Source: a virus | Lineage: Duplodnaviria > Caudoviricetes | Virus record (IMG/VR): IMGVR_UViG_3300004461_001625 | Coordinates: 1-61,990 of that record | Reading direction: 5' to 3' (one strand) | DNA length: 61,990 bases | The notes under the pieces: model-generated | The model's input: only the letters and a program-made list of their open reading frames with translations | What the model was told of the DNA's origin: nothing | Databases searched by the model: none | Shown: positions 1 through 61,990 of the stretch, one piece after another | Layout of the letters: the number at the start of each line of letters is the position of its first letter | Position numbering within the stretch: position 1 is the stretch's first letter | Position numbers and translations under genes: made by a program

Positions 1-27
1 CGCTCTAGCCAGCTGAGCTAATTCCCC
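1..27 (-). tRNA. 5' part of a tRNA, probably tRNA-Ala, truncated by the window edge
   Basis: Reverse complement GGGGAATTAGCTCAGCTGGCTAGAGCG is an acceptor 5' strand with G3 plus a D-arm, like Bacteroidota tRNA-Ala; the anticodon lies outside the window. Confidence 0.8.
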
Positions 28-31
28 GTTG

Positions 32-377
32 TGGTGGAGGTGGTGGGATTCGAACCCACGTCCAAAAAGTATTCATAAAAACATTTCTTACAGCTTAGGA
101 TAAGTTTCTTTAAACTTCCAAAATCAAATTTTGATATTCCATGGCCACAAAATTATAAAGGCTCTATTGGTTGTAATGTTTAGGGTACATTACTAAAACC
201 ACAATCTGCTTCCTTTTACATCTTAGTTATTTACAAGCATACTAATAACATGATGAGCATTACTTACCTACTTAGGCAGCCATTGCTAACTCAGCGTTGT
301 CGGCTAAGATTGATGTAGGTCATCACCCAGTGCTGTAGTTTTTATTTCAATCAGATTGTCAAAAACCGGTCACCCCC
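32..377 (-). ncRNA. ssrA: tmRNA (transfer-messenger RNA)
   Basis: 5' GGGGGTG pairs with 3' CACCTCC-ACCA including a G3:U alanine identity pair; T-arm GGGTTCGAATCCC; internal tag frame at 304..272 reads ADNAELAMAA*. Confidence 0.93.
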
Positions 378-395
378 AATAATTCAAAGAACGAT

Positions 396-725
396 TTATA
401 TATTATAAGTAATTTTAGGATGTAAATGAAATGCTCTATACATTGCTTCGTAAGCTTTCTTAGACCCAAACCTATTTTCTGTTCCTATATGCCATTCAAT
501 CTTTTCATAATCTTCATATGATCTAAATTCTTTATAATCATAAATAGTAAAAGTTGTACCATCCTCTGTTGTCATTTCCCATTCATTTTGAGTTACTTCA
601 TCAGAATCATCATCGTTATACATAACAGGACCACATACCTTTTCCAAATCTTCCTTAGAGGTTTCAAAATAGTGACCATGAAATGTATGATCTTGTAAAC
701 TGGAATTTTCTAATCTTTTTATCAT
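396..725 (-). CDS. hypothetical phage protein
   Basis: 109-aa ORF with the class-3 motif upstream; no family recognised. Confidence 0.7.
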   Translation of the reverse strand: MIKRLENSSLQDHTFHGHYFETSKEDLEKVCGPVMYNDDDSDEVTQNEWEMTTEDGTTFTIYDYKEFRSYEDYEKIEWHIGTENRFGSKKAYEAMYRAFHLHPKITYNI

Positions 726-747
726 CTTATGTATATGTTTAGTATAT

Positions 748-781
748 TATAATTATAACAAACTTTCTCTCTTTCTGAAAG
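748..781 (-). promoter_or_regulatory. putative promoter, class 3 (CTTTCAG-N12-TTTGTTATAATTATA)
   Basis: Identical two-box motif with identical spacing at 19018..19051. Confidence 0.6.
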
Positions 782-782
782 A

Positions 783-1586
783 TTAGTATGGCATTTGTAT
801 ATTTTTATTTTCTTCTGATTTAAACTTTGCAACAAGTTTTCTACAAATAACTTTTAATTCTGTTGAGAATTCTCCTTTATCTATAATCCAATCAATGTAC
901 CTTCCATCCATTTCAAATACTTCTTTAAAAGGTTTACCTTTATTCTTTCCGAAATTAAATACGATTGTTCTCTTTCCATTTATTTCATCAAATTTTAGCT
1001 TACCTCCTAGATCAACTTGATCAGCTCTACGAGTATTTACTACCTTATCAATTTCTTCAGCAGTTTGTGGCATATCATATACTTCTCGTTGTTTTTGAAA
1101 TATTTCCATAGTAGCTCTAACATCAGCTTCAGCTCTATGCGCACCTTCTAAATCTTTACCTGTGAATTTTTTATAAGTATTTGTTAAATCTCGCTTTTCA
1201 TAGTTACTGTATATAAGGAAAGGATCCATTACAGCTCTACCTCTATGGTTAAATACAATACCACATCTCATAAATTCCTCACATAAGAAAGGAACATCAA
1301 AGAATAAGGCATTATACCCTCCTAAGTCACTATCACCAATAAAGTCATTGATTTCAGATGCTACTATTTCAAAGGTTGGTTTATCCTTTAACATCTCTAA
1401 AGATATGCCGTGCTTTTCTTCAGCTTCGGCTCTCATTGCTACATTTCCTGGATTTACTAATTGATTGTAAGTTTCAATCTCATTGCCATCAAAATCTGTT
1501 TTAATCATACAGATTTCAATTATGCGGTCAGCTGTTGTGCTGATTCCTGTGGTTTCTAAATCAAACCAAACTATATTTTTCTTCAT
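783..1586 (-). CDS. dnaQ: DEDDh 3'-5' exonuclease (DNA polymerase III epsilon/DnaQ-like)
   Basis: ExoI FDLETTG, ExoII GYNALFFD, ExoIII HRAEAD; C-terminal FNFGKNKGK extension. Confidence 0.85.
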   Translation of the reverse strand: MKKNIVWFDLETTGISTTADRIIEICMIKTDFDGNEIETYNQLVNPGNVAMRAEAEEKHGISLEMLKDKPTFEIVASEINDFIGDSDLGGYNALFFDVPFLCEEFMRCGIVFNHRGRAVMDPFLIYSNYEKRDLTNTYKKFTGKDLEGAHRAEADVRATMEIFQKQREVYDMPQTAEEIDKVVNTRRADQVDLGGKLKFDEINGKRTIVFNFGKNKGKPFKEVFEMDGRYIDWIIDKGEFSTELKVICRKLVAKFKSEENKNIQMPY

Positions 1587-1618
1587 ACTATTCTAATTAA
1601 CTTTAACTGTTATAAATA

Positions 1619-1646
1619 TTATATAGCTAAAATTAAAGATAGTTTT
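1619..1646 (-). promoter_or_regulatory. putative replication-class promoter (WAAAC-N16/17-ATATAA)
   Basis: One of 11 copies found upstream of non-structural genes. Confidence 0.6.
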
Positions 1647-2079
1647 AAGAATCTGTGATAATTATATCATTAATAACTTCATCTTTTTTAATCTGTTCAA
1701 TTAATTCTATACCATCTATAACATGACCAAATGTAGTATAACTTGAATCCATATCTTTACCATACCATCTACCTAAACAAATAAAAAATACACCCATTGA
1801 TGTATGCTCACTACCAGCATTAGCAGCACTTAATACGCCATAAGCATGAAAATTATTATCTCTACCTCTACGTGGAGGTTTAATTTCATCGTACATATAT
1901 CTTCCAGGTTTTTTTGGCCCTGCTTGAATTATCCAATTTTTTATTACCCGGTAAAAAGTAATACCTTTAAATAAACCTTCATTAGCATTTCCTATAAATC
2001 TACCAACCTGAATTGGTGTTTCTTCATAAAGACGAAATTTTATATCCCCTCTATCCATTTTAAAAGTTGCGTATTTCAT
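1645..2079 (-). CDS. cyclophilin-type peptidyl-prolyl cis-trans isomerase
   Basis: FYRVIKNWIIQAG, GVLSAANAG and YTTFGHVIDG cyclophilin motifs. Confidence 0.85.
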   Translation of the reverse strand: MKYATFKMDRGDIKFRLYEETPIQVGRFIGNANEGLFKGITFYRVIKNWIIQAGPKKPGRYMYDEIKPPRRGRDNNFHAYGVLSAANAGSEHTSMGVFFICLGRWYGKDMDSSYTTFGHVIDGIELIEQIKKDEVINDIIITDS

Positions 2080-2090
2080 AAGTTTTTAAT

Positions 2091-5075
2091 TTAATCAGGT
2101 AATGAAACTGTTATGTCTGCTGTTGCTATGGCTGTTTGCATTTTTCCTGGTAATGAATTGATTGCGCTGTTTAAGCTTCTTAAAGTTTTATCTAATTTGT
2201 TACTGCCTCCTGAACTACCTCCAGAGGATTTAGCAGCTGCACCAGTTCCAGTTATTTTTTCTAATAAGTTAGGACCATCTCCACCAGACTCTGACATCAT
2301 ATCTCTAATATCTTCTACTGCTCTAGCCAATGCTTTATATGCAGATCTGTTTTCGCCTAAGTCATTAGATGCTTTAAATAAATCCCCAAATGCTACTGTC
2401 TTATCAATATCTATTTTATTAATTGAATCTGCAATTTTAGAAATTCCTTCAGCAGCTTTTTCTAATTGTCCTTTTTCTGCAACATCCCCCAATGTTACTA
2501 TGAATGATTTAAAATCATCTAGTTCTTGAGACATTTCAGGATTAGCTGCGTAAAGATCACTGAATGCAGTTCCTATAGAAGTTAATAATTTACCTACTGA
2601 AGCAGCAACAGCTTCTGGTTGAAAATCACCACTGAATGCTTTAAGTCCTGCTGCTATATCAGTTAATGCAGCACCAGCTCCATCAACAGCCTCAATACCT
2701 TTTTGTATTTTATTTTCATCCCAACTAAAAAATAACCAAGAATCAGATTCTTCGTTTTCTGCACCACCAATAGAAGCAAACGCAGAACCAACTAAACCTA
2801 ATGTTGTTTTAATTTTCATAGCAACAGCTTCAGGATCTTCAATACCTGAAAATGTAGATAAAGCTTCTGCAATATTTCTTAATTCAGCACCTGCGCCTTG
2901 TACAGATTCAACACCTTCTGCTACTTTATTCTTTTTAATTCCAAGTAGGCTTCCCCAAAAACCACCAGCCTGTACATTACCTTGATCCGCAACGGCTGAA
3001 AAAGCTTCTTGTACAAAACCAACTGATTTAGATATAGCTGCACCAACTGCGTCAAAGTCTACTTTAGATTCAACTAATTTTTGAAATTCAGTTAAACCAA
3101 TTGCAATATCCTTTAAAGCAGATCCTGCACCTTGTACTGAAGATAATCCTTCTGCTACTTTATTCTTTTTAATTCCAAATAATGATCCAAAGAATCCACC
3201 AGCATCTACATTACCTTCCTCGGCTACAGCAGCAAATGCTCTTTGTATAAATCCAACCGTTTTAGATATAGCATCTCCTAATACAACAAAATCTACTTGA
3301 CTATCTACTAATTTTTGAAATTCTGTTAAACCTACTGCTATACTAGTTAATGCTTTACCTGCACCCATTACAGAATCTATTCCTTTCTTGGTTGCATTAG
3401 GACTAAATGCGTTTCCAAATACAGCTCCAAATAAACCTGTTGGGGTTGCAGCTTCTCCACCTGCTTGTGCAAAGGCTGTACTAATACCAGATAAAACTCC
3501 AGCTAATTGTACACTTTCTTCATCAGTCCAATCTAGTTTTTGATAATCTTTTAATCCTACTGATAATAAACTTAATGCTTTACCTGCAGCTGCAAATCCT
3601 GCGGCAGCCGATACCATAGCAACAGCATCTGCGCCACCACTTATTGCACCACCTATACTTGCAAATATTCCTTTTATTCCTCCACCTTTAGGAGGCCCTA
3701 TAAATGCCGTTTTTACACCAGCTAATGTTGTTGTTAGTTTAACAGCATCTTTTTCTGTAAAGTCAACATTCTTTATTGCTTGTAATCCTGGTGCTAATAA
3801 TAACAGTGCACCACCTATTGCTGCAAATGCAAGAGCTCCTGGTATAATAAATAATGCACCTAATCCTGCTGCTGCAAATTCTAAACCTAACATTAATAAT
3901 AATGCGCCTTGTACTCCAACATCTTCCATTGTAGTATCTTTAGTAGCATGAGCAAATGGAATGTAACCTAATCCAAAGACTAATAAACCTACACCCATAG
4001 CAACCATTGAAAGTGCACCTTGTATAATATAAGAAAATGCAAATCCTAATAAAGCAGTGGCTATTCCTAGGCCTACTAATATTCCTGCTTGTAGTGCTAT
4101 ATCACCTAATGTTGGTTTTGTTAATGCAATTAATCCTGCATAAGCTGCATATCCTAAACCAAATATTGCTAAACCGATTCCCATTACTGCTAATGCAACT
4201 GATCCTTTTTTAACTTGCTTATCAACTAAACCTAAAAGAGCCACTGCACCACCTATTAATATTATAGATCCTGCCATAGTCATCATTAGAGGAAGTCCAC
4301 CTTGCATAACAAAATAAGATACTAAAGCAAAGAGTGCTAAGCCAGCTGCAAACTTGACTAAACCCATACCCATATCAGCCATAGATTCTGCACCACCTTT
4401 AATTTGTTTTTCCGCCATTCCTAATAAAAGAAATAATGGAGTAACTAATATAGTAGTTAAATATAAAATAGGAATCCCTAATGCACCGATTAATAAAAGT
4501 GGTGCAGCTAATGCTAAACTTTTTGCAAATTTAAATATTGCCCCACCCATTGCAGCTAAATTATCAATTCCTGCCTTAACCTTTTTATTATCTTGTTCTG
4601 CTAATTTGGTATATGTTGTTTCGATAAAATCAACAAATTTAGTTACACCTTTCTTAGGGACAATAGCCCAAAGAGTCATTCCTAGTGCAGTTTTAATGGA
4701 CCCAACACCTAATGTTTTTAAGAGTGCTGAATTACCTTCTGCATTAGCATCTCCACCACCACCTTTATCACCTTTAGCAATTTTAGTAGCGCCGTCTTTA
4801 ACAGTTTTTAATATCTTTCTTAATGTAAATACTTGTGCAGCAAATTGAAATAAACCTTTTCCTGTTTGTTGATCAATTTCCTCATTAGACATTGCTATCT
4901 GTTGAAGTAAAAGAGTTTGTTTTTGTAACTCACCCATAATAGCCATACTACCACTACTATCAGACGCACCAGTAGAAACTGCAATAAGAGCATCTAACTT
5001 TTCATTGGTTTGTTGAGCAGCGGCCTCTATCTTAGATAAAGGGTCCATTAAATTCGCTAAGGTTACAGCGGCCAT
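2091..5075 (-). CDS. tail tape measure protein
   Basis: 994 aa, Ala/Gly-rich, long hydrophobic central region, 78-aa internal repeats; lies downstream of tube and chaperone genes. Confidence 0.8.
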   Translation of the reverse strand: MAAVTLANLMDPLSKIEAAAQQTNEKLDALIAVSTGASDSSGSMAIMGELQKQTLLLQQIAMSNEEIDQQTGKGLFQFAAQVFTLRKILKTVKDGATKIAKGDKGGGGDANAEGNSALLKTLGVGSIKTALGMTLWAIVPKKGVTKFVDFIETTYTKLAEQDNKKVKAGIDNLAAMGGAIFKFAKSLALAAPLLLIGALGIPILYLTTILVTPLFLLLGMAEKQIKGGAESMADMGMGLVKFAAGLALFALVSYFVMQGGLPLMMTMAGSIILIGGAVALLGLVDKQVKKGSVALAVMGIGLAIFGLGYAAYAGLIALTKPTLGDIALQAGILVGLGIATALLGFAFSYIIQGALSMVAMGVGLLVFGLGYIPFAHATKDTTMEDVGVQGALLLMLGLEFAAAGLGALFIIPGALAFAAIGGALLLLAPGLQAIKNVDFTEKDAVKLTTTLAGVKTAFIGPPKGGGIKGIFASIGGAISGGADAVAMVSAAAGFAAAGKALSLLSVGLKDYQKLDWTDEESVQLAGVLSGISTAFAQAGGEAATPTGLFGAVFGNAFSPNATKKGIDSVMGAGKALTSIAVGLTEFQKLVDSQVDFVVLGDAISKTVGFIQRAFAAVAEEGNVDAGGFFGSLFGIKKNKVAEGLSSVQGAGSALKDIAIGLTEFQKLVESKVDFDAVGAAISKSVGFVQEAFSAVADQGNVQAGGFWGSLLGIKKNKVAEGVESVQGAGAELRNIAEALSTFSGIEDPEAVAMKIKTTLGLVGSAFASIGGAENEESDSWLFFSWDENKIQKGIEAVDGAGAALTDIAAGLKAFSGDFQPEAVAASVGKLLTSIGTAFSDLYAANPEMSQELDDFKSFIVTLGDVAEKGQLEKAAEGISKIADSINKIDIDKTVAFGDLFKASNDLGENRSAYKALARAVEDIRDMMSESGGDGPNLLEKITGTGAAAKSSGGSSGGSNKLDKTLRSLNSAINSLPGKMQTAIATADITVSLPD
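2880..3370 (-). repeat. 234-nt (78-aa) tandem duplication inside the tape measure gene
   Basis: GLTEFQKLV..VDF..G.AISK.VGF.Q.AF.AVA..GNV.AGGF.GSL.GIKKNKVAEG occurs twice; the DNA block ccttctgctactttattctttttaattccaa is at 2914 and 3148. Confidence 0.85.
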
Positions 5076-5088
5076 TTAGAATTTTATT

Positions 5089-5466
5089 TTATAGTCTAGG
5101 CATTTTTATCGAAGGCATCTTAGGAGCCTTATATTGACTCATATTTTTATTTGCCTGAGATTTTAGCCCATCCATATTGTATTTATCTTGAGTGTCTTTA
5201 GTATTTTGTTGTTCTTGCTTGTTACGCTCTTTCAACAAATCATTATAGATTTCCAAAGTAAATTCATATTCATAGAAAGGCAGCAAATCCAACTCAGTAG
5301 GTTGGAGATGCAACTTTTCTAATAATAAAACTCTAACTTTATAAAAGTTCAGAAGAGATATCTGGAATAATGAAGAGAGCCTTGATACCGCCGGGAAACG
5401 TGAGCGGAACGGTGACCTCCTCACCGCAGCTTTTACATGGGAATCCCATTTCAGGTTTAACACCAA
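5089..5466 (-). CDS. T4 gp51-like tail/baseplate assembly chaperone, probably made as a frameshift extension of the upstream gene
   Basis: SLLNFYK...LHLQPTELDLLPFYEYEF resembles gp51-type proteins; no ATG before the conserved part; overlaps the end of 5339..6337 in the +1 frame. Confidence 0.6.
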   Translation of the reverse strand: MVLNLKWDSHVKAAVRRSPFRSRFPAVSRLSSLFQISLLNFYKVRVLLLEKLHLQPTELDLLPFYEYEFTLEIYNDLLKERNKQEQQNTKDTQDKYNMDGLKSQANKNMSQYKAPKMPSIKMPRL

Positions 5467-6337
5467 CTTTCATATCTTCAGCTAATCTATATACAATTGT
5501 ATATTTTGTAGCATCCCACCCTTGAAAGGATGTAATCTTTGCAAAAATATCTTTTTCATTCCATCCTCTCCACTCTCTTTGTAGATAAGGCAAGATAGCT
5601 AATGTAGATTTATCCCAGCTCTGGTTTTTCTCTTCTCTATCTCTGATATAATCAGTAATCGCCCTCATAACACCGATAGTAGGTGGTGCCATTTTAATTT
5701 CACCATAACTCTTAGTTGCTACAGTATAGCATTTATCAGCAGTATCATAGTATTTTTCAATTGTATCTATAACATTATTAAATTGTAAATTTTCAGTTCT
5801 TAATTCAACAGATTCTTGAGCTTTACAATTATTTTGTTTACAACCTTTTTTACCAACAGGCATCATTAATGTTTGTTCACCTGTTTTAAAAGTTAATTCT
5901 CTAATCGCTAAAATTAAATAAATTCTATCTTCTTCTAAAATATCTTTATAAGATCCTCTTTGATTACCATACAGAATTCTAGTACATGAAAGTACAATGT
6001 TATTTAATCCATCATCAACTTCTTTTAAGTTATTTTCATCTACAGTAGAAAAGGATCTAATCTCAGCAACCTTTGCAGCCCTAATATGAATTTCAAAATC
6101 ATCTCTGTAAAATTTACCTTTAGATGGAAATTGGCTTAAATTTAAAGCAGTGTAACCTACCATTGAATTTAATCTTTTTATTTCAGGATCATCTGGAGAA
6201 GTATGATCCATTTGTCTACTAACATCAACCTTTCCTAATTCTGTAACTACTTCTTTAGGTGTTTCTGTAGCTTCTACTGCAATACCTTCAGCAGCAGCAA
6301 ATTCTTTTTTAATATTTTCTTCGTGCTCTTTTGACAT
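5339..6337 (-). CDS. T4 gp26-like baseplate hub/tail assembly chaperone
   Basis: LSQFPSKGKFY, EDRIYLILAIRELT, C-terminal CKSC; located between tube and tape measure genes. Confidence 0.7.
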   Translation of the reverse strand: MSKEHEENIKKEFAAAEGIAVEATETPKEVVTELGKVDVSRQMDHTSPDDPEIKRLNSMVGYTALNLSQFPSKGKFYRDDFEIHIRAAKVAEIRSFSTVDENNLKEVDDGLNNIVLSCTRILYGNQRGSYKDILEEDRIYLILAIRELTFKTGEQTLMMPVGKKGCKQNNCKAQESVELRTENLQFNNVIDTIEKYYDTADKCYTVATKSYGEIKMAPPTIGVMRAITDYIRDREEKNQSWDKSTLAILPYLQREWRGWNEKDIFAKITSFQGWDATKYTIVYRLAEDMKVGVKPEMGFPCKSCGEEVTVPLTFPGGIKALFIIPDISSELL

Positions 6338-6339
6338 TT

Positions 6340-6810
6340 TTAATTGTTTTTTATTAATTGTTTTTCAATTTTATTTTCATCAACAATATGTTCTACTATT
6401 AACTGTCTTACATACCTAGAAATTGCTACAGGCTTTATACCAGTTTCCATTGATTTTTGTATAATTATTGTATTTAAACTATCCTCATCTTCAGGTGTTA
6501 ATAAAACCTGTAATTTTTTAGTAAGCCTTCTTTTTTGTGGAATAAGTTCTTGTACCGTTTCATTAAAACCGTACTTAGGATTATCAGATTTAAATTTTTG
6601 AATCCAATATTCAACTCTTTTTAAAATGTTACCTAAAGATTCATTACTGTCAAAAGATTCTAATACTTCTCTTTTAAATGATGTTGTACCAAAATCTTTA
6701 ACGGCTCTTTTAATATATTTTCCTGTTCCAAAGTTATTAGGATTATCATTTACTGAATATCCTACATAAACTTTATTTGTTTTATTCTGTTGTAGTTTAT
6801 AGATTATCAT
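6340..6810 (-). CDS. GIY-YIG (Seg-like) nuclease domain fused to a putative ribbon-helix-helix domain
   Basis: IIYKL..KVYVGYS, GTGKYIKRAVKDFG, E.WI and GFNE motifs; C-terminus KKLQVLLTPEDEDSL...AISRYVRQLIVEHI. Confidence 0.6.
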   Translation of the reverse strand: MIIYKLQQNKTNKVYVGYSVNDNPNNFGTGKYIKRAVKDFGTTSFKREVLESFDSNESLGNILKRVEYWIQKFKSDNPKYGFNETVQELIPQKRRLTKKLQVLLTPEDEDSLNTIIIQKSMETGIKPVAISRYVRQLIVEHIVDENKIEKQLIKNN

Positions 6811-6851
6811 TTCTATATTATATATTTTATATTATATATTAAGGAGTAAGC

Positions 6852-6885
6852 AAAAAAACTGGGAATACTTTAATATTCCCAGTTT
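6852..6885 (-). terminator. intrinsic terminator after the tail tube gene
   Basis: 12-bp stem AAACTGGGAATA/TATTCCCAGTTT followed by a T tract on the minus strand. Confidence 0.85.
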
Positions 6886-6895
6886 AATATTTAAT

Positions 6896-7450
6896 TTATG
6901 CTCCTACGTTCTCTTCAACCCAGTGATCACAACGATAAGTCATTGTTAATTCAGCAGGATCTTGAGTTTCATAATTCAATTCATCTACAAAATCAGGTTG
7001 TCCTGTTGGGAATACATCTTTAAATGTAATCTTTCTGAAGATATCTCCTGCTCTGTTATATTGAACTACGATCATACTTCCAACATAATCTTTCTTTAAT
7101 CCCATTTCACCAGTTAATGGATCATAGATTAAGTTATTCCAATTACGGAAAGTATTATAAATGTAGTTTTCGTTAGCTTCATTTAAGTTAAGACTGAAGT
7201 TAAGTGTTAAATCAACAAACGTCTGAGCTGGCATACCTGCATAAGATCTATCAGCAAACTTATATTTTTGATTTACAGCGTCTATTGATGGATTCAAATT
7301 ATTTAATCCTCCTATAGATTTTACTTGCTCTAAGATTAAACCCGTATCATCCCCTAGTGGTGAAAATACAGTCACCTCAAATAGGTTAGGCTGAATAGGT
7401 TCATACCTTTGGCTACTGGCCCTTGATTGGGTATAATGTGGTAGTGGCAT
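6896..7450 (-). CDS. tail tube protein (T4 gp19-like)
   Basis: PNLFEV, FRNWNNLIYD, GLKKDY, VVQYNRAG, FKDVFPT; directly downstream of the sheath gene. Confidence 0.85.
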   Translation of the reverse strand: MPLPHYTQSRASSQRYEPIQPNLFEVTVFSPLGDDTGLILEQVKSIGGLNNLNPSIDAVNQKYKFADRSYAGMPAQTFVDLTLNFSLNLNEANENYIYNTFRNWNNLIYDPLTGEMGLKKDYVGSMIVVQYNRAGDIFRKITFKDVFPTGQPDFVDELNYETQDPAELTMTYRCDHWVEENVGA

Positions 7451-7466
7451 ATTTTATTTGTTTTTT

Positions 7467-7475
7467 TATATATTC
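7467..7475 (-). promoter_or_regulatory. putative late promoter GAATATATA
   Basis: RATAWATA motif recurring upstream of virion genes, similar to the T4 late TATAAATA. Confidence 0.6.
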
Positions 7476-7490
7476 GTCTTCTTTAACTTC

Positions 7491-10400
7491 TTATTGGAAG
7501 TTTCCTGTACTAATTGCACCAGTTCTTAAAATAGTTGTTCTCTGTACAAGAATTTCCATTCCTCTCGTTGGTTCAATATATGTATCTAAGATACCTACGT
7601 TTTGATCAATAACTTCTGGTGTGTTATTAGTTTCATCCATTATATTTCTATAATCATAAACACCATCATCATTTTGAACAGTTGCCAAGAAGTTATCAGC
7701 TAATGTTTTAATTTCTAATCTTGTCTGGGCTGTATTAAATTCAAATAAGTAGTTTTTAAGGATTGCTTCAATACCATCTTGGATATAAATTACAACCTCT
7801 CTAACGTTAATTGAGCTTAAAGCAGATTTTGGAACCTGTTGTGCAGTTTTATTTGCAAATATAGTTGGTCCTGTTCCACTTTGGAATACAATCGGATTAA
7901 TTCCGAATGGCTCTAAGTAATAACGATCATCTTGGTCAAGATTAATTTCTAATCCTACAACCCCATTTCCTCCTATTACTCCACGTCTTACACCAGCCAC
8001 GATTGACCACGGTAAAGCATTTTCATATTTAAGAATAAAGTTATTAGATACATTTGCAGCAGGAGGAACACTTATGTTCTTTCCTAAATCTCTAACAGTT
8101 AAGAAAGGATAATAATATCCACCCCAAGATCCACCACTTGTAGAGGCAGGTAATGAGAACCTAATAGTTGGATTCAATGCAAGATCTCCACCTTCAGATA
8201 TAAACTTAGAAGATAAACCACCAGTTGCATCAGAGAAGCTTGGATTAGTATTTTTCTTAAAGTCTTTAGCAGATGGGGCATTAACAATCGCAAACGCATT
8301 TTTTCTACTCATACATAAGTTTGTATAGATAGCTTTACAATTTGCTTCAATTCCATTTCCATAAGTATCTACTAAATAACGGAAATTAATAGTTTCTCTA
8401 TCAATTAAAGCTTTATATAAATTAGTTCCACCTAATATTGGACTTAAACATTTATTTTGTCTAGAGTTTGTTCCATCTGGTACATGTTTATCTTTATCTA
8501 ATGCAAAACCTGGTAAAAGAAATACGTTAAGGTAATCTACCCAAGAATCAATTGGATAATAAACCTCTACTGTTTTTTGTCCTCCAGCGCCACCTATTGC
8601 AGTTACGCTTATTTCAGATTGGCATGTTACCTTTACACCTTTTACACCTGCAGGTAAAGTAGATAGAATTGGATATTCTGATGCAGTTAATCCACCTACT
8701 ACAGTATTAATTCTTGTTAATCTTGAGTGTGGTACAGTAACAGATCCTTCAGAATGTACTAAATAATTTCCTACAACGATATCAGCAATTTCTGGTGAGT
8801 TATCTGCTATAAGTATTTCATTCGGCTTTAATGTAGGTTCATTTAAAGTATCACCTTGAATATTTACAGTAAGGTTAAGAGCGCCTTTTAAAGTTTGTAC
8901 TGCTAAACAATTAGCAGCTGCATAAGTAGTACCATCAGATTGTAAAAATAATCCAGCACCATCTAAAGTAAATTGAGATTGTGGTGTTAGATTACTATAA
9001 GAATCTTCCTCGTAAGCAGTAATCTTTACAGCAGGTAAATTATATGCTGGATCAGATATTGCAATTTTATTAACTGCTTCTGTTGGAACTCCTGTATGAA
9101 TATATCCATAATCTATAGAATTCATTACTAAATATGAAGTATATTGAATTCCTCCTTCTACATAAACAGCTTCATCACCATCGGTTAAAGTTCCGTTAGC
9201 AAATTGTTTTTGTAACATGGATCCATAAGAACCTATAATACCAGCAGCACCGCCACTTGCATTTTCATTTACTACAAAATCAAAGTCAGCTTCATTAATA
9301 TAAGTATAAGCAGCAGTCGGTAATGTAGAAAAATCAGATGCCTGTACTCCACCAACGTCAGATAATAATACAGTTACAGTACCACCTATTACTTGGTGAG
9401 AAATTACTGGAACGTATTTATTAAGTACAGTATCGAGAATAAATGTACCTACTAAAGAAGATGTATTAGCGCGCATACCAGCAAATGCATCATATATAGC
9501 ATCACCCGTTACACCTGTTACTTGGATTTGAACCCCATTAAATGAAGATCCTTCTTGAACAGTTATAGTATTACCGGCATTTGTAACCAAAGTTCCCGGT
9601 TCAATCTTTCTGCAATATGTTAAATCAGAAACAATTGATCCACTGTATGATAAGAAATTAACATCATCTTGGATTGAAGTGGCTTGAGTATATTCAATAT
9701 TATGTCCTATCATATCAATTCCACCAGGTACACCATCTATTAATGTATCACCATCAAATAAATCTTCATTTACGGTAACAAATAATCCAGTACTTGCAGT
9801 ATCAGCATTAACAACTTTTTCAACAAAAAGGTTATTACCTAATAAATCTACAAAGTCAGGAAGTAAACATGCAGTATATGTTGCTTGTAATGTTACTTCT
9901 GTTTCATTAAAGAATTCTTGTAATAATGTATCACTAGAATCAGAAGTAAATTTCTTTCTCTTTAATCCTTGTGTTGGATCGAAATACTTTTGAAATAATG
10001 GATCTGCATTAAATCTAGAATAAGGAGTTGTAGTACTAAAGTCTCCACCAAAATTACCTTGTAATACAAAGATGTCTACAAAAAAGTCAGATATTAAACT
10101 ATCTTTGTTTAAATATCCAGGTACATTTGCAGCACCATACCATTCTTCAACAGTTACTTGATAAGGTAATACATTTGTTGCAGCAGATTTTTTAACAATT
10201 ACAGATATAGGATTTTGGCCTAAATTTGTAACATCTAATAAATCATTTACTGTTAATGAACTTAACTTTGTTTGATTTGCACCAACATTTGTTAAAAAAT
10301 CAGATGTTGATGGAAACCAAAATTTATCTCTGTTATAAAACTTTGCGTATTCATAATCAGCACCGATGTTTGCTTGTGTTTCTGGTGTTGCGGCTGTTGC

Positions 10401-10721
10401 AAAACGAACAGCATTAACTTTATCATTAGCATCTAAGCTTAATAGATTAAGTGCAAGAATAGGTCCTCTTTCAAGAGCTGATAAACAGCTTCTGTGGAAA
10501 AAAGAATCTTTTCTTTCTAAGTTTCTATCTATATCACCGTATACTTGTTTAAAGAAAGAAGTATCGGGAACAAAGACGGGTGTATTGAACGGGCCTGTCT
10601 TAGAAAAACCGACTACCAATCGAGTTTGATTTGCTGGAATACTTACGACTTGACTTTTATCAAATTCAAACCTATATGTTCCTGCAGCCTTAAGAGAAGC
10701 TATTTTTGGATCTAGTGCCAT
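7491..10721 (-). CDS. tail sheath protein (T4 gp18-like) with a large central insertion
   Basis: AGTYRFEFDKS, GPFNTPV, PWSIVAGVRRG, INPI, SALSSINVR, YLFEFNTAQTR, YIEPTRGME. Confidence 0.92.
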   Translation of the reverse strand: MALDPKIASLKAAGTYRFEFDKSQVVSIPANQTRLVVGFSKTGPFNTPVFVPDTSFFKQVYGDIDRNLERKDSFFHRSCLSALERGPILALNLLSLDANDKVNAVRFATAATPETQANIGADYEYAKFYNRDKFWFPSTSDFLTNVGANQTKLSSLTVNDLLDVTNLGQNPISVIVKKSAATNVLPYQVTVEEWYGAANVPGYLNKDSLISDFFVDIFVLQGNFGGDFSTTTPYSRFNADPLFQKYFDPTQGLKRKKFTSDSSDTLLQEFFNETEVTLQATYTACLLPDFVDLLGNNLFVEKVVNADTASTGLFVTVNEDLFDGDTLIDGVPGGIDMIGHNIEYTQATSIQDDVNFLSYSGSIVSDLTYCRKIEPGTLVTNAGNTITVQEGSSFNGVQIQVTGVTGDAIYDAFAGMRANTSSLVGTFILDTVLNKYVPVISHQVIGGTVTVLLSDVGGVQASDFSTLPTAAYTYINEADFDFVVNENASGGAAGIIGSYGSMLQKQFANGTLTDGDEAVYVEGGIQYTSYLVMNSIDYGYIHTGVPTEAVNKIAISDPAYNLPAVKITAYEEDSYSNLTPQSQFTLDGAGLFLQSDGTTYAAANCLAVQTLKGALNLTVNIQGDTLNEPTLKPNEILIADNSPEIADIVVGNYLVHSEGSVTVPHSRLTRINTVVGGLTASEYPILSTLPAGVKGVKVTCQSEISVTAIGGAGGQKTVEVYYPIDSWVDYLNVFLLPGFALDKDKHVPDGTNSRQNKCLSPILGGTNLYKALIDRETINFRYLVDTYGNGIEANCKAIYTNLCMSRKNAFAIVNAPSAKDFKKNTNPSFSDATGGLSSKFISEGGDLALNPTIRFSLPASTSGGSWGGYYYPFLTVRDLGKNISVPPAANVSNNFILKYENALPWSIVAGVRRGVIGGNGVVGLEINLDQDDRYYLEPFGINPIVFQSGTGPTIFANKTAQQVPKSALSSINVREVVIYIQDGIEAILKNYLFEFNTAQTRLEIKTLADNFLATVQNDDGVYDYRNIMDETNNTPEVIDQNVGILDTYIEPTRGMEILVQRTTILRTGAISTGNFQ

Positions 10722-10755
10722 CTTATAATATATTTTTTTTGTTTATTTGTTTTTT

Positions 10756-10764
10756 TATATATCT
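10756..10764 (-). promoter_or_regulatory. putative late promoter AGATATATA
   Basis: Late-class motif upstream of the sheath gene. Confidence 0.55.
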
Positions 10765-10780
10765 ACCAAGTAACTACTTT

Positions 10781-12595
10781 TTATACTAAGTCATAGATAT
10801 CAAAATTTAGATTCCCACCCTTTGAATCTTTTTCTAGAATTTCTTCTATCTTATTTTGAATTGAAGAATCTATCTCATCATATATCTCTTCGACAAAATC
10901 AGAAAAATCTAAAGTGGTAAAGAACTCAGAACTATTTATACAAGTCATAATCAAATCATCATTACCTAACTGGCCTGCATATGATCCGTTTGGAAGTTTG
11001 CCAAAAGTAGAAGACTCTTTTACTGTATCTTTATCAAATATACTAATTTTGTTTTGTGAAATATATTTTTTAAAGTTTTGGCAAAAAATTGGTTTATTGT
11101 CTTTTTTCACCTTAAGGCCAAACTGTTTAGTTTTTGCATCAACCCTATGTTTAAATTTAACTACACTTTCTTCATCAAATTCATTCCTCTGTGGAAATAC
11201 CGTTTCCATTCTTTTTATTAATTCTCCACCAAACATATTCCATTCTATAATTAATTTTACATTTTCTGAATAGAATAAATCAAAGGCTAAGATGTATAGT
11301 GTTTTTGCAAATTCTTCTATAGTATGAGAGTTACTTCTAAATCTTCCAATTTGCCTAATTCCAAAAAAGTCAACAAAACTTCCTGGTGTTGTTACACCTT
11401 TCCAATCTTTTTCATCTAACATCTTAACTTGAAAAATATTAATAACTGAAAAGTCTCCACCTGTACCTTCTGCTATATCAACCGAGAATACCCAATAATT
11501 ATAATCTTCTTCTATTTCATCTAAATTAAAACCAGGTTGCCATAATAAACTAGAATAATCAATCTCAGCATCATCAAATTCTGGTATCTCTTTATGTTCA
11601 AATTCTACTTGGCCTTGTGTTAATTTTTTTAAACTAGCTGCACTTAATAGTAATGAAGAACTTGCTATAAATTGATTTCCGTATTGTCTATTAAATGCTT
11701 CATCACTTCCTAAGTTAGCAACCTCTTGTCTCATCCAAGTATCGTCTCTTCCTGGTACATCCCACCAATCTACTCGGAACGGTACATATTCACTTAATCC
11801 TTTATCAGCTGCTGTATAGATGTCATAAAACTTATTAAAACCATTTGGTGTACTAGTTATTATTACTTTTGAATTACTAGATGCAGATACCGTTGGATAA
11901 ACATTTTCATAAAAAGTATTTACAAAGTTTGCAGGTATATGCGCAAACTCATCCATAAATAATAAATGAATAGTAAAACCGATTGCTGCTTTCTTAGTTG
12001 TGGTCTGGCCTATAATTCTACAACCATTATCAAACTTGGAATTAAATACATCCCATTTAAGAGTACCGGGCTTGATAAAGAACGGTAAGTGTTCTAATAT
12101 AGTTTTACCTTTATCAATAATTTCTCTTGTTGTAGCACCCTTATTTGAAAGTATTAGCGAATTTTTATCAAAATTAAATACAGAATACCATGCAATAAAA
12201 ATAGATGAACATATTGTTTTACCAACTTGCCTACTTGCTAAACATATATTAAATCTTTCAGCTTGAAATTGCCTTAACATATTTTCTTGGTAAGGTCTTA
12301 GTTCAATTGTCTGTAAACCTTCATCTGTCATTACAGTACAATAAGTATTAGCAAAATAAACAATATCTTTTGCACACCTTTTAATTTCTCTTATCTCTTC
12401 ATCAGTATAATTAAATACAATATTACCTTTTCTTAGATTAGGATTCCCTTCATAAAAAGGTGTAGACTTTGGTTTATAACCTTCATCAATAGCCAGCATT
12501 AATTGCTCAACTTTATGACTAGTCCATGCAAAAGACTCAGCACCTTTCGATATCTTAAATTCAAATCCAGCTGATTCTGCTTGTGGTTTAGCCAT
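10781..12595 (-). CDS. terL: terminase large subunit (T4 gp17-like)
   Basis: LRPYQ, Walker A SRQVGKT, Walker B LFMDEFAH, ITSTPNG, nuclease VDIAEGTGGD and DDLIM. Confidence 0.95.
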   Translation of the reverse strand: MAKPQAESAGFEFKISKGAESFAWTSHKVEQLMLAIDEGYKPKSTPFYEGNPNLRKGNIVFNYTDEEIREIKRCAKDIVYFANTYCTVMTDEGLQTIELRPYQENMLRQFQAERFNICLASRQVGKTICSSIFIAWYSVFNFDKNSLILSNKGATTREIIDKGKTILEHLPFFIKPGTLKWDVFNSKFDNGCRIIGQTTTKKAAIGFTIHLLFMDEFAHIPANFVNTFYENVYPTVSASSNSKVIITSTPNGFNKFYDIYTAADKGLSEYVPFRVDWWDVPGRDDTWMRQEVANLGSDEAFNRQYGNQFIASSSLLLSAASLKKLTQGQVEFEHKEIPEFDDAEIDYSSLLWQPGFNLDEIEEDYNYWVFSVDIAEGTGGDFSVINIFQVKMLDEKDWKGVTTPGSFVDFFGIRQIGRFRSNSHTIEEFAKTLYILAFDLFYSENVKLIIEWNMFGGELIKRMETVFPQRNEFDEESVVKFKHRVDAKTKQFGLKVKKDNKPIFCQNFKKYISQNKISIFDKDTVKESSTFGKLPNGSYAGQLGNDDLIMTCINSSEFFTTLDFSDFVEEIYDEIDSSIQNKIEEILEKDSKGGNLNFDIYDLV

Positions 12596-12851
12596 TATCT
12601 TCTATTACAGCAATTATTTGATTAATGTGTATTACTTCAAATTCTGTATCATTTAAAGTTACCATTGTACCTTTGCCCATATTTTTTAATATAACATCAC
12701 CAGATTTTAAATGCTTTACATTACCAGCATTAATAATCTTTGCTTTGCGATTATATTTTTCTACAGGTATAATAATACCTGAATCTGTTTTAGTTTCTTG
12801 TTGTTCGATTTCCTGAATTAACAAGTAATCATTTTTCATTTTCATTTCCAT
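12588..12851 (-). CDS. groES: GroES-like co-chaperonin
   Basis: DYLLI..ETKTDSGIIIP mobile loop, LKSGDVI, C-terminal QIIAVIE; true start may be 12845 or 12839. Confidence 0.8.
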   Translation of the reverse strand: MEMKMKNDYLLIQEIEQQETKTDSGIIIPVEKYNRKAKIINAGNVKHLKSGDVILKNMGKGTMVTLNDTEFEVIHINQIIAVIEDNG

Positions 12852-13437
12852 CGACGTCTTCTATATCTTCTTCTTTAATAGTATCTTGTAAAGCTCTCAT
12901 TAAATCTTTAGTTCCTCTAGATTTAATACCACTTTGTTTATTGGAAGTTGAACTTTCATTACTATGATAAACATCCACATCACGGGATATCTTTTTAGCA
13001 TTCTCTTCGATAGCTACCATATACATAGTTTGGCTTTTAATAATATCTAAAAGAGTTCTTTGTAAATCACTAAGTACTTCAAACATTCTAGGGGATACAT
13101 CACCTTCATGTATTGTTTCCATTAATAATGTAATAGCAGTTTCACTATTTTGCATTTGTCTTATTAACATGGATAATGCAGATTCATCTAATTGAGCCTT
13201 TGCTCTAATGTATTCATGCTCTGCAATAATTTCTTCACTTAAATAAAAAGTTAATAAACTATTCATTACCTTTTCAGCCTTTGTCTTAGCTTTAACTAAA
13301 GCAGCACCTTGCCCACTGTCTACTCTTACTGGTTGTAGTTCTTCAGAATTATTTTCTAAACCTTCTACCTCATCTGGTAGATCATTTAATAAATCTCCTA
13401 AACTATCACGAAATTTACCTTTCGATGATTCTTTCAT
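12829..13437 (-). CDS. probable terminase small subunit
   Basis: Helical protein with SPRMFEVLSDL and GTKDLMRAL motifs like gp16 of environmental T4-like phages; upstream of terL. Confidence 0.55.
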   Translation of the reverse strand: MKESSKGKFRDSLGDLLNDLPDEVEGLENNSEELQPVRVDSGQGAALVKAKTKAEKVMNSLLTFYLSEEIIAEHEYIRAKAQLDESALSMLIRQMQNSETAITLLMETIHEGDVSPRMFEVLSDLQRTLLDIIKSQTMYMVAIEENAKKISRDVDVYHSNESSTSNKQSGIKSRGTKDLMRALQDTIKEEDIEDVDGNENEK

Positions 13438-13468
13438 TATACCTTAAATTTATAATATATATTCCAAG

Positions 13469-15442
13469 TTATCTTGGGTTAGTAACTGTTGGTAACATTA
13501 ATTCTGGTGAAGCATTATCTAAAAGTAAAGCTAAATGAGAATCCTTTACTACATACTGACTTAATATTAATTCTTGTAATTCTTCCTCTATTGGTTCACT
13601 CCATATTCTTATATTAGTTAAATCTTGCTCAGATCCTAATAATTTCCAAGAGTAATCATTTATTACTGCAATAGTTGGTACTGTTTGTGTATTTGTATAA
13701 ATATTTGTTAAGTCAGCTGTTCTAGTTGGATTTAATGCTGCTGTATCCTCAACAGTATTATAGATAAACAATGATAATTGCTTAGCAAGATTATTTAAGT
13801 TAATAACTGCTCCATACCATTTTCCTTTTTTAAGGTTTAAGAATTTTTTGGACAAGTCATATCTATAATAATCATTTCCAAATTTAATTATAAACCAATT
13901 AGTAGTGTAAGTAATGTTTACTAAGATATTATTAGGATTTTGGTCAGTGTCATACTGAATTACAGTATTACTTACTTCTTTGTTTAATTTAGCTGTATTA
14001 GAAATAGAATTATCAATGTAAGAAATATCTAAAGTTATTGTATTAGTTGCAATATCCACAGATTTAACTGGCTGTATTCCATTATATGAAGTAGTGCCTC
14101 TTATAACTACCCAGTCACCTGGTTTTATTTCATTATCTAAAGGTAGCCCTGGTGTAGTTATCATAGGATTACCAGCATTATTACTTATCTGTGTTATTAA
14201 TACATTCTTTCCTATTGGTTTATTATATTGTGGCCTAAACCAAAATGTAAATGCTCTATTTTCAGTTTCAGACCATCCATTCTTATATCTGTATTTAACA
14301 GCTAAAGTATCTTTAATTAAAGTTTGTAATGCATAATGATATTTAGAAACAATAGTCCACTGATTATAAACATTTTCCTCAGAGATGGTCATTTTTTTAT
14401 TTAAAGCCCTTCTTACATAATCATTTGATTGGCTACCTATAGTATTATACTCATTAGGCTTCCTAACATCTTTAAATTCATTTTCTCTCTCAACCCTAAA
14501 CTTTTCTTCTACATTAGAAACTAATGCTTCAGTAGATGCTTCTGCTGCATCACCTTCAACAGTATTTTCAAAACCTACATTTGTTCTTTGTTGATAAGTA
14601 ACAAGACTTACTCTCCAATAAGATCCAGTATACATAAAATCATCAGCTTCTGCGATTGCATCAACTTCATACATCCTATTCATAAATTGTTTAAAATATA
14701 AATAGTCCCTCATTTGAGGTTTAGAACCAATACCAAAGACTGCTTCAAATGCTGATTTAACAATATGAATTTCAAACTGAACTGGAAAATCCATCATTAA
14801 TGGATTAAAATTTATATCTCTAGTAGGTAATTCGTTATCAGGAACCATGATTTTAATTTCACCTTCCTTTATAACATCAAATAATGAATACTCTTTTAAG
14901 ATAACATCTCTACTTCTTTGGTCTGCTTTAGTCTTATAATAATCTACACAAAAACCAAATAAATTACTGGCCATTGCAGATAACTGAGTATACATTTGAC
15001 CAGCTCTTGATATATCATAAGGATTCCAAGTATCTCCACAACAATCAAATGCTAAGTTTAATGCACCACTACAACCATCAACACCGCCACAATCAATTTG
15101 GGGTATTTTACATATTACTCCACCATCCGTTACAATTTCTAAAGCAATAGAATTAAAAGTTAGAGTACAATCACCAACTTGTGTATATCTATATTGAATC
15201 CAAAATTTATTGGCAGGATTTAAAACTAATGCTTGTAAATTAACATCTGTAAGTTGAACCCAATCAGAATAAGTCACACCATCAATCCCCCACCTAAAAT
15301 CTTTGTTATAATAACAAGAGGTGGAATCACCAGTAATAGAGTCAGTAAATCCTGCAATTTCTACTACATTTTCATACGGTGTCTTAAGACTAATTAATAG
15401 CTGATCGCCATTAGCATCTGTACTTGATCCAGTTACTGCCAT
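13469..15442 (-). CDS. virion structural protein, probably neck (gp14-like) with extra beta-rich domains
   Basis: NLFGFCVDYYK..DVILKEY, PQMRDYLYF..NRMYEV resemble gp14; C-terminus is LamG-like (FTFWFRP, GKWYGAVI, NIRIWS). Confidence 0.5.
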   Translation of the reverse strand: MAVTGSSTDANGDQLLISLKTPYENVVEIAGFTDSITGDSTSCYYNKDFRWGIDGVTYSDWVQLTDVNLQALVLNPANKFWIQYRYTQVGDCTLTFNSIALEIVTDGGVICKIPQIDCGGVDGCSGALNLAFDCCGDTWNPYDISRAGQMYTQLSAMASNLFGFCVDYYKTKADQRSRDVILKEYSLFDVIKEGEIKIMVPDNELPTRDINFNPLMMDFPVQFEIHIVKSAFEAVFGIGSKPQMRDYLYFKQFMNRMYEVDAIAEADDFMYTGSYWRVSLVTYQQRTNVGFENTVEGDAAEASTEALVSNVEEKFRVERENEFKDVRKPNEYNTIGSQSNDYVRRALNKKMTISEENVYNQWTIVSKYHYALQTLIKDTLAVKYRYKNGWSETENRAFTFWFRPQYNKPIGKNVLITQISNNAGNPMITTPGLPLDNEIKPGDWVVIRGTTSYNGIQPVKSVDIATNTITLDISYIDNSISNTAKLNKEVSNTVIQYDTDQNPNNILVNITYTTNWFIIKFGNDYYRYDLSKKFLNLKKGKWYGAVINLNNLAKQLSLFIYNTVEDTAALNPTRTADLTNIYTNTQTVPTIAVINDYSWKLLGSEQDLTNIRIWSEPIEEELQELILSQYVVKDSHLALLLDNASPELMLPTVTNPR

Positions 15443-15443
15443 T

Positions 15444-15710
15444 TTATGAATTTATTTGTTGGTCTTCTCCAATAGGTTTTTTCTTTCCAAAAATCTTATC
15501 AGCCGAAGCAAGACCTAAACCACCAATACATATTGCTGCTACCGCATTAACAAGGGTAGGCTCTACTGGTGTTTCAGTGTAAAGATTAATGAATAGTGCC
15601 GCACATAAAGATAAACCTGCAACAATACCAATAAATCTTTTTGAAGATGGAGTACCTTTTTCATCTCGTAAAAGGCCGCTTATCCAATTAATAATCTTTT
15701 TCATATACAA
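15444..15710 (-). CDS. small two-TM membrane protein (holin-like)
   Basis: Two hydrophobic segments after DEKGTPSSKR, basic C-terminus, late-class motif at 15723..15731. Confidence 0.5.
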   Translation of the reverse strand: MYMKKIINWISGLLRDEKGTPSSKRFIGIVAGLSLCAALFINLYTETPVEPTLVNAVAAICIGGLGLASADKIFGKKKPIGEDQQINS

Positions 15711-15736
15711 ACATATTTTGTTTATATATTCATGTT

Positions 15737-16405
15737 CTAATACGGTGTATAGTCAGTCTTAACTAAAAGTATTGGATCATCTTCTTCTATTTTAGGATCA
15801 ACTGAAGTTATAATATCAAAAGCATCAAAAACCTGTGCTTCATCCATTTCCGAAAGTATATCAAATAAAACTGTAGCTTTAATATAAAAATAAGGAGTTC
15901 TTTCAAGATACTTATTTTTCATAATTCCTACATCCATAAATCTTTTGTTAAAAGTATCTAATTGCACCCTATCTAATATTTGTGTAAGATCAAATGTACC
16001 TTCTATAATATTAAAATGAAAACTTACTATTTCTCTACCACCATCAACTTTAACCAACCTAGAAAATATTTTTTCATCTGATATTTTAAAGGTGATTTTA
16101 TTAAGGTTAGCCAATCTATTGATAATAGATTGTAAAAAGAAAATAGAATTTGGTTTAAAGTTAGGATTAGGTAATAAATCCTGATCTAAAGTTTTCTTTA
16201 ATTCAGCTCTTAAAAAGGCAGAGGTTTGGATTGCATGTTGGAATTCCTCTAAAGATACAATGAATTCATTTTTCTTTTTAGATTCATTTCTGCATTCTTT
16301 CTTTACTTTAGATATAATAAGATTATCAATGTAATCATTCTTATATAAAGTAAAGGCAATGTGGGTTGGAATTTCTAATTCAAATCTATTATCAACTAAC
16401 ATCAT
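15737..16405 (-). CDS. hypothetical protein
   Basis: 222-aa ORF overlapping the upstream gene; no family recognised. Confidence 0.7.
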   Translation of the reverse strand: MMLVDNRFELEIPTHIAFTLYKNDYIDNLIISKVKKECRNESKKKNEFIVSLEEFQHAIQTSAFLRAELKKTLDQDLLPNPNFKPNSIFFLQSIINRLANLNKITFKISDEKIFSRLVKVDGGREIVSFHFNIIEGTFDLTQILDRVQLDTFNKRFMDVGIMKNKYLERTPYFYIKATVLFDILSEMDEAQVFDAFDIITSVDPKIEEDDPILLVKTDYTPY

Positions 16406-16802
16406 TACTCATCTGTTTTTCTAATACGTTTATTGCATTTTTAATTTCAGATGGCATGTGTTTCATTGCTTCTTTATAATCACGTTCACCTATTTCATTA
16501 ATCTTTAAATACATTTCTAAAGCTGCTGGGTTAGGTTCCCATTTTTTTACTTTTTTAGATGCTTTGGTTTTTGTATAGATAAAACCAGGTACTCTATTAA
16601 ATTTTGATGCAACCATTCTCCATGCTTCAGCTTGACCTACTGGATCAATCTTCAGTGCGTTAAACATATTTGCTTGTATAGGAAATTTAATACTCATAAA
16701 TCTGTTTGTCATAAATGAATTTTTAGATTTATCATATCCTTTTAATTTATTCCATTGCTGGTCTCGACCAAACAAAACCTTTATGTAATCAAATAGCTTC
16801 AT
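16392..16802 (-). CDS. probable clamp loader small subunit (T4 gp62-like)
   Basis: MKLFDYIK, FMTNRFMS, basic stretch then ALEMYLKINE pattern; near the gp44 gene. Confidence 0.55.
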   Translation of the reverse strand: MKLFDYIKVLFGRDQQWNKLKGYDKSKNSFMTNRFMSIKFPIQANMFNALKIDPVGQAEAWRMVASKFNRVPGFIYTKTKASKKVKKWEPNPAALEMYLKINEIGERDYKEAMKHMPSEIKNAINVLEKQMSNDVS

Positions 16803-16840
16803 TACCTTTTATTATTTATATGATGAGTTAGTGTGTTTGT

Positions 16841-17767
16841 TTATAATTTATCCCAAGTTCGTGAATTAATTTTATCATTAGGACTTTTAGAAATTTCTAT
16901 TTGTTTCTTTAATTGATAAACGCTACCTTCACTTAAGCTTTTTGGATTTTTTTCATATTCTTTAATACGCTCACTCATTATTTCTTCTGTGCAGTATCTT
17001 ATTCCCCATGTCCATTCACCAATATGCTCTATGAAATTTTCCTTGTTTTTATTATAAAAAGAAATACACCAATCATCCACAAGATAATTTAATTTTTTAT
17101 GAAAAGCTTTATACGCAGATAATACAATAAAGATAACACCTTCACAATATACATGTTTATTTAGTTCTAGTAAATTTATATCTTTTAACAATGGTAATTT
17201 ATTTTCTTTCCACATATTAATTGCATCCAATAATGGTTTAGTTTTTGTTAATGAAAAAGATGCATCAAATGTTCCTTTTTTAAAATGATTAGAATTAAAA
17301 GTATAAAAATCATTCCACCTTTTCATTGGTGTTTTATTTACACTAACTTCATTTGCTTCTTGTGGCCAATACCAATTCATTTGATACGCTAAAGCTACTT
17401 GAATACATTCTTTATCATAATAAGTATATTCAATTAAATCATCTATGTTTATAGGAGCATTAATAATAAGATCATCTTCCTGGTGCCAAATAAAATCATA
17501 ATCTTTTTTTAAGTTAGTTAAAATACTATAACTTTCTTCCCATGTATAAGTTATTCCTTTATTTTCTTTATGTAAAATAACGTGATTGTAGCCATGTGAT
17601 TCTGCTAGTGATCTTATTAAATCATCATCTCTATCTGTGGGCATATCATCTATAAATATCCCATCAACTTCATGATTACCCCAATTTATAAATTTAGAAG
17701 ATGATTCTAAGGTAGGAATTAAATATTCTAGTCTATTAGTAGACCATATAATCTTACATATTTTCAT
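16841..17767 (-). CDS. GT-A fold glycosyltransferase-like protein
   Basis: STNRLEYL, IFIDD, HKENKG, WHQEDD (DxD-like), IEHIG. Confidence 0.7.
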   Translation of the reverse strand: MKICKIIWSTNRLEYLIPTLESSSKFINWGNHEVDGIFIDDMPTDRDDDLIRSLAESHGYNHVILHKENKGITYTWEESYSILTNLKKDYDFIWHQEDDLIINAPINIDDLIEYTYYDKECIQVALAYQMNWYWPQEANEVSVNKTPMKRWNDFYTFNSNHFKKGTFDASFSLTKTKPLLDAINMWKENKLPLLKDINLLELNKHVYCEGVIFIVLSAYKAFHKKLNYLVDDWCISFYNKNKENFIEHIGEWTWGIRYCTEEIMSERIKEYEKNPKSLSEGSVYQLKKQIEISKSPNDKINSRTWDKL

Positions 17768-19003
17768 TTAAAATATTTTTCCTTTTGTTGTTTTATTTGT
17801 AATAAATGACATATCAGATGAATCATCTGAATCACCTTTAAAGAAACTTGCCTTAAATGCAGAATTATCATCACCATCATGTTTAGTTCCTTCTACTATT
17901 TTTTTCATAGTAGAAACATTAGGCAGTACTAATTCATTAATATTTATTTGAGACTCAACGGATTGAAACATTTCATCTAAAATACCTTCTGGGATAGTAT
18001 GAGAACTAAGAACCATAAGATTAACGTTGGATTTTAGGTTAGATATAATCTGCTCTCTACTCATATGTTTAGCTTTCATATGCCTAATAAGTATATTAGC
18101 TAAATCAGTAATATAACCTTCATCATATAGATACATATGTGATAGGGAACCATGTTTATCTTTAAATTCCTGAATAATAGCACCTGCCTTAGCTTCGCTA
18201 ATACCATACCTCCTAGGATTACCATTTTTAGGAGTTGATATATGCCAATATGCAGGTGGTACATTATCACCAGAGTCACCGGTTAGAACCTTTCGGAAAC
18301 GGAAATCTTCAGGGTCTACTTCTACAACTGAAACTTTCTTTTTAGAAATAATAGATGAAAGTAGTTTTTTAGATTGTGACTCTGGTGATGATGAAGTTTT
18401 TAGTACGTCAAACAAATCTGTAGAAGTTTCTTTTTCTTCAGTTGTTAGCCATTCAGAAAAACCTTGATAAGTATATAATTTTTTATGAGCAGGTGAAAAT
18501 AATATAGTATGAGTATTGTTATTTTTGCTCCTATTTACTAATTGAACTAAATCTTTATCCCCAGTAAACATAATAACAGATTTGTCATTAGCTAATGATT
18601 CAGTATTCCAGGCATACATTAAATCATCACCTTCTGCTCCATTTACTTTAGAATAGATAACTCCTTGTTTAATTAATAGCTGTGTAAATTCTTCTGTAAC
18701 TTTTGAAAAGTTTGCCCAGTTAATTGAACTGTCTTGTTTACGATTACCTTTATATTCTGCTTCTGGATAAAAATCCTTTCTCCATGATCTTGAATCAATG
18801 GTCCATACAACTTTGTCAATAAGACCTTCGAATAATCTAATTTGATATGCAAAATCTGTTGCAAGCTTTCTCATAAAGACAGTTGCATCTTCATCAGTAG
18901 CAAGCATTTCTGTCTTTTTTGATTTTCTAGGTAAAACATATAATGTTCTAAAAAGAAAATAATTACCGTCTATTACAAACGTATGCCTTCCTGTTTTTCT
19001 CAT
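17768..19003 (-). CDS. rnh: 5'-3' exonuclease/flap nuclease (T4 RNase H-like)
   Basis: VIDGNY, SWRKDFYPEAEYKGNR, AEGDD, TGDKDLVQL, LTGDSGDNVP. Confidence 0.9.
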   Translation of the reverse strand: MRKTGRHTFVIDGNYFLFRTLYVLPRKSKKTEMLATDEDATVFMRKLATDFAYQIRLFEGLIDKVVWTIDSRSWRKDFYPEAEYKGNRKQDSSINWANFSKVTEEFTQLLIKQGVIYSKVNGAEGDDLMYAWNTESLANDKSVIMFTGDKDLVQLVNRSKNNNTHTILFSPAHKKLYTYQGFSEWLTTEEKETSTDLFDVLKTSSSPESQSKKLLSSIISKKKVSVVEVDPEDFRFRKVLTGDSGDNVPPAYWHISTPKNGNPRRYGISEAKAGAIIQEFKDKHGSLSHMYLYDEGYITDLANILIRHMKAKHMSREQIISNLKSNVNLMVLSSHTIPEGILDEMFQSVESQININELVLPNVSTMKKIVEGTKHDGDDNSAFKASFFKGDSDDSSDMSFITNKTTKGKIF

Positions 19004-19017
19004 ATTATTGTATTTAA

Positions 19018-19051
19018 TATAATTATAACAAATTTTAATTAAAACTGAAAG
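19018..19051 (-). promoter_or_regulatory. putative promoter, class 3 (CTTTCAG-N12-TTTGTTATAATTATA)
   Basis: Same two boxes and spacing as 748..781. Confidence 0.6.
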
Positions 19052-19190
19052 TAGAATTTAAAACAATTTCCTCGCATTCTTCTTTAGTTAATTTTGTTTG
19101 TCTTAAGTCATAATATCTTTTAACTGCTGCTCCTAATTGATAATGATTAGGATATTTCTTTACTAGTTTTTCTAAAAATGGTGCTCTCAT
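19035..19190 (-). CDS. small hypothetical protein (51 aa, not in the ORF track)
   Basis: MRAPFLEKLVKKYPNHYQLGAAVKRYYDLRQTKLTKEECEEIVLNSTFSFN; its ATG overlaps the clamp loader stop as ATGA. Confidence 0.65.
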   Translation of the reverse strand: MRAPFLEKLVKKYPNHYQLGAAVKRYYDLRQTKLTKEECEEIVLNSTFSFN

Positions 19191-20149
19191 ACGCCGTTTA
19201 ATATTGATTGCAGTTCATAAATACAAGCAAGCATTGATACTGCAGGATCAATAACCTGTTGTCTTTGTGATTGATATTTTGCTACTGTAATAATAACCTG
19301 TGGGATAAATTGAATATAGGATTGTCTTTCCTGTTGAATAAATTCTATAAATTCTGCACCTAAAGAAGATAATACATCATCAGTTCTATTAGAATAATTT
19401 GATAACATATATTGATAATTCTTTACTGGATCTTCACCATCTATAACTAAATCATAAATATCTCTATATACAGAACTAAATTGTTTTATATCTTCAACTG
19501 TTATTTTATCTTTTCCTTGAGATTGAAAACCTTGTAACTGATTTAACATATTTCTTAAATCTGGAAATTTTCTTTTAACTAATTCTACAGCTGCATGTTT
19601 ATCAATATCAATTGCTTCATCTTTACAGATTTTTAGAATCCTCATAATGTAATGTTTCATTATTTCAGTTTCTTCATCTTTAGAGAAATCAAAATCAATC
19701 ATTTCAAATCTTGATTGAATTGGATCTGGTACTTTATTAATATAATTACATGTTGCTACAAATCTAGCATTTACAGCAAATTGATCCATTGTAGCTCTTA
19801 ATGCTTTAAAGAACTGATCCGATACACCGTCAATCTCATCAAGTATAATTACTTTCATTTTTCCTGGCTCATCCATTATTGAACGATTGGCACAGAAATC
19901 TGTTATTCTATTTCTTACAATATCAACTGAAGTATCTGTAGAAGCATTAATATAAAGATAAGGGTGTTTAAAATGTTTAACCAATACTTTAGCAGCCGAT
20001 GTTTTTCCAGTACCTGGGCTACCGTGTAATAGTAAATGCTGATAAACGCCTTTGCTTAGTTTCTCACCTACTCTTTTAGGTGTTATTAAATCCTCTAATG
20101 CCTTTGGGCGATATTTTTCAGTAAGTAAAATGTTTTGTATATTCCGCAT
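19187..20149 (-). CDS. clamp loader large subunit (T4 gp44/RFC-like AAA+ ATPase)
   Basis: EKYRP, GSPGTGKTS, ILDEID, PIQSRF, FPDLR; start moved to ATG 20149 because the longer start runs over a promoter and the divergent gene. Confidence 0.93.
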   Translation of the reverse strand: MRNIQNILLTEKYRPKALEDLITPKRVGEKLSKGVYQHLLLHGSPGTGKTSAAKVLVKHFKHPYLYINASTDTSVDIVRNRITDFCANRSIMDEPGKMKVIILDEIDGVSDQFFKALRATMDQFAVNARFVATCNYINKVPDPIQSRFEMIDFDFSKDEETEIMKHYIMRILKICKDEAIDIDKHAAVELVKRKFPDLRNMLNQLQGFQSQGKDKITVEDIKQFSSVYRDIYDLVIDGEDPVKNYQYMLSNYSNRTDDVLSSLGAEFIEFIQQERQSYIQFIPQVIITVAKYQSQRQQVIDPAVSMLACIYELQSILNGV

Positions 20150-20196
20150 GAATTTGTTTATTTTTATATGTAAAAATATAAGATTGTTTACATATA

Positions 20197-20205
20197 GAAT
20201 AAATA
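20197..20205 (+). promoter_or_regulatory. putative late promoter GAATAAATA for the only plus-strand gene
   Basis: Late-class motif 16 nt before ATG 20222, back-to-back with the replication-class promoter at 20164..20190. Confidence 0.5.
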
Positions 20206-20221
20206 TTAAAATAAGAAAGTT

Positions 20222-21016
20222 ATGCAAAAGAGAAGGACTGTTAGAAAAATTATACAGGAACCTAATGCTATTGAATATAAGACTAATATTCAACGTAGAA
20301 ATACAAAAGAAGATAAAAGAAGCCCTTTTGTAAAACCACCATCACACTATGTACCAAAAAATATAGAATTACAAAATGCATCACAGCCTTTAATGACTAA
20401 AATAGTTTATGCCACAGTTCCTAAATTATATGATGGAGAAACTATTTATATTATTGGAGGTGGCCCGTCATTAAAAAACTTTAAATTTGAAAGTTTGCAT
20501 GGCTGTAGAACCATTGCTATTAATAAGGCTATACTTTTTTATCCTGATGCAGATGTTTTATATTGGACCGACGGTAGATTTTATACTTGGTATAAAAATG
20601 AAGTAGATAATTATAAAGGATTAAAATATTCTTTAAAGGGTGGTGCCCAATATACACGAGATATTAATATTCTTAAGAAAGGAGAAGCACATGGCTTGTC
20701 AAAAGATCCTCAAACATTATCTCATGGTTTTAATAGTGGTTATGCAGCTATTAATTTAGCGTATCACCTAGGAGCAAAAAGAATAATACTATTAGGGTTT
20801 GATATGGGTAGTGATGGAACATTAACACATTTTCATGATGGATACCCAAGCAGGTCTACAGGTGAAGCTATTTATAGAGATAGATTTATACCTTCATTTA
20901 ATGAATTAAAGACTGATATTAAAGAACTTAATTTAACTATATTAAATGCATCACCCTATAGTAAGTTAAATGTATTTCCAAAAATTACGTTAGATCAGGC
21001 ATTAAGTTTTAGATGA
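20222..21016 (+). CDS. Maf/DUF115-like (sialyltransferase-fold) putative glycosyltransferase
   Basis: IIGGGPSL, IAINKA, NSGYAAINLAYHLGAKRIILLGFDM, HFH, ILNAS. Confidence 0.6.
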   Translation: MQKRRTVRKIIQEPNAIEYKTNIQRRNTKEDKRSPFVKPPSHYVPKNIELQNASQPLMTKIVYATVPKLYDGETIYIIGGGPSLKNFKFESLHGCRTIAINKAILFYPDADVLYWTDGRFYTWYKNEVDNYKGLKYSLKGGAQYTRDINILKKGEAHGLSKDPQTLSHGFNSGYAAINLAYHLGAKRIILLGFDMGSDGTLTHFHDGYPSRSTGEAIYRDRFIPSFNELKTDIKELNLTILNASPYSKLNVFPKITLDQALSFR

Positions 21017-21493
21017 TCGTTTAGCATAGGACATAAACTCTCTTTGTTCTTTTTTAAGGAGGTGTTTACAGTGTTTAGTAAATCTAATAGATGTATCTAT
21101 AATTCTACCATCTACACTTCTGTTCCGTGAGTTATGGGCTTTAGAACATTTACTACAAACAAAATTCTCCACCTTTTTAGAATCCATTCTAGATTTAATA
21201 GGAACTTTACAAATACCACAATTCCAATCAATAAGATCTGCATCTTTTTCTAATTCTTTAAGTGTGGTAAATGTTTCTCTGAAAGGATTCCAAATAGCTT
21301 TATTAACATTCTTTTCATGGCCATTCATATCCTCTACTTTAAATATAACTTCAAAGGCTTGAGTATCAGACTCTAACCATTTCATATGACGGTTATTTAA
21401 AAGCAATTTTTGTTTTAAAGGTGGTAGATTTTCTAAAAGAATTCCATACCGCCTTTTATACCATCCGAAATTTATTTTTCTAACCTTATACAT
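21002..21493 (-). CDS. hypothetical protein with a C4 zinc-ribbon motif
   Basis: CGIC...CSKC; start taken as MYKVRK to avoid a long overlap with the upstream gene. Confidence 0.6.
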   Translation of the reverse strand: MYKVRKINFGWYKRRYGILLENLPPLKQKLLLNNRHMKWLESDTQAFEVIFKVEDMNGHEKNVNKAIWNPFRETFTTLKELEKDADLIDWNCGICKVPIKSRMDSKKVENFVCSKCSKAHNSRNRSVDGRIIDTSIRFTKHCKHLLKKEQREFMSYAKRSSKT

Positions 21494-21497
21494 TATC

Positions 21498-22562
21498 TTA
21501 AGCAAGTTTTCTAATAGGATGTCTATGTTTATCTTTTGGCCATTCCACAACCCCATCCTTAAAATAATAAACATGAGATCTATTTTCATGTGAAACTAAA
21601 TTTTCAGCTTGATGTAACCATAGATGATAATACTTTTTATAATTACTTAAATGACAAATTTGACTAAACCAATTAACACTACTTAGTCTACCTAAAAGAT
21701 ATTTAGATTTCATAAGTATAAGTAAATCTAAAACAGCATCTTGGTAAAATAATGGATCACGAAATGCGGCTTGTAAACTATTTACTCCTTCTCCTCCTTG
21801 AAATTCTTTTTGAGAAAGATCATTAGAAGATTCATTTAGATATTTACTATCTCGCCATATAAGCTTGTGTTTTTTATTAGAAAATTCTTTTTGTAATGAT
21901 AGTGCGTCTTCTCTGTTATCTGTGGCTACATAAATATAATCTACTTCAGGATTTTCAGAAAGTGCCCGTTTGATAAGTTCTTTATATTTTTTAAATACTT
22001 CACGATTGTAATCTTTAAATAATTTAATTTTACCTTCTTTAGATAAATTACTATCAGAGTCTTTTCTTAGTTTACTTACAGTATTAACATCAGTCATTCT
22101 TAAATGAATTCCTAAAACATTGGTAGAATTATTAAAATTATTCTCATAGAATAAATTTGCATTTTCTATAAGCTCAGGTTTAAATTTTATTTGTTTAGAG
22201 GTTTCACGAGCAAGTTTCATATAGGTAGCTAAATCTTCATAATACGTAACATGAAGATTTGTATATGGTCCTTGAGTATTTTTTTGATCTTGGAATGGAA
22301 TAGGTTCTTGGTCGAGTATAGAATCAAAAAAGTTATGGTGTGATAGCGACATAAATGAAGTAGCACCACCAGTAGCTGTAACTGGTCTAATAGAAAAATA
22401 AGGAACTTCTCTCGGATTATAAAAAGAGTTTAATTGTTTACCATCAATTATCATATTTGCTGTATCTATTGACATTATATTATCTCGTCTCATTAAATAT
22501 TCCATTAATATCATAAAGTGAGAAAATATACCACCTCCACCAGTCCTAATAATTTGCTTCAT
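21498..22562 (-). CDS. NodZ/GT23-like fucosyltransferase-family glycosyltransferase
   Basis: GGGIFS, LGIHLRMTD, IYVATDN, DLLILMKSKYLLGRLSSV. Confidence 0.75.
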   Translation of the reverse strand: MKQIIRTGGGGIFSHFMILMEYLMRRDNIMSIDTANMIIDGKQLNSFYNPREVPYFSIRPVTATGGATSFMSLSHHNFFDSILDQEPIPFQDQKNTQGPYTNLHVTYYEDLATYMKLARETSKQIKFKPELIENANLFYENNFNNSTNVLGIHLRMTDVNTVSKLRKDSDSNLSKEGKIKLFKDYNREVFKKYKELIKRALSENPEVDYIYVATDNREDALSLQKEFSNKKHKLIWRDSKYLNESSNDLSQKEFQGGEGVNSLQAAFRDPLFYQDAVLDLLILMKSKYLLGRLSSVNWFSQICHLSNYKKYYHLWLHQAENLVSHENRSHVYYFKDGVVEWPKDKHRHPIRKLA

Positions 22563-22570
22563 AATTGTTA

Positions 22571-23239
22571 TTATAAATTATTCCAGTGATTAAGAATATG
22601 TTTTAATTCTGTATTGGCTAATTCTACTTGAGAAGGTGTCCATACAGATTCCCACGTACTTAAACCGTTACCTACATGATTTCCATGAATATGTGTTCCA
22701 TCTTCCCATGAATGAAAATCTTTATATTTTGATTGTATAGATTTTATTGATTCTTTAGAATATTCCTTTTTAATTAAATCTCTAATTTCATTATTAATTT
22801 TACCATTAAAAGATTTTTCTAAAATATTAAATAAGTAATCAAAATCTTCATGCCAATTTTCATATTTTAAAACTATTTTATTTTCATTTTCATTTTCACA
22901 TTGAATAATATCCCAATAAGTTGGAATTATCCATTGACGAGATATAAATTTAATTCTTGATTCAACACTTATTAATGGCTCATTTCGATTATTAAAATCA
23001 TCTTCATATAATCTTATAAATGAAATGACTACATCCCTCGGATCTCGCCATGTAGTAATTAAATAAGAATCTTTATTAGATATCTTTTCCCAAGAATGCG
23101 CACCTTTACCAGGTGTTATATCATAGCGATAATCCCAATCCTTAAAACATCTATATTCATTAAATAATTTATTAAGAATTAATCGAAGAACAGTAGTTCC
23201 AGATCTCATCATACTTTTTTGTATTAAGGTTCTTTTCAT
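22571..23239 (-). CDS. PAPS-dependent sulfotransferase
   Basis: 5'-PSB MRSGTTVL, 3'-PB RDPRDVVIS, LKYE. Confidence 0.8.
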   Translation of the reverse strand: MKRTLIQKSMMRSGTTVLRLILNKLFNEYRCFKDWDYRYDITPGKGAHSWEKISNKDSYLITTWRDPRDVVISFIRLYEDDFNNRNEPLISVESRIKFISRQWIIPTYWDIIQCENENENKIVLKYENWHEDFDYLFNILEKSFNGKINNEIRDLIKKEYSKESIKSIQSKYKDFHSWEDGTHIHGNHVGNGLSTWESVWTPSQVELANTELKHILNHWNNL

Positions 23240-23265
23240 TATAATTTATTAAAAGGTTATAAATA

Positions 23266-23294
23266 ACAAAAGAGCTAAAGTAGCCCTTTTTTGT
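23266..23294 (-). terminator. hairpin, possible terminator, downstream of the Cys-rich micro-ORF
   Basis: AAAAGGGCTA-CTT-TAGCTCTTTT-GT on the minus strand. Confidence 0.5.
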
Positions 23295-23318
23295 TATATA
23301 CATTATTTTAGAGTTTGT

Positions 23319-23384
23319 TTAACAGTTACAACATGTACAATCACATGATGAACCACAGTTACATACTTTACAATCGCATTTCAT
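23319..23384 (-). CDS. metallothionein-like micro-protein MKCDCKVCNCGSSCDCTCCNC (21 aa, 9 Cys; not in the ORF track)
   Basis: ATG..TAA frame made of CxC/CC motifs, 14 nt after the previous stop, A/T-rich leader like other genes here. Confidence 0.7.
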   Translation of the reverse strand: MKCDCKVCNCGSSCDCTCCNC

Positions 23385-23398
23385 ATTAATAATTATTT

Positions 23399-24604
23399 TT
23401 ACAGGGTTTTTCTTAATCTTGCAAATTTCTGAGAAACAGATTCAGCTACATAATCAAAAGATTCTGGTATTTTACCTTTAGTTGCTTTAACATCTGAAAA
23501 CATGTATTCTCGCATTTTATCTTTTCTTGCATCAGCTAATGAATTTTCCCACCCGTTAATAGTATCTTCTATATCTCTTTTCATTACTCTTTTCATCTTA
23601 AGTCTTTTCAGAGCTAATGTTTTAAGTTCTTTTTCATCAGGTGCCTGGATACCTTTACGAATACCTTTTCTAATATCATCTAATAACATATTAGTAAGTT
23701 GATCGGCGGTATACATACCTTCATTAACAGCATTAGCCTCAGATTCAAATACAGACAATTCAGATTCTATAATAGCAACATATTTATCATCTAAGAAAGA
23801 TTCCCATGATTCTGCTTGTAAGCTATCTATTTTTTGTTGATATTTTTTTTTCTTTTCTTCGTCATCGGTTTTATCTAAAAGGTCTTGGTATCTTTTAAGT
23901 TTTCCTTCTTTACTATTTTTAGCCTTTTGTTCAGGTGTTAGTTCAGTTTGACCAGTTTGTTTAGTATCATCTGTCTTTGGTTTTTCCTCTGTCTTTGGTT
24001 TTTCCTCTGCTGCTGGAGTTTTCTCTGCTGCTGGAGTTTTCTCTGCTGCTGGAGTATCATCTGTCTTTGGTTTACCATCTGTCTTTGGCTTACCTTCTCC
24101 TGCATCAAATGCAGGACCGTCATCTCCTTTTTTCTTTTCAGTTGATTCATAATCTGCTAATGCCTTTTGTTGGCCTGCAGCATCTGTTGCTAATTCCTTT
24201 TGTTTAATCTTTAATTGTTTAGCTTCTTCTCCAGTTGCAGCCTTAAGAGCAATTTGATTAGCAGCCAATGAAGCTTTAGTTTTGGCTAATTGAGCAACTC
24301 TTTTTAAACCTGTAGTTGTAGCAAGATCAGACATTCTTTGTGCTACATTTGATGCTGCATCTTTTAGTGCAGCATTTTTAGCTTTATTTGCTTGATTTAA
24401 AACTTCAATCTTTTCTTTAGGTAAATCAGCAGCTTTACCCTTTTCTTTTCTCTTTGCAAAATCTACATCATTAAGTGCTTGTGCTACTTTAGCTTTTTGA
24501 TATTTCTTTGCATTGTTTTTAATTTTTTTCCACTTAATTGGATTCTTAACGGCATCTATTAATGCTTCGTTAACAAATTCACTATATGTCTTTAATTTTG
24601 CCAT
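23399..24604 (-). CDS. Lys/Ala/Glu-rich protein, probable internal head protein
   Basis: Downstream of the capsid gene with a late-class motif; N-terminal KTYSEFVNE; coiled coil plus low-complexity repeats. Confidence 0.5.
   Translation of the reverse strand: MAKLKTYSEFVNEALIDAVKNPIKWKKIKNNAKKYQKAKVAQALNDVDFAKRKEKGKAADLPKEKIEVLNQANKAKNAALKDAASNVAQRMSDLATTTGLKRVAQLAKTKASLAANQIALKAATGEEAKQLKIKQKELATDAAGQQKALADYESTEKKKGDDGPAFDAGEGKPKTDGKPKTDDTPAAEKTPAAEKTPAAEEKPKTEEKPKTDDTKQTGQTELTPEQKAKNSKEGKLKRYQDLLDKTDDEEKKKKYQQKIDSLQAESWESFLDDKYVAIIESELSVFESEANAVNEGMYTADQLTNMLLDDIRKGIRKGIQAPDEKELKTLALKRLKMKRVMKRDIEDTINGWENSLADARKDKMREYMFSDVKATKGKIPESFDYVAESVSQKFARLRKTL
23965..24095 (-). repeat. 18-nt period tandem repeats encoding TPAAEK x3 flanked by KPKT(D/E) units
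   Basis: ctctgctgctggagt at 24005, 24023 and 24041; ctgtctttgg at 23971, 23989, 24061 and 24079. Confidence 0.9.
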
Positions 24605-24629
24605 GATCTATTATTGTTTTTAATTTTTT

Positions 24630-24638
24630 TATATATTA
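24630..24638 (-). promoter_or_regulatory. putative late promoter TAATATATA
   Basis: Late-class motif just after the capsid terminator. Confidence 0.55.
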
Positions 24639-24651
24639 GAGATGTAAGAAC

Positions 24652-24678
24652 AAAAAAGCCACCCCGAAGAGTGGCTTT
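24652..24678 (-). terminator. intrinsic terminator after the major capsid gene (UUCG loop)
   Basis: GCCACTC-TTCG-GGGTGGC-TTTTTT on the minus strand. Confidence 0.9.
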
Positions 24679-24706
24679 CTATATAAAGATATTACTTTGA
24701 TATAAA

Positions 24707-26629
24707 TTATATCAGAGAAGCACCAGCATTAAAGTTGAAGCCCATTGTGTAATACATTAATTCTGGATTAAATCCTGCATCTACTAAAGCAAATCTAGAC
24801 TTAATAGCGATTTTCGGCGCCATTGTTCCTTCTGCGATAGTTTCTACAGATTCAGCCATTAAGTATGGCATAAATACTAATCCTGGAGAATTACCATCAC
24901 CTTTACGTCCTACACAAATTGTATAGTCATTAAAAGCTCTGTTAGGATCTACATAAATTGTTACCCCAGCAATTGCACCGATTGGATATAAAGATCCACC
25001 AGCTTGGTTAACTGTATTAGATAACGGATATGCAATAAATCCAGCCACAGATTGAAGAGCAGTTGCCATTTCTCCACCTGTTACTGCAAACGTTGCAGGT
25101 CCTCTTCTTCCTCTAGTAGCAATTAAGTTACTTGCAGCAAGAATTTTAGTATAGATTCTACGTTGTACATCACCTTGAGTTGAACCACCCTGAGCAACAG
25201 ATGTAAACTGAGCAATTGCTTGCGCCTGGTTTGCATTAGTTGTATTGTTTGGTCCTAAGTTGACAGCAACACCAGCACCAGCACCTACAGCAGTAGTAAA
25301 TGATGCAGATAATGTAGTAGCGTTAATACCAAAGATATTTACAGCGTTAGTTGTTCCATTTCTGAAAATTCTGTCTAGGATGTATTTATTGATAGATTGA
25401 GTTAACTCATTTACCAATACAGCCTCAACTTGAGCAACAGCATCAATTCCGAATTGCTTCAGATCTTGAACTTGTTCTCTAGTCACAGCAGCAGCAACTT
25501 GGAAAGTTTCAGCAGCTACAGACTTGTTGAATAAGCTTAGTCCCATGATGTTATCAACAGTAGATTCACCTACACCTCTTTGGTAAGGATCGTTTCCGTT
25601 AATATTCTCAGTTCCAAAAGCAGGGAAGCCAGTTGCAGGGTCGTTAGTTGGTTGGAAAGCATTACCAGAAAAACCAGTAATATGATCTTCCAAAGCTTTA
25701 ACTAAACCTAAACTTGGAGCAGCAGCACATGATGCCATTACAGTAATAGTTGCACCAGCACCCATATCGGTTGCAGCAGAACCAGCTCTTACTGATGTAG
25801 CTAAAGCTCTTGCTAATCCATAAAGCTTACATGTTGCAGAACCAGCTACAGCAGCAGCAGGTTGAGCTACAATTGAATTATAGATTGTTGATGCAGCTAA
25901 TTCAGAACCTTGAGCATAATTAGATCCAACGTTAGTTGAAGTTGCTCCTAAGTTTGTATTAGCAGTTGTTAAACCTTGTGCAGTATTGTTAGCTCTAACT
26001 CTGAATATTTGTAAACCATCGATTCTTGATACACCTACAAAAGTAAGTTCATAAGAAGCAAAAGCTAAATTCGCAGCTACTGGAGTTAACGCAGTTGATG
26101 ATGAGTTGTATTGATCAGCATATAATACATCATTTACTAAGAAAGCAGTTCCATCATTATTAGTTGCACTAAATTTAATTAGTAATGGAGCAGCAGATGT
26201 ATCTAAAGCGCCGTTAACAGGAGCTCCTGATCCTCTACCTCCACCGTATACAAAGTCTAGGTAAGTTAAAACTCCCATTGGGCCTTGCATTGGTACTACA
26301 GGTACTAAGTCTAAACCTACAGTCTGAGCAGCTACTTGCATTGCAAGTGGTAGCAAAGAAAAAGGTCTGTCACCAGATCCAGTAGCTTGTGCTGGGAAAG
26401 CATTCATTGATCCAGGGTTTCCTGGCAATGTTACGTTCCCCATACTTTGAACATTCATGTTCGGGTTAAGGTGTACAGTATTGTAAACACTCTCATTAAG
26501 ATTATGGTAATGGCAGTACTTAGACATCCAAGATAACTTAGACTTTTCAGTAATTCCAGTACTTTCCTCAATAACAGGTCCCCAAGTCTTTTGAACCTCA
26601 GCCTCGTTGATTAATTGATTTGCGTACAT
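24707..26629 (-). CDS. major capsid protein (T4 gp23-like)
   Basis: DLVPVVPMQGPMG, EQVQDLK, VNELTQSINKYI, IATRGRRG, GLVFMPY, MAPKIAIKSRFAL. Confidence 0.92.
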   Translation of the reverse strand: MYANQLINEAEVQKTWGPVIEESTGITEKSKLSWMSKYCHYHNLNESVYNTVHLNPNMNVQSMGNVTLPGNPGSMNAFPAQATGSGDRPFSLLPLAMQVAAQTVGLDLVPVVPMQGPMGVLTYLDFVYGGGRGSGAPVNGALDTSAAPLLIKFSATNNDGTAFLVNDVLYADQYNSSSTALTPVAANLAFASYELTFVGVSRIDGLQIFRVRANNTAQGLTTANTNLGATSTNVGSNYAQGSELAASTIYNSIVAQPAAAVAGSATCKLYGLARALATSVRAGSAATDMGAGATITVMASCAAAPSLGLVKALEDHITGFSGNAFQPTNDPATGFPAFGTENINGNDPYQRGVGESTVDNIMGLSLFNKSVAAETFQVAAAVTREQVQDLKQFGIDAVAQVEAVLVNELTQSINKYILDRIFRNGTTNAVNIFGINATTLSASFTTAVGAGAGVAVNLGPNNTTNANQAQAIAQFTSVAQGGSTQGDVQRRIYTKILAASNLIATRGRRGPATFAVTGGEMATALQSVAGFIAYPLSNTVNQAGGSLYPIGAIAGVTIYVDPNRAFNDYTICVGRKGDGNSPGLVFMPYLMAESVETIAEGTMAPKIAIKSRFALVDAGFNPELMYYTMGFNFNAGASLI

Positions 26630-26737
26630 TTTTTAAAATTATTTTTCGCATTTTGTGGAATACTATTAATATTCCGTTTTTAATCGCCTGAGTCCTTTTC
26701 TTCTTGACTATTCGATTATATTGTTTAGATTAAATGA

Positions 26738-28450
26738 TTATCTATTTAATCTGAATTTCATTTTTTGAATTAAATCTGCTTGGTAGCTTTCATTTAATAA
26801 TGGCTCAGATTTTTCCTGAGCAGCTTCAGCAGCAGTTTTACTTTCGTTCAGAGTTTCTAAATTCATTTGAGTATCTCTAAGATCTCTTGTTTGCCAAAAG
26901 TTATTAATGGCATAAGGAGTACTTAACGAATGGAATTTAGATTCTGATATGATTTGTTCTTTTCTATTTTCAGAAAGAGCATTCCATTTATCAGAATACT
27001 TTGATGGCATATCATCAATAAAGTTAATTGCCTTTCTTTCTACTATAAAACATGATTCCCAAACATTCTCAGCTTGCACAGTTGACATGATAGAATCTTT
27101 ATTCATTGATTCAACTATTAAACCTCTTTTGTCTTCAGATAAAGAATCAAATTCATTCTTTTTAGATTCTGATAAGAAGTTCATAAAGTGCATTTCAGAT
27201 AGATTCTTAGTTTCTGCTTTAGAAATTAAGTTTGCTAATTTTTCGCTAATAGTATCTTTATAAGATTTCTTCTCTTCTTTAATTTCAACTGATTCATTAA
27301 TAGCTTCTTCAATTACTGGATCAGATGATTCTTCATTAATTGATTCAGTAGCTACAGCAGCTACATTTTCTGCAATGTATTCAGAATATTTAATACTCTT
27401 ATCTACATTTTCTCCAAGATATTCAGAGTAAGCAATATTTTGATCAACCTTTTCAGCAACATATTCAGAATACTTAATTCCTTTATCCAAGCTTTCACCT
27501 AAATAATTAGAATATGCAATTCCTTTATCTGCCTGTTCAGCAACATGCTCAGTATATTGAATAGAACTGTCTAGTTCTTCTCCTAAGTAAGAAGCATAAT
27601 TTTTAATTTTGTCGATGTTCTCTGCTAAGTAGTCAGAGTGAGATATGCTCTTGTCTAGATTTTCTGATAAGTATTCAGTATAATCAGTAACCTGATTTAC
27701 TTTCTCTGCAATATGCTCAGTATATTTAACTAGCTTTTCAATTAACTCATCGTTATTAGAATTTGCAGATTCCTTAACACTGTCTAATGTATTCTTTACA
27801 TATTCAGTGTACTTATTAAAATCGTCAACAGTTACAAATTTGTCTGATGTATTTTCCATTGTTAGATCTGTTTTATTTGTTTTATTTATTTCATCTTCAG
27901 TTTCTGCCATTTCATAAATGTATAAACCTTCAGTATCTCCAAAACCATAAGATTCATTTACTTTTGATAATTCAGCATTTTCAAATCCAGGATCTGCAAC
28001 TAAATCATACGTGAAGAATTTTTTAATTTTAACCTTTCCAGCTTCATCAACTGTTCCAGCTGCTCTGCTTGAAATATGTAATGGAATACCATCTTCTATT
28101 AATGCCTGAGCTTCTTTACCTTTTGAAGTATTTAATAATCTTATTCTTCCTAGAACTTGTTTCTTGTCCTTATCATATTCTAAATCTTCAATAACATGAG
28201 AAACGTTTGATAGGCTAATATCAAAATCTTTTGGGTGATCAAGTTCACCTAACAATTTGTTAGTTTTAACTTTTTCCTTTAATTCATTAATATGAGGAAG
28301 TACTTCAGCTTCTTCATAAATTCTATTATTTTTATTCTTTACTCCAATCTCAGTAAATACACCTTCAAGGACAACAGAGCCATCGGCATCCTTTGTCATA
28401 CTTAAATTAGACTTAGATCTTTCTAGAATTAAAAGTTTCTTATTTGACAT
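26738..28450 (-). CDS. prohead protease (gp21-like) fused to a scaffold-like region
   Basis: LEGVF, NKNNRIY, LGELDHP, ISSRAAG, TYDLVADPGF, followed by about 390 aa of acidic helical repeats. Confidence 0.9.
   Translation of the reverse strand: MSNKKLLILERSKSNLSMTKDADGSVVLEGVFTEIGVKNKNNRIYEEAEVLPHINELKEKVKTNKLLGELDHPKDFDISLSNVSHVIEDLEYDKDKKQVLGRIRLLNTSKGKEAQALIEDGIPLHISSRAAGTVDEAGKVKIKKFFTYDLVADPGFENAELSKVNESYGFGDTEGLYIYEMAETEDEINKTNKTDLTMENTSDKFVTVDDFNKYTEYVKNTLDSVKESANSNNDELIEKLVKYTEHIAEKVNQVTDYTEYLSENLDKSISHSDYLAENIDKIKNYASYLGEELDSSIQYTEHVAEQADKGIAYSNYLGESLDKGIKYSEYVAEKVDQNIAYSEYLGENVDKSIKYSEYIAENVAAVATESINEESSDPVIEEAINESVEIKEEKKSYKDTISEKLANLISKAETKNLSEMHFMNFLSESKKNEFDSLSEDKRGLIVESMNKDSIMSTVQAENVWESCFIVERKAINFIDDMPSKYSDKWNALSENRKEQIISESKFHSLSTPYAINNFWQTRDLRDTQMNLETLNESKTAAEAAQEKSEPLLNESYQADLIQKMKFRLNR
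27365..27723 (-). repeat. about 9 tandem 14-aa repeats (Y-S/T-E-Y-L/V/I-A/G-E-x-x-D-x-x-I-x)
   Basis: YTEHIAEKVNQVTD/YTEYLSENLDKSIS/.../YSEYLGENVDKSIK/YSEYIAEN. Confidence 0.85.
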
Positions 28451-28495
28451 CTTTCTAGTATTATTTGATTTATATATTATAACTCTTGATAGTTT

Positions 28496-30142
28496 TTAGA
28501 TTCCAGCTAATGGGTCTTCATCTATTCCATCAGATTTCTTCTCAGGCTTAAAATCTTTAGGATTTGCACCTAACAAGATCTTTTCAATATCTTCTTCTTT
28601 ATAACCATCTGCTTCTAACTCAGTACGTTCTTTAGCTCGAGCATTGGCTTTAATATCATCGCGTGTAAATCCACCATATCTCTTAATTAAGAATCCTAAA
28701 TCAAAATATGGTATTTCTTCCATCTCAGCAGTCATTGTACTTAATTGAGTTTTCATATTACCTATAAAATCAACACGTTTAGTTTGGAGTTCCATCTCTT
28801 TCATTTCTTCAAATACATTATCCTTCATAAAGTTTAATCCTAAACCTGCTTTAAAAGCAATATCATTTTTTAATTCAGGATGGTTAAGACACATTTGAAG
28901 ATATACAGGTTTAACTAGTATTTCTTGAAATATTGATCTTAATCTTGAAATAAACCTTCCAAACTTAATTTCATCTCTTAACATACCACTTGCTTCCATA
29001 TCATATGTATTACCACCTTCTCTATCAAACCTAGAGAATGGTATCTTAGATGCTAATTGTAATTTATCAGAGAAATATTTTAAAGATTCAGTATCTCCTA
29101 AATCAGGACCGTCCCCACCTATTGTTTGAATTTCTGGTGATTCCCCATCTTTAGAAGGTAACCAATATTCTTTATTGAATGGCATCATTGGTTTACCATT
29201 GGTTTGAATCTCACCACTTTCAAAATTAAAGTCTACAACCTCACGATATGAATTCATTAATGTTGCTAGAGATTGCTTTGCTCTTGTTTTAGATTTACCT
29301 CCGACAGGTATTGTAAACTGTGTTTTAAATGAAGCATTAGATACAGCCCAGATAATTCTACTATGTTCCATTATTCTTAAAAGGTTAAAAGATCTTATTA
29401 ATCTTTCCACATAAGATATTCTCATTGGGGAATTTACTGAAGAATATGAAATGTATATTATTTGAGAATCCCATAATGTTCTTTCCTTTGCACCTTCACC
29501 TTTATATTGAATCCAAACTTTTTTACCGTCATCCGTATCGATACCTGGCATTAATGATATTGGATCTAATTCTTTAAAACCAATAATTTCTGTTTGCTTA
29601 TCATTATAAACTATTTCAAATGCAAGAAATCCATCAATTAACCATTTTCTAAAATAATTCCACGGAGCAACCATATCATTAAATCCAAAGTAATTATAGA
29701 TATTATTATATACATCATTAATTTCTTCTTCGATTGATTCTCCAATATGGCCATTAAAGTCTGCATAAGCCATGTAATTAGATTCGTCAAATACAATTGC
29801 TTCATCAGTTAATACATCTAAGATATCTTCTATTTCATCTTGTACTGCAAAGGTTCTAAGTTGGTCTCTTTTTCTAACATAGTCTTGATCAAAAAATGCA
29901 ATATTTTTCTTTAGGTTTGTATCAGTTAATGATAGTGCAGCAAATGCACCATACATATCATCACCATCCGAACCCATAGGATTAAATGAATAACCCATTT
30001 GATTTTCAGTAAAACCTACTGCACGTGAATTACGAATGATCATATCATCGTATGCCATTCCTAAATTAGAAAGATCTTTTAGAAGTCTTCTTACTGGATT
30101 TCCAGTACTTAAAGGACCTCTTCTATCTGTAAAACCTGCCAT
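28496..30142 (-). CDS. portal protein (T4 gp20-like)
   Basis: EIEDILDVLTDEAIV, FRKWLIDG, EYWLP..DG..PEIQTIGG, SKIPFSRF, RDEIKFGRFISRLRSIF. Confidence 0.93.
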   Translation of the reverse strand: MAGFTDRRGPLSTGNPVRRLLKDLSNLGMAYDDMIIRNSRAVGFTENQMGYSFNPMGSDGDDMYGAFAALSLTDTNLKKNIAFFDQDYVRKRDQLRTFAVQDEIEDILDVLTDEAIVFDESNYMAYADFNGHIGESIEEEINDVYNNIYNYFGFNDMVAPWNYFRKWLIDGFLAFEIVYNDKQTEIIGFKELDPISLMPGIDTDDGKKVWIQYKGEGAKERTLWDSQIIYISYSSVNSPMRISYVERLIRSFNLLRIMEHSRIIWAVSNASFKTQFTIPVGGKSKTRAKQSLATLMNSYREVVDFNFESGEIQTNGKPMMPFNKEYWLPSKDGESPEIQTIGGDGPDLGDTESLKYFSDKLQLASKIPFSRFDREGGNTYDMEASGMLRDEIKFGRFISRLRSIFQEILVKPVYLQMCLNHPELKNDIAFKAGLGLNFMKDNVFEEMKEMELQTKRVDFIGNMKTQLSTMTAEMEEIPYFDLGFLIKRYGGFTRDDIKANARAKERTELEADGYKEEDIEKILLGANPKDFKPEKKSDGIDEDPLAGI

Positions 30143-30161
30143 AATCTATTTTTTTATTAGT

Positions 30162-30740
30162 TTATATATTCTTATAGTATAATGCTTGGGCTTGGTTAAT
30201 ATTTCCACCATAAAAATCGCTTTCATTATTAACTGCCCCAACATACCAATCCTCATATCCTAAAACATAAGGGTTTTTCATTTTCTTTATTATATACTGT
30301 CTTGTACAGTAAGTTAAATTATATTTTTTACCAAATGCTTGTTTGACAAATTCCCACCTAAAGGCTGTAATAGGTGCTTGTGAGTCAGGATTGCCTAATG
30401 CTTTACCTTTAGTTAAAGCTGCTATTTGTGTTTTTAGCGATACTGTAAGTTCTGTTAAGAAAGGTATTCTTGCCTCATACGGCATATAATGTAAATTAAT
30501 ACCTAATTGGTGTCCGTTGTCAGATTCTCCTAAACCTATAACTAGTGGATGTGAATCATAAAAAGCCTCATCTTTAGTATAATAATAAAAACTATACATT
30601 TGACCAGGATTTAAAACACCATCAGCCTTTGCAGAAATTCGAGGTATATCTATTTGTGATTGTTTAGATGCACGATTTCTACCTTTACTTTCAGCAAGAT
30701 AAAGTTCTAAGTCTTCTGTAAATGATCCTATTAAAGCCAT
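30162..30740 (-). CDS. DNA end protector protein (T4 gp2-like)
   Basis: PGQMYSFYY, YDSHPLV, GINLHYMP. Confidence 0.75.
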   Translation of the reverse strand: MALIGSFTEDLELYLAESKGRNRASKQSQIDIPRISAKADGVLNPGQMYSFYYYTKDEAFYDSHPLVIGLGESDNGHQLGINLHYMPYEARIPFLTELTVSLKTQIAALTKGKALGNPDSQAPITAFRWEFVKQAFGKKYNLTYCTRQYIIKKMKNPYVLGYEDWYVGAVNNESDFYGGNINQAQALYYKNI

Positions 30741-31222
30741 TAAAATAATTTTGAATCTTCAGTTAATAGCATTACTTTACAATTTCTTTCTTTTGCCATT
30801 TTGTTTAGTGCATTAGTTTTACATAAATTTCTTACATATGATTCGTAAGCATATTTAAAATTCTTTAATGCTTTTGCTGTTTTTCTTTTAGGTTCCTTTG
30901 GTTTTTGTAATTGTGCCTTAGGTTTTATTTCTACTACATATTCTTGAGTCTCATCTCCTTTTTTCATTTTAAAGAAAAAATCAGGATAATACTTATGAAA
31001 CTTATTATCTAGCAAATTAAAATAAGGTATAGAGAAAGGTTCTGATATCCAATAAATCACATCTTCATTATGATCGCACCAATAACAAAATTTTCTTTCC
31101 CAACTACTTCTATATATGATTGGACCTTCCCCTCGATATTTTTGAGGGTACTTAGGTTTATAATAACCTTGTTTAAATCCAGACTTTGAAGTAGGCTTTA
31201 CCTTTTTAATGCTCATAGGCAA
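30740..31222 (-). CDS. head completion nuclease (T4 gp4-like, TnsA-type PD-(D/E)xK)
   Basis: QGYYKPKYPQKY, YRSSWE, WISEP, YYPDF, VEIKP. Confidence 0.88.
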   Translation of the reverse strand: MPMSIKKVKPTSKSGFKQGYYKPKYPQKYRGEGPIIYRSSWERKFCYWCDHNEDVIYWISEPFSIPYFNLLDNKFHKYYPDFFFKMKKGDETQEYVVEIKPKAQLQKPKEPKRKTAKALKNFKYAYESYVRNLCKTNALNKMAKERNCKVMLLTEDSKLF

Positions 31223-31226
31223 TTAA

Positions 31227-31592
31227 CTATATTGTATAAATTCCTTCGCTATCAGCGCTCCCGTTAATTGATACAGTGCCATGATATTTCTTTGGGTGTA
31301 ATTTGTTCCAACCTTTTGCAAATCCTCTTTTTGCTATTTCAGTAAAATAAGCAAATGCATTGGTACTTTTTTCTGGATTAAAATTTCTCCAATATCTATA
31401 AAGATCCATATAAGCATAAGCAATACAATCTTGCCTATCTTCTGGGTTTCTATAAGTTAATTTCCTAGAACACTTATCAGCTAATAACATTAAAAATTCC
31501 AAAGCCTTTGGCGTTAATTCATCCTTTTCTTTAGATAATACAATCTGCTCAAGGAGATCTCTGTTATTTAAATAATTTCTTTTTCTTGCCAT
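31227..31592 (-). CDS. late-transcription sigma factor (T4 gp55-like)
   Basis: NYLNNRDLL, EDRQDCI, NFNPEKSTNAFAYFTEI. Confidence 0.8.
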   Translation of the reverse strand: MARKRNYLNNRDLLEQIVLSKEKDELTPKALEFLMLLADKCSRKLTYRNPEDRQDCIAYAYMDLYRYWRNFNPEKSTNAFAYFTEIAKRGFAKGWNKLHPKKYHGTVSINGSADSEGIYTI

Positions 31593-31620
31593 TAGATTTG
31601 TTTAATTTATTATTATATAC

Positions 31621-31655
31621 AAAAAAGGACCGATTGTTTAATTTCAATCGGTCCT
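31621..31655 (-). terminator. intrinsic terminator overlapping the promoter of the gp55-like gene
   Basis: Stem AGGACCGATTG/CAATCGGTCCT plus T tract; the motif TAAAC-N17-ATATAA occupies 31613..31640. Confidence 0.8.
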
Positions 31656-31686
31656 CTAATTATATTAAACTAGAATGTATTGCAGA

Positions 31687-33585
31687 TTAAATCTTAACCT
31701 CTAGATCACCTTTAGGTAATATTATACTTTTCCCATCCTTAGGAACAATTATACTTAACATATCATCATCGCCTAGAGAAGCATATTCTTCAGCATTAAC
31801 TAAGACTTCTTGTCTCTTTTTAAGACCTTGTCCACTTTTTTTAACCGATGCTTCTACGAAACCATCATTTAAATAGTCGTCTTTACTTTTTTTTTCAGAA
31901 ATATATGAATCAGCTAATTCTTTTTCTTTTCCTTTTAACTCTTCAGCTAATAAATTTAAAGCTTCAGTTAATTCTTCAGTTTCACCTAACTTTTTAATAG
32001 CGGCTTCAACTTCAGCTTTCTTTTCTTCTAAGAAAGAAATAGAATCAGTAAGATCTTTTCTTTTGTTTTCATCAATTGCCTTTTCATTATTCTCTGCAAT
32101 TAATCTTTCAGAAAGAATTGGAGAAACATCAAAGTTAATAAATTCTTTTACTATTTCAACAGTTTCAGTAGCAGTATCAATTTTTACCATTTCATTTAAG
32201 TTCATTCCAGGATTTACTTTATTAATGTAAATACCTTCATTTACCCCAATCATTGTTAAAAATACATCTAAGAATTCTTGATTTTGTACTGTTGTAAAAT
32301 TATCCATTTCAGCGATTAAATCAACTGATTCAAAGAATTTACAGATTTTATCATTTTGCCATTGGTTTCTGTATCCTGAAAAGTTAGTTGCTAATAAAGA
32401 TTCTTTTAATTCAATTATACTGTAGTTAGTCATATTAACTTTACCCATTGTTAAAGTTCCTTCAGTAATGTTATATTCTAATGATTTACCATTTTCTCCA
32501 TGTAATGAAAGAATGTTTCCATTTCTTGAGAACATATTTAAACCTTCAGATACATCGAAGAATCTTGGATCAGTTACATTAGCTTCAGTAATGTCAGTTC
32601 CATTATAAGTATAATTCTTTCCATGTAAGTGGAATGTTAATCCTTCTTCAGATTCTAATACTGGAGAAAGAACAGATACAACTTTACCATTTGCAGTAGA
32701 TGCAACTTTTTGATCTTCAGCATTCATTTCATTTACTATTTGCTTAGCATCCATTGACCATGGGTGTTTTGTAGCAACAACAGCAAATTTAGATTTTACA
32801 TCTGATTCATTTAATAAAGAAACTAAATCAGAATTAAATGATTCCATTAATTTTCCTTTTTGATTTGAAGTTCTTTCAATAGATTCACTAATTCTAAAGT
32901 ACCATTTGGAATTATTATATGATTCCATTATATACTCTCTTAATTCAGAAATTGGATTTAACCAAGTTGACTGAGCTAATTTAGTATATAAGTTTCTTGC
33001 AATTTTAAATTTAAGGTCCGGGCTAACTGAATTTTCTAGTTCTTCACTAATTGCAGTAAGATCGGCATTTTTAAGTTTCATTGGAAATGCAGTTATTGCT
33101 TCTTCCAAAATAGTTAAAGATTCTTTAACAGAATACGAAACCCTGGAATTGTCATTATCCATTGCCTTCAATCCATTAATGCTATCCATAACGTTTTCGT
33201 ACAGGTCTGTTAATGTAAATTTCATTTTGTTATGATTTTTTTGATTATTATTTTCAGTGTATATATCGGACTGTTCTTTAGTCATTTCACGATATTTTGC
33301 AATACCACTCATTGCCATTTGCTGTGGAATTCCCATCCCAACTAATATTGCCATGACTTGTTGATCTGTCATAGACTCACTATGAGTAATTTTTCCATCT
33401 ATATTATCTCCAGTTGGTGCCACATCTGACATTTTACCACTTTGGCTAAATAATACATGAATTATATCTATTAATTGTTGCTTAGGGTTATTAAGATAAA
33501 GGGCATTAGTATTTACACCAGGTTGAGCATCAATTGCCCCATCTGCATAAACTTGTGTTTGTCCTTCGTTAACTGTGTTTTCCAT
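31687..33585 (-). CDS. hypothetical protein, probably virion/prohead-associated
   Basis: 632 aa, acidic, C-terminal coiled coil, late-class motif at 33607..33615. Confidence 0.45.
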   Translation of the reverse strand: MENTVNEGQTQVYADGAIDAQPGVNTNALYLNNPKQQLIDIIHVLFSQSGKMSDVAPTGDNIDGKITHSESMTDQQVMAILVGMGIPQQMAMSGIAKYREMTKEQSDIYTENNNQKNHNKMKFTLTDLYENVMDSINGLKAMDNDNSRVSYSVKESLTILEEAITAFPMKLKNADLTAISEELENSVSPDLKFKIARNLYTKLAQSTWLNPISELREYIMESYNNSKWYFRISESIERTSNQKGKLMESFNSDLVSLLNESDVKSKFAVVATKHPWSMDAKQIVNEMNAEDQKVASTANGKVVSVLSPVLESEEGLTFHLHGKNYTYNGTDITEANVTDPRFFDVSEGLNMFSRNGNILSLHGENGKSLEYNITEGTLTMGKVNMTNYSIIELKESLLATNFSGYRNQWQNDKICKFFESVDLIAEMDNFTTVQNQEFLDVFLTMIGVNEGIYINKVNPGMNLNEMVKIDTATETVEIVKEFINFDVSPILSERLIAENNEKAIDENKRKDLTDSISFLEEKKAEVEAAIKKLGETEELTEALNLLAEELKGKEKELADSYISEKKSKDDYLNDGFVEASVKKSGQGLKKRQEVLVNAEEYASLGDDDMLSIIVPKDGKSIILPKGDLEVKI

Positions 33586-33636
33586 ATTACACTATTTGAT
33601 TTGTTTTATATATTATAAGTCTCTTTGATTAATTGT

Positions 33637-34638
33637 TTATCCATCAAAACCTGAATCAACACTTCCTAATCCTGATTCATCTACTTTAGGTTTAGCCTTT
33701 GCATTCCTATAATTTAAACTTTCTAAGGATTCAGGAACTATTGGAGCGGACGTTATAGTTGCATCTAAATAAGGACCTCCTGTTTGTATAGCATCTGGAT
33801 TAATATAACCTTTATTGCTGAAAGTTCCACTAGGCTGAACTTTCAATAAACTTTCTTCTGTATAATTAAATTTTTGAAATATTCCACCAAAGTATATTCC
33901 TAATTCATTGTCTATACCTGATCTTAACATTCCTACACCTGCAGCTTTAGGGTTAGCTTTAATTGCTGCTTTAGTCATTAAACTTATTTCAGGAATTAAA
34001 ATACCATGTTCAAATACTGGCATAAATGAAGCTACTTCGATAGGAAAGGTTACACTCCATTCTTTTTTATCATTTAACTGAAATTCAAATAATCTATTTT
34101 GAGTATAGTCTTCTGGGACTGCAAAACTGGCCTGAACTCTCATCATGCCTAGATCAACTTGAAACAGTGTATTTTTATAAATCTTACTCATTAAAGATTC
34201 AGTAACCTTTAACATTTCTAAATTAGAAGAGCATACTACTGTGCAATCAAACGACATGTTAAGAGGTAAAAAGTTAGTCTCCATTGAAAAGGTTTTTAAT
34301 ATACCTTCCCATTCTTGAACAAACTCACCTCTAGCGAACTTATTTGTTTGGTTACCTGAATCTATGGATATGCCAGTTAGCTGTACTATACCTCTTGGTA
34401 CTGTCTCATAGTCACCAATAGCCTTACCTGAGGCTTCGGCATCAAACAAAAAATTATCCATTAAAAATCTACCGTCTCCTGTTATTGAATAAAAGAAAGG
34501 AACTGGTATTTTCTTTAAAGTATCTTCATCTATTTGATTATAATAATAAACCTTATCTTTTAGTTCTGCTAAAAGAGCTACTATAATATAACGTAGTATA
34601 GTATTGTCTTTATTAAACTCTTGATTATATGCTGACAT
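33637..34638 (-). CDS. tail terminator/sheath stabiliser (T4 gp15-like)
   Basis: ILRYIIVALL, KIPVPFFY, VPRG, PLNMSFD pattern; late-class motif upstream. Confidence 0.6.
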   Translation of the reverse strand: MSAYNQEFNKDNTILRYIIVALLAELKDKVYYYNQIDEDTLKKIPVPFFYSITGDGRFLMDNFLFDAEASGKAIGDYETVPRGIVQLTGISIDSGNQTNKFARGEFVQEWEGILKTFSMETNFLPLNMSFDCTVVCSSNLEMLKVTESLMSKIYKNTLFQVDLGMMRVQASFAVPEDYTQNRLFEFQLNDKKEWSVTFPIEVASFMPVFEHGILIPEISLMTKAAIKANPKAAGVGMLRSGIDNELGIYFGGIFQKFNYTEESLLKVQPSGTFSNKGYINPDAIQTGGPYLDATITSAPIVPESLESLNYRNAKAKPKVDESGLGSVDSGFDG

Positions 34639-34669
34639 TCGTCATGTTTAATTTTTTCTTGTATTATAT

Positions 34670-36340
34670 TTATCCAATAGTTTCAATTGTAAATTCACTA
34701 AAGCCTGCATCTTTTGTTATTTCTAACTTTTTATCAAAATATTCACTAGGTAATACTGTATGATTAATCACAAATGTATTTAATCCTATATCTTGTATAG
34801 TATCATGAAGTATATTAATTATATGATATACACCATCAGAATCAATAGAAGAAAAGATTTCATCTAAAAATAAAATATTTAAAGATGGGAACCTAACTTT
34901 AATCATTTTCATCAATGCCATAATAATTACAAAGTCTACTTTTTTCTTTTCACCTGTGCTTAATGTCTTTGCACTTATTTCAGTTCCTAAGTGATGTAAT
35001 GTACAATAAAACTTTTCATTAAATCTAATACCAAATGGAATTCCCATTTCTCTTCCCATTAAAAGTATATGATTATTAAAAGAAGGTAAGATAGATCTTA
35101 CTGCTAAATTCTTTATACCATCTTCACCCATTAAGTTTTCTAAGATAGTTAAATAAAAATCATCTGCTTCACTTTTTAGTTTACCATTTGACTTTTCAGT
35201 TTTGCGAATTTTAAAATCTTTCACCAATTGTTTTAAATTGGTAGACGAATCTGATTCATCCTTTTCAGATAATTCAATTAACTTATCTTTAATAGCTTCC
35301 ATTTGAGTTTCTAATTGACCAGCCTTAACATGAATCTGCCTACCTTTTGTTCTTAAATCTGTTAACTTAGATTCTGCTTCTTCATATTGAATTTTAATAA
35401 CCTCAAATTGTTTAGTAAGAGTTATTAATGATTTTTCCTTTTCTTTTTTAATATCTAAGTGAAAGTCTGAAGTAAGAGGAGCTGTACATGTTGGGCATGT
35501 AGAATTTTCAAATAATTTTAAATCTTTTTTAACATTTAAAATTTGATGATTAAGAGAGGAGTGATCTGTTGCTTTTTTTCTAGAATCCTTATCTAATTCT
35601 TCAAGCTTTAGCTTTGTTGTTTGTGTAAATGTATTTAATTTTTTTCTATTTTCATTTAAAGAAATTAAATCTTCCTTTAATTTTTTAACTTTAGATTTAT
35701 CCTTTTCTGCTGTTAATAATTCTATTTGTTCTATCTTATCATAAACCGAGCCAATGGATTCATTAAGAGTTCTTATTTCATCTTCATAAGTTCTAATTTC
35801 TTCAATGATTCCTTTTCTTTTTTCTTTAACAGCTTCAGCCATTTCATTAATAATTGAAAAGCCAAATATTTTATCAATAATTCTTTTCTTATCATAAGGA
35901 GACATTGTAATAAAAGATTTAAAATCATTTACCGATAAAATAATTACATTCTTAAAAACATGATATGGTATTTCATAAATTTCTGTTTCTAAAAAATCTT
36001 GTAAATTTACTTTACCTGCAACATCATATTCAGAACCATTAATCTTAACATTAAATATGCCTGGATTAATTCCTCTTTCTATTTCAATTTTATTACCTTT
36101 TGATTCTAACCATATTCTTCCATAAAGTTCTCCATTTACTCTGTTAGGTAAATCTTTTAACGTTGAGCCTTCTACTTTACCATAACATAAATAAGTTATA
36201 ACTTTTGCTAGTGTACTTTTACCAGCACCGTTTCCGCCTAGTACTAAGTATAAGTTGCTCTTATCTTCTTCAAAATCTATTATTTGCAATCTATTTCCAT
36301 AACTTGCAAAATTCTTAAACTCTACCTTTTTAATTTTCAT
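34670..36340 (-). CDS. SbcC/Rad50-like recombination ATPase (T4 gp46)
   Basis: GGNGAGKST, CPTC zinc hook in a coiled coil, LSTGEK, FLDEIFSSID. Confidence 0.93.
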   Translation of the reverse strand: MKIKKVEFKNFASYGNRLQIIDFEEDKSNLYLVLGGNGAGKSTLAKVITYLCYGKVEGSTLKDLPNRVNGELYGRIWLESKGNKIEIERGINPGIFNVKINGSEYDVAGKVNLQDFLETEIYEIPYHVFKNVIILSVNDFKSFITMSPYDKKRIIDKIFGFSIINEMAEAVKEKRKGIIEEIRTYEDEIRTLNESIGSVYDKIEQIELLTAEKDKSKVKKLKEDLISLNENRKKLNTFTQTTKLKLEELDKDSRKKATDHSSLNHQILNVKKDLKLFENSTCPTCTAPLTSDFHLDIKKEKEKSLITLTKQFEVIKIQYEEAESKLTDLRTKGRQIHVKAGQLETQMEAIKDKLIELSEKDESDSSTNLKQLVKDFKIRKTEKSNGKLKSEADDFYLTILENLMGEDGIKNLAVRSILPSFNNHILLMGREMGIPFGIRFNEKFYCTLHHLGTEISAKTLSTGEKKKVDFVIIMALMKMIKVRFPSLNILFLDEIFSSIDSDGVYHIINILHDTIQDIGLNTFVINHTVLPSEYFDKKLEITKDAGFSEFTIETIG

Positions 36341-37418
36341 GGTTTGGAGATAATGTTCTTTTATATAATTCTTGCACTGATACCTTTAGTCTTTCCTTTA
36401 AATCTTCATCATAATCTAAAGAATTAATATGCTCTGCTGCAATATTCATTAAGTTTAATTCACCGTTAAAATCTGACATTTCACCATCTTCTCTATCATA
36501 AGGATTTTCTTCATCATAAATCCTCGGTTCTAATTTTCTAGCTAAACCGTCAAGATAATCCATAAACATATTAATATTATACTTACCTAATACATTAGAA
36601 GGAATAAAAACATCTACAAAATTATCTTGTATTTCCTTTGCAACATCTTCCATTCTCATTTCTAATATTTCATTAATATAATATCTAATAAAAATAGGGC
36701 TTACATGATTTTCAAAAAACTGATGCTTTCCAGTTTCTAAATCTAATAAGTATATCCCTTTTTGATTATCCCTATCAGATCTTGTCATTTGATAAGGGTT
36801 TCCTACAAGAACAAAATTTTCTTTATCTTGTCTATAGTGAATATGGCCAGAATAAACTCTCTTAAATCTTTTAAAGATTCCTACCTCATTTCCACCGTCA
36901 TGTAAATGTTTTGTACTAGGACTAGTCTGAACCCCTCGAGTTTCAGTATGACAAAACATATAATCAATCTTATCTTTAATATTATCTAAAGTTTCTTTTT
37001 CATGTTCATGATTTCTTCTCCACGGCATTAATAAACACGTAGCATCTTTATATTTTAAAACCTTAGGTTCTTTTAATACGTTTACATTAGGTAAATATTT
37101 TAAACAGTCAACAGATGATATTTCATTACTGTTTTTTCTCATTATATCATGATTACCTACAATGATATGAATATCTGGAAATATCTTTCCTAATTCTTCA
37201 AATACTCTAATGGCTAAATCTTGTGCTGCTAAATTAACACTTTGTCTGTTATCAAATACATCACCTAAATGATAAAGAACATCACCTTTCTTATATTCTT
37301 TTTTTACTAAAGGTATAAAGAATTCAAAAAAGTAATCTTCAATTATTTTAAGCCATAAAACAGAATTTGACCTGCAGCCTAAATGAGAATCGGATAACAT
37401 CCATATTCTTTTTGTCAT
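36330..37418 (-). CDS. SbcD/Mre11-like nuclease (T4 gp47)
   Basis: SDSHLG, LGDVFD, GNHD, SGHIH. Confidence 0.93.
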   Translation of the reverse strand: MTKRIWMLSDSHLGCRSNSVLWLKIIEDYFFEFFIPLVKKEYKKGDVLYHLGDVFDNRQSVNLAAQDLAIRVFEELGKIFPDIHIIVGNHDIMRKNSNEISSVDCLKYLPNVNVLKEPKVLKYKDATCLLMPWRRNHEHEKETLDNIKDKIDYMFCHTETRGVQTSPSTKHLHDGGNEVGIFKRFKRVYSGHIHYRQDKENFVLVGNPYQMTRSDRDNQKGIYLLDLETGKHQFFENHVSPIFIRYYINEILEMRMEDVAKEIQDNFVDVFIPSNVLGKYNINMFMDYLDGLARKLEPRIYDEENPYDREDGEMSDFNGELNLMNIAAEHINSLDYDEDLKERLKVSVQELYKRTLSPNHEN

Positions 37419-37419
37419 A

Positions 37420-37914
37420 TTAAAATAATTTTCTAATTTTTCTTTTTTCTAAAATATTGTATTTTGCATCTAATTCTTTTATAAGCTCATCCTTAAATTT
37501 ATTGGATAATGAATTGTAAAATTTATTAGGAAATACATCAAAATAATCTGAAAGAACACTAAATAAATCTATTCTAGTATAATCATCACCTGTGTTTTCT
37601 ATAATATAAAAAAAGACTTTATTAATTTGAACTTTATTTAATTTTTTAATAACGCCTTCTGGTGTTGCTTCGTTTAAATGCTCAAATTCACTACCTTTAA
37701 TTAATTTATCAATTACTTCAAATAACGAATCATAGTGCTGTTTATCATCTGGATCCATTCCGTCTAACCATGACGATGATACTGTAAAGTTTATCTTTTG
37801 GCCACCTAAATCCTGTTCTCCATAAGTATTATTAAAAATCTTATCTTTTTCTTGATAGCCTGATTTTTTATCTTCTTCTGCTTTTGTAAGTTTCTTTTTC
37901 TTTTTACCCCACAT
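37420..37914 (-). CDS. hypothetical protein
   Basis: 164-aa ORF between helicase and gp47; no family recognised. Confidence 0.7.
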   Translation of the reverse strand: MWGKKKKKLTKAEEDKKSGYQEKDKIFNNTYGEQDLGGQKINFTVSSSWLDGMDPDDKQHYDSLFEVIDKLIKGSEFEHLNEATPEGVIKKLNKVQINKVFFYIIENTGDDYTRIDLFSVLSDYFDVFPNKFYNSLSNKFKDELIKELDAKYNILEKRKIRKLF

Positions 37915-37931
37915 AATGTTTTATTTTATTT

Positions 37932-39218
37932 TTATCCTGATATATCATCAGTTTCTGTTAATCTCATATGTTCATAGTCAATATTAAACCTACATCTTGA
38001 TCCCTTTCCTTGACCGTCTCTAATTTTTAAAACCTTTAACCAATATTCACGCTCAGCATGCATTACTGAATCTTGTATCAGTGCATACATTACATCGGCA
38101 GTATGCGCAAGACCTGCGGATTCTGCTATATTTTCCATTCTTACTTCTGTTGCATCCCATGCGCCACGATTAATCTGAGTAGCAGAGATAACTAGCATAT
38201 CTCTTTTAACTGCTAATGCTCTAAGATCTTCAGCTATTTGCTTAATCTTCATATAAGTATTTTCAGTATTAGGATTTCTATAATTTGCAAGAATATTAAT
38301 ATAATCTACAACTAATACATTTACTTTATGATCTGTTGATTCTTCTAAATCTTTTAAGTATGATTCAATATCTGGTATAGTTCCTTGTGAAGTTGGATAT
38401 TCTTTAACAAATAATTTACCAGGAGGTAATAAACCCCTAGATACCTTTTCCAACTTTCTTTTCATATAATCCCTATTAGTTGCATTTTTATCATAATCAC
38501 TCATTGGAACATGTAAAAGATTAGCACCTATTCTTTTTAATACCTTTTGAGCTGACATTTCTGCTGTTATAAAAACTACATTATGCCCCATCTTTACAAA
38601 ATTGGCTGCATCGTTTGCTAACCATATAGATTTACCAATGTTTTGTTCTCCTGCATAAACTATTAATGATTTAGTATCATAACCTCCACCAGATACTCGG
38701 TCTACAAAGCTCCAACCTGTTTCTATTTTCTTTGATGTTCTTTGAATATGAGATTCAGGATTAAAGAAATCTAAACCTGTATCAGTATCAAAATTAATTG
38801 ACCCATCAGTTGAGATCATTCCTATTGCGCGCTGAACTACATCCTCTACATTTTCTGGTGATACATCTTGAGTTTTTACATATTCAATTGTTCTAACTAA
38901 TTGTTTATCAAAATGTTTCCATTTAACCCACGCCTCTCCAGTTCTCTTTAACCAATCTTGATCATATTCATTAATATTAATATCAAAAACAGATTTTACA
39001 ATATCCTGAGATATCTCATTAGGGTCATCCTTAACTAAAGCTGACATCTGTTGTTTAGACGGGCTTTCGCCAAATTTTAAATAGAAATCTTTTGAGAGTT
39101 TTGCAATCTGATCTAAATCTCTATTTGCAAAAAAGCCTTTACCTGTTCCTTTCAGATAATGTGGCTTTGTTAAAAAATAGTTAAAGAAAATCTTTTCGTG
39201 ATCTATACTTGATTTCAT
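37932..39218 (-). CDS. replicative DnaB-like helicase (T4 gp41)
   Basis: GEQNIGKS, ITAEMS, VVDYINI, SATQINR, AESAGL..TAD, KIRDG. Confidence 0.93.
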   Translation of the reverse strand: MKSSIDHEKIFFNYFLTKPHYLKGTGKGFFANRDLDQIAKLSKDFYLKFGESPSKQQMSALVKDDPNEISQDIVKSVFDININEYDQDWLKRTGEAWVKWKHFDKQLVRTIEYVKTQDVSPENVEDVVQRAIGMISTDGSINFDTDTGLDFFNPESHIQRTSKKIETGWSFVDRVSGGGYDTKSLIVYAGEQNIGKSIWLANDAANFVKMGHNVVFITAEMSAQKVLKRIGANLLHVPMSDYDKNATNRDYMKRKLEKVSRGLLPPGKLFVKEYPTSQGTIPDIESYLKDLEESTDHKVNVLVVDYINILANYRNPNTENTYMKIKQIAEDLRALAVKRDMLVISATQINRGAWDATEVRMENIAESAGLAHTADVMYALIQDSVMHAEREYWLKVLKIRDGQGKGSRCRFNIDYEHMRLTETDDISG

Positions 39219-39256
39219 GTAGTTTTATTTTTATATGCTAAAAAACATATTTAGTT

Positions 39257-39562
39257 TTATTGATAAGGATTATAGATTACTTCATAAGTTGTATATGCAG
39301 AATTCTGTAAAGATATTTCTAAAAACTTATGCTTTAATAATTCTTTTAAAATAATATCACATTGTTCTTTGGATAAGTTCCAGCGTTTTGCCATTGAAAC
39401 ATCTGTAAATTTTATGTCTTTAGAAACTTTCCCACAGTAGTCTCTAATTAATTCAAAAAGTATATCTTCAGCATCAGGGTAATGTGGCAATGTTGTGTGG
39501 TTTCCTAATACATACTTTACTTTAAGCTTTGTAGTATTAAGAGTTTTCGGTAACATCATCAA
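39257..39562 (-). CDS. small hypothetical protein, possible winged helix
   Basis: SMAKRWNLSKEQCDIILKELLKHKFLE resembles an HTH/wing; between uvsX and helicase. Confidence 0.5.
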   Translation of the reverse strand: MMMLPKTLNTTKLKVKYVLGNHTTLPHYPDAEDILFELIRDYCGKVSKDIKFTDVSMAKRWNLSKEQCDIILKELLKHKFLEISLQNSAYTTYEVIYNPYQ

Positions 39563-40742
39563 CTGTTTCTGTAATTATATTACCTAATTCTTCCTGGTCT
39601 AATTCATCACCGTATGTAAACTTTTCAGCAACAATAGGTTCTAGTAATTTTAATACATCATCAGTTAATACTTGTGGTGAATATAATTGATTAAGATCTA
39701 CTGTATCATTTAAATGTTTTACACAGAGCTTACGAGCAGTTGGAGAAGGTTGAAAATAAACAATTACATCCTTTTTATCTTTTTTAAATGAATGCTTTCT
39801 ACAGTCAGCCTTTCCTGGATCAGTTAATTTATTAAATGCACCGTCAGTTATAAACCTTCCTCTTTCAATGCCACAGATATCCCAGCCTATGTATTCTTCT
39901 AAACCTACATAAGGATTCATACCTTTATTAAAAGAAATATGGAATTTAATATTTGTTGGTTTTGCAAATCTGTTTTTATTTGGTTTAGCAGTTACAATAA
40001 TTCCAGTCTGTTCTATACCTTCTTTAAGTTTAGCTTTACCTAAAAATAAAATAATTGAGGCTGCATATTCTGGACCAGTACCGCCGCCGCCAACTTGTCT
40101 TGAAAATAAATCTTGAGTTTGGTATGTATGATTAGTAAATAAGAATGGAATTTTACAAATACCAAATTGTGTCATAATAATTCTAAAAGTAGATTTTAAA
40201 AGTTTAGCTCTTGTCATATCAGCTTTACTACTTCCAGTCTTTGCATCATCAATTTCTTTTTGCGTTGCAAGGTTACCAGCAGAATCTAAAACTACCATTA
40301 TTTTAGGCAATTCAATTCCTTTTTTCTTTTGCTCAATTAGTACATCAGTAATTGCAGTTACTGAACTTCTAAATTCTTGAACAGTATTACACGGTTCATA
40401 TCTAAATGTTTTTGGATCAATACCAAATTTTTCAACTAATTTTTTATCTACTGCATTTTCGGAATCATAAAAAATTATACTATACCCTTGTTTTTGTGCT
40501 TGTTTAATTGCATTTAAAATAAGATAAGTTTTACCAGTCCCAGATGGTCCTGCTAATGCAACTGCTCTGTTGTTAGGATAACCTCCAAATAGAGATCCTG
40601 TTAAGCATGCATTAAGATGATAATTTCCTGTTGGTATATAATGATCAATTTCTGAAATTGTTGATTTGTCTAAAGTATTTCCGTACTCGGATATCTTTGA
40701 CATTTCTTTGTTTAAATCTGCGAATGAGAATTCCTTTGCCAT
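39537..40742 (-). CDS. uvsX: RecA-like recombinase
   Basis: GPSGTGKT, YDSENA, VLDSAGNL, ADMTRAK, TNHTY, GGGTG. Confidence 0.92.
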   Translation of the reverse strand: MAKEFSFADLNKEMSKISEYGNTLDKSTISEIDHYIPTGNYHLNACLTGSLFGGYPNNRAVALAGPSGTGKTYLILNAIKQAQKQGYSIIFYDSENAVDKKLVEKFGIDPKTFRYEPCNTVQEFRSSVTAITDVLIEQKKKGIELPKIMVVLDSAGNLATQKEIDDAKTGSSKADMTRAKLLKSTFRIIMTQFGICKIPFLFTNHTYQTQDLFSRQVGGGGTGPEYAASIILFLGKAKLKEGIEQTGIIVTAKPNKNRFAKPTNIKFHISFNKGMNPYVGLEEYIGWDICGIERGRFITDGAFNKLTDPGKADCRKHSFKKDKKDVIVYFQPSPTARKLCVKHLNDTVDLNQLYSPQVLTDDVLKLLEPIVAEKFTYGDELDQEELGNIITETVDDVTENS

Positions 40743-40789
40743 ATTATTTTTGTTTATTATTATATTGATTTTTTGCCTTTTGTTTAAAG

Positions 40790-41914
40790 TTAAAATAGGC
40801 TTGTAGTGTAAATCAAATTTCTATTAAATGCTTTAAATCCCATTGCAGTTACTACTCGATTAATAGGATCTAGTATTGTTTTTTCAAATTGTCTATCATG
40901 ATCCATTTCTGGTGCAAATTCATAAGGATATTCACCAGGTGCAAATGCAAACACATCACATGCTTTATCTTTAGAGAAATACATTTTACATTTTTCACCA
41001 TTGCCTAGCGGCTGATACTTACCTTTAGATGTAGAATTATTTAATAAATAATTATGGTAACCTGCAGATCTTACTCCAATGGGACACCTTGATGCAAATT
41101 CAAAAGCTTCATAATCATTTGTAATGTATTTTTGATAATTATTTACTTTTCTAGAAAAACAAATTTGATCTACATTTGCCAATTTAAATTGTCTTTTTAT
41201 ATCTTTAAGTAATGCGGCAAATGCTTTCATATCTAACTTATCAACAGAGAATATGTATGTTAATAAATCTTTTAGTTTTTCTCTAGCAAATATTGGAGTA
41301 GACGATTGAATAATTTCAAAACCTTTTGAACTAATTTTAGACAAATCTTCATAATGAATATCTGGATCTTTCCATACAATATTTTGCATGTACTTTTTCT
41401 TAGCTAACCATATTGCATTTTTGGCAATGCTTTCTAATTCAAAAGATAAAAAGTTTTCTGCATTATTATCATCAGCATATTTTTGAAGAATTTTTTCTAA
41501 ATAACCATTTACTCTAACCTTATATAATTTTAAAATAAATTCCTTTTCATCACCTTTCCAACCTTCTGATTTTTCTATTACTTCATCAAACTTTACATAT
41601 ACTGAATCTGTATCAATATAAATACCTACAGGATTTTCTATTCTTCCAGTTACTGTTATTCCCATTTCTTTATGAGCAGCAATGTCTTTATGCCAATATT
41701 TACTAAAGTACATGTTAAGTAATTCTTCAGTATATAAAATTGCATCTTTACCTTGTAATGTTATAGTCTCTGCTATATCAACATTAAAGAAATAAAAGTA
41801 AGGATTACCAAATGCACCATAAATAGAGTTAAGCATTAACTTAACTGCTTGCTCATAATTATAAAACTTACTTGCTTCTTTATTGATTTGCTGTAATTCT
41901 GTAAGCTCTGTCAT
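40790..41914 (-). CDS. family B DNA polymerase, C-terminal subunit (gp43B-like)
   Basis: Motif B KLMLNSIYG, motif C YIDTDS, KKKY, KGFE; no exonuclease domain or motif A. Confidence 0.92.
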   Translation of the reverse strand: MTELTELQQINKEASKFYNYEQAVKLMLNSIYGAFGNPYFYFFNVDIAETITLQGKDAILYTEELLNMYFSKYWHKDIAAHKEMGITVTGRIENPVGIYIDTDSVYVKFDEVIEKSEGWKGDEKEFILKLYKVRVNGYLEKILQKYADDNNAENFLSFELESIAKNAIWLAKKKYMQNIVWKDPDIHYEDLSKISSKGFEIIQSSTPIFAREKLKDLLTYIFSVDKLDMKAFAALLKDIKRQFKLANVDQICFSRKVNNYQKYITNDYEAFEFASRCPIGVRSAGYHNYLLNNSTSKGKYQPLGNGEKCKMYFSKDKACDVFAFAPGEYPYEFAPEMDHDRQFEKTILDPINRVVTAMGFKAFNRNLIYTTSLF

Positions 41915-41915
41915 A

Positions 41916-42155
41916 TTATGTTAATTCAGTAGAAGTTGTAGCAAAGTCTTGATTTATAAGTAATGTATCATTGCCTTCAAAATATATGAGGGTTTTTTCG
42001 GTGTCAAATAAACCTGTTAAAGGATTATAATATTCGGTGATATACTGAATATAGGTATCTTGGTATCTTGCATCAAATTCTATAAACTCTATTGTATCTT
42101 GACCATTCTTTTTAGTTATATTAGCTCTGAGACCAATTTTTGTTTTATATGCCAT
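41916..42155 (-). CDS. hypothetical protein
   Basis: 79-aa ORF between a replication-class promoter and the polymerase C-subunit gene. Confidence 0.6.
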   Translation of the reverse strand: MAYKTKIGLRANITKKNGQDTIEFIEFDARYQDTYIQYITEYYNPLTGLFDTEKTLIYFEGNDTLLINQDFATTSTELT

Positions 42156-42201
42156 AATTTATTATTTATTTTTATATGCTAAAAACTATAAAAAGTTTAA
42201 G

Positions 42202-42232
42202 AAAAAAGGCACCTCATATAGAGATGCCTTTA
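42202..42232 (-). terminator. intrinsic terminator after the clamp gene
   Basis: AAGGCATCTC-TATAT-GAGGTGCCTT-TTTT. Confidence 0.8.
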
Positions 42233-42254
42233 TTATATTAAGGATAAGTAAAAA

Positions 42255-43004
42255 TTAATCCTCGTCAGTAATCGCCACAGCGACAGTTAAGTGAGTGTTG
42301 GTATCTAAAGATCTAAATACAACTTTATTATTACAAACTACCACTTTATAGTTTTCTTTATCTAAAAGGTTAATATATTTTTTGTAAATTACAACCTTTT
42401 GTCCTACTGCATTTTCACCTTCATATGAATGAGCTAAAGTAGCATCATAAGAAAGACCTTGTACTGCAATACCTTTATCAGTTACTGCTAATGTAAATGT
42501 ATCTTCTTCTCTTTCTAAATTAAATAAAGATTTCATTTTATCCACATGAGTTGTTAAAAGATCAAACTGAAATATATTACCGTCAGTTCCAAATGCACGA
42601 TCAGTTTCTTCTTTACTCATTTCCATAAATGATAATGATGGATCAGCACATGCTAAATTAATTTGAAGATCAGCATTCTCTAAAGTAAAATCACTTGCCA
42701 TTAATTCTCCATCAATTTCTGAGTACTTAATTTTACCTTGTACATCTCCATTAAAATGAGATAGTGCATCGATTACTTTGGTACCATTATAAAAACTAAC
42801 CTTTACTGGATTAGTAATGTCAGTGTCAAAGATATCAGATGTTGGTGTTGATACTAATTTCACTGCATCCCTTTCTGGGAAGTATACAGATGAAACGGTT
42901 CCTTCCTTTCCAATTTTCATAAAAATGAATTTATCAATTGGTAAAAGTTTTTTGACGAATGTACTTAATTCGTAACCGTCAATTTTTTTAATAGTTGCTT
43001 CCAT
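42255..43004 (-). CDS. probable sliding clamp (T4 gp45/PCNA-like)
   Basis: 249-aa acidic protein, LACADPS linker, INLLDKENYKVVV..VVF C-terminus; a clamp loader is encoded in the window. Confidence 0.6.
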   Translation of the reverse strand: MEATIKKIDGYELSTFVKKLLPIDKFIFMKIGKEGTVSSVYFPERDAVKLVSTPTSDIFDTDITNPVKVSFYNGTKVIDALSHFNGDVQGKIKYSEIDGELMASDFTLENADLQINLACADPSLSFMEMSKEETDRAFGTDGNIFQFDLLTTHVDKMKSLFNLEREEDTFTLAVTDKGIAVQGLSYDATLAHSYEGENAVGQKVVIYKKYINLLDKENYKVVVCNNKVVFRSLDTNTHLTVAVAITDED

Positions 43005-43051
43005 TGAATTTATTATTTGTTTATTGTTATATGCATTAATTTAATTTAGTT

Positions 43052-44320
43052 TTAAAAAGTACTCTTAACTTTATACTTCTTTTTAGGTACTGCGCCCAGT
43101 TCTTCTGTTACTAGGATTTTTTGGTTTGTATTATCCTGTTTCATAAAAGTAAAGTTTGTCATTTTAGATTTACCTTCACAGAACTTTTTAACTTCAACTG
43201 CCATATCCATAGCCGTTGTTGCAGGTACATTTTGAGCAATATGATTAACTTGCCTAGCATCCTTAATACCAAAGTCTAAAGGTAATCCCATTAAGTGTAA
43301 CATTTCTCTAATGTTTAAATATCGGTTTTCCGTTGGGTGTACACCATTAAACATATTTCTACCGATAAGAGCTGAGAAACTTTCATTAAAGAAGTGAGGT
43401 GATGCATCCCAATAACCTAAACCTTGGCTTGTTTTATATTTCTGATGCTCTAACATATCACCAAATGATTTTGTGGATTTTTTATTAGAGAACCCTTGTT
43501 TATGATAATTTTTATCTAACCATTGAATACATTCATCAAGTAATTCATTCTTTTCTAAATACTGAGCAATTGTACCTTTACCAAACTTCTTAGCAAAATC
43601 AGCATGATTCAATTCTTCTTTTTCTAATACGAATTCATAAGGTTTATAATGATCCGTTACCTTTCCGGCTACCATAAACATATCTTGTAATGTTGCATCT
43701 TCTGGTATTTCTTTAAGATAATCTATAAGATGTTTCTTTTCTCTGAATTTCCATTCCAATAAAGGTACAGTTGGTGTATTCCAAAAGAAATAGAATGTTC
43801 GTATTCTTCTTTGTGGAATTCCATGTAATTCAGTATTTGTTTTAATTAAAGAAAAGCTATATCCATATTTTTCACCGATGGCCTTTAGCCTATTAACAAC
43901 ACCTTCACCCATTTTGGTAAATAATCCTGGCGCGTTTTCACCCCATAAGACTTTAGGTTTAACATTCTCCAAAACATACTCCGATGAATTATACATCCAT
44001 TGATTTTGAACCGCATCAGATCCTCTAGATGAGGCGCTACCGCTAGCAGAATTTAACTGTGACAATCCTGCACAAGGGCAAACTGAATTTACAAAATCAA
44101 CTTTTTCAAATGTTTGATTAGGAATATCTAATTCTTCATGATCTAGCCTATACATCGGTACTTCTGGCCAATAATCTTCAATATGACTTTCATTTGCAGC
44201 AAATGCTTCATAGCTTAAATGAAATGCTGGTAAATTACCTGTTGCTTTATTACAACCTATTGCACTACCACCAATCAGTGGAATTATAGTACCCCATTTT
44301 AATTCTTTTTCTTTTTTCAT
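43052..44320 (-). CDS. C5 cytosine DNA methyltransferase-like protein with atypical SAM-binding motifs
   Basis: Motif IV PCAGLS, VI ENAPGL, VIII PQRRIRTF, IX RYLNIREMLHLMGLP; motif I reads IPLIGG and motif X reads AQNVP. Confidence 0.8.
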   Translation of the reverse strand: MKKEKELKWGTIIPLIGGSAIGCNKATGNLPAFHLSYEAFAANESHIEDYWPEVPMYRLDHEELDIPNQTFEKVDFVNSVCPCAGLSQLNSASGSASSRGSDAVQNQWMYNSSEYVLENVKPKVLWGENAPGLFTKMGEGVVNRLKAIGEKYGYSFSLIKTNTELHGIPQRRIRTFYFFWNTPTVPLLEWKFREKKHLIDYLKEIPEDATLQDMFMVAGKVTDHYKPYEFVLEKEELNHADFAKKFGKGTIAQYLEKNELLDECIQWLDKNYHKQGFSNKKSTKSFGDMLEHQKYKTSQGLGYWDASPHFFNESFSALIGRNMFNGVHPTENRYLNIREMLHLMGLPLDFGIKDARQVNHIAQNVPATTAMDMAVEVKKFCEGKSKMTNFTFMKQDNTNQKILVTEELGAVPKKKYKVKSTF

Positions 44321-45336
44321 ATTTTAACTTTTTCAATTTCTAAATCTTCCATGAATGTAAAAGGATCAATATTACCTTCTTCTATTTCATTTTCCAAATA
44401 TACAATAGTTTCTTTGATTGTATCAGTTATATCTTTTTTAGGTTCCCATCCCATTGATTTTGCTTTAGAAATATCTCCATAAGAATTTAATGCTTCTCCT
44501 GCAATTGCATCATAATGATCAAAATCAACATTAACATCCATAATGTCTGCTATCATATTTTTAAGATCCATTAGGTTAGTCATTTTACCAGTTCCTAGAT
44601 TAAATGTTTGATTTGCAGTATCTTCATTTTCCATACAAAGAATATGGAATGCATTAACATCAGATACATCTATATAATCTCTTGCCTTCATATAATCACC
44701 AAACACAATAGGATTACGGCCACCTTTGATTCTTAGAATAAATCCAGCAAAAACTGGTGGGATTGTTCTTTCGTAATCTTGTAGTGGTCCTGCTACATTA
44801 AAATATCTAAGTGCAGTATAATTCAATCCTTTAGTTCTACAATAAGATTCTGCTAATAGGGCAAGACATGCTTTTGTTGTAGAATAAATTGTAGTAGGAT
44901 CTGATTGAGTTTCATTAAATCCTGCTTTAGGCATTTCGCAATTTTCATATACTGCTGAAGTTTCACTAAAGATAATTCTTTTAACATCTGCCTTAAGACA
45001 GCCATTCATTACATTAATACTTCCTAAGATATTATTATCTACTGCTTCATATACATCTTCATGACAATCATAAATTGAAACTAAACCTGCAAAGTGATAA
45101 ACATAATCTGGTGCAAATTTTTCAATAATTGTTTCTACAAATTGATTTCTAATATCAACTCTATGAAAGTTTTCTATTTGATCATGAACTTTAGGAATAT
45201 AAGTTCCATGTTCCATATTATCAATAACTGCAATACATTCAGGATTATGTCCTCTATTTAATAAATCATTGATAAAATTTGTACCAACGAACCCAGCACC
45301 ACCGGTGACTAGGATTTTAGTTTCAGAATTATACAT
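44317..45336 (-). CDS. NAD-dependent NDP-sugar epimerase/dehydratase
   Basis: TGGAGFVG, YSTTK (YxxxK), LRYFNVAGP, RDYIDVSD, FNLGTG. Confidence 0.9.
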   Translation of the reverse strand: MYNSETKILVTGGAGFVGTNFINDLLNRGHNPECIAVIDNMEHGTYIPKVHDQIENFHRVDIRNQFVETIIEKFAPDYVYHFAGLVSIYDCHEDVYEAVDNNILGSINVMNGCLKADVKRIIFSETSAVYENCEMPKAGFNETQSDPTTIYSTTKACLALLAESYCRTKGLNYTALRYFNVAGPLQDYERTIPPVFAGFILRIKGGRNPIVFGDYMKARDYIDVSDVNAFHILCMENEDTANQTFNLGTGKMTNLMDLKNMIADIMDVNVDFDHYDAIAGEALNSYGDISKAKSMGWEPKKDITDTIKETIVYLENEIEEGNIDPFTFMEDLEIEKVKI

Positions 45337-45340
45337 ATAT

Positions 45341-46585
45341 TTAGTTTGTTATTTTGTTATAAGCTTCCCATATTTTATTATCTACGTGTTCTCCAGTATA
45401 ATAAGAATCTTTTAAATACTTTTCTTGGAGATTATAAAAGAGTTTTTTATAATGCTCTGGGTTTGCATTTAAAAAATCTACTTTCTTTTTTAAATCTTCT
45501 GGAGATTTACATCTAATGAAATGACCGTCAGGGAAGACATTAAATTCAGTATCGTAAGATGGATGTAAGAATGGTATAATACCATAGTGTAGCATTTCAG
45601 CATACTTAGAGGTTACCATTCCTTCTTTAATAGGTACACAGAAAGTATACTTAGTAGAAAGTAATTCATCTGTCATTGATTCAATTCTTTTTTCTCCTTT
45701 AAACCAATTTGGATATTTTTCTTTTAATTCATCATCCCACTTACCATAAATATCTGTCTTTATATCATTCTCTACAATATAATCTTTAACTGGATCCCAT
45801 CGGTCCATTCCTCCCGTACCTTTTCCTTGATTTTGTAACATCATAAATGAATTTGTCTTTTTCATTTCAAACAATTCATCAGTGTTATACCTAGTCTTAT
45901 CTAAAAGAAAGACAGTTTCAATACCTGAATATTCATAAGTAGAAGTAATTGTTTTAACATCTCTTAGTGGTGGTTGATAAAAATACTGCTCTTCTTTTGT
46001 AAAATTATTTTGAGCTAAGTAATATGTAGGTCTATTATTAATACCCCAATCTTTACAGGCTAATACATATCGATTATCTACAAGTAAACCAACAATTGGT
46101 ACTTTCTTTTCCAATTCATTCATTGCTTGAATTATTGGTGCTGCATAATATTTAAAAAAGTCTAATGATTTAACTTGACCATTCCCATCCTTCTTATTAA
46201 TATAATTAGGAATATTAACTGTACTTGATGGTCCAGTGTAAAAGAAAATAAAATCTAAATCTAATTCTTTTATAAATTTTACAGTTTCATCAGCAGATTT
46301 TCTATTCTCCATTTTAGAATGAAATTCATGAATGTTTGATTCTGCCGCTGACTCTGCTTTAACAGGATCTCCAAATAATGATTGAACTGCCGGCTTTTCT
46401 TTTGCTCTAACTCTGCCTAAATCATTAGGGCTTAATAACCAATATTCAATATTAGGATTTCTTTTTGCTATTGCATTTATTAATTGCTTAGGTTCACAAT
46501 CTCCACCGATTGCGCCCCAACTGTTTTCATTAAACTTAATCGCTTTACCAAGTTTAAAGAAACCTACTTTTTTAACATTTTCCAT
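45341..46585 (-). CDS. GT-B glycosyltransferase resembling T4 DNA beta-glucosyltransferase
   Basis: C-terminal R..TDIYGKW..FKG..VTSKYAEML..FLHPSYDT parallels T4 BGT as recalled (R..IEFFG..FTG..ITLRVWETM..IDEEFDT); similarity judged by eye. Confidence 0.6.
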   Translation of the reverse strand: MENVKKVGFFKLGKAIKFNENSWGAIGGDCEPKQLINAIAKRNPNIEYWLLSPNDLGRVRAKEKPAVQSLFGDPVKAESAAESNIHEFHSKMENRKSADETVKFIKELDLDFIFFYTGPSSTVNIPNYINKKDGNGQVKSLDFFKYYAAPIIQAMNELEKKVPIVGLLVDNRYVLACKDWGINNRPTYYLAQNNFTKEEQYFYQPPLRDVKTITSTYEYSGIETVFLLDKTRYNTDELFEMKKTNSFMMLQNQGKGTGGMDRWDPVKDYIVENDIKTDIYGKWDDELKEKYPNWFKGEKRIESMTDELLSTKYTFCVPIKEGMVTSKYAEMLHYGIIPFLHPSYDTEFNVFPDGHFIRCKSPEDLKKKVDFLNANPEHYKKLFYNLQEKYLKDSYYTGEHVDNKIWEAYNKITN

Positions 46586-47290
46586 TTAACACGTTTTAAT
46601 TAAATCTTCTATTACTTCTTTATCATTTTCATACGTTAGATCATACCAACATATATTTAATTCCTCAAACTTTAAATTATCCATTGAATTAATAAGATGG
46701 GTAATTTCATATTCATTTCTATTTGACATTTTAATACTATCAAGATTATCAAATGCTTCTTTTGAAAATATCATATAACCACAGAAATATCTTCCTGAAA
46801 CAATTCCATGTGGTTTTTCTATAACAACATTTTCTAATATGGAAGCTAATTGTAAATTCCTAGCTCTTGTATCATAATCTTTGTAAGTAACTACTGTACT
46901 GTTTGGATCATGATATTCTAATCCTATATTTCCTTGATAATAATTATCTCCAAATAAACACAAGAAGCCTTCATTAAATTTACCAGCCCAAACCTTTATT
47001 GCTGCACCTGGACCATATTCATCATCCTTTTGAAATTCATAAAATATGTTAATGTCTTTTTTATACTTATTAAGTTTTTCTATAATAGGATGAGAAAGTT
47101 TTATACTATCTTTAAAAAAGAAATCGGCTTTACTAATTGTTACATAACAATCTTCTATTCCATTCTCAATACAAAATTCAATACAATATTCAACTGTTGA
47201 TTTGCCTAAGATAGGATCAACTAATTTATTTTTGCCATATCTTGTAGAACGGCCTGCTGCTAATATAATTGCTTTACTTACTCTTTTCAT
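46586..47290 (-). CDS. sugar-1-phosphate nucleotidyltransferase
   Basis: AIILAAGRSTRYG..K, LFGDN, IEKP, SNRNEYEIT, WYDL (RmlA-like). Confidence 0.88.
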   Translation of the reverse strand: MKRVSKAIILAAGRSTRYGKNKLVDPILGKSTVEYCIEFCIENGIEDCYVTISKADFFFKDSIKLSHPIIEKLNKYKKDINIFYEFQKDDEYGPGAAIKVWAGKFNEGFLCLFGDNYYQGNIGLEYHDPNSTVVTYKDYDTRARNLQLASILENVVIEKPHGIVSGRYFCGYMIFSKEAFDNLDSIKMSNRNEYEITHLINSMDNLKFEELNICWYDLTYENDKEVIEDLIKTC

Positions 47291-48033
47291 TTAGTATACT
47301 TTATTTCTAATTCATCAAATAATTCATGTCCTTTTTTAAGGAAAGATCCTGCTAATTCATACCTTTCATTTAATTCAAAGAAAGGTACTGCTCCTAATAA
47401 ATGAACAGCTAAAAAGAACTTAAGTTGATATTCATCACACCATTCATACATTATCTTTTCAGCTTCTTTACAGAACTTACTGTATTTTTTATTTGGATTA
47501 TTGTATATATGGGACTCATATTCCATGACAAATGATTGCATCAGTTTTCCATAATCATAATAGTCCTGTTCTTCGGTACCTCTTGGGTCTATAAAAAGAA
47601 AATCTTTATCATGTAAAATGTTACTTACGGTTAAATCTCCATGTACAAAACCCCAACAAGATACTGCATCAAATTTACCTTCATAAGTATAACCTGTTCT
47701 TAATTGAAGTTTATTAAAATAATCTTGAGTCTTTACATCAGATCCTATATTATCAAACTTGCCTATAATTGAAATAAGATTTTCTAATTGATTTAATGAG
47801 TTAGTAATAGGTTGAGTTAAAATTTTATCATACCAAGTTGAAAACCTTTTCATTTCATAACTTGTTTCTGATAGAGGCTTAACATTAATAAAATTAGGAT
47901 GATCACAGCACATAAGAAATTCCATTTGCTGTTTGAATTTTTCTGGATAATGCCCAGCCTCTTTAATTACTTTGTTACCTTGGAGAAATACTTTATCTCC
48001 ACTATTCCCTACTAAAATTTTACTATTATGCAT
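47287..48033 (-). CDS. APH/choline-kinase-fold phosphotransferase (putative sugar kinase)
   Basis: GNSG, HGDLTVSNIL, FIDPRG, YDYGKL. Confidence 0.8.
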   Translation of the reverse strand: MHNSKILVGNSGDKVFLQGNKVIKEAGHYPEKFKQQMEFLMCCDHPNFINVKPLSETSYEMKRFSTWYDKILTQPITNSLNQLENLISIIGKFDNIGSDVKTQDYFNKLQLRTGYTYEGKFDAVSCWGFVHGDLTVSNILHDKDFLFIDPRGTEEQDYYDYGKLMQSFVMEYESHIYNNPNKKYSKFCKEAEKIMYEWCDEYQLKFFLAVHLLGAVPFFELNERYELAGSFLKKGHELFDELEIKYTK

Positions 48034-48563
48034 TTTATTCCTAGTTTACGTGCAAAGGTTGAATCTACGTCAGAATCACCAACCATTAAAAAGTCTTCTT
48101 TGTTATATTGTGGAAATTTTTCTATTATTAGATTTCCCATATCTATAGACGGTTTTTTATTTGATACATCTTCTCTTGTATATATGTAATCAAATAACTT
48201 AGGATCTATTTGATGATAACTCATGATTCTATCTACATTTTCTCTAGAAGAATTAGATGCTATAACTAAATTTTTAAATACTTTACTCTTACACATATAT
48301 AAAAGTAATTCATTTACTTTAGTTTTATGTAAGTTTTTTGAAAATATTTCCTTTTTATATTTTTGTGCTAACTTAGATTCTTTATTAGTTAATTGATATT
48401 TTTCTAATAAAACATCCATACCATAATTAATATCTGCCATGATAGCGGATAACGGTATTTCTATGTTTAAGACCTTTTCTAATGCCTTTCTCCAGGAATC
48501 AGCATGAATCTCAATAGTTTTAACTAGTGTATCATCAAAATCTAACATTAAACATTTTTCCAT
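48012..48563 (-). CDS. HAD-superfamily phosphatase/phosphomutase
   Basis: DFDDTL, IASNS, KKP, MVGDSDVD. Confidence 0.88.
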   Translation of the reverse strand: MEKCLMLDFDDTLVKTIEIHADSWRKALEKVLNIEIPLSAIMADINYGMDVLLEKYQLTNKESKLAQKYKKEIFSKNLHKTKVNELLLYMCKSKVFKNLVIASNSSRENVDRIMSYHQIDPKLFDYIYTREDVSNKKPSIDMGNLIIEKFPQYNKEDFLMVGDSDVDSTFARKLGIKCIIVKF

Positions 48564-48581
48564 ATAAATCCTAATTTATTA

Positions 48582-48608
48582 TTATATGGATAAAATAACA
48601 AATGTTTT
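48582..48608 (-). promoter_or_regulatory. putative replication-class promoter heading the HAD-to-methyltransferase operon
   Basis: AAAAC-N16-ATATAA. Confidence 0.6.
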
Positions 48609-48634
48609 AAGAGTGCTAGAGATATTTTTAAGAC

Positions 48635-48663
48635 AAAAAAAGACCGCCTAGATGGCAGCCTCT
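48635..48663 (-). terminator. intrinsic terminator after the Hc1-like gene
   Basis: AGGCTGCC-ATCTA-GGCGGTCT-TTTTTT. Confidence 0.75.
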
Positions 48664-48685
48664 TTTTAGGTGAACGGTATTTGTA

Positions 48686-48862
48686 TTAAAGACTGTTCTT
48701 AGTATCTTGTACGTGTATTCTTACTTCTTGTGCTAGATTTTTAATATCTTGCATTGTTTTACGAATTCTAACAGCAGCAGCTTTATTTCCTTTTACATAA
48801 AACTTATCTACATCTTCATTACACGCTTCGATTAACGCTTTAATTTCTTCAAATTTTTCCAT
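48686..48862 (-). CDS. Hc1-family histone H1-like protein (58 aa, not in the ORF track)
   Basis: MEKFEEIKALIEACNEDVDKFYVKGNKAAAVRIRKTMQDIKNLAQEVRIHVQDTKNSL contains the KGNKAA..R.R signature; has its own late-class motif (48898..48906) and terminator. Confidence 0.85.
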   Translation of the reverse strand: MEKFEEIKALIEACNEDVDKFYVKGNKAAAVRIRKTMQDIKNLAQEVRIHVQDTKNSL

Positions 48863-48910
48863 AATTAATTGTTTTTGTTGTTATTGTTTATTTAATCTAT
48901 ATATTCATCA

Positions 48911-49819
48911 CTAGAACTTACCTTCACGGTTTCTGTAAAAACTTGTTACTTTAGGAATGTACATATAATTTTTTCCTTTGTCCTTGACGTTCATCATGAC
49001 TCTTTTAAACATGTCCCAATCAGCAGGTAATATACCACCTGAATTAGATGGTGCACCCTTTAGCTTAGGAGCAGTGTTTTTCTGTTGATCTGGATTTCTA
49101 TATCTTAATTTACCTATTATGCTAGGTCTCCAAGACACAGCAGAATGCGAAGTATCATTTGCTCCGTATCCTTTATTATTTAAATCCATATCATATTCTT
49201 TTTGCGGTTGCATAAATACTTTCTTTGCAGTATTATGAGCAGTTACTTTCTTTTTACTTCTAGTAAACACAAAACCTAAATCAGGAAATTGTGAGTACGC
49301 TTTAGCAATAGTCTCTAAGTGATTAGGAGCCCATTTATCATCATGATCTAATCGTATGATATAATCACAACCGTCTTTGTCTGCCATATTTAAGGAATCA
49401 TTTAATGCACCACAGCCTGCAGTAAATCTAATTTGTTTAGTTGTCCACTTTTTATTATTTCTTTCACCTGGTGTTGATCTATTCTTATATTGAATTTGAT
49501 CAGCAGGTATAATATCTTCTATTACTTTTTTAATTTCATTCTCATCACCTTCATATTTATCAGCAGTCAAATAAATTTTCCAGTTTTTATATTTTTGATT
49601 CTTAATAGAATTTAAAGCATCTGCTAAAACGCCAGGAGTTGTCATATGCTTTGCCCTCTGTTTGTTTGCAGCACCAGCATTCATATCATGAGTAGCCATC
49701 ACTATTCCAAACTTAATATCATTATCTATTTTTGATCCAAGATTTTTTTCTAAAAGAATTTGAAAATTTTCTTGGCCTATATAAGACTCTAATAAGTTAT
49801 ATTCTTCAAAAGTTATCAT
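48911..49819 (-). CDS. GT2-family glycosyltransferase
   Basis: IVMATH, SIKNQKYKNW, ALNDSL, RLDHDDKW, ADWDMF. Confidence 0.82.
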   Translation of the reverse strand: MITFEEYNLLESYIGQENFQILLEKNLGSKIDNDIKFGIVMATHDMNAGAANKQRAKHMTTPGVLADALNSIKNQKYKNWKIYLTADKYEGDENEIKKVIEDIIPADQIQYKNRSTPGERNNKKWTTKQIRFTAGCGALNDSLNMADKDGCDYIIRLDHDDKWAPNHLETIAKAYSQFPDLGFVFTRSKKKVTAHNTAKKVFMQPQKEYDMDLNNKGYGANDTSHSAVSWRPSIIGKLRYRNPDQQKNTAPKLKGAPSNSGGILPADWDMFKRVMMNVKDKGKNYMYIPKVTSFYRNREGKF

Positions 49820-50931
49820 TTATTAAAAAATGTTTTTATAGACTTTATAATTCTTTTCATATCTTTGTTTGTAAGATCTGAACCTGAAGGTAAACAAATA
49901 CCTTGTAAGAATAATAAAGAACTGTTTCCATTTATATATTTTTTATATCCTTGCATAACTGGTTGTTCATGCATTGGTTTCCAAATTCTTCTTGCTTCTA
50001 TATTATCATTAGCTAAATGGTCAATTAAATCTTCTGGTTTATCTTCACCTTTCATAAGAGCACAGCTTAACCACATATTAGATCTATCAGTTTCTCTCTC
50101 TTCTTGAAAAGAATAAAATAAATTACCTACTTCTTTTCTATAAATTTGATTAATTTCTCTTGTTCTTTTTATTCTATCTTCTATAGACTCCATTTGGCCT
50201 ACACCAATTGCAGCAAGAACATTACTCATTCTATAATTATAACCTATTTCAGTATGATGATAAAATGGTTTTTTATCTTTAGCTTGCGTAGATAAAAATC
50301 TCATATAATCTGCAAGTTTATCATCATTGGTTACAATAACCCCACCACCTGAGGTAGATAATAACTTATTTCCATTAAAAGAATAAACACCAATAGGACC
50401 AAAGGTTCCTGTGTGCTTATTATTAAAAGTAGATCCCAAACTTTCAGCGGCATCTTCAATAATAGGTATGTCATATTCATCTGATAATTTTTTAATTGCA
50501 TCCATATTACATGGTACTCCAAAAATATGGACGGGTATAATAGCTTTTGGTTTTTTACCTAAAGCTGTTGAATTAAGAATTGCTTTTTCTAATAGTATAG
50601 GATCCATATTCCATGTACCTTCTTCTGAATCAATAAAAATAGGTTCAGCACCACAGTAAATTATAGGATTAACGGTTGCTACGAAAGTTAATGAAGAACA
50701 TAAAACATAATCACCTTCTTCAACCCTTAATGCTCTTAATGCTAAATGAATACCTGCAGTTGCTGAAGTAACAGCTACTGCGTATTTAGAATTAGTATAT
50801 TCTTTAACAGTATCTTCAAACATATTAAGATGTGGCCCAATTGGAGCTATCCAATTATCTTTAAACACATCATTAATATATTCTAACTCTTTGCCTGACA
50901 TATGAGGCGGTGAAAGATAAATTTTTTTCAT
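49816..50931 (-). CDS. pglE: DegT/DnrJ/EryC1/StrS sugar aminotransferase (PglE-like)
   Basis: IYLSPPHM, IEDAAESLG, SFNGNKLLSTSGGG, GYNYRMSN, CLPSG. Confidence 0.88.
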   Translation of the reverse strand: MKKIYLSPPHMSGKELEYINDVFKDNWIAPIGPHLNMFEDTVKEYTNSKYAVAVTSATAGIHLALRALRVEEGDYVLCSSLTFVATVNPIIYCGAEPIFIDSEEGTWNMDPILLEKAILNSTALGKKPKAIIPVHIFGVPCNMDAIKKLSDEYDIPIIEDAAESLGSTFNNKHTGTFGPIGVYSFNGNKLLSTSGGGVIVTNDDKLADYMRFLSTQAKDKKPFYHHTEIGYNYRMSNVLAAIGVGQMESIEDRIKRTREINQIYRKEVGNLFYSFQEERETDRSNMWLSCALMKGEDKPEDLIDHLANDNIEARRIWKPMHEQPVMQGYKKYINGNSSLLFLQGICLPSGSDLTNKDMKRIIKSIKTFFNK

Positions 50932-51509
50932 AATTTTATTTTAACAGGATTTCCATAAGCAGTAATTCCATCAGGTAAATTTTTTGTAACAACTGAGCCT
51001 GCACCAATCATACAATTTTTACCAATTTTAATATAAGGTAATATCACAGCACCTGCTCCAATAAATGTACCTTCTCCAATTTCTACACCACCACACAATG
51101 TTGCATTAGGTCCTATAAAACTAAAGTCTCCTAATATACAATCATGATCTATTGATGCCGCCGTATTTATTATACAATGCTTTCCTATTTTAGTACCAAC
51201 TTGTATTGTAGAATTATGCAATATCTGAGAACCCTTCCCAGGATTAATATTTCTATCCAAAACAGCCGAGTCATGAATTACTGTAATATAACAATCATTT
51301 CCTAATAATTCTGCTATTCTTTTTCTTGAACTATTATTACCAATAGCAATTAACCAATCACCTTCTATATTATTATTATAAGGATCAAAATCCCCAACTT
51401 CTTTTTCATAACTTTCATCATCCCAAAATTTTATTTGTTTAGGGTGTGTATTATACAAAACAGAACTTATTACTTTTGCATGCCCGCCTTTTCCGTAAAT
51501 ATTAATCAT
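50928..51509 (-). CDS. pglD: sugar N-acetyltransferase (PglD/NeuD-like)
   Basis: YGKGGHAKV, IAIGNN..R, IDHDC, hexapeptide repeats. Confidence 0.88.
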   Translation of the reverse strand: MINIYGKGGHAKVISSVLYNTHPKQIKFWDDESYEKEVGDFDPYNNNIEGDWLIAIGNNSSRKRIAELLGNDCYITVIHDSAVLDRNINPGKGSQILHNSTIQVGTKIGKHCIINTAASIDHDCILGDFSFIGPNATLCGGVEIGEGTFIGAGAVILPYIKIGKNCMIGAGSVVTKNLPDGITAYGNPVKIKL

Positions 51510-53379
51510 TTATTTTTGCAAATTTTTCTATTTCTTCTTCAGATAATTCTAACCTATCCCAACCACCAGAAGGTAAAAATGTTTTAACATATTTTCTTCT
51601 TTCTTTTTCTAATTCATTATGATCATTAAAAAATTCATTAATGCAATAATATTTTTTAATATTCTCATTTAATATTATAGAAAAATTTGTCACAGAACTT
51701 ATTCTTCCTATAAAAATAGGAAATTTAGATAGCATATGTACATCTCTAAAAAGCTCATATGCATTATCTTTCTTTTCCCAGTTAAGTATTTGTTGAGTAA
51801 CTTGAGAATCTGTTTGGTCGGTTAGGTCTACTCTTTCTATATTAAAATAATAAATAGGTGGAAGATCGGAAAACGTTTTTAAATACTCAATGCTCTTTAC
51901 TGCATCACTTGCTATAAAAATCTTATTAATATTAGGATTTTCTTTTATAACCTTACGAATTAAAATAAGGTAATCACTTAACTCTGCCTTACCCCACTCT
52001 GTATGTAAATTCATATCAGTAGTTCTTAGATGAACTCCTAATGTATTAGAATCTAACTTCCACTTTTTATAATAATTATTTACATCATTTATTAATGAAG
52101 GTTTCCATTTACATAATGTATTGACGACCTTTCTCATAATAGGCAAAAGATCCTTATCCCTTTTATTAGTAATAAGATTAGTACAAGGTATTATATAATT
52201 ATCATTACATAGATTAGGGCGATAAAGATTTAATACTTTATTATTTTCGTTTGGAGATTGATCAAAAACAAAATCAAACCAATTAGGAACTCTTCGTAGT
52301 CCTTTATTGTCTTTAAGCCAATGGCTTTTAATATGCTCACCTAATTTTATATAAATTGATGGTGCTTCTTCTATTGTTTTTAGCAACTTAGGATTATGTA
52401 CAAGAGATTTAACCATTACTTCTAATTGAGAAAGTGTCCCACCGCCGTCTAAATTAAAATCAATAGTTAAATTATCCGAAGATTCACTTTTTAAAAGATC
52501 AGATAAACCTGACCTCCAAATAATATCGCCAAAACTTAAGTGTTTAAAACATTCTTTAAAATTATGCTTAATTTCTTTTTCTTTTGAATTGTAAAATTCA
52601 GAAGTTAATTTATTGCTAGTTAAGATATCATATAATTCTTCAGCTGTATTAAAAAATATCATACCATCTGTATTAAACCCTTCCCATTGCTTAGTATCTT
52701 TATGGCCCCATATTATAGGAATAGTACCAGTTAACATACAATCTAAATGTTTCTCTGTTAAAAAATAAGGAAATTCGTTTTCTACAACTATTTCATATCT
52801 ATAATCCTTTAATACATCAATCTTTTTTACAGGATTATTCCAATCAACAGTCTTAGGTATTTTATTTTTTATATAGTCCCTTGCAGTATGTCTTAATATA
52901 TGCCCTTGCAGCCCAAGGTTTTTATTAGACCATATAGCCGTGACATTTTTACTTTTATTATAAATTTTTCTTTCATTAGAATCAATAAAAGTTCTGGAAC
53001 CAGCTATATAATACTTATACTTTTCCGGATATTTACCTGTGCCTTTCCATGCAGGGTAATGAACAAATATTAAATCAAATAAATGTTCATTCTCTAAAAT
53101 CCAAGAATGTAAAGCTCTATTAAAACTCATAGGTTCCATTTGAACCATAACTTTATATTTTTGATTTGAATTTTTAACTATAGTTTCTAAATTATCTAGT
53201 GAACCGTCATAATCTACAAAAATAGCAACATCTGTAGGATCATTAGTCCATTCTATATACTGACTAGGTGTAGAAGGTAAATGCCCAGCCCTCTCCTCAT
53301 TTCCAAAGTTCCATTTATCCCAATATAAATTAATTTTTCTTTTTTTATTCATTGCCTTCTCTTTTAAATTCAGGAACAA
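51502..53379 (-). CDS. two-domain glycosyltransferase: GT10-like N-half plus GT23/NodZ-like C-half
   Basis: YRYEIVVEN..FLTEK..C..GTIPIIWG (GT10); GGGTLS, LGVHLRTTD, IFIASD, DVHMLSK..IGRISSV (GT23). Confidence 0.75.
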   Translation of the reverse strand: MFLNLKEKAMNKKRKINLYWDKWNFGNEERAGHLPSTPSQYIEWTNDPTDVAIFVDYDGSLDNLETIVKNSNQKYKVMVQMEPMSFNRALHSWILENEHLFDLIFVHYPAWKGTGKYPEKYKYYIAGSRTFIDSNERKIYNKSKNVTAIWSNKNLGLQGHILRHTARDYIKNKIPKTVDWNNPVKKIDVLKDYRYEIVVENEFPYFLTEKHLDCMLTGTIPIIWGHKDTKQWEGFNTDGMIFFNTAEELYDILTSNKLTSEFYNSKEKEIKHNFKECFKHLSFGDIIWRSGLSDLLKSESSDNLTIDFNLDGGGTLSQLEVMVKSLVHNPKLLKTIEEAPSIYIKLGEHIKSHWLKDNKGLRRVPNWFDFVFDQSPNENNKVLNLYRPNLCNDNYIIPCTNLITNKRDKDLLPIMRKVVNTLCKWKPSLINDVNNYYKKWKLDSNTLGVHLRTTDMNLHTEWGKAELSDYLILIRKVIKENPNINKIFIASDAVKSIEYLKTFSDLPPIYYFNIERVDLTDQTDSQVTQQILNWEKKDNAYELFRDVHMLSKFPIFIGRISSVTNFSIILNENIKKYYCINEFFNDHNELEKERRKYVKTFLPSGGWDRLELSEEEIEKFAKIND

Positions 53380-54406
53380 TACTTTTCATTAATAGAAGTA
53401 TTTTGTAAAAATCATTTGATCTAATTTTAGATAACTTTTCTATTTTAGGAATAAGTGTTTTAAAGTCATAATCTATATGATTAAGTTTCATTATATTATT
53501 ATCTTCGGTAGTTACCATATTTTCGCCATCACATAATAGTTCTTCATATAGCTTTTCACCGGGCCTTAATCCTATGTATTCTATCTTAGCTTTACTTTTA
53601 AAATGTTTAATAAGATTTTTTGCTAAATCATTTATACTTACAGGTTCTCCCATATCAAATAAAAATACTTCTCCACCTTTACCTAATACACTCCCCTGTA
53701 AAACCAATTGGCATGCCTCAGGTATAGTCATAAAGTATCTTATAACTTCTTTATGGGTAACACTTACAGGACCACCGCTTTTAATTTGTTTTAAAAATGT
53801 TGGAATTACTGAGCCTTCAGATCCTAATACATTACCAAATCTTGTTACTATAAAATTAGTGGCTGACTTAGTTTCTAAAAACTGAGTATATAATTCTGCT
53901 ATTCTTTTCGTAGCACCCATTATGTTTGTAGGATTAACTGCTTTATCTGTTGATACCATAACAAATTTATCAACCTCATTCATAAAAGAAATATCAGCAA
54001 CATTCTTTGTTCCTAGAACATTTGTTTTAATTGCTTCAATTGGATTAGCCTCCATCATAGGAACATGTTTATAAGCAGCTGCATGAAATACTACGTTAGG
54101 TTTAAAGCTTTCAAAAACTTCTTCTAATCTATACTTATCTCTTACATCACCTATTACATATTTTATATGAGATTTTGGATTTGACCTACTAATCTCTTGT
54201 TCCAAATGAAACATAGATGCTTCAGCATTATCAAAAACAGTTACTGATGAGGCATTAAAATTAACAAGTTGTCTTACTATTTCACTACCTATTGAACCTG
54301 CACCACCGGTTACAAGTATTCTTTTACCTTTAATAAAATCTTTTATTAACTTAAGATCAGTTACTATAGGCTTGCGATTAAGCAGCTTAGAATAGTTTAA
54401 TTTCAT
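53345..54406 (-). CDS. pglF: UDP-GlcNAc 4,6-dehydratase (PglF/CapD catalytic domain)
   Basis: TGGAGSIGSE, HAAAYKHVP, STDKAVNPTNIMGATK, RFGNVLGS.GSV, GLRPGEKLYEEL. Confidence 0.9.
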   Translation of the reverse strand: MKLNYSKLLNRKPIVTDLKLIKDFIKGKRILVTGGAGSIGSEIVRQLVNFNASSVTVFDNAEASMFHLEQEISRSNPKSHIKYVIGDVRDKYRLEEVFESFKPNVVFHAAAYKHVPMMEANPIEAIKTNVLGTKNVADISFMNEVDKFVMVSTDKAVNPTNIMGATKRIAELYTQFLETKSATNFIVTRFGNVLGSEGSVIPTFLKQIKSGGPVSVTHKEVIRYFMTIPEACQLVLQGSVLGKGGEVFLFDMGEPVSINDLAKNLIKHFKSKAKIEYIGLRPGEKLYEELLCDGENMVTTEDNNIMKLNHIDYDFKTLIPKIEKLSKIRSNDFYKILLLMKSIVPEFKREGNE

Positions 54407-55149
54407 ATATTATTTATTTGAGACACTAACCAATCCAATTCTACTTGACTAGCAGAATCAGAAATAGCATTCTCAGGATCAGGGTGTGTTTCAATAAATA
54501 CGCCATCATATTCAAAAATCTTTGCTGCTTGAGCATATTGTTTAGCTAATTTACGACTACCTCCAGTTATACCTTCTCCAGCCATTTGGGTTGAATGAGT
54601 ACAATCTAAAATAACTTTGTCTGCAAATTCTTTCATTACATCTACACCTCTAAAATCTACAATTAATCTATCATAACCAAAATTAGATCCTCTTTCAGTT
54701 ACCCACACTTCACAATTAGGATCAACTTCCTTTATCTTTGCAACTGCATGTTTCATTGATTCAGCAGATAGCCATTGACCTTTTTTAATATTAATTATAT
54801 TAAAGTTTTTTGCACATGCAATTAAAAGATCTGTTTGTCTGCATAAGAATGCTGGTATTTGAATAACATCAACAACTTCAGACAGTGGTAATGCTTGGTT
54901 AGGATTATGAATATCAGTTACAATTTTAATGTTAGGATAATGGTGTTTGACTGTTCTCATAATTTCCATCCCTTCATCTAAACCTGGACCTCTATCTGAA
55001 TGTATTGAAGTTCTATTAGCTTTATCAAAAGAACCTTTGAGATACCATTCCTTGGTTCCCATGTAGCCATCTAAAGTTTTTGCTACTTCTAAAAAGTTGT
55101 CCTCGTTTTCAATACTGCAAGGACCAAGTATATATGTATAGTTTTTCAT
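54403..55149 (-). CDS. kdsA: Kdo-8-phosphate synthase
   Basis: GPCSIE, KGSFDKANRTS, QIPAFLCRQTDL, NIKKGQ, ERG..FGY, DCTHS, ETHPDP. Confidence 0.93.
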   Translation of the reverse strand: MKNYTYILGPCSIENEDNFLEVAKTLDGYMGTKEWYLKGSFDKANRTSIHSDRGPGLDEGMEIMRTVKHHYPNIKIVTDIHNPNQALPLSEVVDVIQIPAFLCRQTDLLIACAKNFNIINIKKGQWLSAESMKHAVAKIKEVDPNCEVWVTERGSNFGYDRLIVDFRGVDVMKEFADKVILDCTHSTQMAGEGITGGSRKLAKQYAQAAKIFEYDGVFIETHPDPENAISDSASQVELDWLVSQINNI

Positions 55150-56924
55150 TACCCATCACAGCTTAAACATTCTTCCATTGCTGATTTAGCAATATCTCCT
55201 CTTAATACAGATTCAGTTCTCATATAATAAAGAGTTTTAATTCCTTGCTTCCATGCTTCAAGATGAACTTGATTAATCCATTTAGGAGTAGCTTCTTTTG
55301 GAAAAGCAAGATTTAAAGAAACTGCCTGATCTACATATTGTTGTCTTATACCACCTTGTCTTATTAAATCTAATTGATTAATTTCTTTAAATGTTTTAAA
55401 TACATCTTTAAAAGGAACGCCTTCTTGAAATTCTGGTACATCTTTACATTTAATTAACATACCTTTTAAGAAACACCAATCATCTAAAAATTTAAGACCT
55501 TGTACAGAACCACCATCTGCCATGATCTTATCCCATACTTTTTTATTATTATGTCCCATTTTTTCTAAGTAACCTAATAATTGTTGATTCTTTCTAATAA
55601 AAGTCCCTTTGGCCGATTGATCTGTCCATATATTAGCAGGTACTGGTTCTATACCAGCAGAAATTCCACCAGCTAATTTTGAATTAGACACTGTTGGAGC
55701 AACTGCTCTTAGGTGAGTATTTCTAAAGCCAGTATCTCTACACCATAAAGGTTCTCCGTACGCCTCGGCAAGATCTCGGCTTGCCCTTTCACTTTCTACT
55801 TTTATTTGAGAAAATATATTACGAGTTTCATACTGTGCTTCTAAACCTTCAAACGCAATACCTCTTTGTTGCAAATAAGTATGCCATCCTAATACACCTA
55901 AACCTACTGCTCTACCTTTTTCTGCTGTTCTTACGGAGTTTTCAAAACCTTTTCTATATTTAGCCTTTTGAATAAATTCTTCAAGTACACCGTCTAAAAA
56001 CCATGTTGCATCATAAATAAGATTAGTATTTTTCCATTCATCATATTTAGAAAGATTAAGAGAACTTAAACAACAAACAAAAGAATGATTTTCATCTGTA
56101 TGTAAAACAATTTCAGAACAAATGTTAGTCATAAATACTTTTAAACCATTTCTCTTGTATGCCTCAGGATTTTGTTTATTAACATTTCCTCTATACATTA
56201 TATAAGGTTGCCCAGTCTGTCTTCTTTTTCTTTGGACTGCTGCATACCTTTTTCTAGATTCTGCATCTCCTTCTAAAACATTTCTCATAAACTTATCACC
56301 TATGACAACACATTGGTTTGTATTTAAACACTGTCTATTAATATCACCTTTAGGTTCTCTAATTTCTAACCATTCCCAAAAATCTCCATGTTCTATACTT
56401 AAATTAGTACTTGCTGCTCCTCTTCTAACCGCTCCTTGATTAGTGGCAAGAATTGTAGAATCATTAATTTTAATAAAGGGTACTACACCATCGCTTGTTC
56501 CATTATCAGTTATATTAGATCCGGCTGGTCTGATTTGATTATGACCTACTCCTACACCACCACCATGTTTTGCTAATAACATAAGTTCTAAATTCTTTTG
56601 GCCTATATCATTAATGCTATCCGCTACATCTATACCAAAACAACTAATAGGTAAACCTCTTTCAGATCCAGTGTTGCTTAATACTGGTGATGCTAAATTT
56701 AACCACCCTTTCCAAATGTACTTCATAAACTTATCTGCCATTTCTGGTTTCTTAAGCCTATTAGCTACAGTTGTTGCTACTCTCCAGTATGCATCCTTTG
56801 GGGTTTCTCCTGGTAAACAATATCCTCTTGATATTGTATTTAAGTAAACATCGGTATGCCCCCAGTCAGGATAATCAACGCCTCTTTCCCATCCTAATTC
56901 TTTTTCTATTTGATCTGCTGTCAT
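55149..56924 (-). CDS. nrdA: class I ribonucleotide reductase alpha subunit (no ATP cone)
   Basis: LPISCF, TNICSEI, VCCLSS, AVAPTVS, KTLYY, C-terminal CLSCDG. Confidence 0.95.
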   Translation of the reverse strand: MTADQIEKELGWERGVDYPDWGHTDVYLNTISRGYCLPGETPKDAYWRVATTVANRLKKPEMADKFMKYIWKGWLNLASPVLSNTGSERGLPISCFGIDVADSINDIGQKNLELMLLAKHGGGVGVGHNQIRPAGSNITDNGTSDGVVPFIKINDSTILATNQGAVRRGAASTNLSIEHGDFWEWLEIREPKGDINRQCLNTNQCVVIGDKFMRNVLEGDAESRKRYAAVQRKRRQTGQPYIMYRGNVNKQNPEAYKRNGLKVFMTNICSEIVLHTDENHSFVCCLSSLNLSKYDEWKNTNLIYDATWFLDGVLEEFIQKAKYRKGFENSVRTAEKGRAVGLGVLGWHTYLQQRGIAFEGLEAQYETRNIFSQIKVESERASRDLAEAYGEPLWCRDTGFRNTHLRAVAPTVSNSKLAGGISAGIEPVPANIWTDQSAKGTFIRKNQQLLGYLEKMGHNNKKVWDKIMADGGSVQGLKFLDDWCFLKGMLIKCKDVPEFQEGVPFKDVFKTFKEINQLDLIRQGGIRQQYVDQAVSLNLAFPKEATPKWINQVHLEAWKQGIKTLYYMRTESVLRGDIAKSAMEECLSCDG

Positions 56925-56944
56925 TTTTATTTAATTTTCTTTGG

Positions 56945-57547
56945 TCATCTTGACCATTCAATATTTCTTTTTATTATTTTTGCAGGTGTACCTGCAATTA
57001 TTACATTACTTTCTTCAAATGATTTATTAACCAATGATGATGATCCAATAACACAGTCATCTTTAATATTAACACCCTTCATAATTTTACTATATGCACA
57101 AACCCAAACATGATTTCCTATGATAATATCAGAAGGATTATTAATTCTATCGTGAGTACCTTTTTCATATATAAAATGGCTATCACCAGTTCTCATTTCA
57201 ATATCATGAGCAAATAAACAGTCATTACCTATGATCACCTTTTTACCTTCTAATGATGCTATATGTAATCCTTCAATCCTTGTATTATTTCCAATTATTA
57301 TAGAAGTATTATATTCTAACCAAAGTAATGCATTTTGATGAATCCTAGTATTAGATTTAATATGTAAAATAGAATCTGATCCTTCAAAGCGAAATTTAAC
57401 ATTATATAATTTAACACCTTCATCAATAATCAAAGTATTATTTTGACCGTATGTTAGGATTTCACAATTTACCATTTCAACCGATGAGTGAATGTTAATT
57501 ATATGACCTTTTATTTCTAAGTCATTTTTTATGTTATTTATATACAT
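56945..57547 (-). CDS. hexapeptide-repeat (left-handed beta-helix) acyltransferase
   Basis: IGNDCLFA..RTGDSH..RIN..IIIGNHVWV, AGTPAKIIK. Confidence 0.85.
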   Translation of the reverse strand: MYINNIKNDLEIKGHIINIHSSVEMVNCEILTYGQNNTLIIDEGVKLYNVKFRFEGSDSILHIKSNTRIHQNALLWLEYNTSIIIGNNTRIEGLHIASLEGKKVIIGNDCLFAHDIEMRTGDSHFIYEKGTHDRINNPSDIIIGNHVWVCAYSKIMKGVNIKDDCVIGSSSLVNKSFEESNVIIAGTPAKIIKRNIEWSR

Positions 57548-57556
57548 ATTTAAAAT

Positions 57557-58552
57557 TTACCAAATGTCATCCCAATCATCACCTTCACCTGCTTTAGCAT
57601 AATCAGTTGGTCTGATTGCAAAAAAGTCAGTATGGGTATGGCCGCCTGTTAAATGATAAAACCAGTCTAAAGCATCAGCTGATTTTTCATCATATTCAAA
57701 TATCGGATCTAATCCTAATTCTTGTAATTTTTCATTTGTTCTTCTATAAATAAAATTCTTTAAGTCGTAAGCCTTTAAATTTTCAATATCACCCATTTCA
57801 AAAATCTTATCAATATAATCATGCTCCATATCTACCATTAACTTTGCAGCTTCATAAATAGATTCTTTAACATCGTCCCTTAATGTTTCATCCTCAGAAC
57901 ACATATGATTAAATAACCTACATCCCATTTTAGAATGCAACGATTCATCTCTTACGGACCATTTCATCTGTTGGCCAATTCCTTTTAAAAGATTTCTCAT
58001 TTGAAAACTATATAAAACTGCGAATGAACTATATAAAGATACACCTTCAGCAAATGCAGAAAATATTGCAAGACTTCTAGCAACTTCCTTTCTTGCATCT
58101 TTATTTTTTAATAAATCTTTATCAGTATAATCAGCCTTTGTTGACATTAAGAAGTCAAATTTATCAGCCATTGAAGGTTCATGTAAAAATGCAGTATAAT
58201 CTTCAAGACCTAATGTTTCATTTAAATAACTATAAGCAACTGCATGAATTGTTTCTTGTGAACCAAACATCATTGCCATTTGTCTTATCTCATGTTTAGG
58301 AAACCATTTTGTAACCATTCCTGTCCAATAATCAGATACTGCACATTCAGTTTGAGCAAACCCTAAAAGAATATTGCCTACTAAGTTTTTTTCATGAGGT
58401 TTTATATTTTCATTCCAATCCTTTAAATCACCTTGCATTGATATTTCAGTATGTAACCAAAATGCTTGTGCTTGTGGTAGCCAACCATCCAAATAATATT
58501 CAGGGTATTCAAAAGGTTTATATTCGACTCGATTAGTGAAAAGTTTGCTCAT
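57557..58552 (-). CDS. nrdB: class I ribonucleotide reductase beta subunit
   Basis: KPFEYP, ETIHAVAY, EGVSLYSSF, RDESLH, DFFA.R.TDY. Confidence 0.95.
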   Translation of the reverse strand: MSKLFTNRVEYKPFEYPEYYLDGWLPQAQAFWLHTEISMQGDLKDWNENIKPHEKNLVGNILLGFAQTECAVSDYWTGMVTKWFPKHEIRQMAMMFGSQETIHAVAYSYLNETLGLEDYTAFLHEPSMADKFDFLMSTKADYTDKDLLKNKDARKEVARSLAIFSAFAEGVSLYSSFAVLYSFQMRNLLKGIGQQMKWSVRDESLHSKMGCRLFNHMCSEDETLRDDVKESIYEAAKLMVDMEHDYIDKIFEMGDIENLKAYDLKNFIYRRTNEKLQELGLDPIFEYDEKSADALDWFYHLTGGHTHTDFFAIRPTDYAKAGEGDDWDDIW

Positions 58553-58575
58553 AGTTTTTTATTATTTTAGACAAA

Positions 58576-58605
58576 ACATGCAACTCAGTAAAAGTAGTTG
58601 CATGT
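58576..58605 (-). other. perfect 10-bp hairpin in the nrdB leader (terminator or regulatory element)
   Basis: ACATGCAACT-N10-AGTTGCATGT followed by TTTG; a GAATAAATA motif lies upstream at 58626..58634. Confidence 0.6.
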
Positions 58606-58651
58606 CGTTAATTAGTATTGTTTTTTATTTATTCTACTTAAGACTTGAGTT

Positions 58652-60067
58652 TTAATCATTGTCTTGTTTTTTTAACTCTTGTTCCAAATCATATGCTTTT
58701 TGTTGAAGTCTAAATGATTCTTTCTTATAAGTCTTTCTTTGATCATACAACCTACTTAATACGTCTTTAAGTATTGATCTCTCTGTACTATATACCGCAC
58801 CTGTAACTGAAACAATCCTATCATCACCTACTTCCTTATCTCTAATTTCTGGTTTTACTTTTCTAATAAAACTTTCTGGAGATACATTTAATTGTCTCAT
58901 AATAGAAGGATATAGTGAAGCAAAATCAAACGCAGCTACAGCATTATGCATTCCTGTTTTAGGTTCTTTTACAAAGGCTCCTTCAAATTGTTGTCTTTTA
59001 GTTGGAGGTGCTTTAGGATCTTTTGCCATTACTAAATCTCTGGTTAAAAATTCTCTGGCTAATAATGCTTCAGTAATTGCTACAGGTGATGCTGCTTTAA
59101 ATATACTAATCTGAGTCATATGAGCAATAGTTAAAGCAATTTCCATTGTTTTAATTTTTTCATGAATTAAATAAACTAATGCAGTATCAACAGCATTATA
59201 AAAAATGTATTTAGGATAATCCTTTTCATACATATCCTGTATTGTTCCGTCATATTTAATTTTACGAATACCTACAACAGCTTCACCTACTGTATCTAAT
59301 TTAAAATCTTCTTTAATATCAACAGTCCTATCCCATTTTGCATAAATATCTAAATAATCCATTACGCCTACATGGCATGGAAATTCATGTTTACCAAACG
59401 TTCTACCTATAGGAGAAGCTATAGAAGGATCAATTCCTAATTTCTTACAACGATTTACAATATACTGCCAGTCAAATTGAACATAATTCCAACCTGTCAT
59501 CATAGAAAACTTTTTAACAAAAGAATCCATAAAAGTATAAAGCATATCATACTCATTTTTAAAACATTTAAAGATAAATGAAAATTCTTCGCCTATACTT
59601 TTAAAGTGTTCATCTATTTGTTTTTGAATTTTAGATTGTGTTTGTCTATCTAAATCTTTTGTAGCTAAAACTATACATTGCTTTTCTGGAGTAACAATAC
59701 AAATTGCAGTTACTGGATTAGGTGCCTTGCTTGGTTCTGGAAATGAATCAGTTACCTCTACTTCAATATCTACAAAAAAAGTTTTTGGAAAATGATAACC
59801 GAATATGAGCTCTCTATCAGAAAAAGATAGCTGATCCATATATTCAATAATTCTATACTTATTTAAATATCTTGATCTTGCTTTCTTTACAGAACGACCA
59901 TCCCAGTTTTTAATTTTCTTATCTGCTTTAGGATCGCCGCCTTCACAAACCTCCCAGTTAAACATATCCTCTGGTTGAAGATCATAAGTTTTAAATCTAG
60001 TTTTTCCGTCAAGATTAAAATAAGAAACCCATAATTGGCGATCTTCTTGAGTTATATCTAATAGCAT
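58652..60067 (-). CDS. family B DNA polymerase, N-terminal subunit (gp43A-like: exonuclease plus motif A)
   Basis: ExoI DIEV, ExoII GWNYVQFD, ExoIII YNAVD, FEGAFV.EP, motif A FDFASLYPSIM..NVSPE; ends in the first fingers helix. Confidence 0.92.
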   Translation of the reverse strand: MLLDITQEDRQLWVSYFNLDGKTRFKTYDLQPEDMFNWEVCEGGDPKADKKIKNWDGRSVKKARSRYLNKYRIIEYMDQLSFSDRELIFGYHFPKTFFVDIEVEVTDSFPEPSKAPNPVTAICIVTPEKQCIVLATKDLDRQTQSKIQKQIDEHFKSIGEEFSFIFKCFKNEYDMLYTFMDSFVKKFSMMTGWNYVQFDWQYIVNRCKKLGIDPSIASPIGRTFGKHEFPCHVGVMDYLDIYAKWDRTVDIKEDFKLDTVGEAVVGIRKIKYDGTIQDMYEKDYPKYIFYNAVDTALVYLIHEKIKTMEIALTIAHMTQISIFKAASPVAITEALLAREFLTRDLVMAKDPKAPPTKRQQFEGAFVKEPKTGMHNAVAAFDFASLYPSIMRQLNVSPESFIRKVKPEIRDKEVGDDRIVSVTGAVYSTERSILKDVLSRLYDQRKTYKKESFRLQQKAYDLEQELKKQDND

Positions 60068-60090
60068 ATTTTATTTTTTATAGGTAATGA

Positions 60091-60585
60091 TTAATAATTG
60101 TTTTCTTGCCTGTTCCAATTCTCTTCATTCTTAGAAAGATAATAATTATAGAACTCTTTTGGAGAAACGCCGATAGCTAAACCTGCATTAAATACAAAAT
60201 GCATTACATCAATCCATTCCATTTTTAATTCCTTTAAATCACCTGGTGTTAAATCAGATAATTTTTGTTTTCTGATTTCAGGATTTTTAGATTTCCAAGG
60301 TTTCCATGCAGCATTACCAACACCGTCTTCGATTCCTCCAACCGCATCTACCATTTCATGTAGCTCATCAATGATTGCATGATTAGTAACCATTAAAAAA
60401 TCTATAACATCACCTATAGTGAACTCTGAGAAAGGTTTTCTACCTTGCTTTTCAAAATACATATTTTGAGTTTTAGCTTGTAGAGAATAAAGTTCTTCTA
60501 ATGAATTAACTTTAACATCATATTCTTTCTCTTTCCAATAATCTCTAACATCGAGATCCTTACATTTATTATCAGTGTTTGCCAT
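60091..60585 (-). CDS. all-alpha dimeric dUTPase/dCTPase (T4 gp56/MazG-like)
   Basis: DELHEM, WKPWK, MEWIDVMHF, YLSKNEEN..RQ..Y. Confidence 0.85.
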   Translation of the reverse strand: MANTDNKCKDLDVRDYWKEKEYDVKVNSLEELYSLQAKTQNMYFEKQGRKPFSEFTIGDVIDFLMVTNHAIIDELHEMVDAVGGIEDGVGNAAWKPWKSKNPEIRKQKLSDLTPGDLKELKMEWIDVMHFVFNAGLAIGVSPKEFYNYYLSKNEENWNRQENNY

Positions 60586-60603
60586 ACTCTTTTTAATTTA
60601 TTT

Positions 60604-60631
60604 TTATATAGCTAAAATGTAAGTTTGTTTT
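60604..60631 (-). promoter_or_regulatory. putative replication-class promoter for dUTPase and the polymerase N-subunit
   Basis: AAAAC-N17-ATATAA. Confidence 0.6.
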
Positions 60632-61460
60632 ATTTTTGTTTAGAGATATATTCTAACATTTGAATATTCCATTTAGGATCAAACCAAAACCTTCTTCCAT
60701 TCTTATCCATGATATGCCCCATGTTTTTATTGTTATAACATTTGATGAATCTTTCAAATTTTTCTTTATCTGATTGCCACGGATTTTCCCAGTCTTTTAA
60801 TTGGCCACCACCTAATGAATAAGCTTTTCTTGGTATAGTTGTACATAGTTCTAATACCTTTGGGCAATTGTCTATAACTTCTCTAGCATCCATAAAAGGA
60901 TTTACTTCAGGTAGCCTATATAAGATCTCAGCTCTAAGATAATTACCAATACCATTAAAATATTTTTGATTCATTAATACTAAATGAATAGGTTGATCAA
61001 ATACTCTTTTATCCAAATTCTTTAATACATTATATTTAAATTCATCTACTTCAGTTGTAGGATCTGGTCCACGATTCGTACTCCATGTTTCACCGGCTTT
61101 CCATTTACCAAATCTCCTTACATCAACAAACGATAATGTAGTTCCATCCTTTCTATAAAATTTTAAATGAGCATGCTTTGATTCTTGGCCAGTATTTGTT
61201 AATTTAAAATGACCACTCATTCCCATTGACATTCTAAGAGGAGTAGTTTTATCACCTTCTTTAATGTATAATATTAATTCCTTTCCTCTACTCTCCGCAG
61301 ATAAACCAAAATAACCCGTAGGGTTCTCGGGTGTAATACAATGAGTTCCTTTGTGAGCAGGATTTTTTTCAATTTTTATATAATGAATCATAGGACCTTC
61401 ACCTTGGCTACATTCATTTATATAATCTGCTGTTAATCTAAGTTCTGCTAATTCTGGCAT
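60630..61460 (-). CDS. Fpg/Nei-family DNA glycosylase/AP lyase, NEIL1-like
   Basis: N-terminal PELAE, RGKEL, GMSG, FVDVRRFG, H2TH NGIGNYLRAEILYR, zincless finger DKNGRRFWF. Confidence 0.9.
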   Translation of the reverse strand: MPELAELRLTADYINECSQGEGPMIHYIKIEKNPAHKGTHCITPENPTGYFGLSAESRGKELILYIKEGDKTTPLRMSMGMSGHFKLTNTGQESKHAHLKFYRKDGTTLSFVDVRRFGKWKAGETWSTNRGPDPTTEVDEFKYNVLKNLDKRVFDQPIHLVLMNQKYFNGIGNYLRAEILYRLPEVNPFMDAREVIDNCPKVLELCTTIPRKAYSLGGGQLKDWENPWQSDKEKFERFIKCYNNKNMGHIMDKNGRRFWFDPKWNIQMLEYISKQK

Positions 61461-61463
61461 ATG

Positions 61464-61976
61464 TTAATTATTAAATCCTTTTATATGGATATTTAGGTTT
61501 GTTAAAAGTTCAGGAGTTCTTATTCCACTCCGGTTAATACTATCAAGTATTTTTTGCTCAGATTTTAAAATCCATGCTATCTTAAAATTATCTATTAATA
61601 TTTTATAGATAGGTAATACTAGATCAAGATTATCAAGTTCATAAAGCTTTTTTGCTATTTGAGATATAGGAACAATATGCTCTAAATGAAATATACCATT
61701 TTTTCTACCGATATCTTTTAGTCCGCTTTTATTTGTTTGTTCTCTCCATGTAATCCACTTTAGCTTTTCTTCAGGATCATCTATATCTAGTTTAATAGCT
61801 TCCTGTAGAGCGGCGCTCGAATACATATAAGGGAGTCCTAATTCTTTAGGGGTATTACTATAAAACCTAATAAGTCTTGTTACAGTGTACTTAATCTCTT
61901 TGTCATTAGGATTATCTTTAATCCATTTCAATAAAGGTTGTAATGTTTTTGCATACAAAATTATTTTTTCTATCAT
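61464..61976 (-). CDS. hypothetical protein, possible His-Me (HNH-like) nuclease
   Basis: FHLEHIVP motif only. Confidence 0.45.
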   Translation of the reverse strand: MIEKIILYAKTLQPLLKWIKDNPNDKEIKYTVTRLIRFYSNTPKELGLPYMYSSAALQEAIKLDIDDPEEKLKWITWREQTNKSGLKDIGRKNGIFHLEHIVPISQIAKKLYELDNLDLVLPIYKILIDNFKIAWILKSEQKILDSINRSGIRTPELLTNLNIHIKGFNN

Positions 61977-61990
61977 ATTAACCTTTCATA

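What the first reader, a model, noticed from the sequence alone, without database searches (positions are those of the whole stretch)
23319..23384. Unannotated 21-aa metallothionein-like micro-gene
Seen: ATG AAA TGC GAT TGT ... TGT AAC TGT TAA encodes MKCDCKVCNCGSSCDCTCCNC, with 9 of 21 residues Cys in CxC/CC motifs and no aromatic residues. It starts 14 nt after the previous stop and is followed by a hairpin. Known: this composition is typical of metallothioneins, and CNCGSSCDC resembles short fungal Cu-metallothioneins. Inference: a phage-encoded Cu/Zn/Cd chelator or redox buffer, co-transcribed with a late head-associated gene and too short for standard gene callers.
Basis: partly seen in the sequence, partly recalled or inferred. 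Interest (0 to 1): 0.78.

Follow-up and report, generated by a model that had tools for sequence, protein, structure and literature searches.

The report
Conserved nine-cysteine micro-gene of marine phages
A real but never annotated 21-codon phage gene encodes a peptide that is 43% cysteine, belongs to a large family in marine phages, and most likely wraps around a small cluster of metal ions the way metallothioneins do.

Summary
The ORF exists as described, on the minus strand (23384..23319): MKCDCKVCNCGSSCDCTCCNC, 14 nt after the stop of a 401-aa gene and followed by a terminator-like hairpin. It is a gene, not chance. Loci found through neighbouring genes alone, without reference to the peptide, carry it in 20 of 40 and 24 of 71 cases. 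Every copy keeps all nine Cys, the spacing CxCxxCxCxxxCxCxCCxC and a stop directly after the last Cys. Every Cys codon mixes TGT and TGC. Non-Cys positions drift (pN/pS 0.74-0.97) but include no aromatic residue in 679 positions (70 expected). No Pfam, NCBIfam, PDB or 1.84-billion-protein search finds a relative. Best reading: a minimal metallothionein-like metal-thiolate peptide acting in trans. Metal binding is inferred, not shown. A cysteine-sensing leader peptide and a RiPP precursor are disfavoured. The window is a fragment (CheckV 16%) of a huge marine phage. In other phages the gene often abuts a mini-cupin gene.

The parts
23319..23384 (-). Micro-gene: 21 codons plus TAA, MKCDCKVCNCGSSCDCTCCNC, made of two 8-residue Cys modules (CxCxxCxC, xxx, CxCxCCxC)
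   Evidence: Conserved in 20 of 40 evaluable synteny loci. Member of a family of 179 distinct peptides.
23385..23398 (-). 14-nt A/T-only spacer (AAAATAATTATTAA-T) between the upstream stop and the ATG. It has no SD motif; its 14 bases are invariant in the aligned relatives, apart from a 1-nt insertion in 2 of them
   Evidence: alignment (17 distinct sequences). SD-less starts are the rule in this genome.
23399..24604 (-). Upstream 401-aa gene (here called c5): Lys/Glu/Ala-rich with PKT/PAAEKT repeats, no Cys, and no Pfam, PHROG or NCBIfam match. It lies directly after the gp23-like capsid gene. Scaffold-like in composition (inference)
   Evidence: 45 related loci in IMG/VR.
23268..23290 (-). 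Terminator-like hairpin about 28 nt after the micro-gene's stop
   Evidence: 10 pairs, T-rich tail; z = -3.5.
24653..24680 (-). Terminator-like hairpin between the capsid gene and c5. Together with the hairpin at 23268..23290 it brackets a two-gene unit, c5 plus the micro-gene
   Evidence: 12 pairs, 5 GC; sequence read.

Best explanation
The ORF is a translated gene for a 21-residue, nine-cysteine peptide that acts in trans in the infected cell. With nine invariant thiols in CxC/CC motifs, no aromatic or His residues and almost no hydrophobic ones, and no signal peptide, it most likely folds only around a metal-thiolate cluster. By analogy with the nine-Cys beta-domain of vertebrate metallothionein, that would be three divalent ions (Zn/Cd/Co) on nine Cys, or several Cu(I); this analogy is recalled knowledge. 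The peptide would then serve as a minimal metallothionein-like metal buffer, store or chaperone during infection. SHOWN: the gene is real, it is under selection as a peptide, and it is widespread and mobile among marine phages. INFERRED: metal binding, stoichiometry and physiological role.
For: 1) Conservation found without reference to the peptide. Loci fetched through the upstream 401-aa protein carry the ORF in 20 of 40 evaluable cases. Loci fetched through an unrelated FAD-oxidoreductase gene carry it in 24 of 71. A relaxed scan (at least 5 Cys in 21 residues) found no copy with a lost or shifted Cys in either set. 2) Coding signature. Every Cys codon mixes TGT and TGC: 14-38 TGC among 106 distinct core DNAs. 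On the antisense strand these changes would be Thr/Ala replacements. 3) Selection on the peptide's chemistry. Non-Cys codons drift (pN/pS 0.74-0.97). Yet 0 of 679 unconstrained positions is F, W or Y, against 70 expected from the window's proteome, and 25 are L/I/M/F/W/Y against 195 expected. Gly after the fourth Cys occurs in 77 of 97 cores, and Ser before the fifth in 82 of 97. 4) All copies stop directly after the last Cys, and only 0-3 residues usually precede the first Cys. 5) Family size and modularity. There are 179 distinct peptides from IMG/VR and marine metagenomes. Three-module 36-aa variants add one more CxCxxCxC unit. Modular growth is typical of metallothioneins (recalled). 6) The position within operons varies: before a terminator, overlapping the next gene, or 11 nt ahead of the next gene. 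This fits a trans-acting product. 7) An odd, invariant number of Cys and the lack of a signal peptide argue against a disulfide-knotted secreted peptide (inference). 8) Circumstantial link to metals. In 34 of 190 contexts the gene abuts or overlaps a roughly 87-aa protein with invariant His/Asp/His. That protein folds as a cupin (pLDDT 89; Foldseek E about 1e-4 to cupin structures). In two loci (L285, L506) the two ORFs are in one frame with no stop between them. 9) Weak expression hint. A 196-nt contig from a marine metatranscriptome (95% identical) covers 23354..23549, that is the 3' end of c5 plus the first 31 nt of the micro-gene.
Against: No metal-binding measurement exists and no tool here could model one. 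No sequence relationship to any known metallothionein family was found: Pfam, NCBIfam and PDB gave nothing at E<=10. phmmer of the 36-aa variant against 1.84 billion representatives gave nothing. The language-model atlas gave only weak leads: best score 0.83 to unnamed clusters, and a dipteran metallothionein cluster at 0.81, both below the 0.9 that counts. Invariance of Cys in the pattern-derived hits is true by construction; only the two synteny sets are unbiased. Near-neutral pN/pS at non-Cys sites is also what a pure Cys-codon sensor would show. The RNA evidence comes from contigs in RNA libraries that may contain DNA. The gene is patchy. It is absent from half of the relatives, from Flavobacterium phage immuto, and from four other deposited genomes related to the window or to other carrier contigs by their large terminase. 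So it is dispensable. No metal-homeostasis genes (transporters, sensors) were seen beside it.
Confidence: 0.55

Rival explanations
1. Thiol or redox peptide, or modified-peptide precursor. The Cys-rich peptide would be a substrate or partner of a phage enzyme, such as the FAD-dependent oxidoreductase or the mini-cupin that often flank it. It would act as a redox buffer or disulfide relay, or be post-translationally modified in the manner of a RiPP.
For: In one abundant phage lineage the gene lies about 110 nt upstream of a 430-520-aa FAD/NAD(P) oxidoreductase. In 7 of 71 such loci a different Cys-containing micro-ORF (MKEKICxxICKITFNK..CC) lies upstream of the same enzyme, in two of them at the same position as the nine-Cys gene. 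The C-terminal residue is invariably Cys. A cupin gene abuts the micro-gene in 34 of 190 contexts.
Against: There is no leader region: 0-3 residues before the first Cys. In that lineage a conserved hairpin, a terminator and a promoter-like GTATATTAA box separate the peptide gene from the oxidoreductase, so they are different transcription units. 38 of 71 oxidoreductase loci have no Cys-rich ORF upstream. The window's 62 kb holds neither enzyme. No radical-SAM, lanthipeptide or other maturase family was seen among the neighbour clusters annotated. NCBIfam has no RiPP-precursor match.
Confidence: 0.15
2. Metal-stabilised mini-domain that binds and inhibits or redirects a host protein, for example an anti-defence or take-over factor. 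Metal binding would be structural rather than the function itself.
For: The gene is accessory, patchy and single-copy, and sits in variable regions of several phage lineages. That is the usual place of host-interaction genes (established knowledge of phage genome organisation).
Against: The surface residues between the Cys drift almost neutrally, which fits poorly with a specific protein-protein interface. No partner is indicated by any result here.
Confidence: 0.12
3. Cysteine-sensing leader peptide. Ribosomes would stall on the nine Cys codons when Cys-tRNA is scarce and thereby control the terminator or the gene downstream. In the window that gene is a sulfotransferase, so the story is tempting.
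For: The arrangement is a short ORF rich in one codon type, then a hairpin with a T-run, then a sulfur-related gene. Polycysteine short ORFs do act as Cys-responsive attenuators in mycobacteria (bioRxiv 10.1101/834739, abstract read). Non-Cys codons are nearly neutral.
Against: The sulfotransferase and fucosyltransferase-like genes are an insertion peculiar to the window. In the 20 relatives that carry the micro-gene, an unrelated 163-aa gene follows it, at 11 nt in 19 of 20 distinct sequences and at 9 nt in L034. Elsewhere the micro-gene is followed by convergent genes, a primase operon or an oxidoreductase. No neighbour is a cysteine-metabolism gene. The window's hairpin starts 28 nt after the stop, outside a terminating ribosome's footprint. 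Exact Cys spacing, fixed length, the stop right after the last Cys and the ban on aromatic residues are not needed by a codon sensor. In the mycobacterial case the short ORF is the first gene of the transcript; here it is second or last.
Confidence: 0.05

Closest known systems
Metallothioneins in the operational sense (small, Cys-rich, aromatic-poor metal-thiolate proteins), especially nine-Cys units such as the vertebrate beta-domain and the very short fungal Cu-metallothioneins (recalled knowledge)
   Same: Very small size, 43% Cys, Cys only in CxC/CC motifs, no aromatic or His residues, variable residues between invariant Cys, and modular expansion in some members.
   Different: No detectable sequence relationship to any curated metallothionein family or to any solved structure. 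It is shorter than any family I can recall, it is encoded by phages, and metal binding is untested.
Bacterial metallothioneins of the BmtA/SmtA type
   Same: Prokaryote-associated, marine, easily missed by gene callers (PMC3323870, passages read). The first module has the same CxCxxCxC spacing as the SmtA N-terminal signature (recalled).
   Different: BmtA has a defined zinc-finger fold spanning residues 7-38, conserved aromatic residues and His ligands (PMC3323870). The phage peptide is 21 aa with none of these.
Polycysteine leaderless short ORFs of mycobacteria (Cys-responsive attenuators)
   Same: Unannotated short ORF dominated by Cys codons (10.1101/834739, abstract).
   Different: Those are the first gene of operons for cysteine metabolism and act in cis through ribosome stalling. 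This ORF follows another gene, sits in unrelated contexts and is constrained as a peptide.
Cys-rich RiPP precursors (SCIFF/ranthipeptide-type, lanthipeptides)
   Same: Short peptides with a Cys-rich C-terminal part (PMC11118758, one passage read).
   Different: No leader peptide and no maturase gene found in the conserved neighbourhoods.

Membership tests
Metallothionein (operational definition) | Low molecular mass | tested here: met
   21 aa in the window. The family is mostly 20-23 aa: 258 of 282 hits.
Metallothionein (operational definition) | High Cys content with Cys in CxC, CC or CxxC arrangements conserved across members | tested here: met
   9 of 21 residues. The pattern CxCxxCxCxxxCxCxCCxC is intact in all copies found through synteny: 20 loci and 24 loci.
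Metallothionein (operational definition) | Aromatic residues absent or scarce | tested here: met
   0 F/W/Y in 679 unconstrained positions against 70 expected. One His among 97 cores.
Metallothionein (operational definition) | Binds metal ions in metal-thiolate clusters (metal content, spectroscopy) | not testable with these tools
   No tool models metal clusters. The peptide is below the 30-residue minimum of the folding and complex tools.
Any curated metallothionein sequence family (Pfam Metallothio_*, NCBIfam) | Significant match to the family profile | tested here: not met
   0 families at E<=10 for 6 members in Pfam and in NCBIfam. The only hint is an atlas cosine of 0.81 to a Metallothio_5 cluster, below the reliable range.
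BmtA/SmtA bacterial metallothionein | Zinc-finger fold (residues 7-38), conserved aromatic residues, His ligands | tested here: not met
   The peptide is 21 aa without His or aromatic residues. Features taken from PMC3323870 passages.
Cys-responsive leader short ORF (attenuator) | First ORF of the transcript, controlling downstream cysteine-metabolism genes through an RNA structure that stalled ribosomes affect | tested here: not met
   It follows another gene at 14 nt or overlaps its stop. Downstream genes differ between contexts and none is for Cys metabolism.
RiPP precursor | Leader or recognition sequence plus a co-located maturase | tested here: inconclusive
   No leader (0-3 residues before the first Cys). 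No known maturase family among annotated neighbours. However, an uncharacterised FAD oxidoreductase and a cupin recur nearby.

The most novel reading that the evidence does not exclude
This would be the first virus-borne metallothionein family and the smallest gene-encoded one: a 20-23-residue M3Cys9-type cluster peptide. Marine phages, probably ones infecting Bacteroidota, would carry it as a mobile single-copy gene to seize or ration scarce Zn/Co/Cd or toxic Cu in the infected cell. In some lineages it may hand metal to an adjacent phage mini-cupin enzyme, with which it is translationally coupled or even fused.
Probability: 0.4. Interest if true: 0.85.

Novelty: new variant of a known kind. 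Interest (0 to 1): 0.72.

Why it matters
Gene callers discard ORFs this short. The exact peptide is absent from a 15-billion-protein collection, and its 36-aa relative has no hit among 1.84 billion representatives. Yet the family is common in marine viral contigs and Tara-type metagenomes, and near-identical DNA of this phage occurs in runs from 13 studies. If it binds metals, phages would be shown to manipulate trace-metal pools of marine heterotrophs with a 66-nt gene, a kind of auxiliary function not recognised so far. The literature I could search holds only one passing mention of metallothioneins as viral candidates in fumarole viromes (PMC13317609, one passage). The peptide would also be a natural minimal scaffold for studying metal-thiolate clusters. 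Even if the role differs, it is a clean example of a strongly selected phage microprotein family that is invisible to standard annotation.

Tried and rejected
Chance ORF: rejected.

Antisense or other-frame coding: rejected, because the TGT/TGC changes are silent only in the stated frame.

Alternative genetic code: the nearest DNA hits are Lak megaphages and a 462-kb uncultured phage, but both relevant stops are TAA and the window's ORFs are intact under table 11, so this was not pursued.

The first degenerate pattern was swamped by poly-Cys readings of trinucleotide repeats. Only 16 of the hits were genuine. Later genome searches found it in 1 of 401 genomes of one order and in 1 of 61 genomes of one family. 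The carrier in both is the one 1.4-Mb genome G001, which was the centre of both searches and is counted in both totals. There the peptide lies between flavodoxin and glyoxalase-family genes.

tblastn of the peptide against 50,697 GenBank phage records found nothing at E<=10; the low-complexity filter may have masked it. Pattern searches of five whole deposited phage genomes related to the carriers were negative. These were Flavobacterium phage immuto with up to 2 mismatches, and LR756500.1, LR756508.1, Microcystis phage Mel-JY01 and Tenacibaculum phage PTm1 with up to 1 mismatch.

Rfam has no family for the conserved hairpin after the gene in other phages.

In one search I at first read the conserved roughly 130 nt after the gene in close relatives as non-coding with a hairpin. 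It is in fact the 5' part of the next gene, so that reading is withdrawn.

RNA libraries: parts of the stretch without cover say nothing. Runs X19 and X20 covered only other parts of the stretch.

Literature: searches for metallothionein with bacteriophage (455 papers, 15 listed), with cyanophage (7 papers), with auxiliary metabolic genes (4 papers), with Bacteroidetes/small protein, with bacterial metallothionein/BmtA, and for cysteine-rich small ORFs in phage genomes turned up no description of this family. Only listings and the cited passages were read. Supplements were not opened.

No structure or complex prediction was possible for a 21-aa peptide, and none was attempted.

Full report
OBSERVATION. 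The ORF is on the minus strand at 23384..23319 and reads MKCDCKVCNCGSSCDCTCCNC-TAA. It starts 14 nt after the TAA of a 401-aa ORF (23399..24604). It is followed, 28 nt after its stop, by a terminator-like hairpin at 23290..23268 (10 pairs, T-rich tail; -15.5 kcal/mol, z = -3.5). A second such hairpin lies between the capsid gene and the 401-aa gene (24680..24653), so the two genes form a bracketed unit. This is the only short ORF in the window with at least 5 Cys and at least 25% Cys. Cys is 0.93% of the window's proteome. No SD motif precedes the ORF, but only 4 of 50 long ORFs here have one.

GENOME CONTEXT. All large ORFs lie on the minus strand. Upstream of the pair are a T4-type portal, a prohead protease and a 640-aa gp23-like capsid protein. 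Downstream are sulfotransferase-like and O-fucosyltransferase-like genes, a 195-aa ORF, a sialyltransferase-like gene on the plus strand, and a clamp loader. The window is a whole IMG/VR record with a CheckV completeness of 16%, which implies a genome of several hundred kb. Its large terminase is closest to a 462-kb uncultured phage (49.5% identity), then to other huge phages, Sphingomonas phage PAU and Tenacibaculum phage PTm1. Near-identical DNA occurs in marine runs from 13 studies. There are no tRNA genes.

IS IT A GENE? I fetched 45 loci through the 401-aa neighbour alone. Of 40 loci that include that gene's end plus flanking DNA, 16 have the micro-ORF within 400 nt and 4 more have it just beyond an inserted ORF, giving 20 of 40. 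All 20 keep nine Cys, 21 codons and a stop after the last Cys, while the residues between the Cys change (for example MKCECKNCGCNKSCDCTCCNC and MNCDCKECNCGASCDCTCCNC). A second, independent synteny set came from a FAD-oxidoreductase gene found beside other family members. It gave 24 canonical copies in 71 evaluable loci. A relaxed scan of that set found no copy with a broken Cys pattern.

Together they yield 179 distinct peptides, of which 258 of 282 hits are 20-23 aa. In these pattern hits the Cys invariance is true by construction. The two synteny sets are the unbiased evidence.

Every Cys codon mixes TGT and TGC. Non-Cys codons have pN/pS of 0.74-0.97. They nevertheless avoid aromatic residues completely (0 of 679 against 70 expected) and avoid most hydrophobic ones (25 against 195 expected). 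This shows selection on the peptide's chemistry, concentrated on the thiols, a Gly and a Ser.

WHERE ELSE. Clustering of neighbour genes shows at least four contexts.

- (A) The window type: capsid gene, 401-aa gene, peptide, 163-aa gene, sialyltransferase-like gene, clamp loader.
- (B) Peptide, then a conserved hairpin, a terminator and a promoter-like box, then a FAD oxidoreductase, a 90-aa gene, an AAA_28 gene and the terminase.
- (C) A GIY-YIG gene, a 261-aa gene, a mini-cupin, the peptide, then small genes and a primase.
- (D) Peptide, terminator, then convergent genes.

The terminase of context B and the primase of context C are 58-62% identical to those of Flavobacterium phage immuto. 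That phage itself lacks the gene, as do four other deposited genomes related to the window or to other carrier contigs by their large terminase. Five contigs of about 156 kb each hold exactly one copy.

One cellular copy was seen, in a 1.4-Mb genome between flavodoxin and glyoxalase-family genes. It is the only match among the 401 genomes searched in its order and among the 61 searched in its family; both counts include that genome itself.

In the relatives that carry the micro-gene, the 163-aa gene starts just after its stop: at 11 nt in 19 of 20 distinct sequences and at 9 nt in L034. The window instead has its own hairpin plus two low-GC transferase genes inserted there.

WHAT IT IS. No family or structure database recognises the peptide: Pfam, NCBIfam and PDB gave nothing at E<=10. 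The exact sequence is not among 15 billion predicted proteins. A natural 36-aa, three-module variant has no phmmer hit among 1.84 billion representatives and only sub-threshold language-model neighbours, one of them a metallothionein cluster at 0.81.

By the operational criteria for metallothioneins the peptide qualifies: tiny size, Cys-rich CxC/CC motifs, no aromatic residues, variable spacers and modular growth. Only the decisive criterion, metal-thiolate clusters, could not be tested. Nine invariant thiols, an odd number, and the lack of any export signal point to a cytoplasmic metal cluster rather than to disulfides. Nine Cys matches an M(II)3 cluster as in the vertebrate beta-domain (recalled knowledge).

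RIVALS. A Cys-sensing leader peptide, as in mycobacteria (10.1101/834739, abstract), is unlikely. The gene is never first in its unit, the genes downstream differ and none concerns cysteine, the window's sulfotransferase is a recent insertion, and fixed spacing and composition are not needed for codon sensing.

A RiPP or redox substrate cannot be excluded, because an uncharacterised FAD oxidoreductase and a cupin recur nearby. Against it, there is no leader, no known maturase, and a terminator separates the peptide from the oxidoreductase.

A metal-stabilised inhibitor of a host protein remains possible.

A LEAD ON METALS. In 34 of 190 contexts the gene's ATG overlaps the stop of a roughly 87-aa protein with invariant His34, Asp36 and His75. 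That protein is confidently predicted (pLDDT 89) to be a cupin; its Foldseek matches include Fe(II) HppE, KdgF and other cupins at E about 1e-4. In L285 and L506 the two reading frames are continuous. This is circumstantial: it covers few independent lineages and does not apply to the window.

EXPRESSION. One 196-nt contig from a marine metatranscriptome (95% identical) spans the junction between the 401-aa gene and the micro-gene. A 62-nt contig from a library only guessed to be RNA lies inside the ORF. DNA carry-over cannot be excluded.

VERDICT. The finding is a new, widespread, unannotated phage microprotein family of metallothionein-like design. I put the probability that it is a real gene at about 0.95 and the probability of metal-thiolate function at about 0.55.

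Noticed in passing
window 21498..23239 (minus): The sulfotransferase-like (222 aa) and O-fucosyltransferase-like (354 aa) genes form a low-GC (24-28%) two-gene insertion with its own upstream hairpin. It is absent from the 20 relatives, where the 163-aa gene (window homologue 21005..21493) follows the micro-gene by 9-11 nt.
   Followed up: partly
L308:744-762 and 29 other loci (alignment A2, columns 49-67): In another phage lineage the micro-gene is followed by a 5-bp stem with an invariant 9-nt loop (ATTCATAGC). Four of the five pairs covary. An intrinsic terminator and a conserved GTATATTAA box come next. There is no Rfam match.
   Followed up: partly
L397 about 1771, L398 about 2424, and L399, L401, L417, L418, L419: A second, unrelated Cys-containing micro-ORF family (28-34 aa, MKEKICxxICKITFNK[VI]CLGWCxxKCC.) lies upstream of the same FAD-oxidoreductase gene. 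In two loci it sits at the same position as the nine-Cys gene.
   Followed up: no
L353:2522-2794 and alignment A3: A roughly 87-aa phage protein family with no Pfam match is predicted to be a mini-cupin with invariant His/Asp/His. Its stop overlaps the micro-gene's ATG in 34 of 190 contexts, and it is in frame with the micro-gene in L285 and L506.
   Followed up: partly
Its only relatives in cultured phages are the 'NAD(FAD)-utilizing dehydrogenases' of Campylobacter phages at about 25% identity.
   Followed up: partly
L289:798-905 (also L481, L494, L559): Natural 36-aa variants carry three Cys modules (13 Cys), that is one extra CxCxxCxC unit at the N-terminus.
   Followed up: partly
window, whole: The record is only about 16% of a genome by CheckV. 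Its terminase and capsid genes are nearest to uncultured huge phages (LR756500.1, 462 kb) and to Lak megaphages. Genes start without SD motifs, as in Bacteroidota, and there are no tRNA genes.
   Followed up: partly
G001:C51:3857-3916 (= L280, L479): A single cellular copy of the peptide gene (MNMKCNCKNCDCSSSCDCSCCDC) lies in a 1.4-Mb bacterial genome between a flavodoxin gene and a secreted glyoxalase-family gene. It is the only match among the 401 order-level and 61 family-level genomes searched, counts that include this genome itself.
   Followed up: partly

What the first reader, a model, noticed from the sequence alone, without database searches (positions are those of the whole stretch)
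43052..48608. Candidate new DNA sugar-hypermodification operon
Seen: six abutting or overlapping genes follow one replication-class promoter (48582..48608). In order they are a HAD phosphatase, an APH-fold kinase, a sugar-1-P nucleotidyltransferase, a GT-B enzyme resembling T4 beta-glucosyltransferase, an NDP-sugar epimerase and a C5 cytosine methyltransferase. The clamp and polymerase C-subunit genes follow. Known: phosphatase/kinase/nucleotidyltransferase/epimerase sets build NDP-sugars, and T4 BGT glycosylates 5-hydroxymethylcytosine in DNA. Inference: the phage makes its own non-standard NDP-sugar and attaches it to a modified cytosine as an anti-restriction or anti-CRISPR shield. No dCMP hydroxymethylase or TET/JBP dioxygenase is visible in this window, so the source of the acceptor hydroxyl is unexplained.
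Basis: partly seen in the sequence, partly recalled or inferred. Interest (0 to 1): 0.88.

Follow-up and report, generated by a model that had tools for sequence, protein, structure and literature searches.

The report
Phage DNA cytosine sugar-tagging operon
A six-gene operon of an uncultured marine jumbo phage most likely makes its own activated sugar and hangs it on hydroxymethylcytosine in the phage DNA; this is a widespread ocean variant of the phage T4 strategy, and it carries a methyltransferase-like partner whose role is unexplained.

Summary
Six abutting minus-strand genes (48563..43052) lie between two copies of an enriched promoter-like motif. They encode a HAD phosphatase, an APH-like kinase, a sugar-1-P nucleotidyltransferase, a GT-B enzyme, an SDR epimerase and a C5-methyltransferase-family protein. 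The GT-B enzyme's closest solved structure is T4 beta-glucosyltransferase. A sliding clamp and the C-half of a split PolB follow.

The "missing" acceptor is explained. Four near relatives carry a gp42-type, cytosine-specific thymidylate-synthase homologue. In the collinear relative G001 it lies about 5.6 kb beyond the window's left end. In 18 of 19 distant GT clusters from IMG/VR, a T4-gp42-like hydroxymethylase lies within 4.6 kb of the GT. A methyltransferase of the same family also occurs in 18 of 19.

Best reading (0.66): pre-replicative 5hmC, glycosylated on DNA with a phage-made NDP-sugar of unknown identity.

This is not categorically new. Pyle et al. (bioRxiv 2023) showed that HAD-APH + cytidylyltransferase + a BGT-like GT put heptose on 5hmC. 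RB69-type phages use a kinase/phosphatase/nucleotidyltransferase route. This scan noted the same module on other DNA (e1-5806048).

Two things are new: this gene combination, and the unexplained C5-MT-like partner of a ThyS-type route. No chemistry was tested.

The parts
48582..48607 (-). Promoter-like motif AAAC-N16-ATATAA, directly upstream of the first gene
   Evidence: 13 copies, all on the minus strand, against 2.48 expected; 0 of 100 shuffles reach 13. A sigma-70-like match also overlaps it at 48610-48581. Function not tested.
48012..48563 (-). HAD-superfamily phosphatase (HAD_2 type, DxDxT start); proposed to remove the non-anomeric phosphate of a sugar bisphosphate, or to act as a phosphomutase
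   Evidence: PF13419 4.9e-24. NCBIfam gives only sub-threshold hits. 24% identical to phage G gp310, E 7e-6. No BLASTP hit at E<=1 to the small RB69 gp51-type HAD.
47287..48033 (-). APH/choline-kinase-like small-molecule kinase; proposed anomeric sugar kinase
   Evidence: No Pfam or NCBIfam hit. HGDxxxxN stretch. BLASTP to phage G gp311 3e-8, S-CBWM1 gp12 2e-7, the C-terminal halves of the XG4 and 9183 NT-kinase fusions 1e-3 and 2e-3, and RB69 p052 0.025. Atlas named clusters are 60-81% PF01636.
46586..47290 (-). Sugar-1-phosphate nucleotidyltransferase
   Evidence: PF12804 1.1e-6 and PF00483 2.6e-4. TIGR03992/rmlA_long hits below cut-off. 38% identical to S-CBWM1 gp11 and 27% to phage G gp309. 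51% identical to the NT of IMG/VR locus L102.
45341..46585 (-). GT-B glycosyltransferase; proposed DNA 5hmC glycosyltransferase
   Evidence: AF2 pLDDT 94.1. Foldseek PDB ranks 1-6 are all T4 BGT, E 3e-10 to 5e-8. VIA-align: T4 BGT Z 21.9, rmsd 3.8, 312 aa, rank 1; T4 AGT Z 18.3, rank 4. hhalign of A1 against T4 BGT: 93.4%, E 2.6e-7, C-terminal domain only. The family has 386 representatives at E<=1e-3.
44317..45336 (-). Extended-SDR NDP-sugar epimerase-like enzyme; proposed to tailor the NDP-sugar
   Evidence: PF01370 1.2e-44. phrog_540 nucleotide-sugar epimerase 9.6e-61. GalE 133 bits and dTDP-glucose dehydratase 130 bits, both below cut-off. 56% identical to an SDR next to the GT in locus L105.
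43052..44320 (-). C5-cytosine-methyltransferase-family protein with variant motifs (CPCAGLS, GENAP); role in the pathway unexplained
   Evidence: PF00145 2.9e-19. A profile of the family matches M.HaeIII, M.HhaI and DNMT1 chains. A replaces the Q of PCQ in 107 of 121 aligned rows. Cys is kept in 11 of 11 diverse members. The family is present in 18 of 19 distant GT clusters.
43027..43052 (-). Next copy of the promoter-like motif; marks the end of the six-gene unit and the start of the clamp gene
42255..43004 (-). Sliding clamp. A neighbour, not part of the pathway; it excludes a hidden TET at this position
   Evidence: AF2 pLDDT 87.8. The Foldseek hits shown (ranks 1-50) are all PCNA or PCNA complexes, E 6e-11 upward. 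An Atlas lead points to gp45-slide_C.
60091..60585 (-). NTP pyrophosphohydrolase; a candidate dCTPase that would exclude dCTP (inference only)
   Evidence: phrog_173 5e-18. Weak PF08761 hit, 0.0063. No PDB sequence match.

Best explanation
The operon is the sugar half of a T4-style cytosine hypermodification system.

Step 1 (inferred from relatives). A gp42-type thymidylate-synthase homologue is encoded just outside the window, beside guanylate-kinase-like and thymidylate-kinase-like genes. It converts dCMP to 5-hydroxymethyl-dCMP. This is phosphorylated and built into phage DNA by the split PolB.

Step 2 (inferred from family assignments and published analogues). The APH-like kinase phosphorylates a sugar phosphate at the anomeric position. 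The HAD phosphatase removes the other phosphate. The nucleotidyltransferase then makes an NDP-sugar, which the SDR epimerase tailors.

Step 3 (inferred from fold and gene neighbourhood). The BGT-like GT-B enzyme transfers that sugar to the hydroxyl of 5hmC in DNA.

Step 4 (open). The C5-methyltransferase-family protein is a conserved partner. The most conservative guess is that it methylates cytosines that escaped replacement.

The sugar's identity is unknown. A role in protection from host nucleases rests on analogy only.
For: Shown here:
- The six genes form one tight unit behind an enriched motif.
- The gene order HAD-kinase-NT-GT-epimerase-MT-clamp-PolB is kept in all 41 close IMG/VR relatives where the contig reaches. 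35 of 41 hold all six genes; the other 6 contigs end at or just upstream of the GT.
- The GT model's best solved match is T4 BGT by two methods, and profile homology to BGT is detected.
- Relatives G001-G004 (4 of 4 searched) carry a divergent TS homologue. In all four it has the RS-N-D...D signature of T4 gp42 (D169 kept, N177->D), whereas the canonical ThyA copies end in N. Alignment of the G001 copy also shows the catalytic Cys. Its best characterised match is T4 dCMP hydroxymethylase (32% identity, E 6e-21).
- G001 is collinear with the window, and its TS gene lies about 5.6 kb beyond window position 1.
- One search returned 80 loci. 39 lie on the close relatives' contigs and were set aside. 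The other 41 form 19 GT clusters at 90% identity. Among these, 18 of 19 have a TS 47-55% identical to T4 gp42 within 4.6 kb, 18 of 19 an MT of this family, 17 of 19 a small HAD and 16 of 19 a fused NT-kinase. 19 of 19 distinct TS sequences carry the gp42 signature.
- Cultured phages show the same association: vB_Psh_XG4 (TS, HAD, NT-kinase, GT, GT, MT), Enterococcus 9183/Planchet, and Bacillus phage G, with AGT-like GTs plus NT, HAD, kinase, MT, Tmk and a cytosine-type TS.

From papers:
- HAD-APH + cytidylyltransferase + a BGT-like GT-B were all needed to put heptose on 5hmC, and GT+epimerase pairs are co-dependent (Pyle et al., passages read).
- The kinase/HAD/NT logic for UDP-arabinose (Lee et al. 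2026, section read).
Against: - There is no chemical evidence: no nucleoside data for this phage or any close relative.
- The TS homologue is not in the window itself. Its presence is inferred from relatives at 78-90% nucleotide identity.
- The GT is acidic overall (pI 6.4, against 9.05 for T4 BGT).
- GT-B enzymes for small molecules and glycans follow BGT closely (6eji Z 20.0, BshA Z 19.2).
- Pfam gives no BGT family hit, and the hhalign match covers only the nucleotide-sugar domain.
- The window and its relatives are rich in other glycan genes (Leg/Bac-type, KdsA, GT2, O-FucT-like), so a non-DNA acceptor is conceivable.
- The nearest cultured-phage relative of the NT (S-CBWM1, 38%) has the HAD-NT-kinase trio but no TS, no GT of this family and no MT.
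- A C5 methyltransferase has no obvious substrate if every C is replaced.
Confidence: 0.66

Rival explanations
1. Post-replicative route of the Burke/Pyle type. The C5-MT first makes 5mC at its target sites, an unrecognised oxidase turns it into 5hmC, and the GT glycosylates only those sites.
For: - The MT is in the same operon as the GT here, and the MT family occurs in 18 of 19 distant GT clusters.
- Published C5-MT/5mYOX clusters include GT+epimerase pairs and a HAD-APH/cytidylyltransferase/BGT-like set.
Against: - No PF12851 match in the window or in 4 relatives' records. That search had no positive control, and the records are 30-65% complete.
- The ORF next to the MT is a clamp, not a dioxygenase.
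- 18 of 19 clusters carry a gp42-like TS, which already supplies 5hmC.
- Pyle et al. report ThyS and 5mYOX together in only six contigs.
Confidence: 0.1
2. The operon feeds a non-DNA acceptor. The NDP-sugar and the GT would decorate virion proteins or a host surface glycan, like the neighbouring Leg/Bac/Kdo-type genes. On this reading the MT is an unrelated anti-restriction methylase.
For: - Many other glycan genes lie in the window.
- The GT is acidic.
- GT-B folds of BshA, WlaC, PimA and WaaG lie close behind BGT.
- S-CBWM1 has the sugar-activation trio without a TS, GT or MT.
- Pyle et al. note that about 65% of GT contigs have no base-modification neighbour.
Against: - This GT family is linked to a gp42-like TS in 18 of 19 clusters and to replication genes.
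- The six-gene unit is fixed among 41 relatives, while the upstream glycan cluster varies.
- The operon carries the motif shared with replication genes.
- BGT is the top structural match.
Confidence: 0.12
3. RB69-type pathway. The base would be 5-hydroxycytosine and the sugar arabinose, made from arabinose-5-phosphate by kinase, HAD and NT.
For: - Relatives G001 and G002 encode a SIS isomerase; the G001 copy is 35% identical to RB69 gp55.
- The kinase/HAD/NT logic matches AfhE/AfhF.
- The kinase weakly matches RB69 p052 (E 0.025).
Against: - The TS of all four relatives, and 19 of 19 TS sequences of distant clusters, keep Asp at the position where the 5hoC synthases have Asn (the rule comes from Lee et al.).
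- In G001 the SIS gene sits next to a KdsB-like cytidylyltransferase, and the window has KdsA, so it more likely serves Kdo synthesis.
- The window's HAD is a different subtype from RB69 gp51.
- No A5P isomerase was found in 0 of 19 distant clusters.
Confidence: 0.06

Closest known systems
Phage T4 glucosyl-hydroxymethylcytosine system (gp42 dCMP hydroxymethylase + beta-glucosyltransferase, PDB 1c3j/1qkj/1j39)
   Same: - The TS homologue of the relatives carries gp42's active-site signature; distant clusters carry a TS 47-55% identical to gp42.
- The GT's best solved structural match is BGT.
- The genes lie among replication genes, as in T4.
   Different: - T4 uses host UDP-glucose and encodes no sugar-activation genes, epimerase or C5-MT.
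- Here the GT shares only about 12% identity with BGT, and profile homology is limited to the C-terminal domain.
- The TS gene is about 49 kb from the GT in this lineage.
Metavirome 5hmC-glycosylation gene clusters of Pyle et al. (bioRxiv 10.1101/2023.12.21.572611), especially 'contig 53' and the GT+epimerase 'subclass II'
   Same: - A HAD, an APH-like kinase, a nucleotidyltransferase and a BGT-like GT-B.
- A GT paired with an epimerase.
- A C5-MT in the cluster (passages read).
   Different: - Those clusters make 5hmC after replication with C5-MT + TET-like 5mYOX. Here no 5mYOX was found, and a gp42-type TS is the likely source.
- HAD and APH are fused there and separate here.
Arabinosyl-5-hydroxycytosine pathway of RB69, DLP3 and HY126 (Lee et al. 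NAR 2026, PMC13326640; Thomas et al. 2018, PMC6024577)
   Same: - A TS homologue, a Tmk-like kinase and GT-B transferases.
- A phage-encoded kinase/HAD/NT route to an NDP-sugar.
- A related SIS isomerase in relatives.
   Different: - The TS lacks the D169N signature.
- NT and kinase are separate genes here, not fused.
- The HAD is a different subtype.
- The HY126 GT is a more distant structural match (Z 15.4, rank 21).
- That pathway has no epimerase or C5-MT ('methyltransferase' occurs 0 times in the paper's main text).
Bacillus phage G gp301-gp318 region (uncharacterised)
   Same: MT family gp301, NT gp309, HAD gp310, kinase gp311, Tmk gp315 and a cytosine-type TS lie within about 15 kb.
   Different: - Its two GTs are T4 alpha-glucosyltransferase-like, not of this GT family.
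- The genes are interspersed on both strands.
- I saw no report of phage G's DNA chemistry in the passages I read.

Membership tests
T4-type pre-replicative 5hmC + DNA glycosylation system | dCMP-specific thymidylate-synthase homologue (catalytic Cys; Asn177->Asp; Asp169 kept) | tested here: met
   Met in 4 of 4 near relatives for the Asp169/Asn177->Asp signature; the catalytic Cys was checked in G001. Not in the window itself. In G001 the gene lies about 5.6 kb beyond the window's end.
T4-type pre-replicative 5hmC + DNA glycosylation system | GT-B DNA glycosyltransferase | tested here: inconclusive
   The fold and the top matches are BGT, and the gene neighbourhood fits. DNA as the acceptor was not tested.
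T4-type pre-replicative 5hmC + DNA glycosylation system | dCTPase that keeps dCTP out of DNA | tested here: inconclusive
   An NTP pyrophosphohydrolase lies at 60091-60585 (phrog_173 5e-18). Its specificity is unknown.
T4-type pre-replicative 5hmC + DNA glycosylation system | Glycosylated 5hmC in virion DNA | not testable with these tools
   All 23 listed sequencing runs are kept as contigs, not raw reads.
CAZy GT63 / T4 beta-glucosyltransferase family | Sequence membership over the whole protein | tested here: inconclusive
   hhalign gives 93.4% over the C-terminal domain only. The Pfam scan at E<=0.01 returned only PF13524. Identity to BGT in the structural alignment is 12%.
RB69/DLP3 arabinosyl-5-hydroxycytosine (Afh) pathway | TS homologue with Asp169->Asn (5hodCMP synthase signature) | tested here: not met
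   The relatives' TS has Asp, whereas RB69 gp48 has Asn in the same alignment. The rule comes from Lee et al..
RB69/DLP3 arabinosyl-5-hydroxycytosine (Afh) pathway | Bifunctional NT-kinase (AfhE) and small HAD phosphatase (AfhF) | tested here: not met
   NT and kinase are separate genes here. The kinase matches RB69 p052 only at E 0.025, and the window's HAD has no BLASTP hit to RB69 gp51. The logic may still be the same.
C5-MT / 5mYOX (TET) / GT post-replicative clusters | TET/JBP-like dioxygenase next to the C5-MT | tested here: not met
   No PF12851 match in the window or in 4 relatives (that search had no positive control). The adjacent ORF is a clamp.
C5-MT / 5mYOX (TET) / GT post-replicative clusters | C5-MT and GT (with epimerase) in one cluster | tested here: met
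DNA (cytosine-5) methyltransferases (PF00145) | Conserved motifs IV (PC), VI (ENV), VIII (QxRxR), IX and X; score over the Pfam cut-off | tested here: met
   70.1 bits against a cut-off of 22. A profile of the family matches M.HaeIII, M.HhaI and DNMT1. Variants: C-[AS]-[GA]-L-S in place of PCQ, and ENA in place of ENV. The motif names are recalled. Activity and substrate were not tested.

The most novel reading that the evidence does not exclude
The C5-methyltransferase-family partner may not be an ordinary cytosine methylase. It may instead work on the already substituted base. Its conserved Cys would add to C6 of 5hmC (or of glycosyl-5hmC). The small residue that replaces the Gln of the PCQ motif would make room for the C5 substituent. 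The enzyme could then methylate or exchange the group on the exocyclic carbon. With the GT, this would yield a cytosine hypermodification that has not been described and is common in ocean viruses.
Probability: 0.18. Interest if true: 0.85.

Novelty: new variant of a known kind. Interest (0 to 1): 0.58.

Why it matters
Glycosylated cytosines shield phage DNA from restriction enzymes and from some CRISPR nucleases. They also upset sequencing and cloning of phage DNA.

This lineage is common in seawater metagenomes: 20 of the listed runs, from 12 studies, hold part of the stretch. The wider module (TS + HAD + NT-kinase + GT + MT) recurs in 19 further IMG/VR GT clusters.

If the reading holds, a sizeable fraction of marine jumbo and T4-like phages carry a cytosine sugar of unknown identity made from their own NDP-sugar supply. 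The conserved C5-MT-like partner of a pre-replicative pathway is a concrete, testable open question, and its enzymology could be new. The GT, kinase and NT are also candidate tools for labelling 5hmC.

Tried and rejected
- Nucleotide search of the operon against cultured phages found almost nothing: 1 record, 2% covered.
- Single-sequence searches of the PDB with the MT, GT, kinase and the 164-aa NTP-PPase gave no usable match. A clamp profile against PDB sequences gave none either; the fold search settled that point.
- tblastn of the kinase against phages found no match.
- I considered that ORF 42255-43004 could be a hidden TET-like oxidase. This was rejected: it has a PCNA fold.
- GT-MT complex prediction gave no answer (score 0.00, controls not run). 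This is evidence neither way.
- Sequencing runs. All 23 listed runs are kept as contigs, so the planned test (systematic miscalls at C in raw long reads) could not be run. Contigs of 4 RNA-library runs (3 studies) at 85% likeness or more cover 28-30 of 30 bins and bridge the EPI/GT, NT/kinase and kinase/HAD junctions. Contigs cannot show transcription, and DNA may be present in such libraries.
- The Tet_JBP search of the relatives had no positive control.
- I did not determine the sugar. NCBIfam gave only sub-threshold hits for the HAD, NT and epimerase.
- Literature searches found no paper that treats a C5-MT partner of a ThyS-type pathway. Iyer et al. 2013 (PMC3763556) is not held and may bear on this. 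Supplementary tables and figures of Pyle et al. and Lee et al. were not seen and may list ThyS+MT co-occurrence.

Full report
WHAT THE WINDOW IS

The 61,990-base window is a whole IMG/VR-type virus record, estimated 16% complete. GC is about 27-37%. All 59 picked ORFs lie on the minus strand. It has T4-like core genes: gp20 portal, gp23 capsid, gp15, UvsX, the gp44 clamp loader, RNR, and a PolB split into two genes. The nearest record among cultured or deposited phages is an uncultured 462-kb phage, LR756500.1 (portal 62% identical). Close relatives are frequent in seawater metagenomes.

THE OBSERVATION

- HAD (PF13419, 4.9e-24), SDR epimerase (PF01370, 1.2e-44) and C5 methyltransferase (PF00145, 2.9e-19) are clear.
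- The nucleotidyltransferase is weaker: PF12804 1.1e-6, and PF00483 just under its cut-off. It is 38% identical to a protein annotated as glucose-1-P thymidylyltransferase in cyanophage S-CBWM1.
- The 248-aa 'kinase' matches no Pfam or NCBIfam model. It has an HGDxxxxN stretch. It hits the kinase halves of fused nucleotidyltransferase-kinase proteins and phage G gp311 by BLASTP. It sits among Atlas clusters that are 60-81% PF01636 APH. I accept 'APH-like kinase'.
- The GT has only a weak PF13524 hit. With an alignment of 108 family members, AlphaFold gave pLDDT 94.1. Foldseek ranks T4 beta-glucosyltransferase entries 1 to 6 (E 3e-10 to 5e-8), ahead of BshA, WaaG, OGT and T4 AGT. VIA-align over 48,161 chains puts T4 BGT first (Z 21.9, rmsd 3.8, 312 residues), followed by 6eji (20.0), BshA (19.2) and T4 AGT (18.3). 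hhalign of the family profile against T4 BGT gives 93.4% probability, E 2.6e-7, over the nucleotide-sugar domain.

The motif AAAC-N16/17-ATATAA occurs 13 times, all on the coding strand, against 2.48 expected. One copy precedes the HAD gene and the next precedes the gene after the methyltransferase, so the six genes form one unit. That next gene is a sliding clamp (AF2 pLDDT 87.8; the Foldseek hits shown are all PCNA), followed by the PolB C-half.

THE MISSING HYDROXYL

Neither a thymidylate-synthase-family gene nor a Tet_JBP gene is in the window. But the window is a fragment.

Four longer relatives (GT 78-98% identical) each carry a divergent PF00303 gene of 294-302 residues. Two of them also carry a canonical ThyA. 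G001 is collinear with the window in reverse: window position 1 corresponds to G001 43557. Its divergent TS gene lies at about 49.2-50.0 kb, that is about 5.6 kb beyond the window's left end. It follows guanylate-kinase-like and thymidylate-kinase-like genes.

In an alignment with T4 gp42, RB69 gp48 and canonical ThyA, the G001 copy keeps the catalytic Cys. It has Asp at the Asn177 position (cytosine specificity) and keeps Asp at the 169 position, exactly like T4 gp42. RB69's 5-hydroxycytosine synthase has Asn there (rule from Lee et al.). Its best characterised match is T4 dCMP hydroxymethylase (32%, E 6e-21). So the acceptor is most likely 5hmC made before replication.

IS THE GT A DNA ENZYME? 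THE NEIGHBOURHOOD TEST

The GT family is large: 386 representatives at E<=1e-3.

In cultured phages, its members sit inside obvious pyrimidine-modification clusters:
- Pseudoalteromonas phage vB_Psh_XG4: gp42-like TS, small HAD, fused NT-kinase, GT, second GT, and an MT of the window's family.
- Enterococcus phages 9183 and Planchet: nucleotide kinase, TS/hydroxymethylase, dUTPase, HAD, NT-like 544-aa protein, GT, RNase H, GT.

A scan of IMG/VR with a 12-sequence alignment returned 80 loci. I set aside the 39 that lie on the close relatives' contigs and analysed the other 41. These fall into 19 GT clusters at 90% identity. Their GTs are 30-36% identical to the window's. Results:
- A TS 47-55% identical to T4 gp42 lies within 4.6 kb in 18 of 19 clusters. 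The exception, L102, has little matching flank.
- An MT of the window's family occurs in 18 of 19 (exception L104), often overlapping the GT's stop codon.
- A small HAD occurs in 17 of 19, and a fused NT-kinase in 16 of 19.
- An RB69-type A5P isomerase occurs in 0 of 19.
- All 19 distinct TS sequences carry the gp42 signature.

Two loci resemble the window most. L102 has HAD_2, kinase, radical SAM, NT (51% identical), GT, a 207-aa ORF and MT (45%). L105 has Tmk, TS, kinase, a PF01467 cytidylyltransferase, an SDR (56%), GT and MT.

Bacillus phage G combines the same MT, NT, HAD and kinase families with two T4-AGT-like GTs, a Tmk and a cytosine-type TS.

Within the window's own lineage, the order HAD-kinase-NT-GT-epimerase-MT-clamp-PolB is kept in all 41 relatives as far as the contigs reach. 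35 of 41 hold all six genes; 6 contigs end at or just before the GT. The upstream Leg/Bac/Kdo-type cluster varies.

EVIDENCE AGAINST, OR LIMITING

- There is no chemistry.
- The GT is acidic (pI 6.4 against 9.05 for BGT), and other GT-B enzymes score close to BGT.
- The window holds many other glycan genes: GT2, LegC-like aminotransferase, NeuD-like acetyltransferase, PseB/PglF-like dehydratase, KdsA above its NCBIfam cut-off, an O-FucT-like and a sulfotransferase-like gene.
- The relatives also have a SIS isomerase. In G001 it is followed by a KdsB-like cytidylyltransferase.
- S-CBWM1 has the HAD-NT-kinase trio without a TS, without this GT family and without the MT. The trio alone therefore does not prove DNA modification.

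THE METHYLTRANSFERASE

The MT belongs to a family of 2,601 detected homologues. A profile of the family matches M.HaeIII, M.HhaI and DNMT1 chains.

The family's motif IV reads C-P-C-A-G-L-S. Ala stands where classical enzymes have the Gln of PCQ in 107 of 121 aligned rows. Motif VI reads G-E-N-A-P. In 11 diverse members the Cys is always kept and the next residue is Ala or Ser.

The MT occurs with a cytosine-type TS but without this GT family in cyanophage S-TIM5. It is absent from Enterococcus phage 9183, which has the GT and the TS. So it is a frequent but not obligatory partner.

Why a C5 methylase should accompany a pathway that already occupies C5 is unexplained. It could methylate residual C, which is the conservative reading, or it could act on the substituted base, which is the novel reading. 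The GT-MT complex prediction gave no answer.

COMPARISON WITH WHAT IS KNOWN

- T4 supplies the template (gp42 + BGT) but uses host UDP-glucose.
- RB69, DLP3 and HY126 encode a kinase/HAD/NT route to UDP-arabinose and GT-B arabinosyltransferases, but on 5-hydroxycytosine made by a D169N TS (Lee et al. 2026, sections 25, 27 and 28 read; Thomas et al. 2018, passages read).
- Pyle et al. (bioRxiv 2023; abstract, sections 5 and 9 and passages read) reconstituted metavirome clusters in which C5-MT + TET-like oxidase make 5hmC. In these, a HAD-APH fusion, a cytidylyltransferase and a BGT-like GT-B together add one or two heptoses. They found GT+epimerase pairs that depend on each other. They note that GT-B enzymes associate more often with ThyS (about 28%) than with 5mYOX, next to clamp, polymerase, methyltransferase, epimerase and APH genes.

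The present operon is thus a new combination within a known kind. It pairs a ThyS-type source with sugar-activation genes of the kind Pyle et al. tested in their post-replicative clusters (homology not tested), and it adds a C5-MT-family partner. An earlier report of this scan (e1-5806048) describes the same kind of module on another marine phage genome, so the scan has found this before on other DNA.

VERDICT

The hydroxyl source is explained. Open points are the sugar's identity, the acceptor (by experiment) and the MT's role.

Confidence in the main reading is 0.66. Interest is 0.58.

Noticed in passing
window 48911-55149: A second sugar cluster lies directly upstream: GT2, LegC-like aminotransferase (395 bits), NeuD-family acetyltransferase, a 625-aa protein with a faint FUT8-like hit, a PseB/PglF-like dehydratase, and KdsA (290 bits, above its cut-off). 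It is interleaved with RNR genes. Its content varies among close relatives, while the six-gene operon does not. Its target (DNA, virion or host surface) is open; Pyle et al. report Kdo on 5hmC.
   Followed up: partly
G001 (locus L145) 755-2759; G002 (L146): Relatives carry a SIS sugar-phosphate isomerase (G001's is 35% identical to RB69 gp55). In G001 it is directly followed by a KdsB-like CTP_transf_3 cytidylyltransferase and preceded by a short DegT-like ORF. With the window's KdsA this looks like a phage Kdo pathway.
   Followed up: partly
window 58652-60067 and 40790-41914: The family B DNA polymerase is split into an N-half (exonuclease + start of the polymerase domain) and a C-half. About 16.7 kb separates them, holding the RNR genes and both sugar clusters.
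   Followed up: no
window 16842-17768 and 21493-23309: Two insertions relative to the collinear relative G001: a weak GT2-like ORF, and a pair of O-FucT-like and sulfotransferase-like ORFs next to the capsid genes.
   Followed up: no
window 48686-48862: A 58-aa chlamydial-type histone H1-like protein (PF07432 Hc1, 7e-23) lies just upstream of the operon and is kept in the relatives.
   Followed up: no
proteins P0305-P0352 (homologues of window 43052-44320): The methyltransferase family includes many forms of 570-713 aa at about 50-57% identity. Two are from eukaryote-labelled sources (P0311, P0352), and one has a zf-CXXC domain (P0340).
   Followed up: no
L019 13542-14546; L012 12280-12951; L044 8193-9914: Relatives carry extra genes inside the unit: a 334-aa ORF without family between the MT and the clamp; a 223-aa class-I-methyltransferase-like ORF (phrog_3603, 1e-70) between the epimerase and the MT; and a DinG-like helicase between the NT and the GT.
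   Followed up: partly
window 60630-61460: An Fpg/Nei-family DNA glycosylase with a NEIL1-type DNA-binding domain hit (PF09292, 3.9e-7) lies beside the candidate dCTPase and the PolB N-half.
   Followed up: no
L053 2365-3582 (G001): A 405-aa ATP-grasp protein (PF14398, 2.8e-7) directly follows the gp42-type TS gene in the relative. It might be a further modification enzyme.
   Followed up: no
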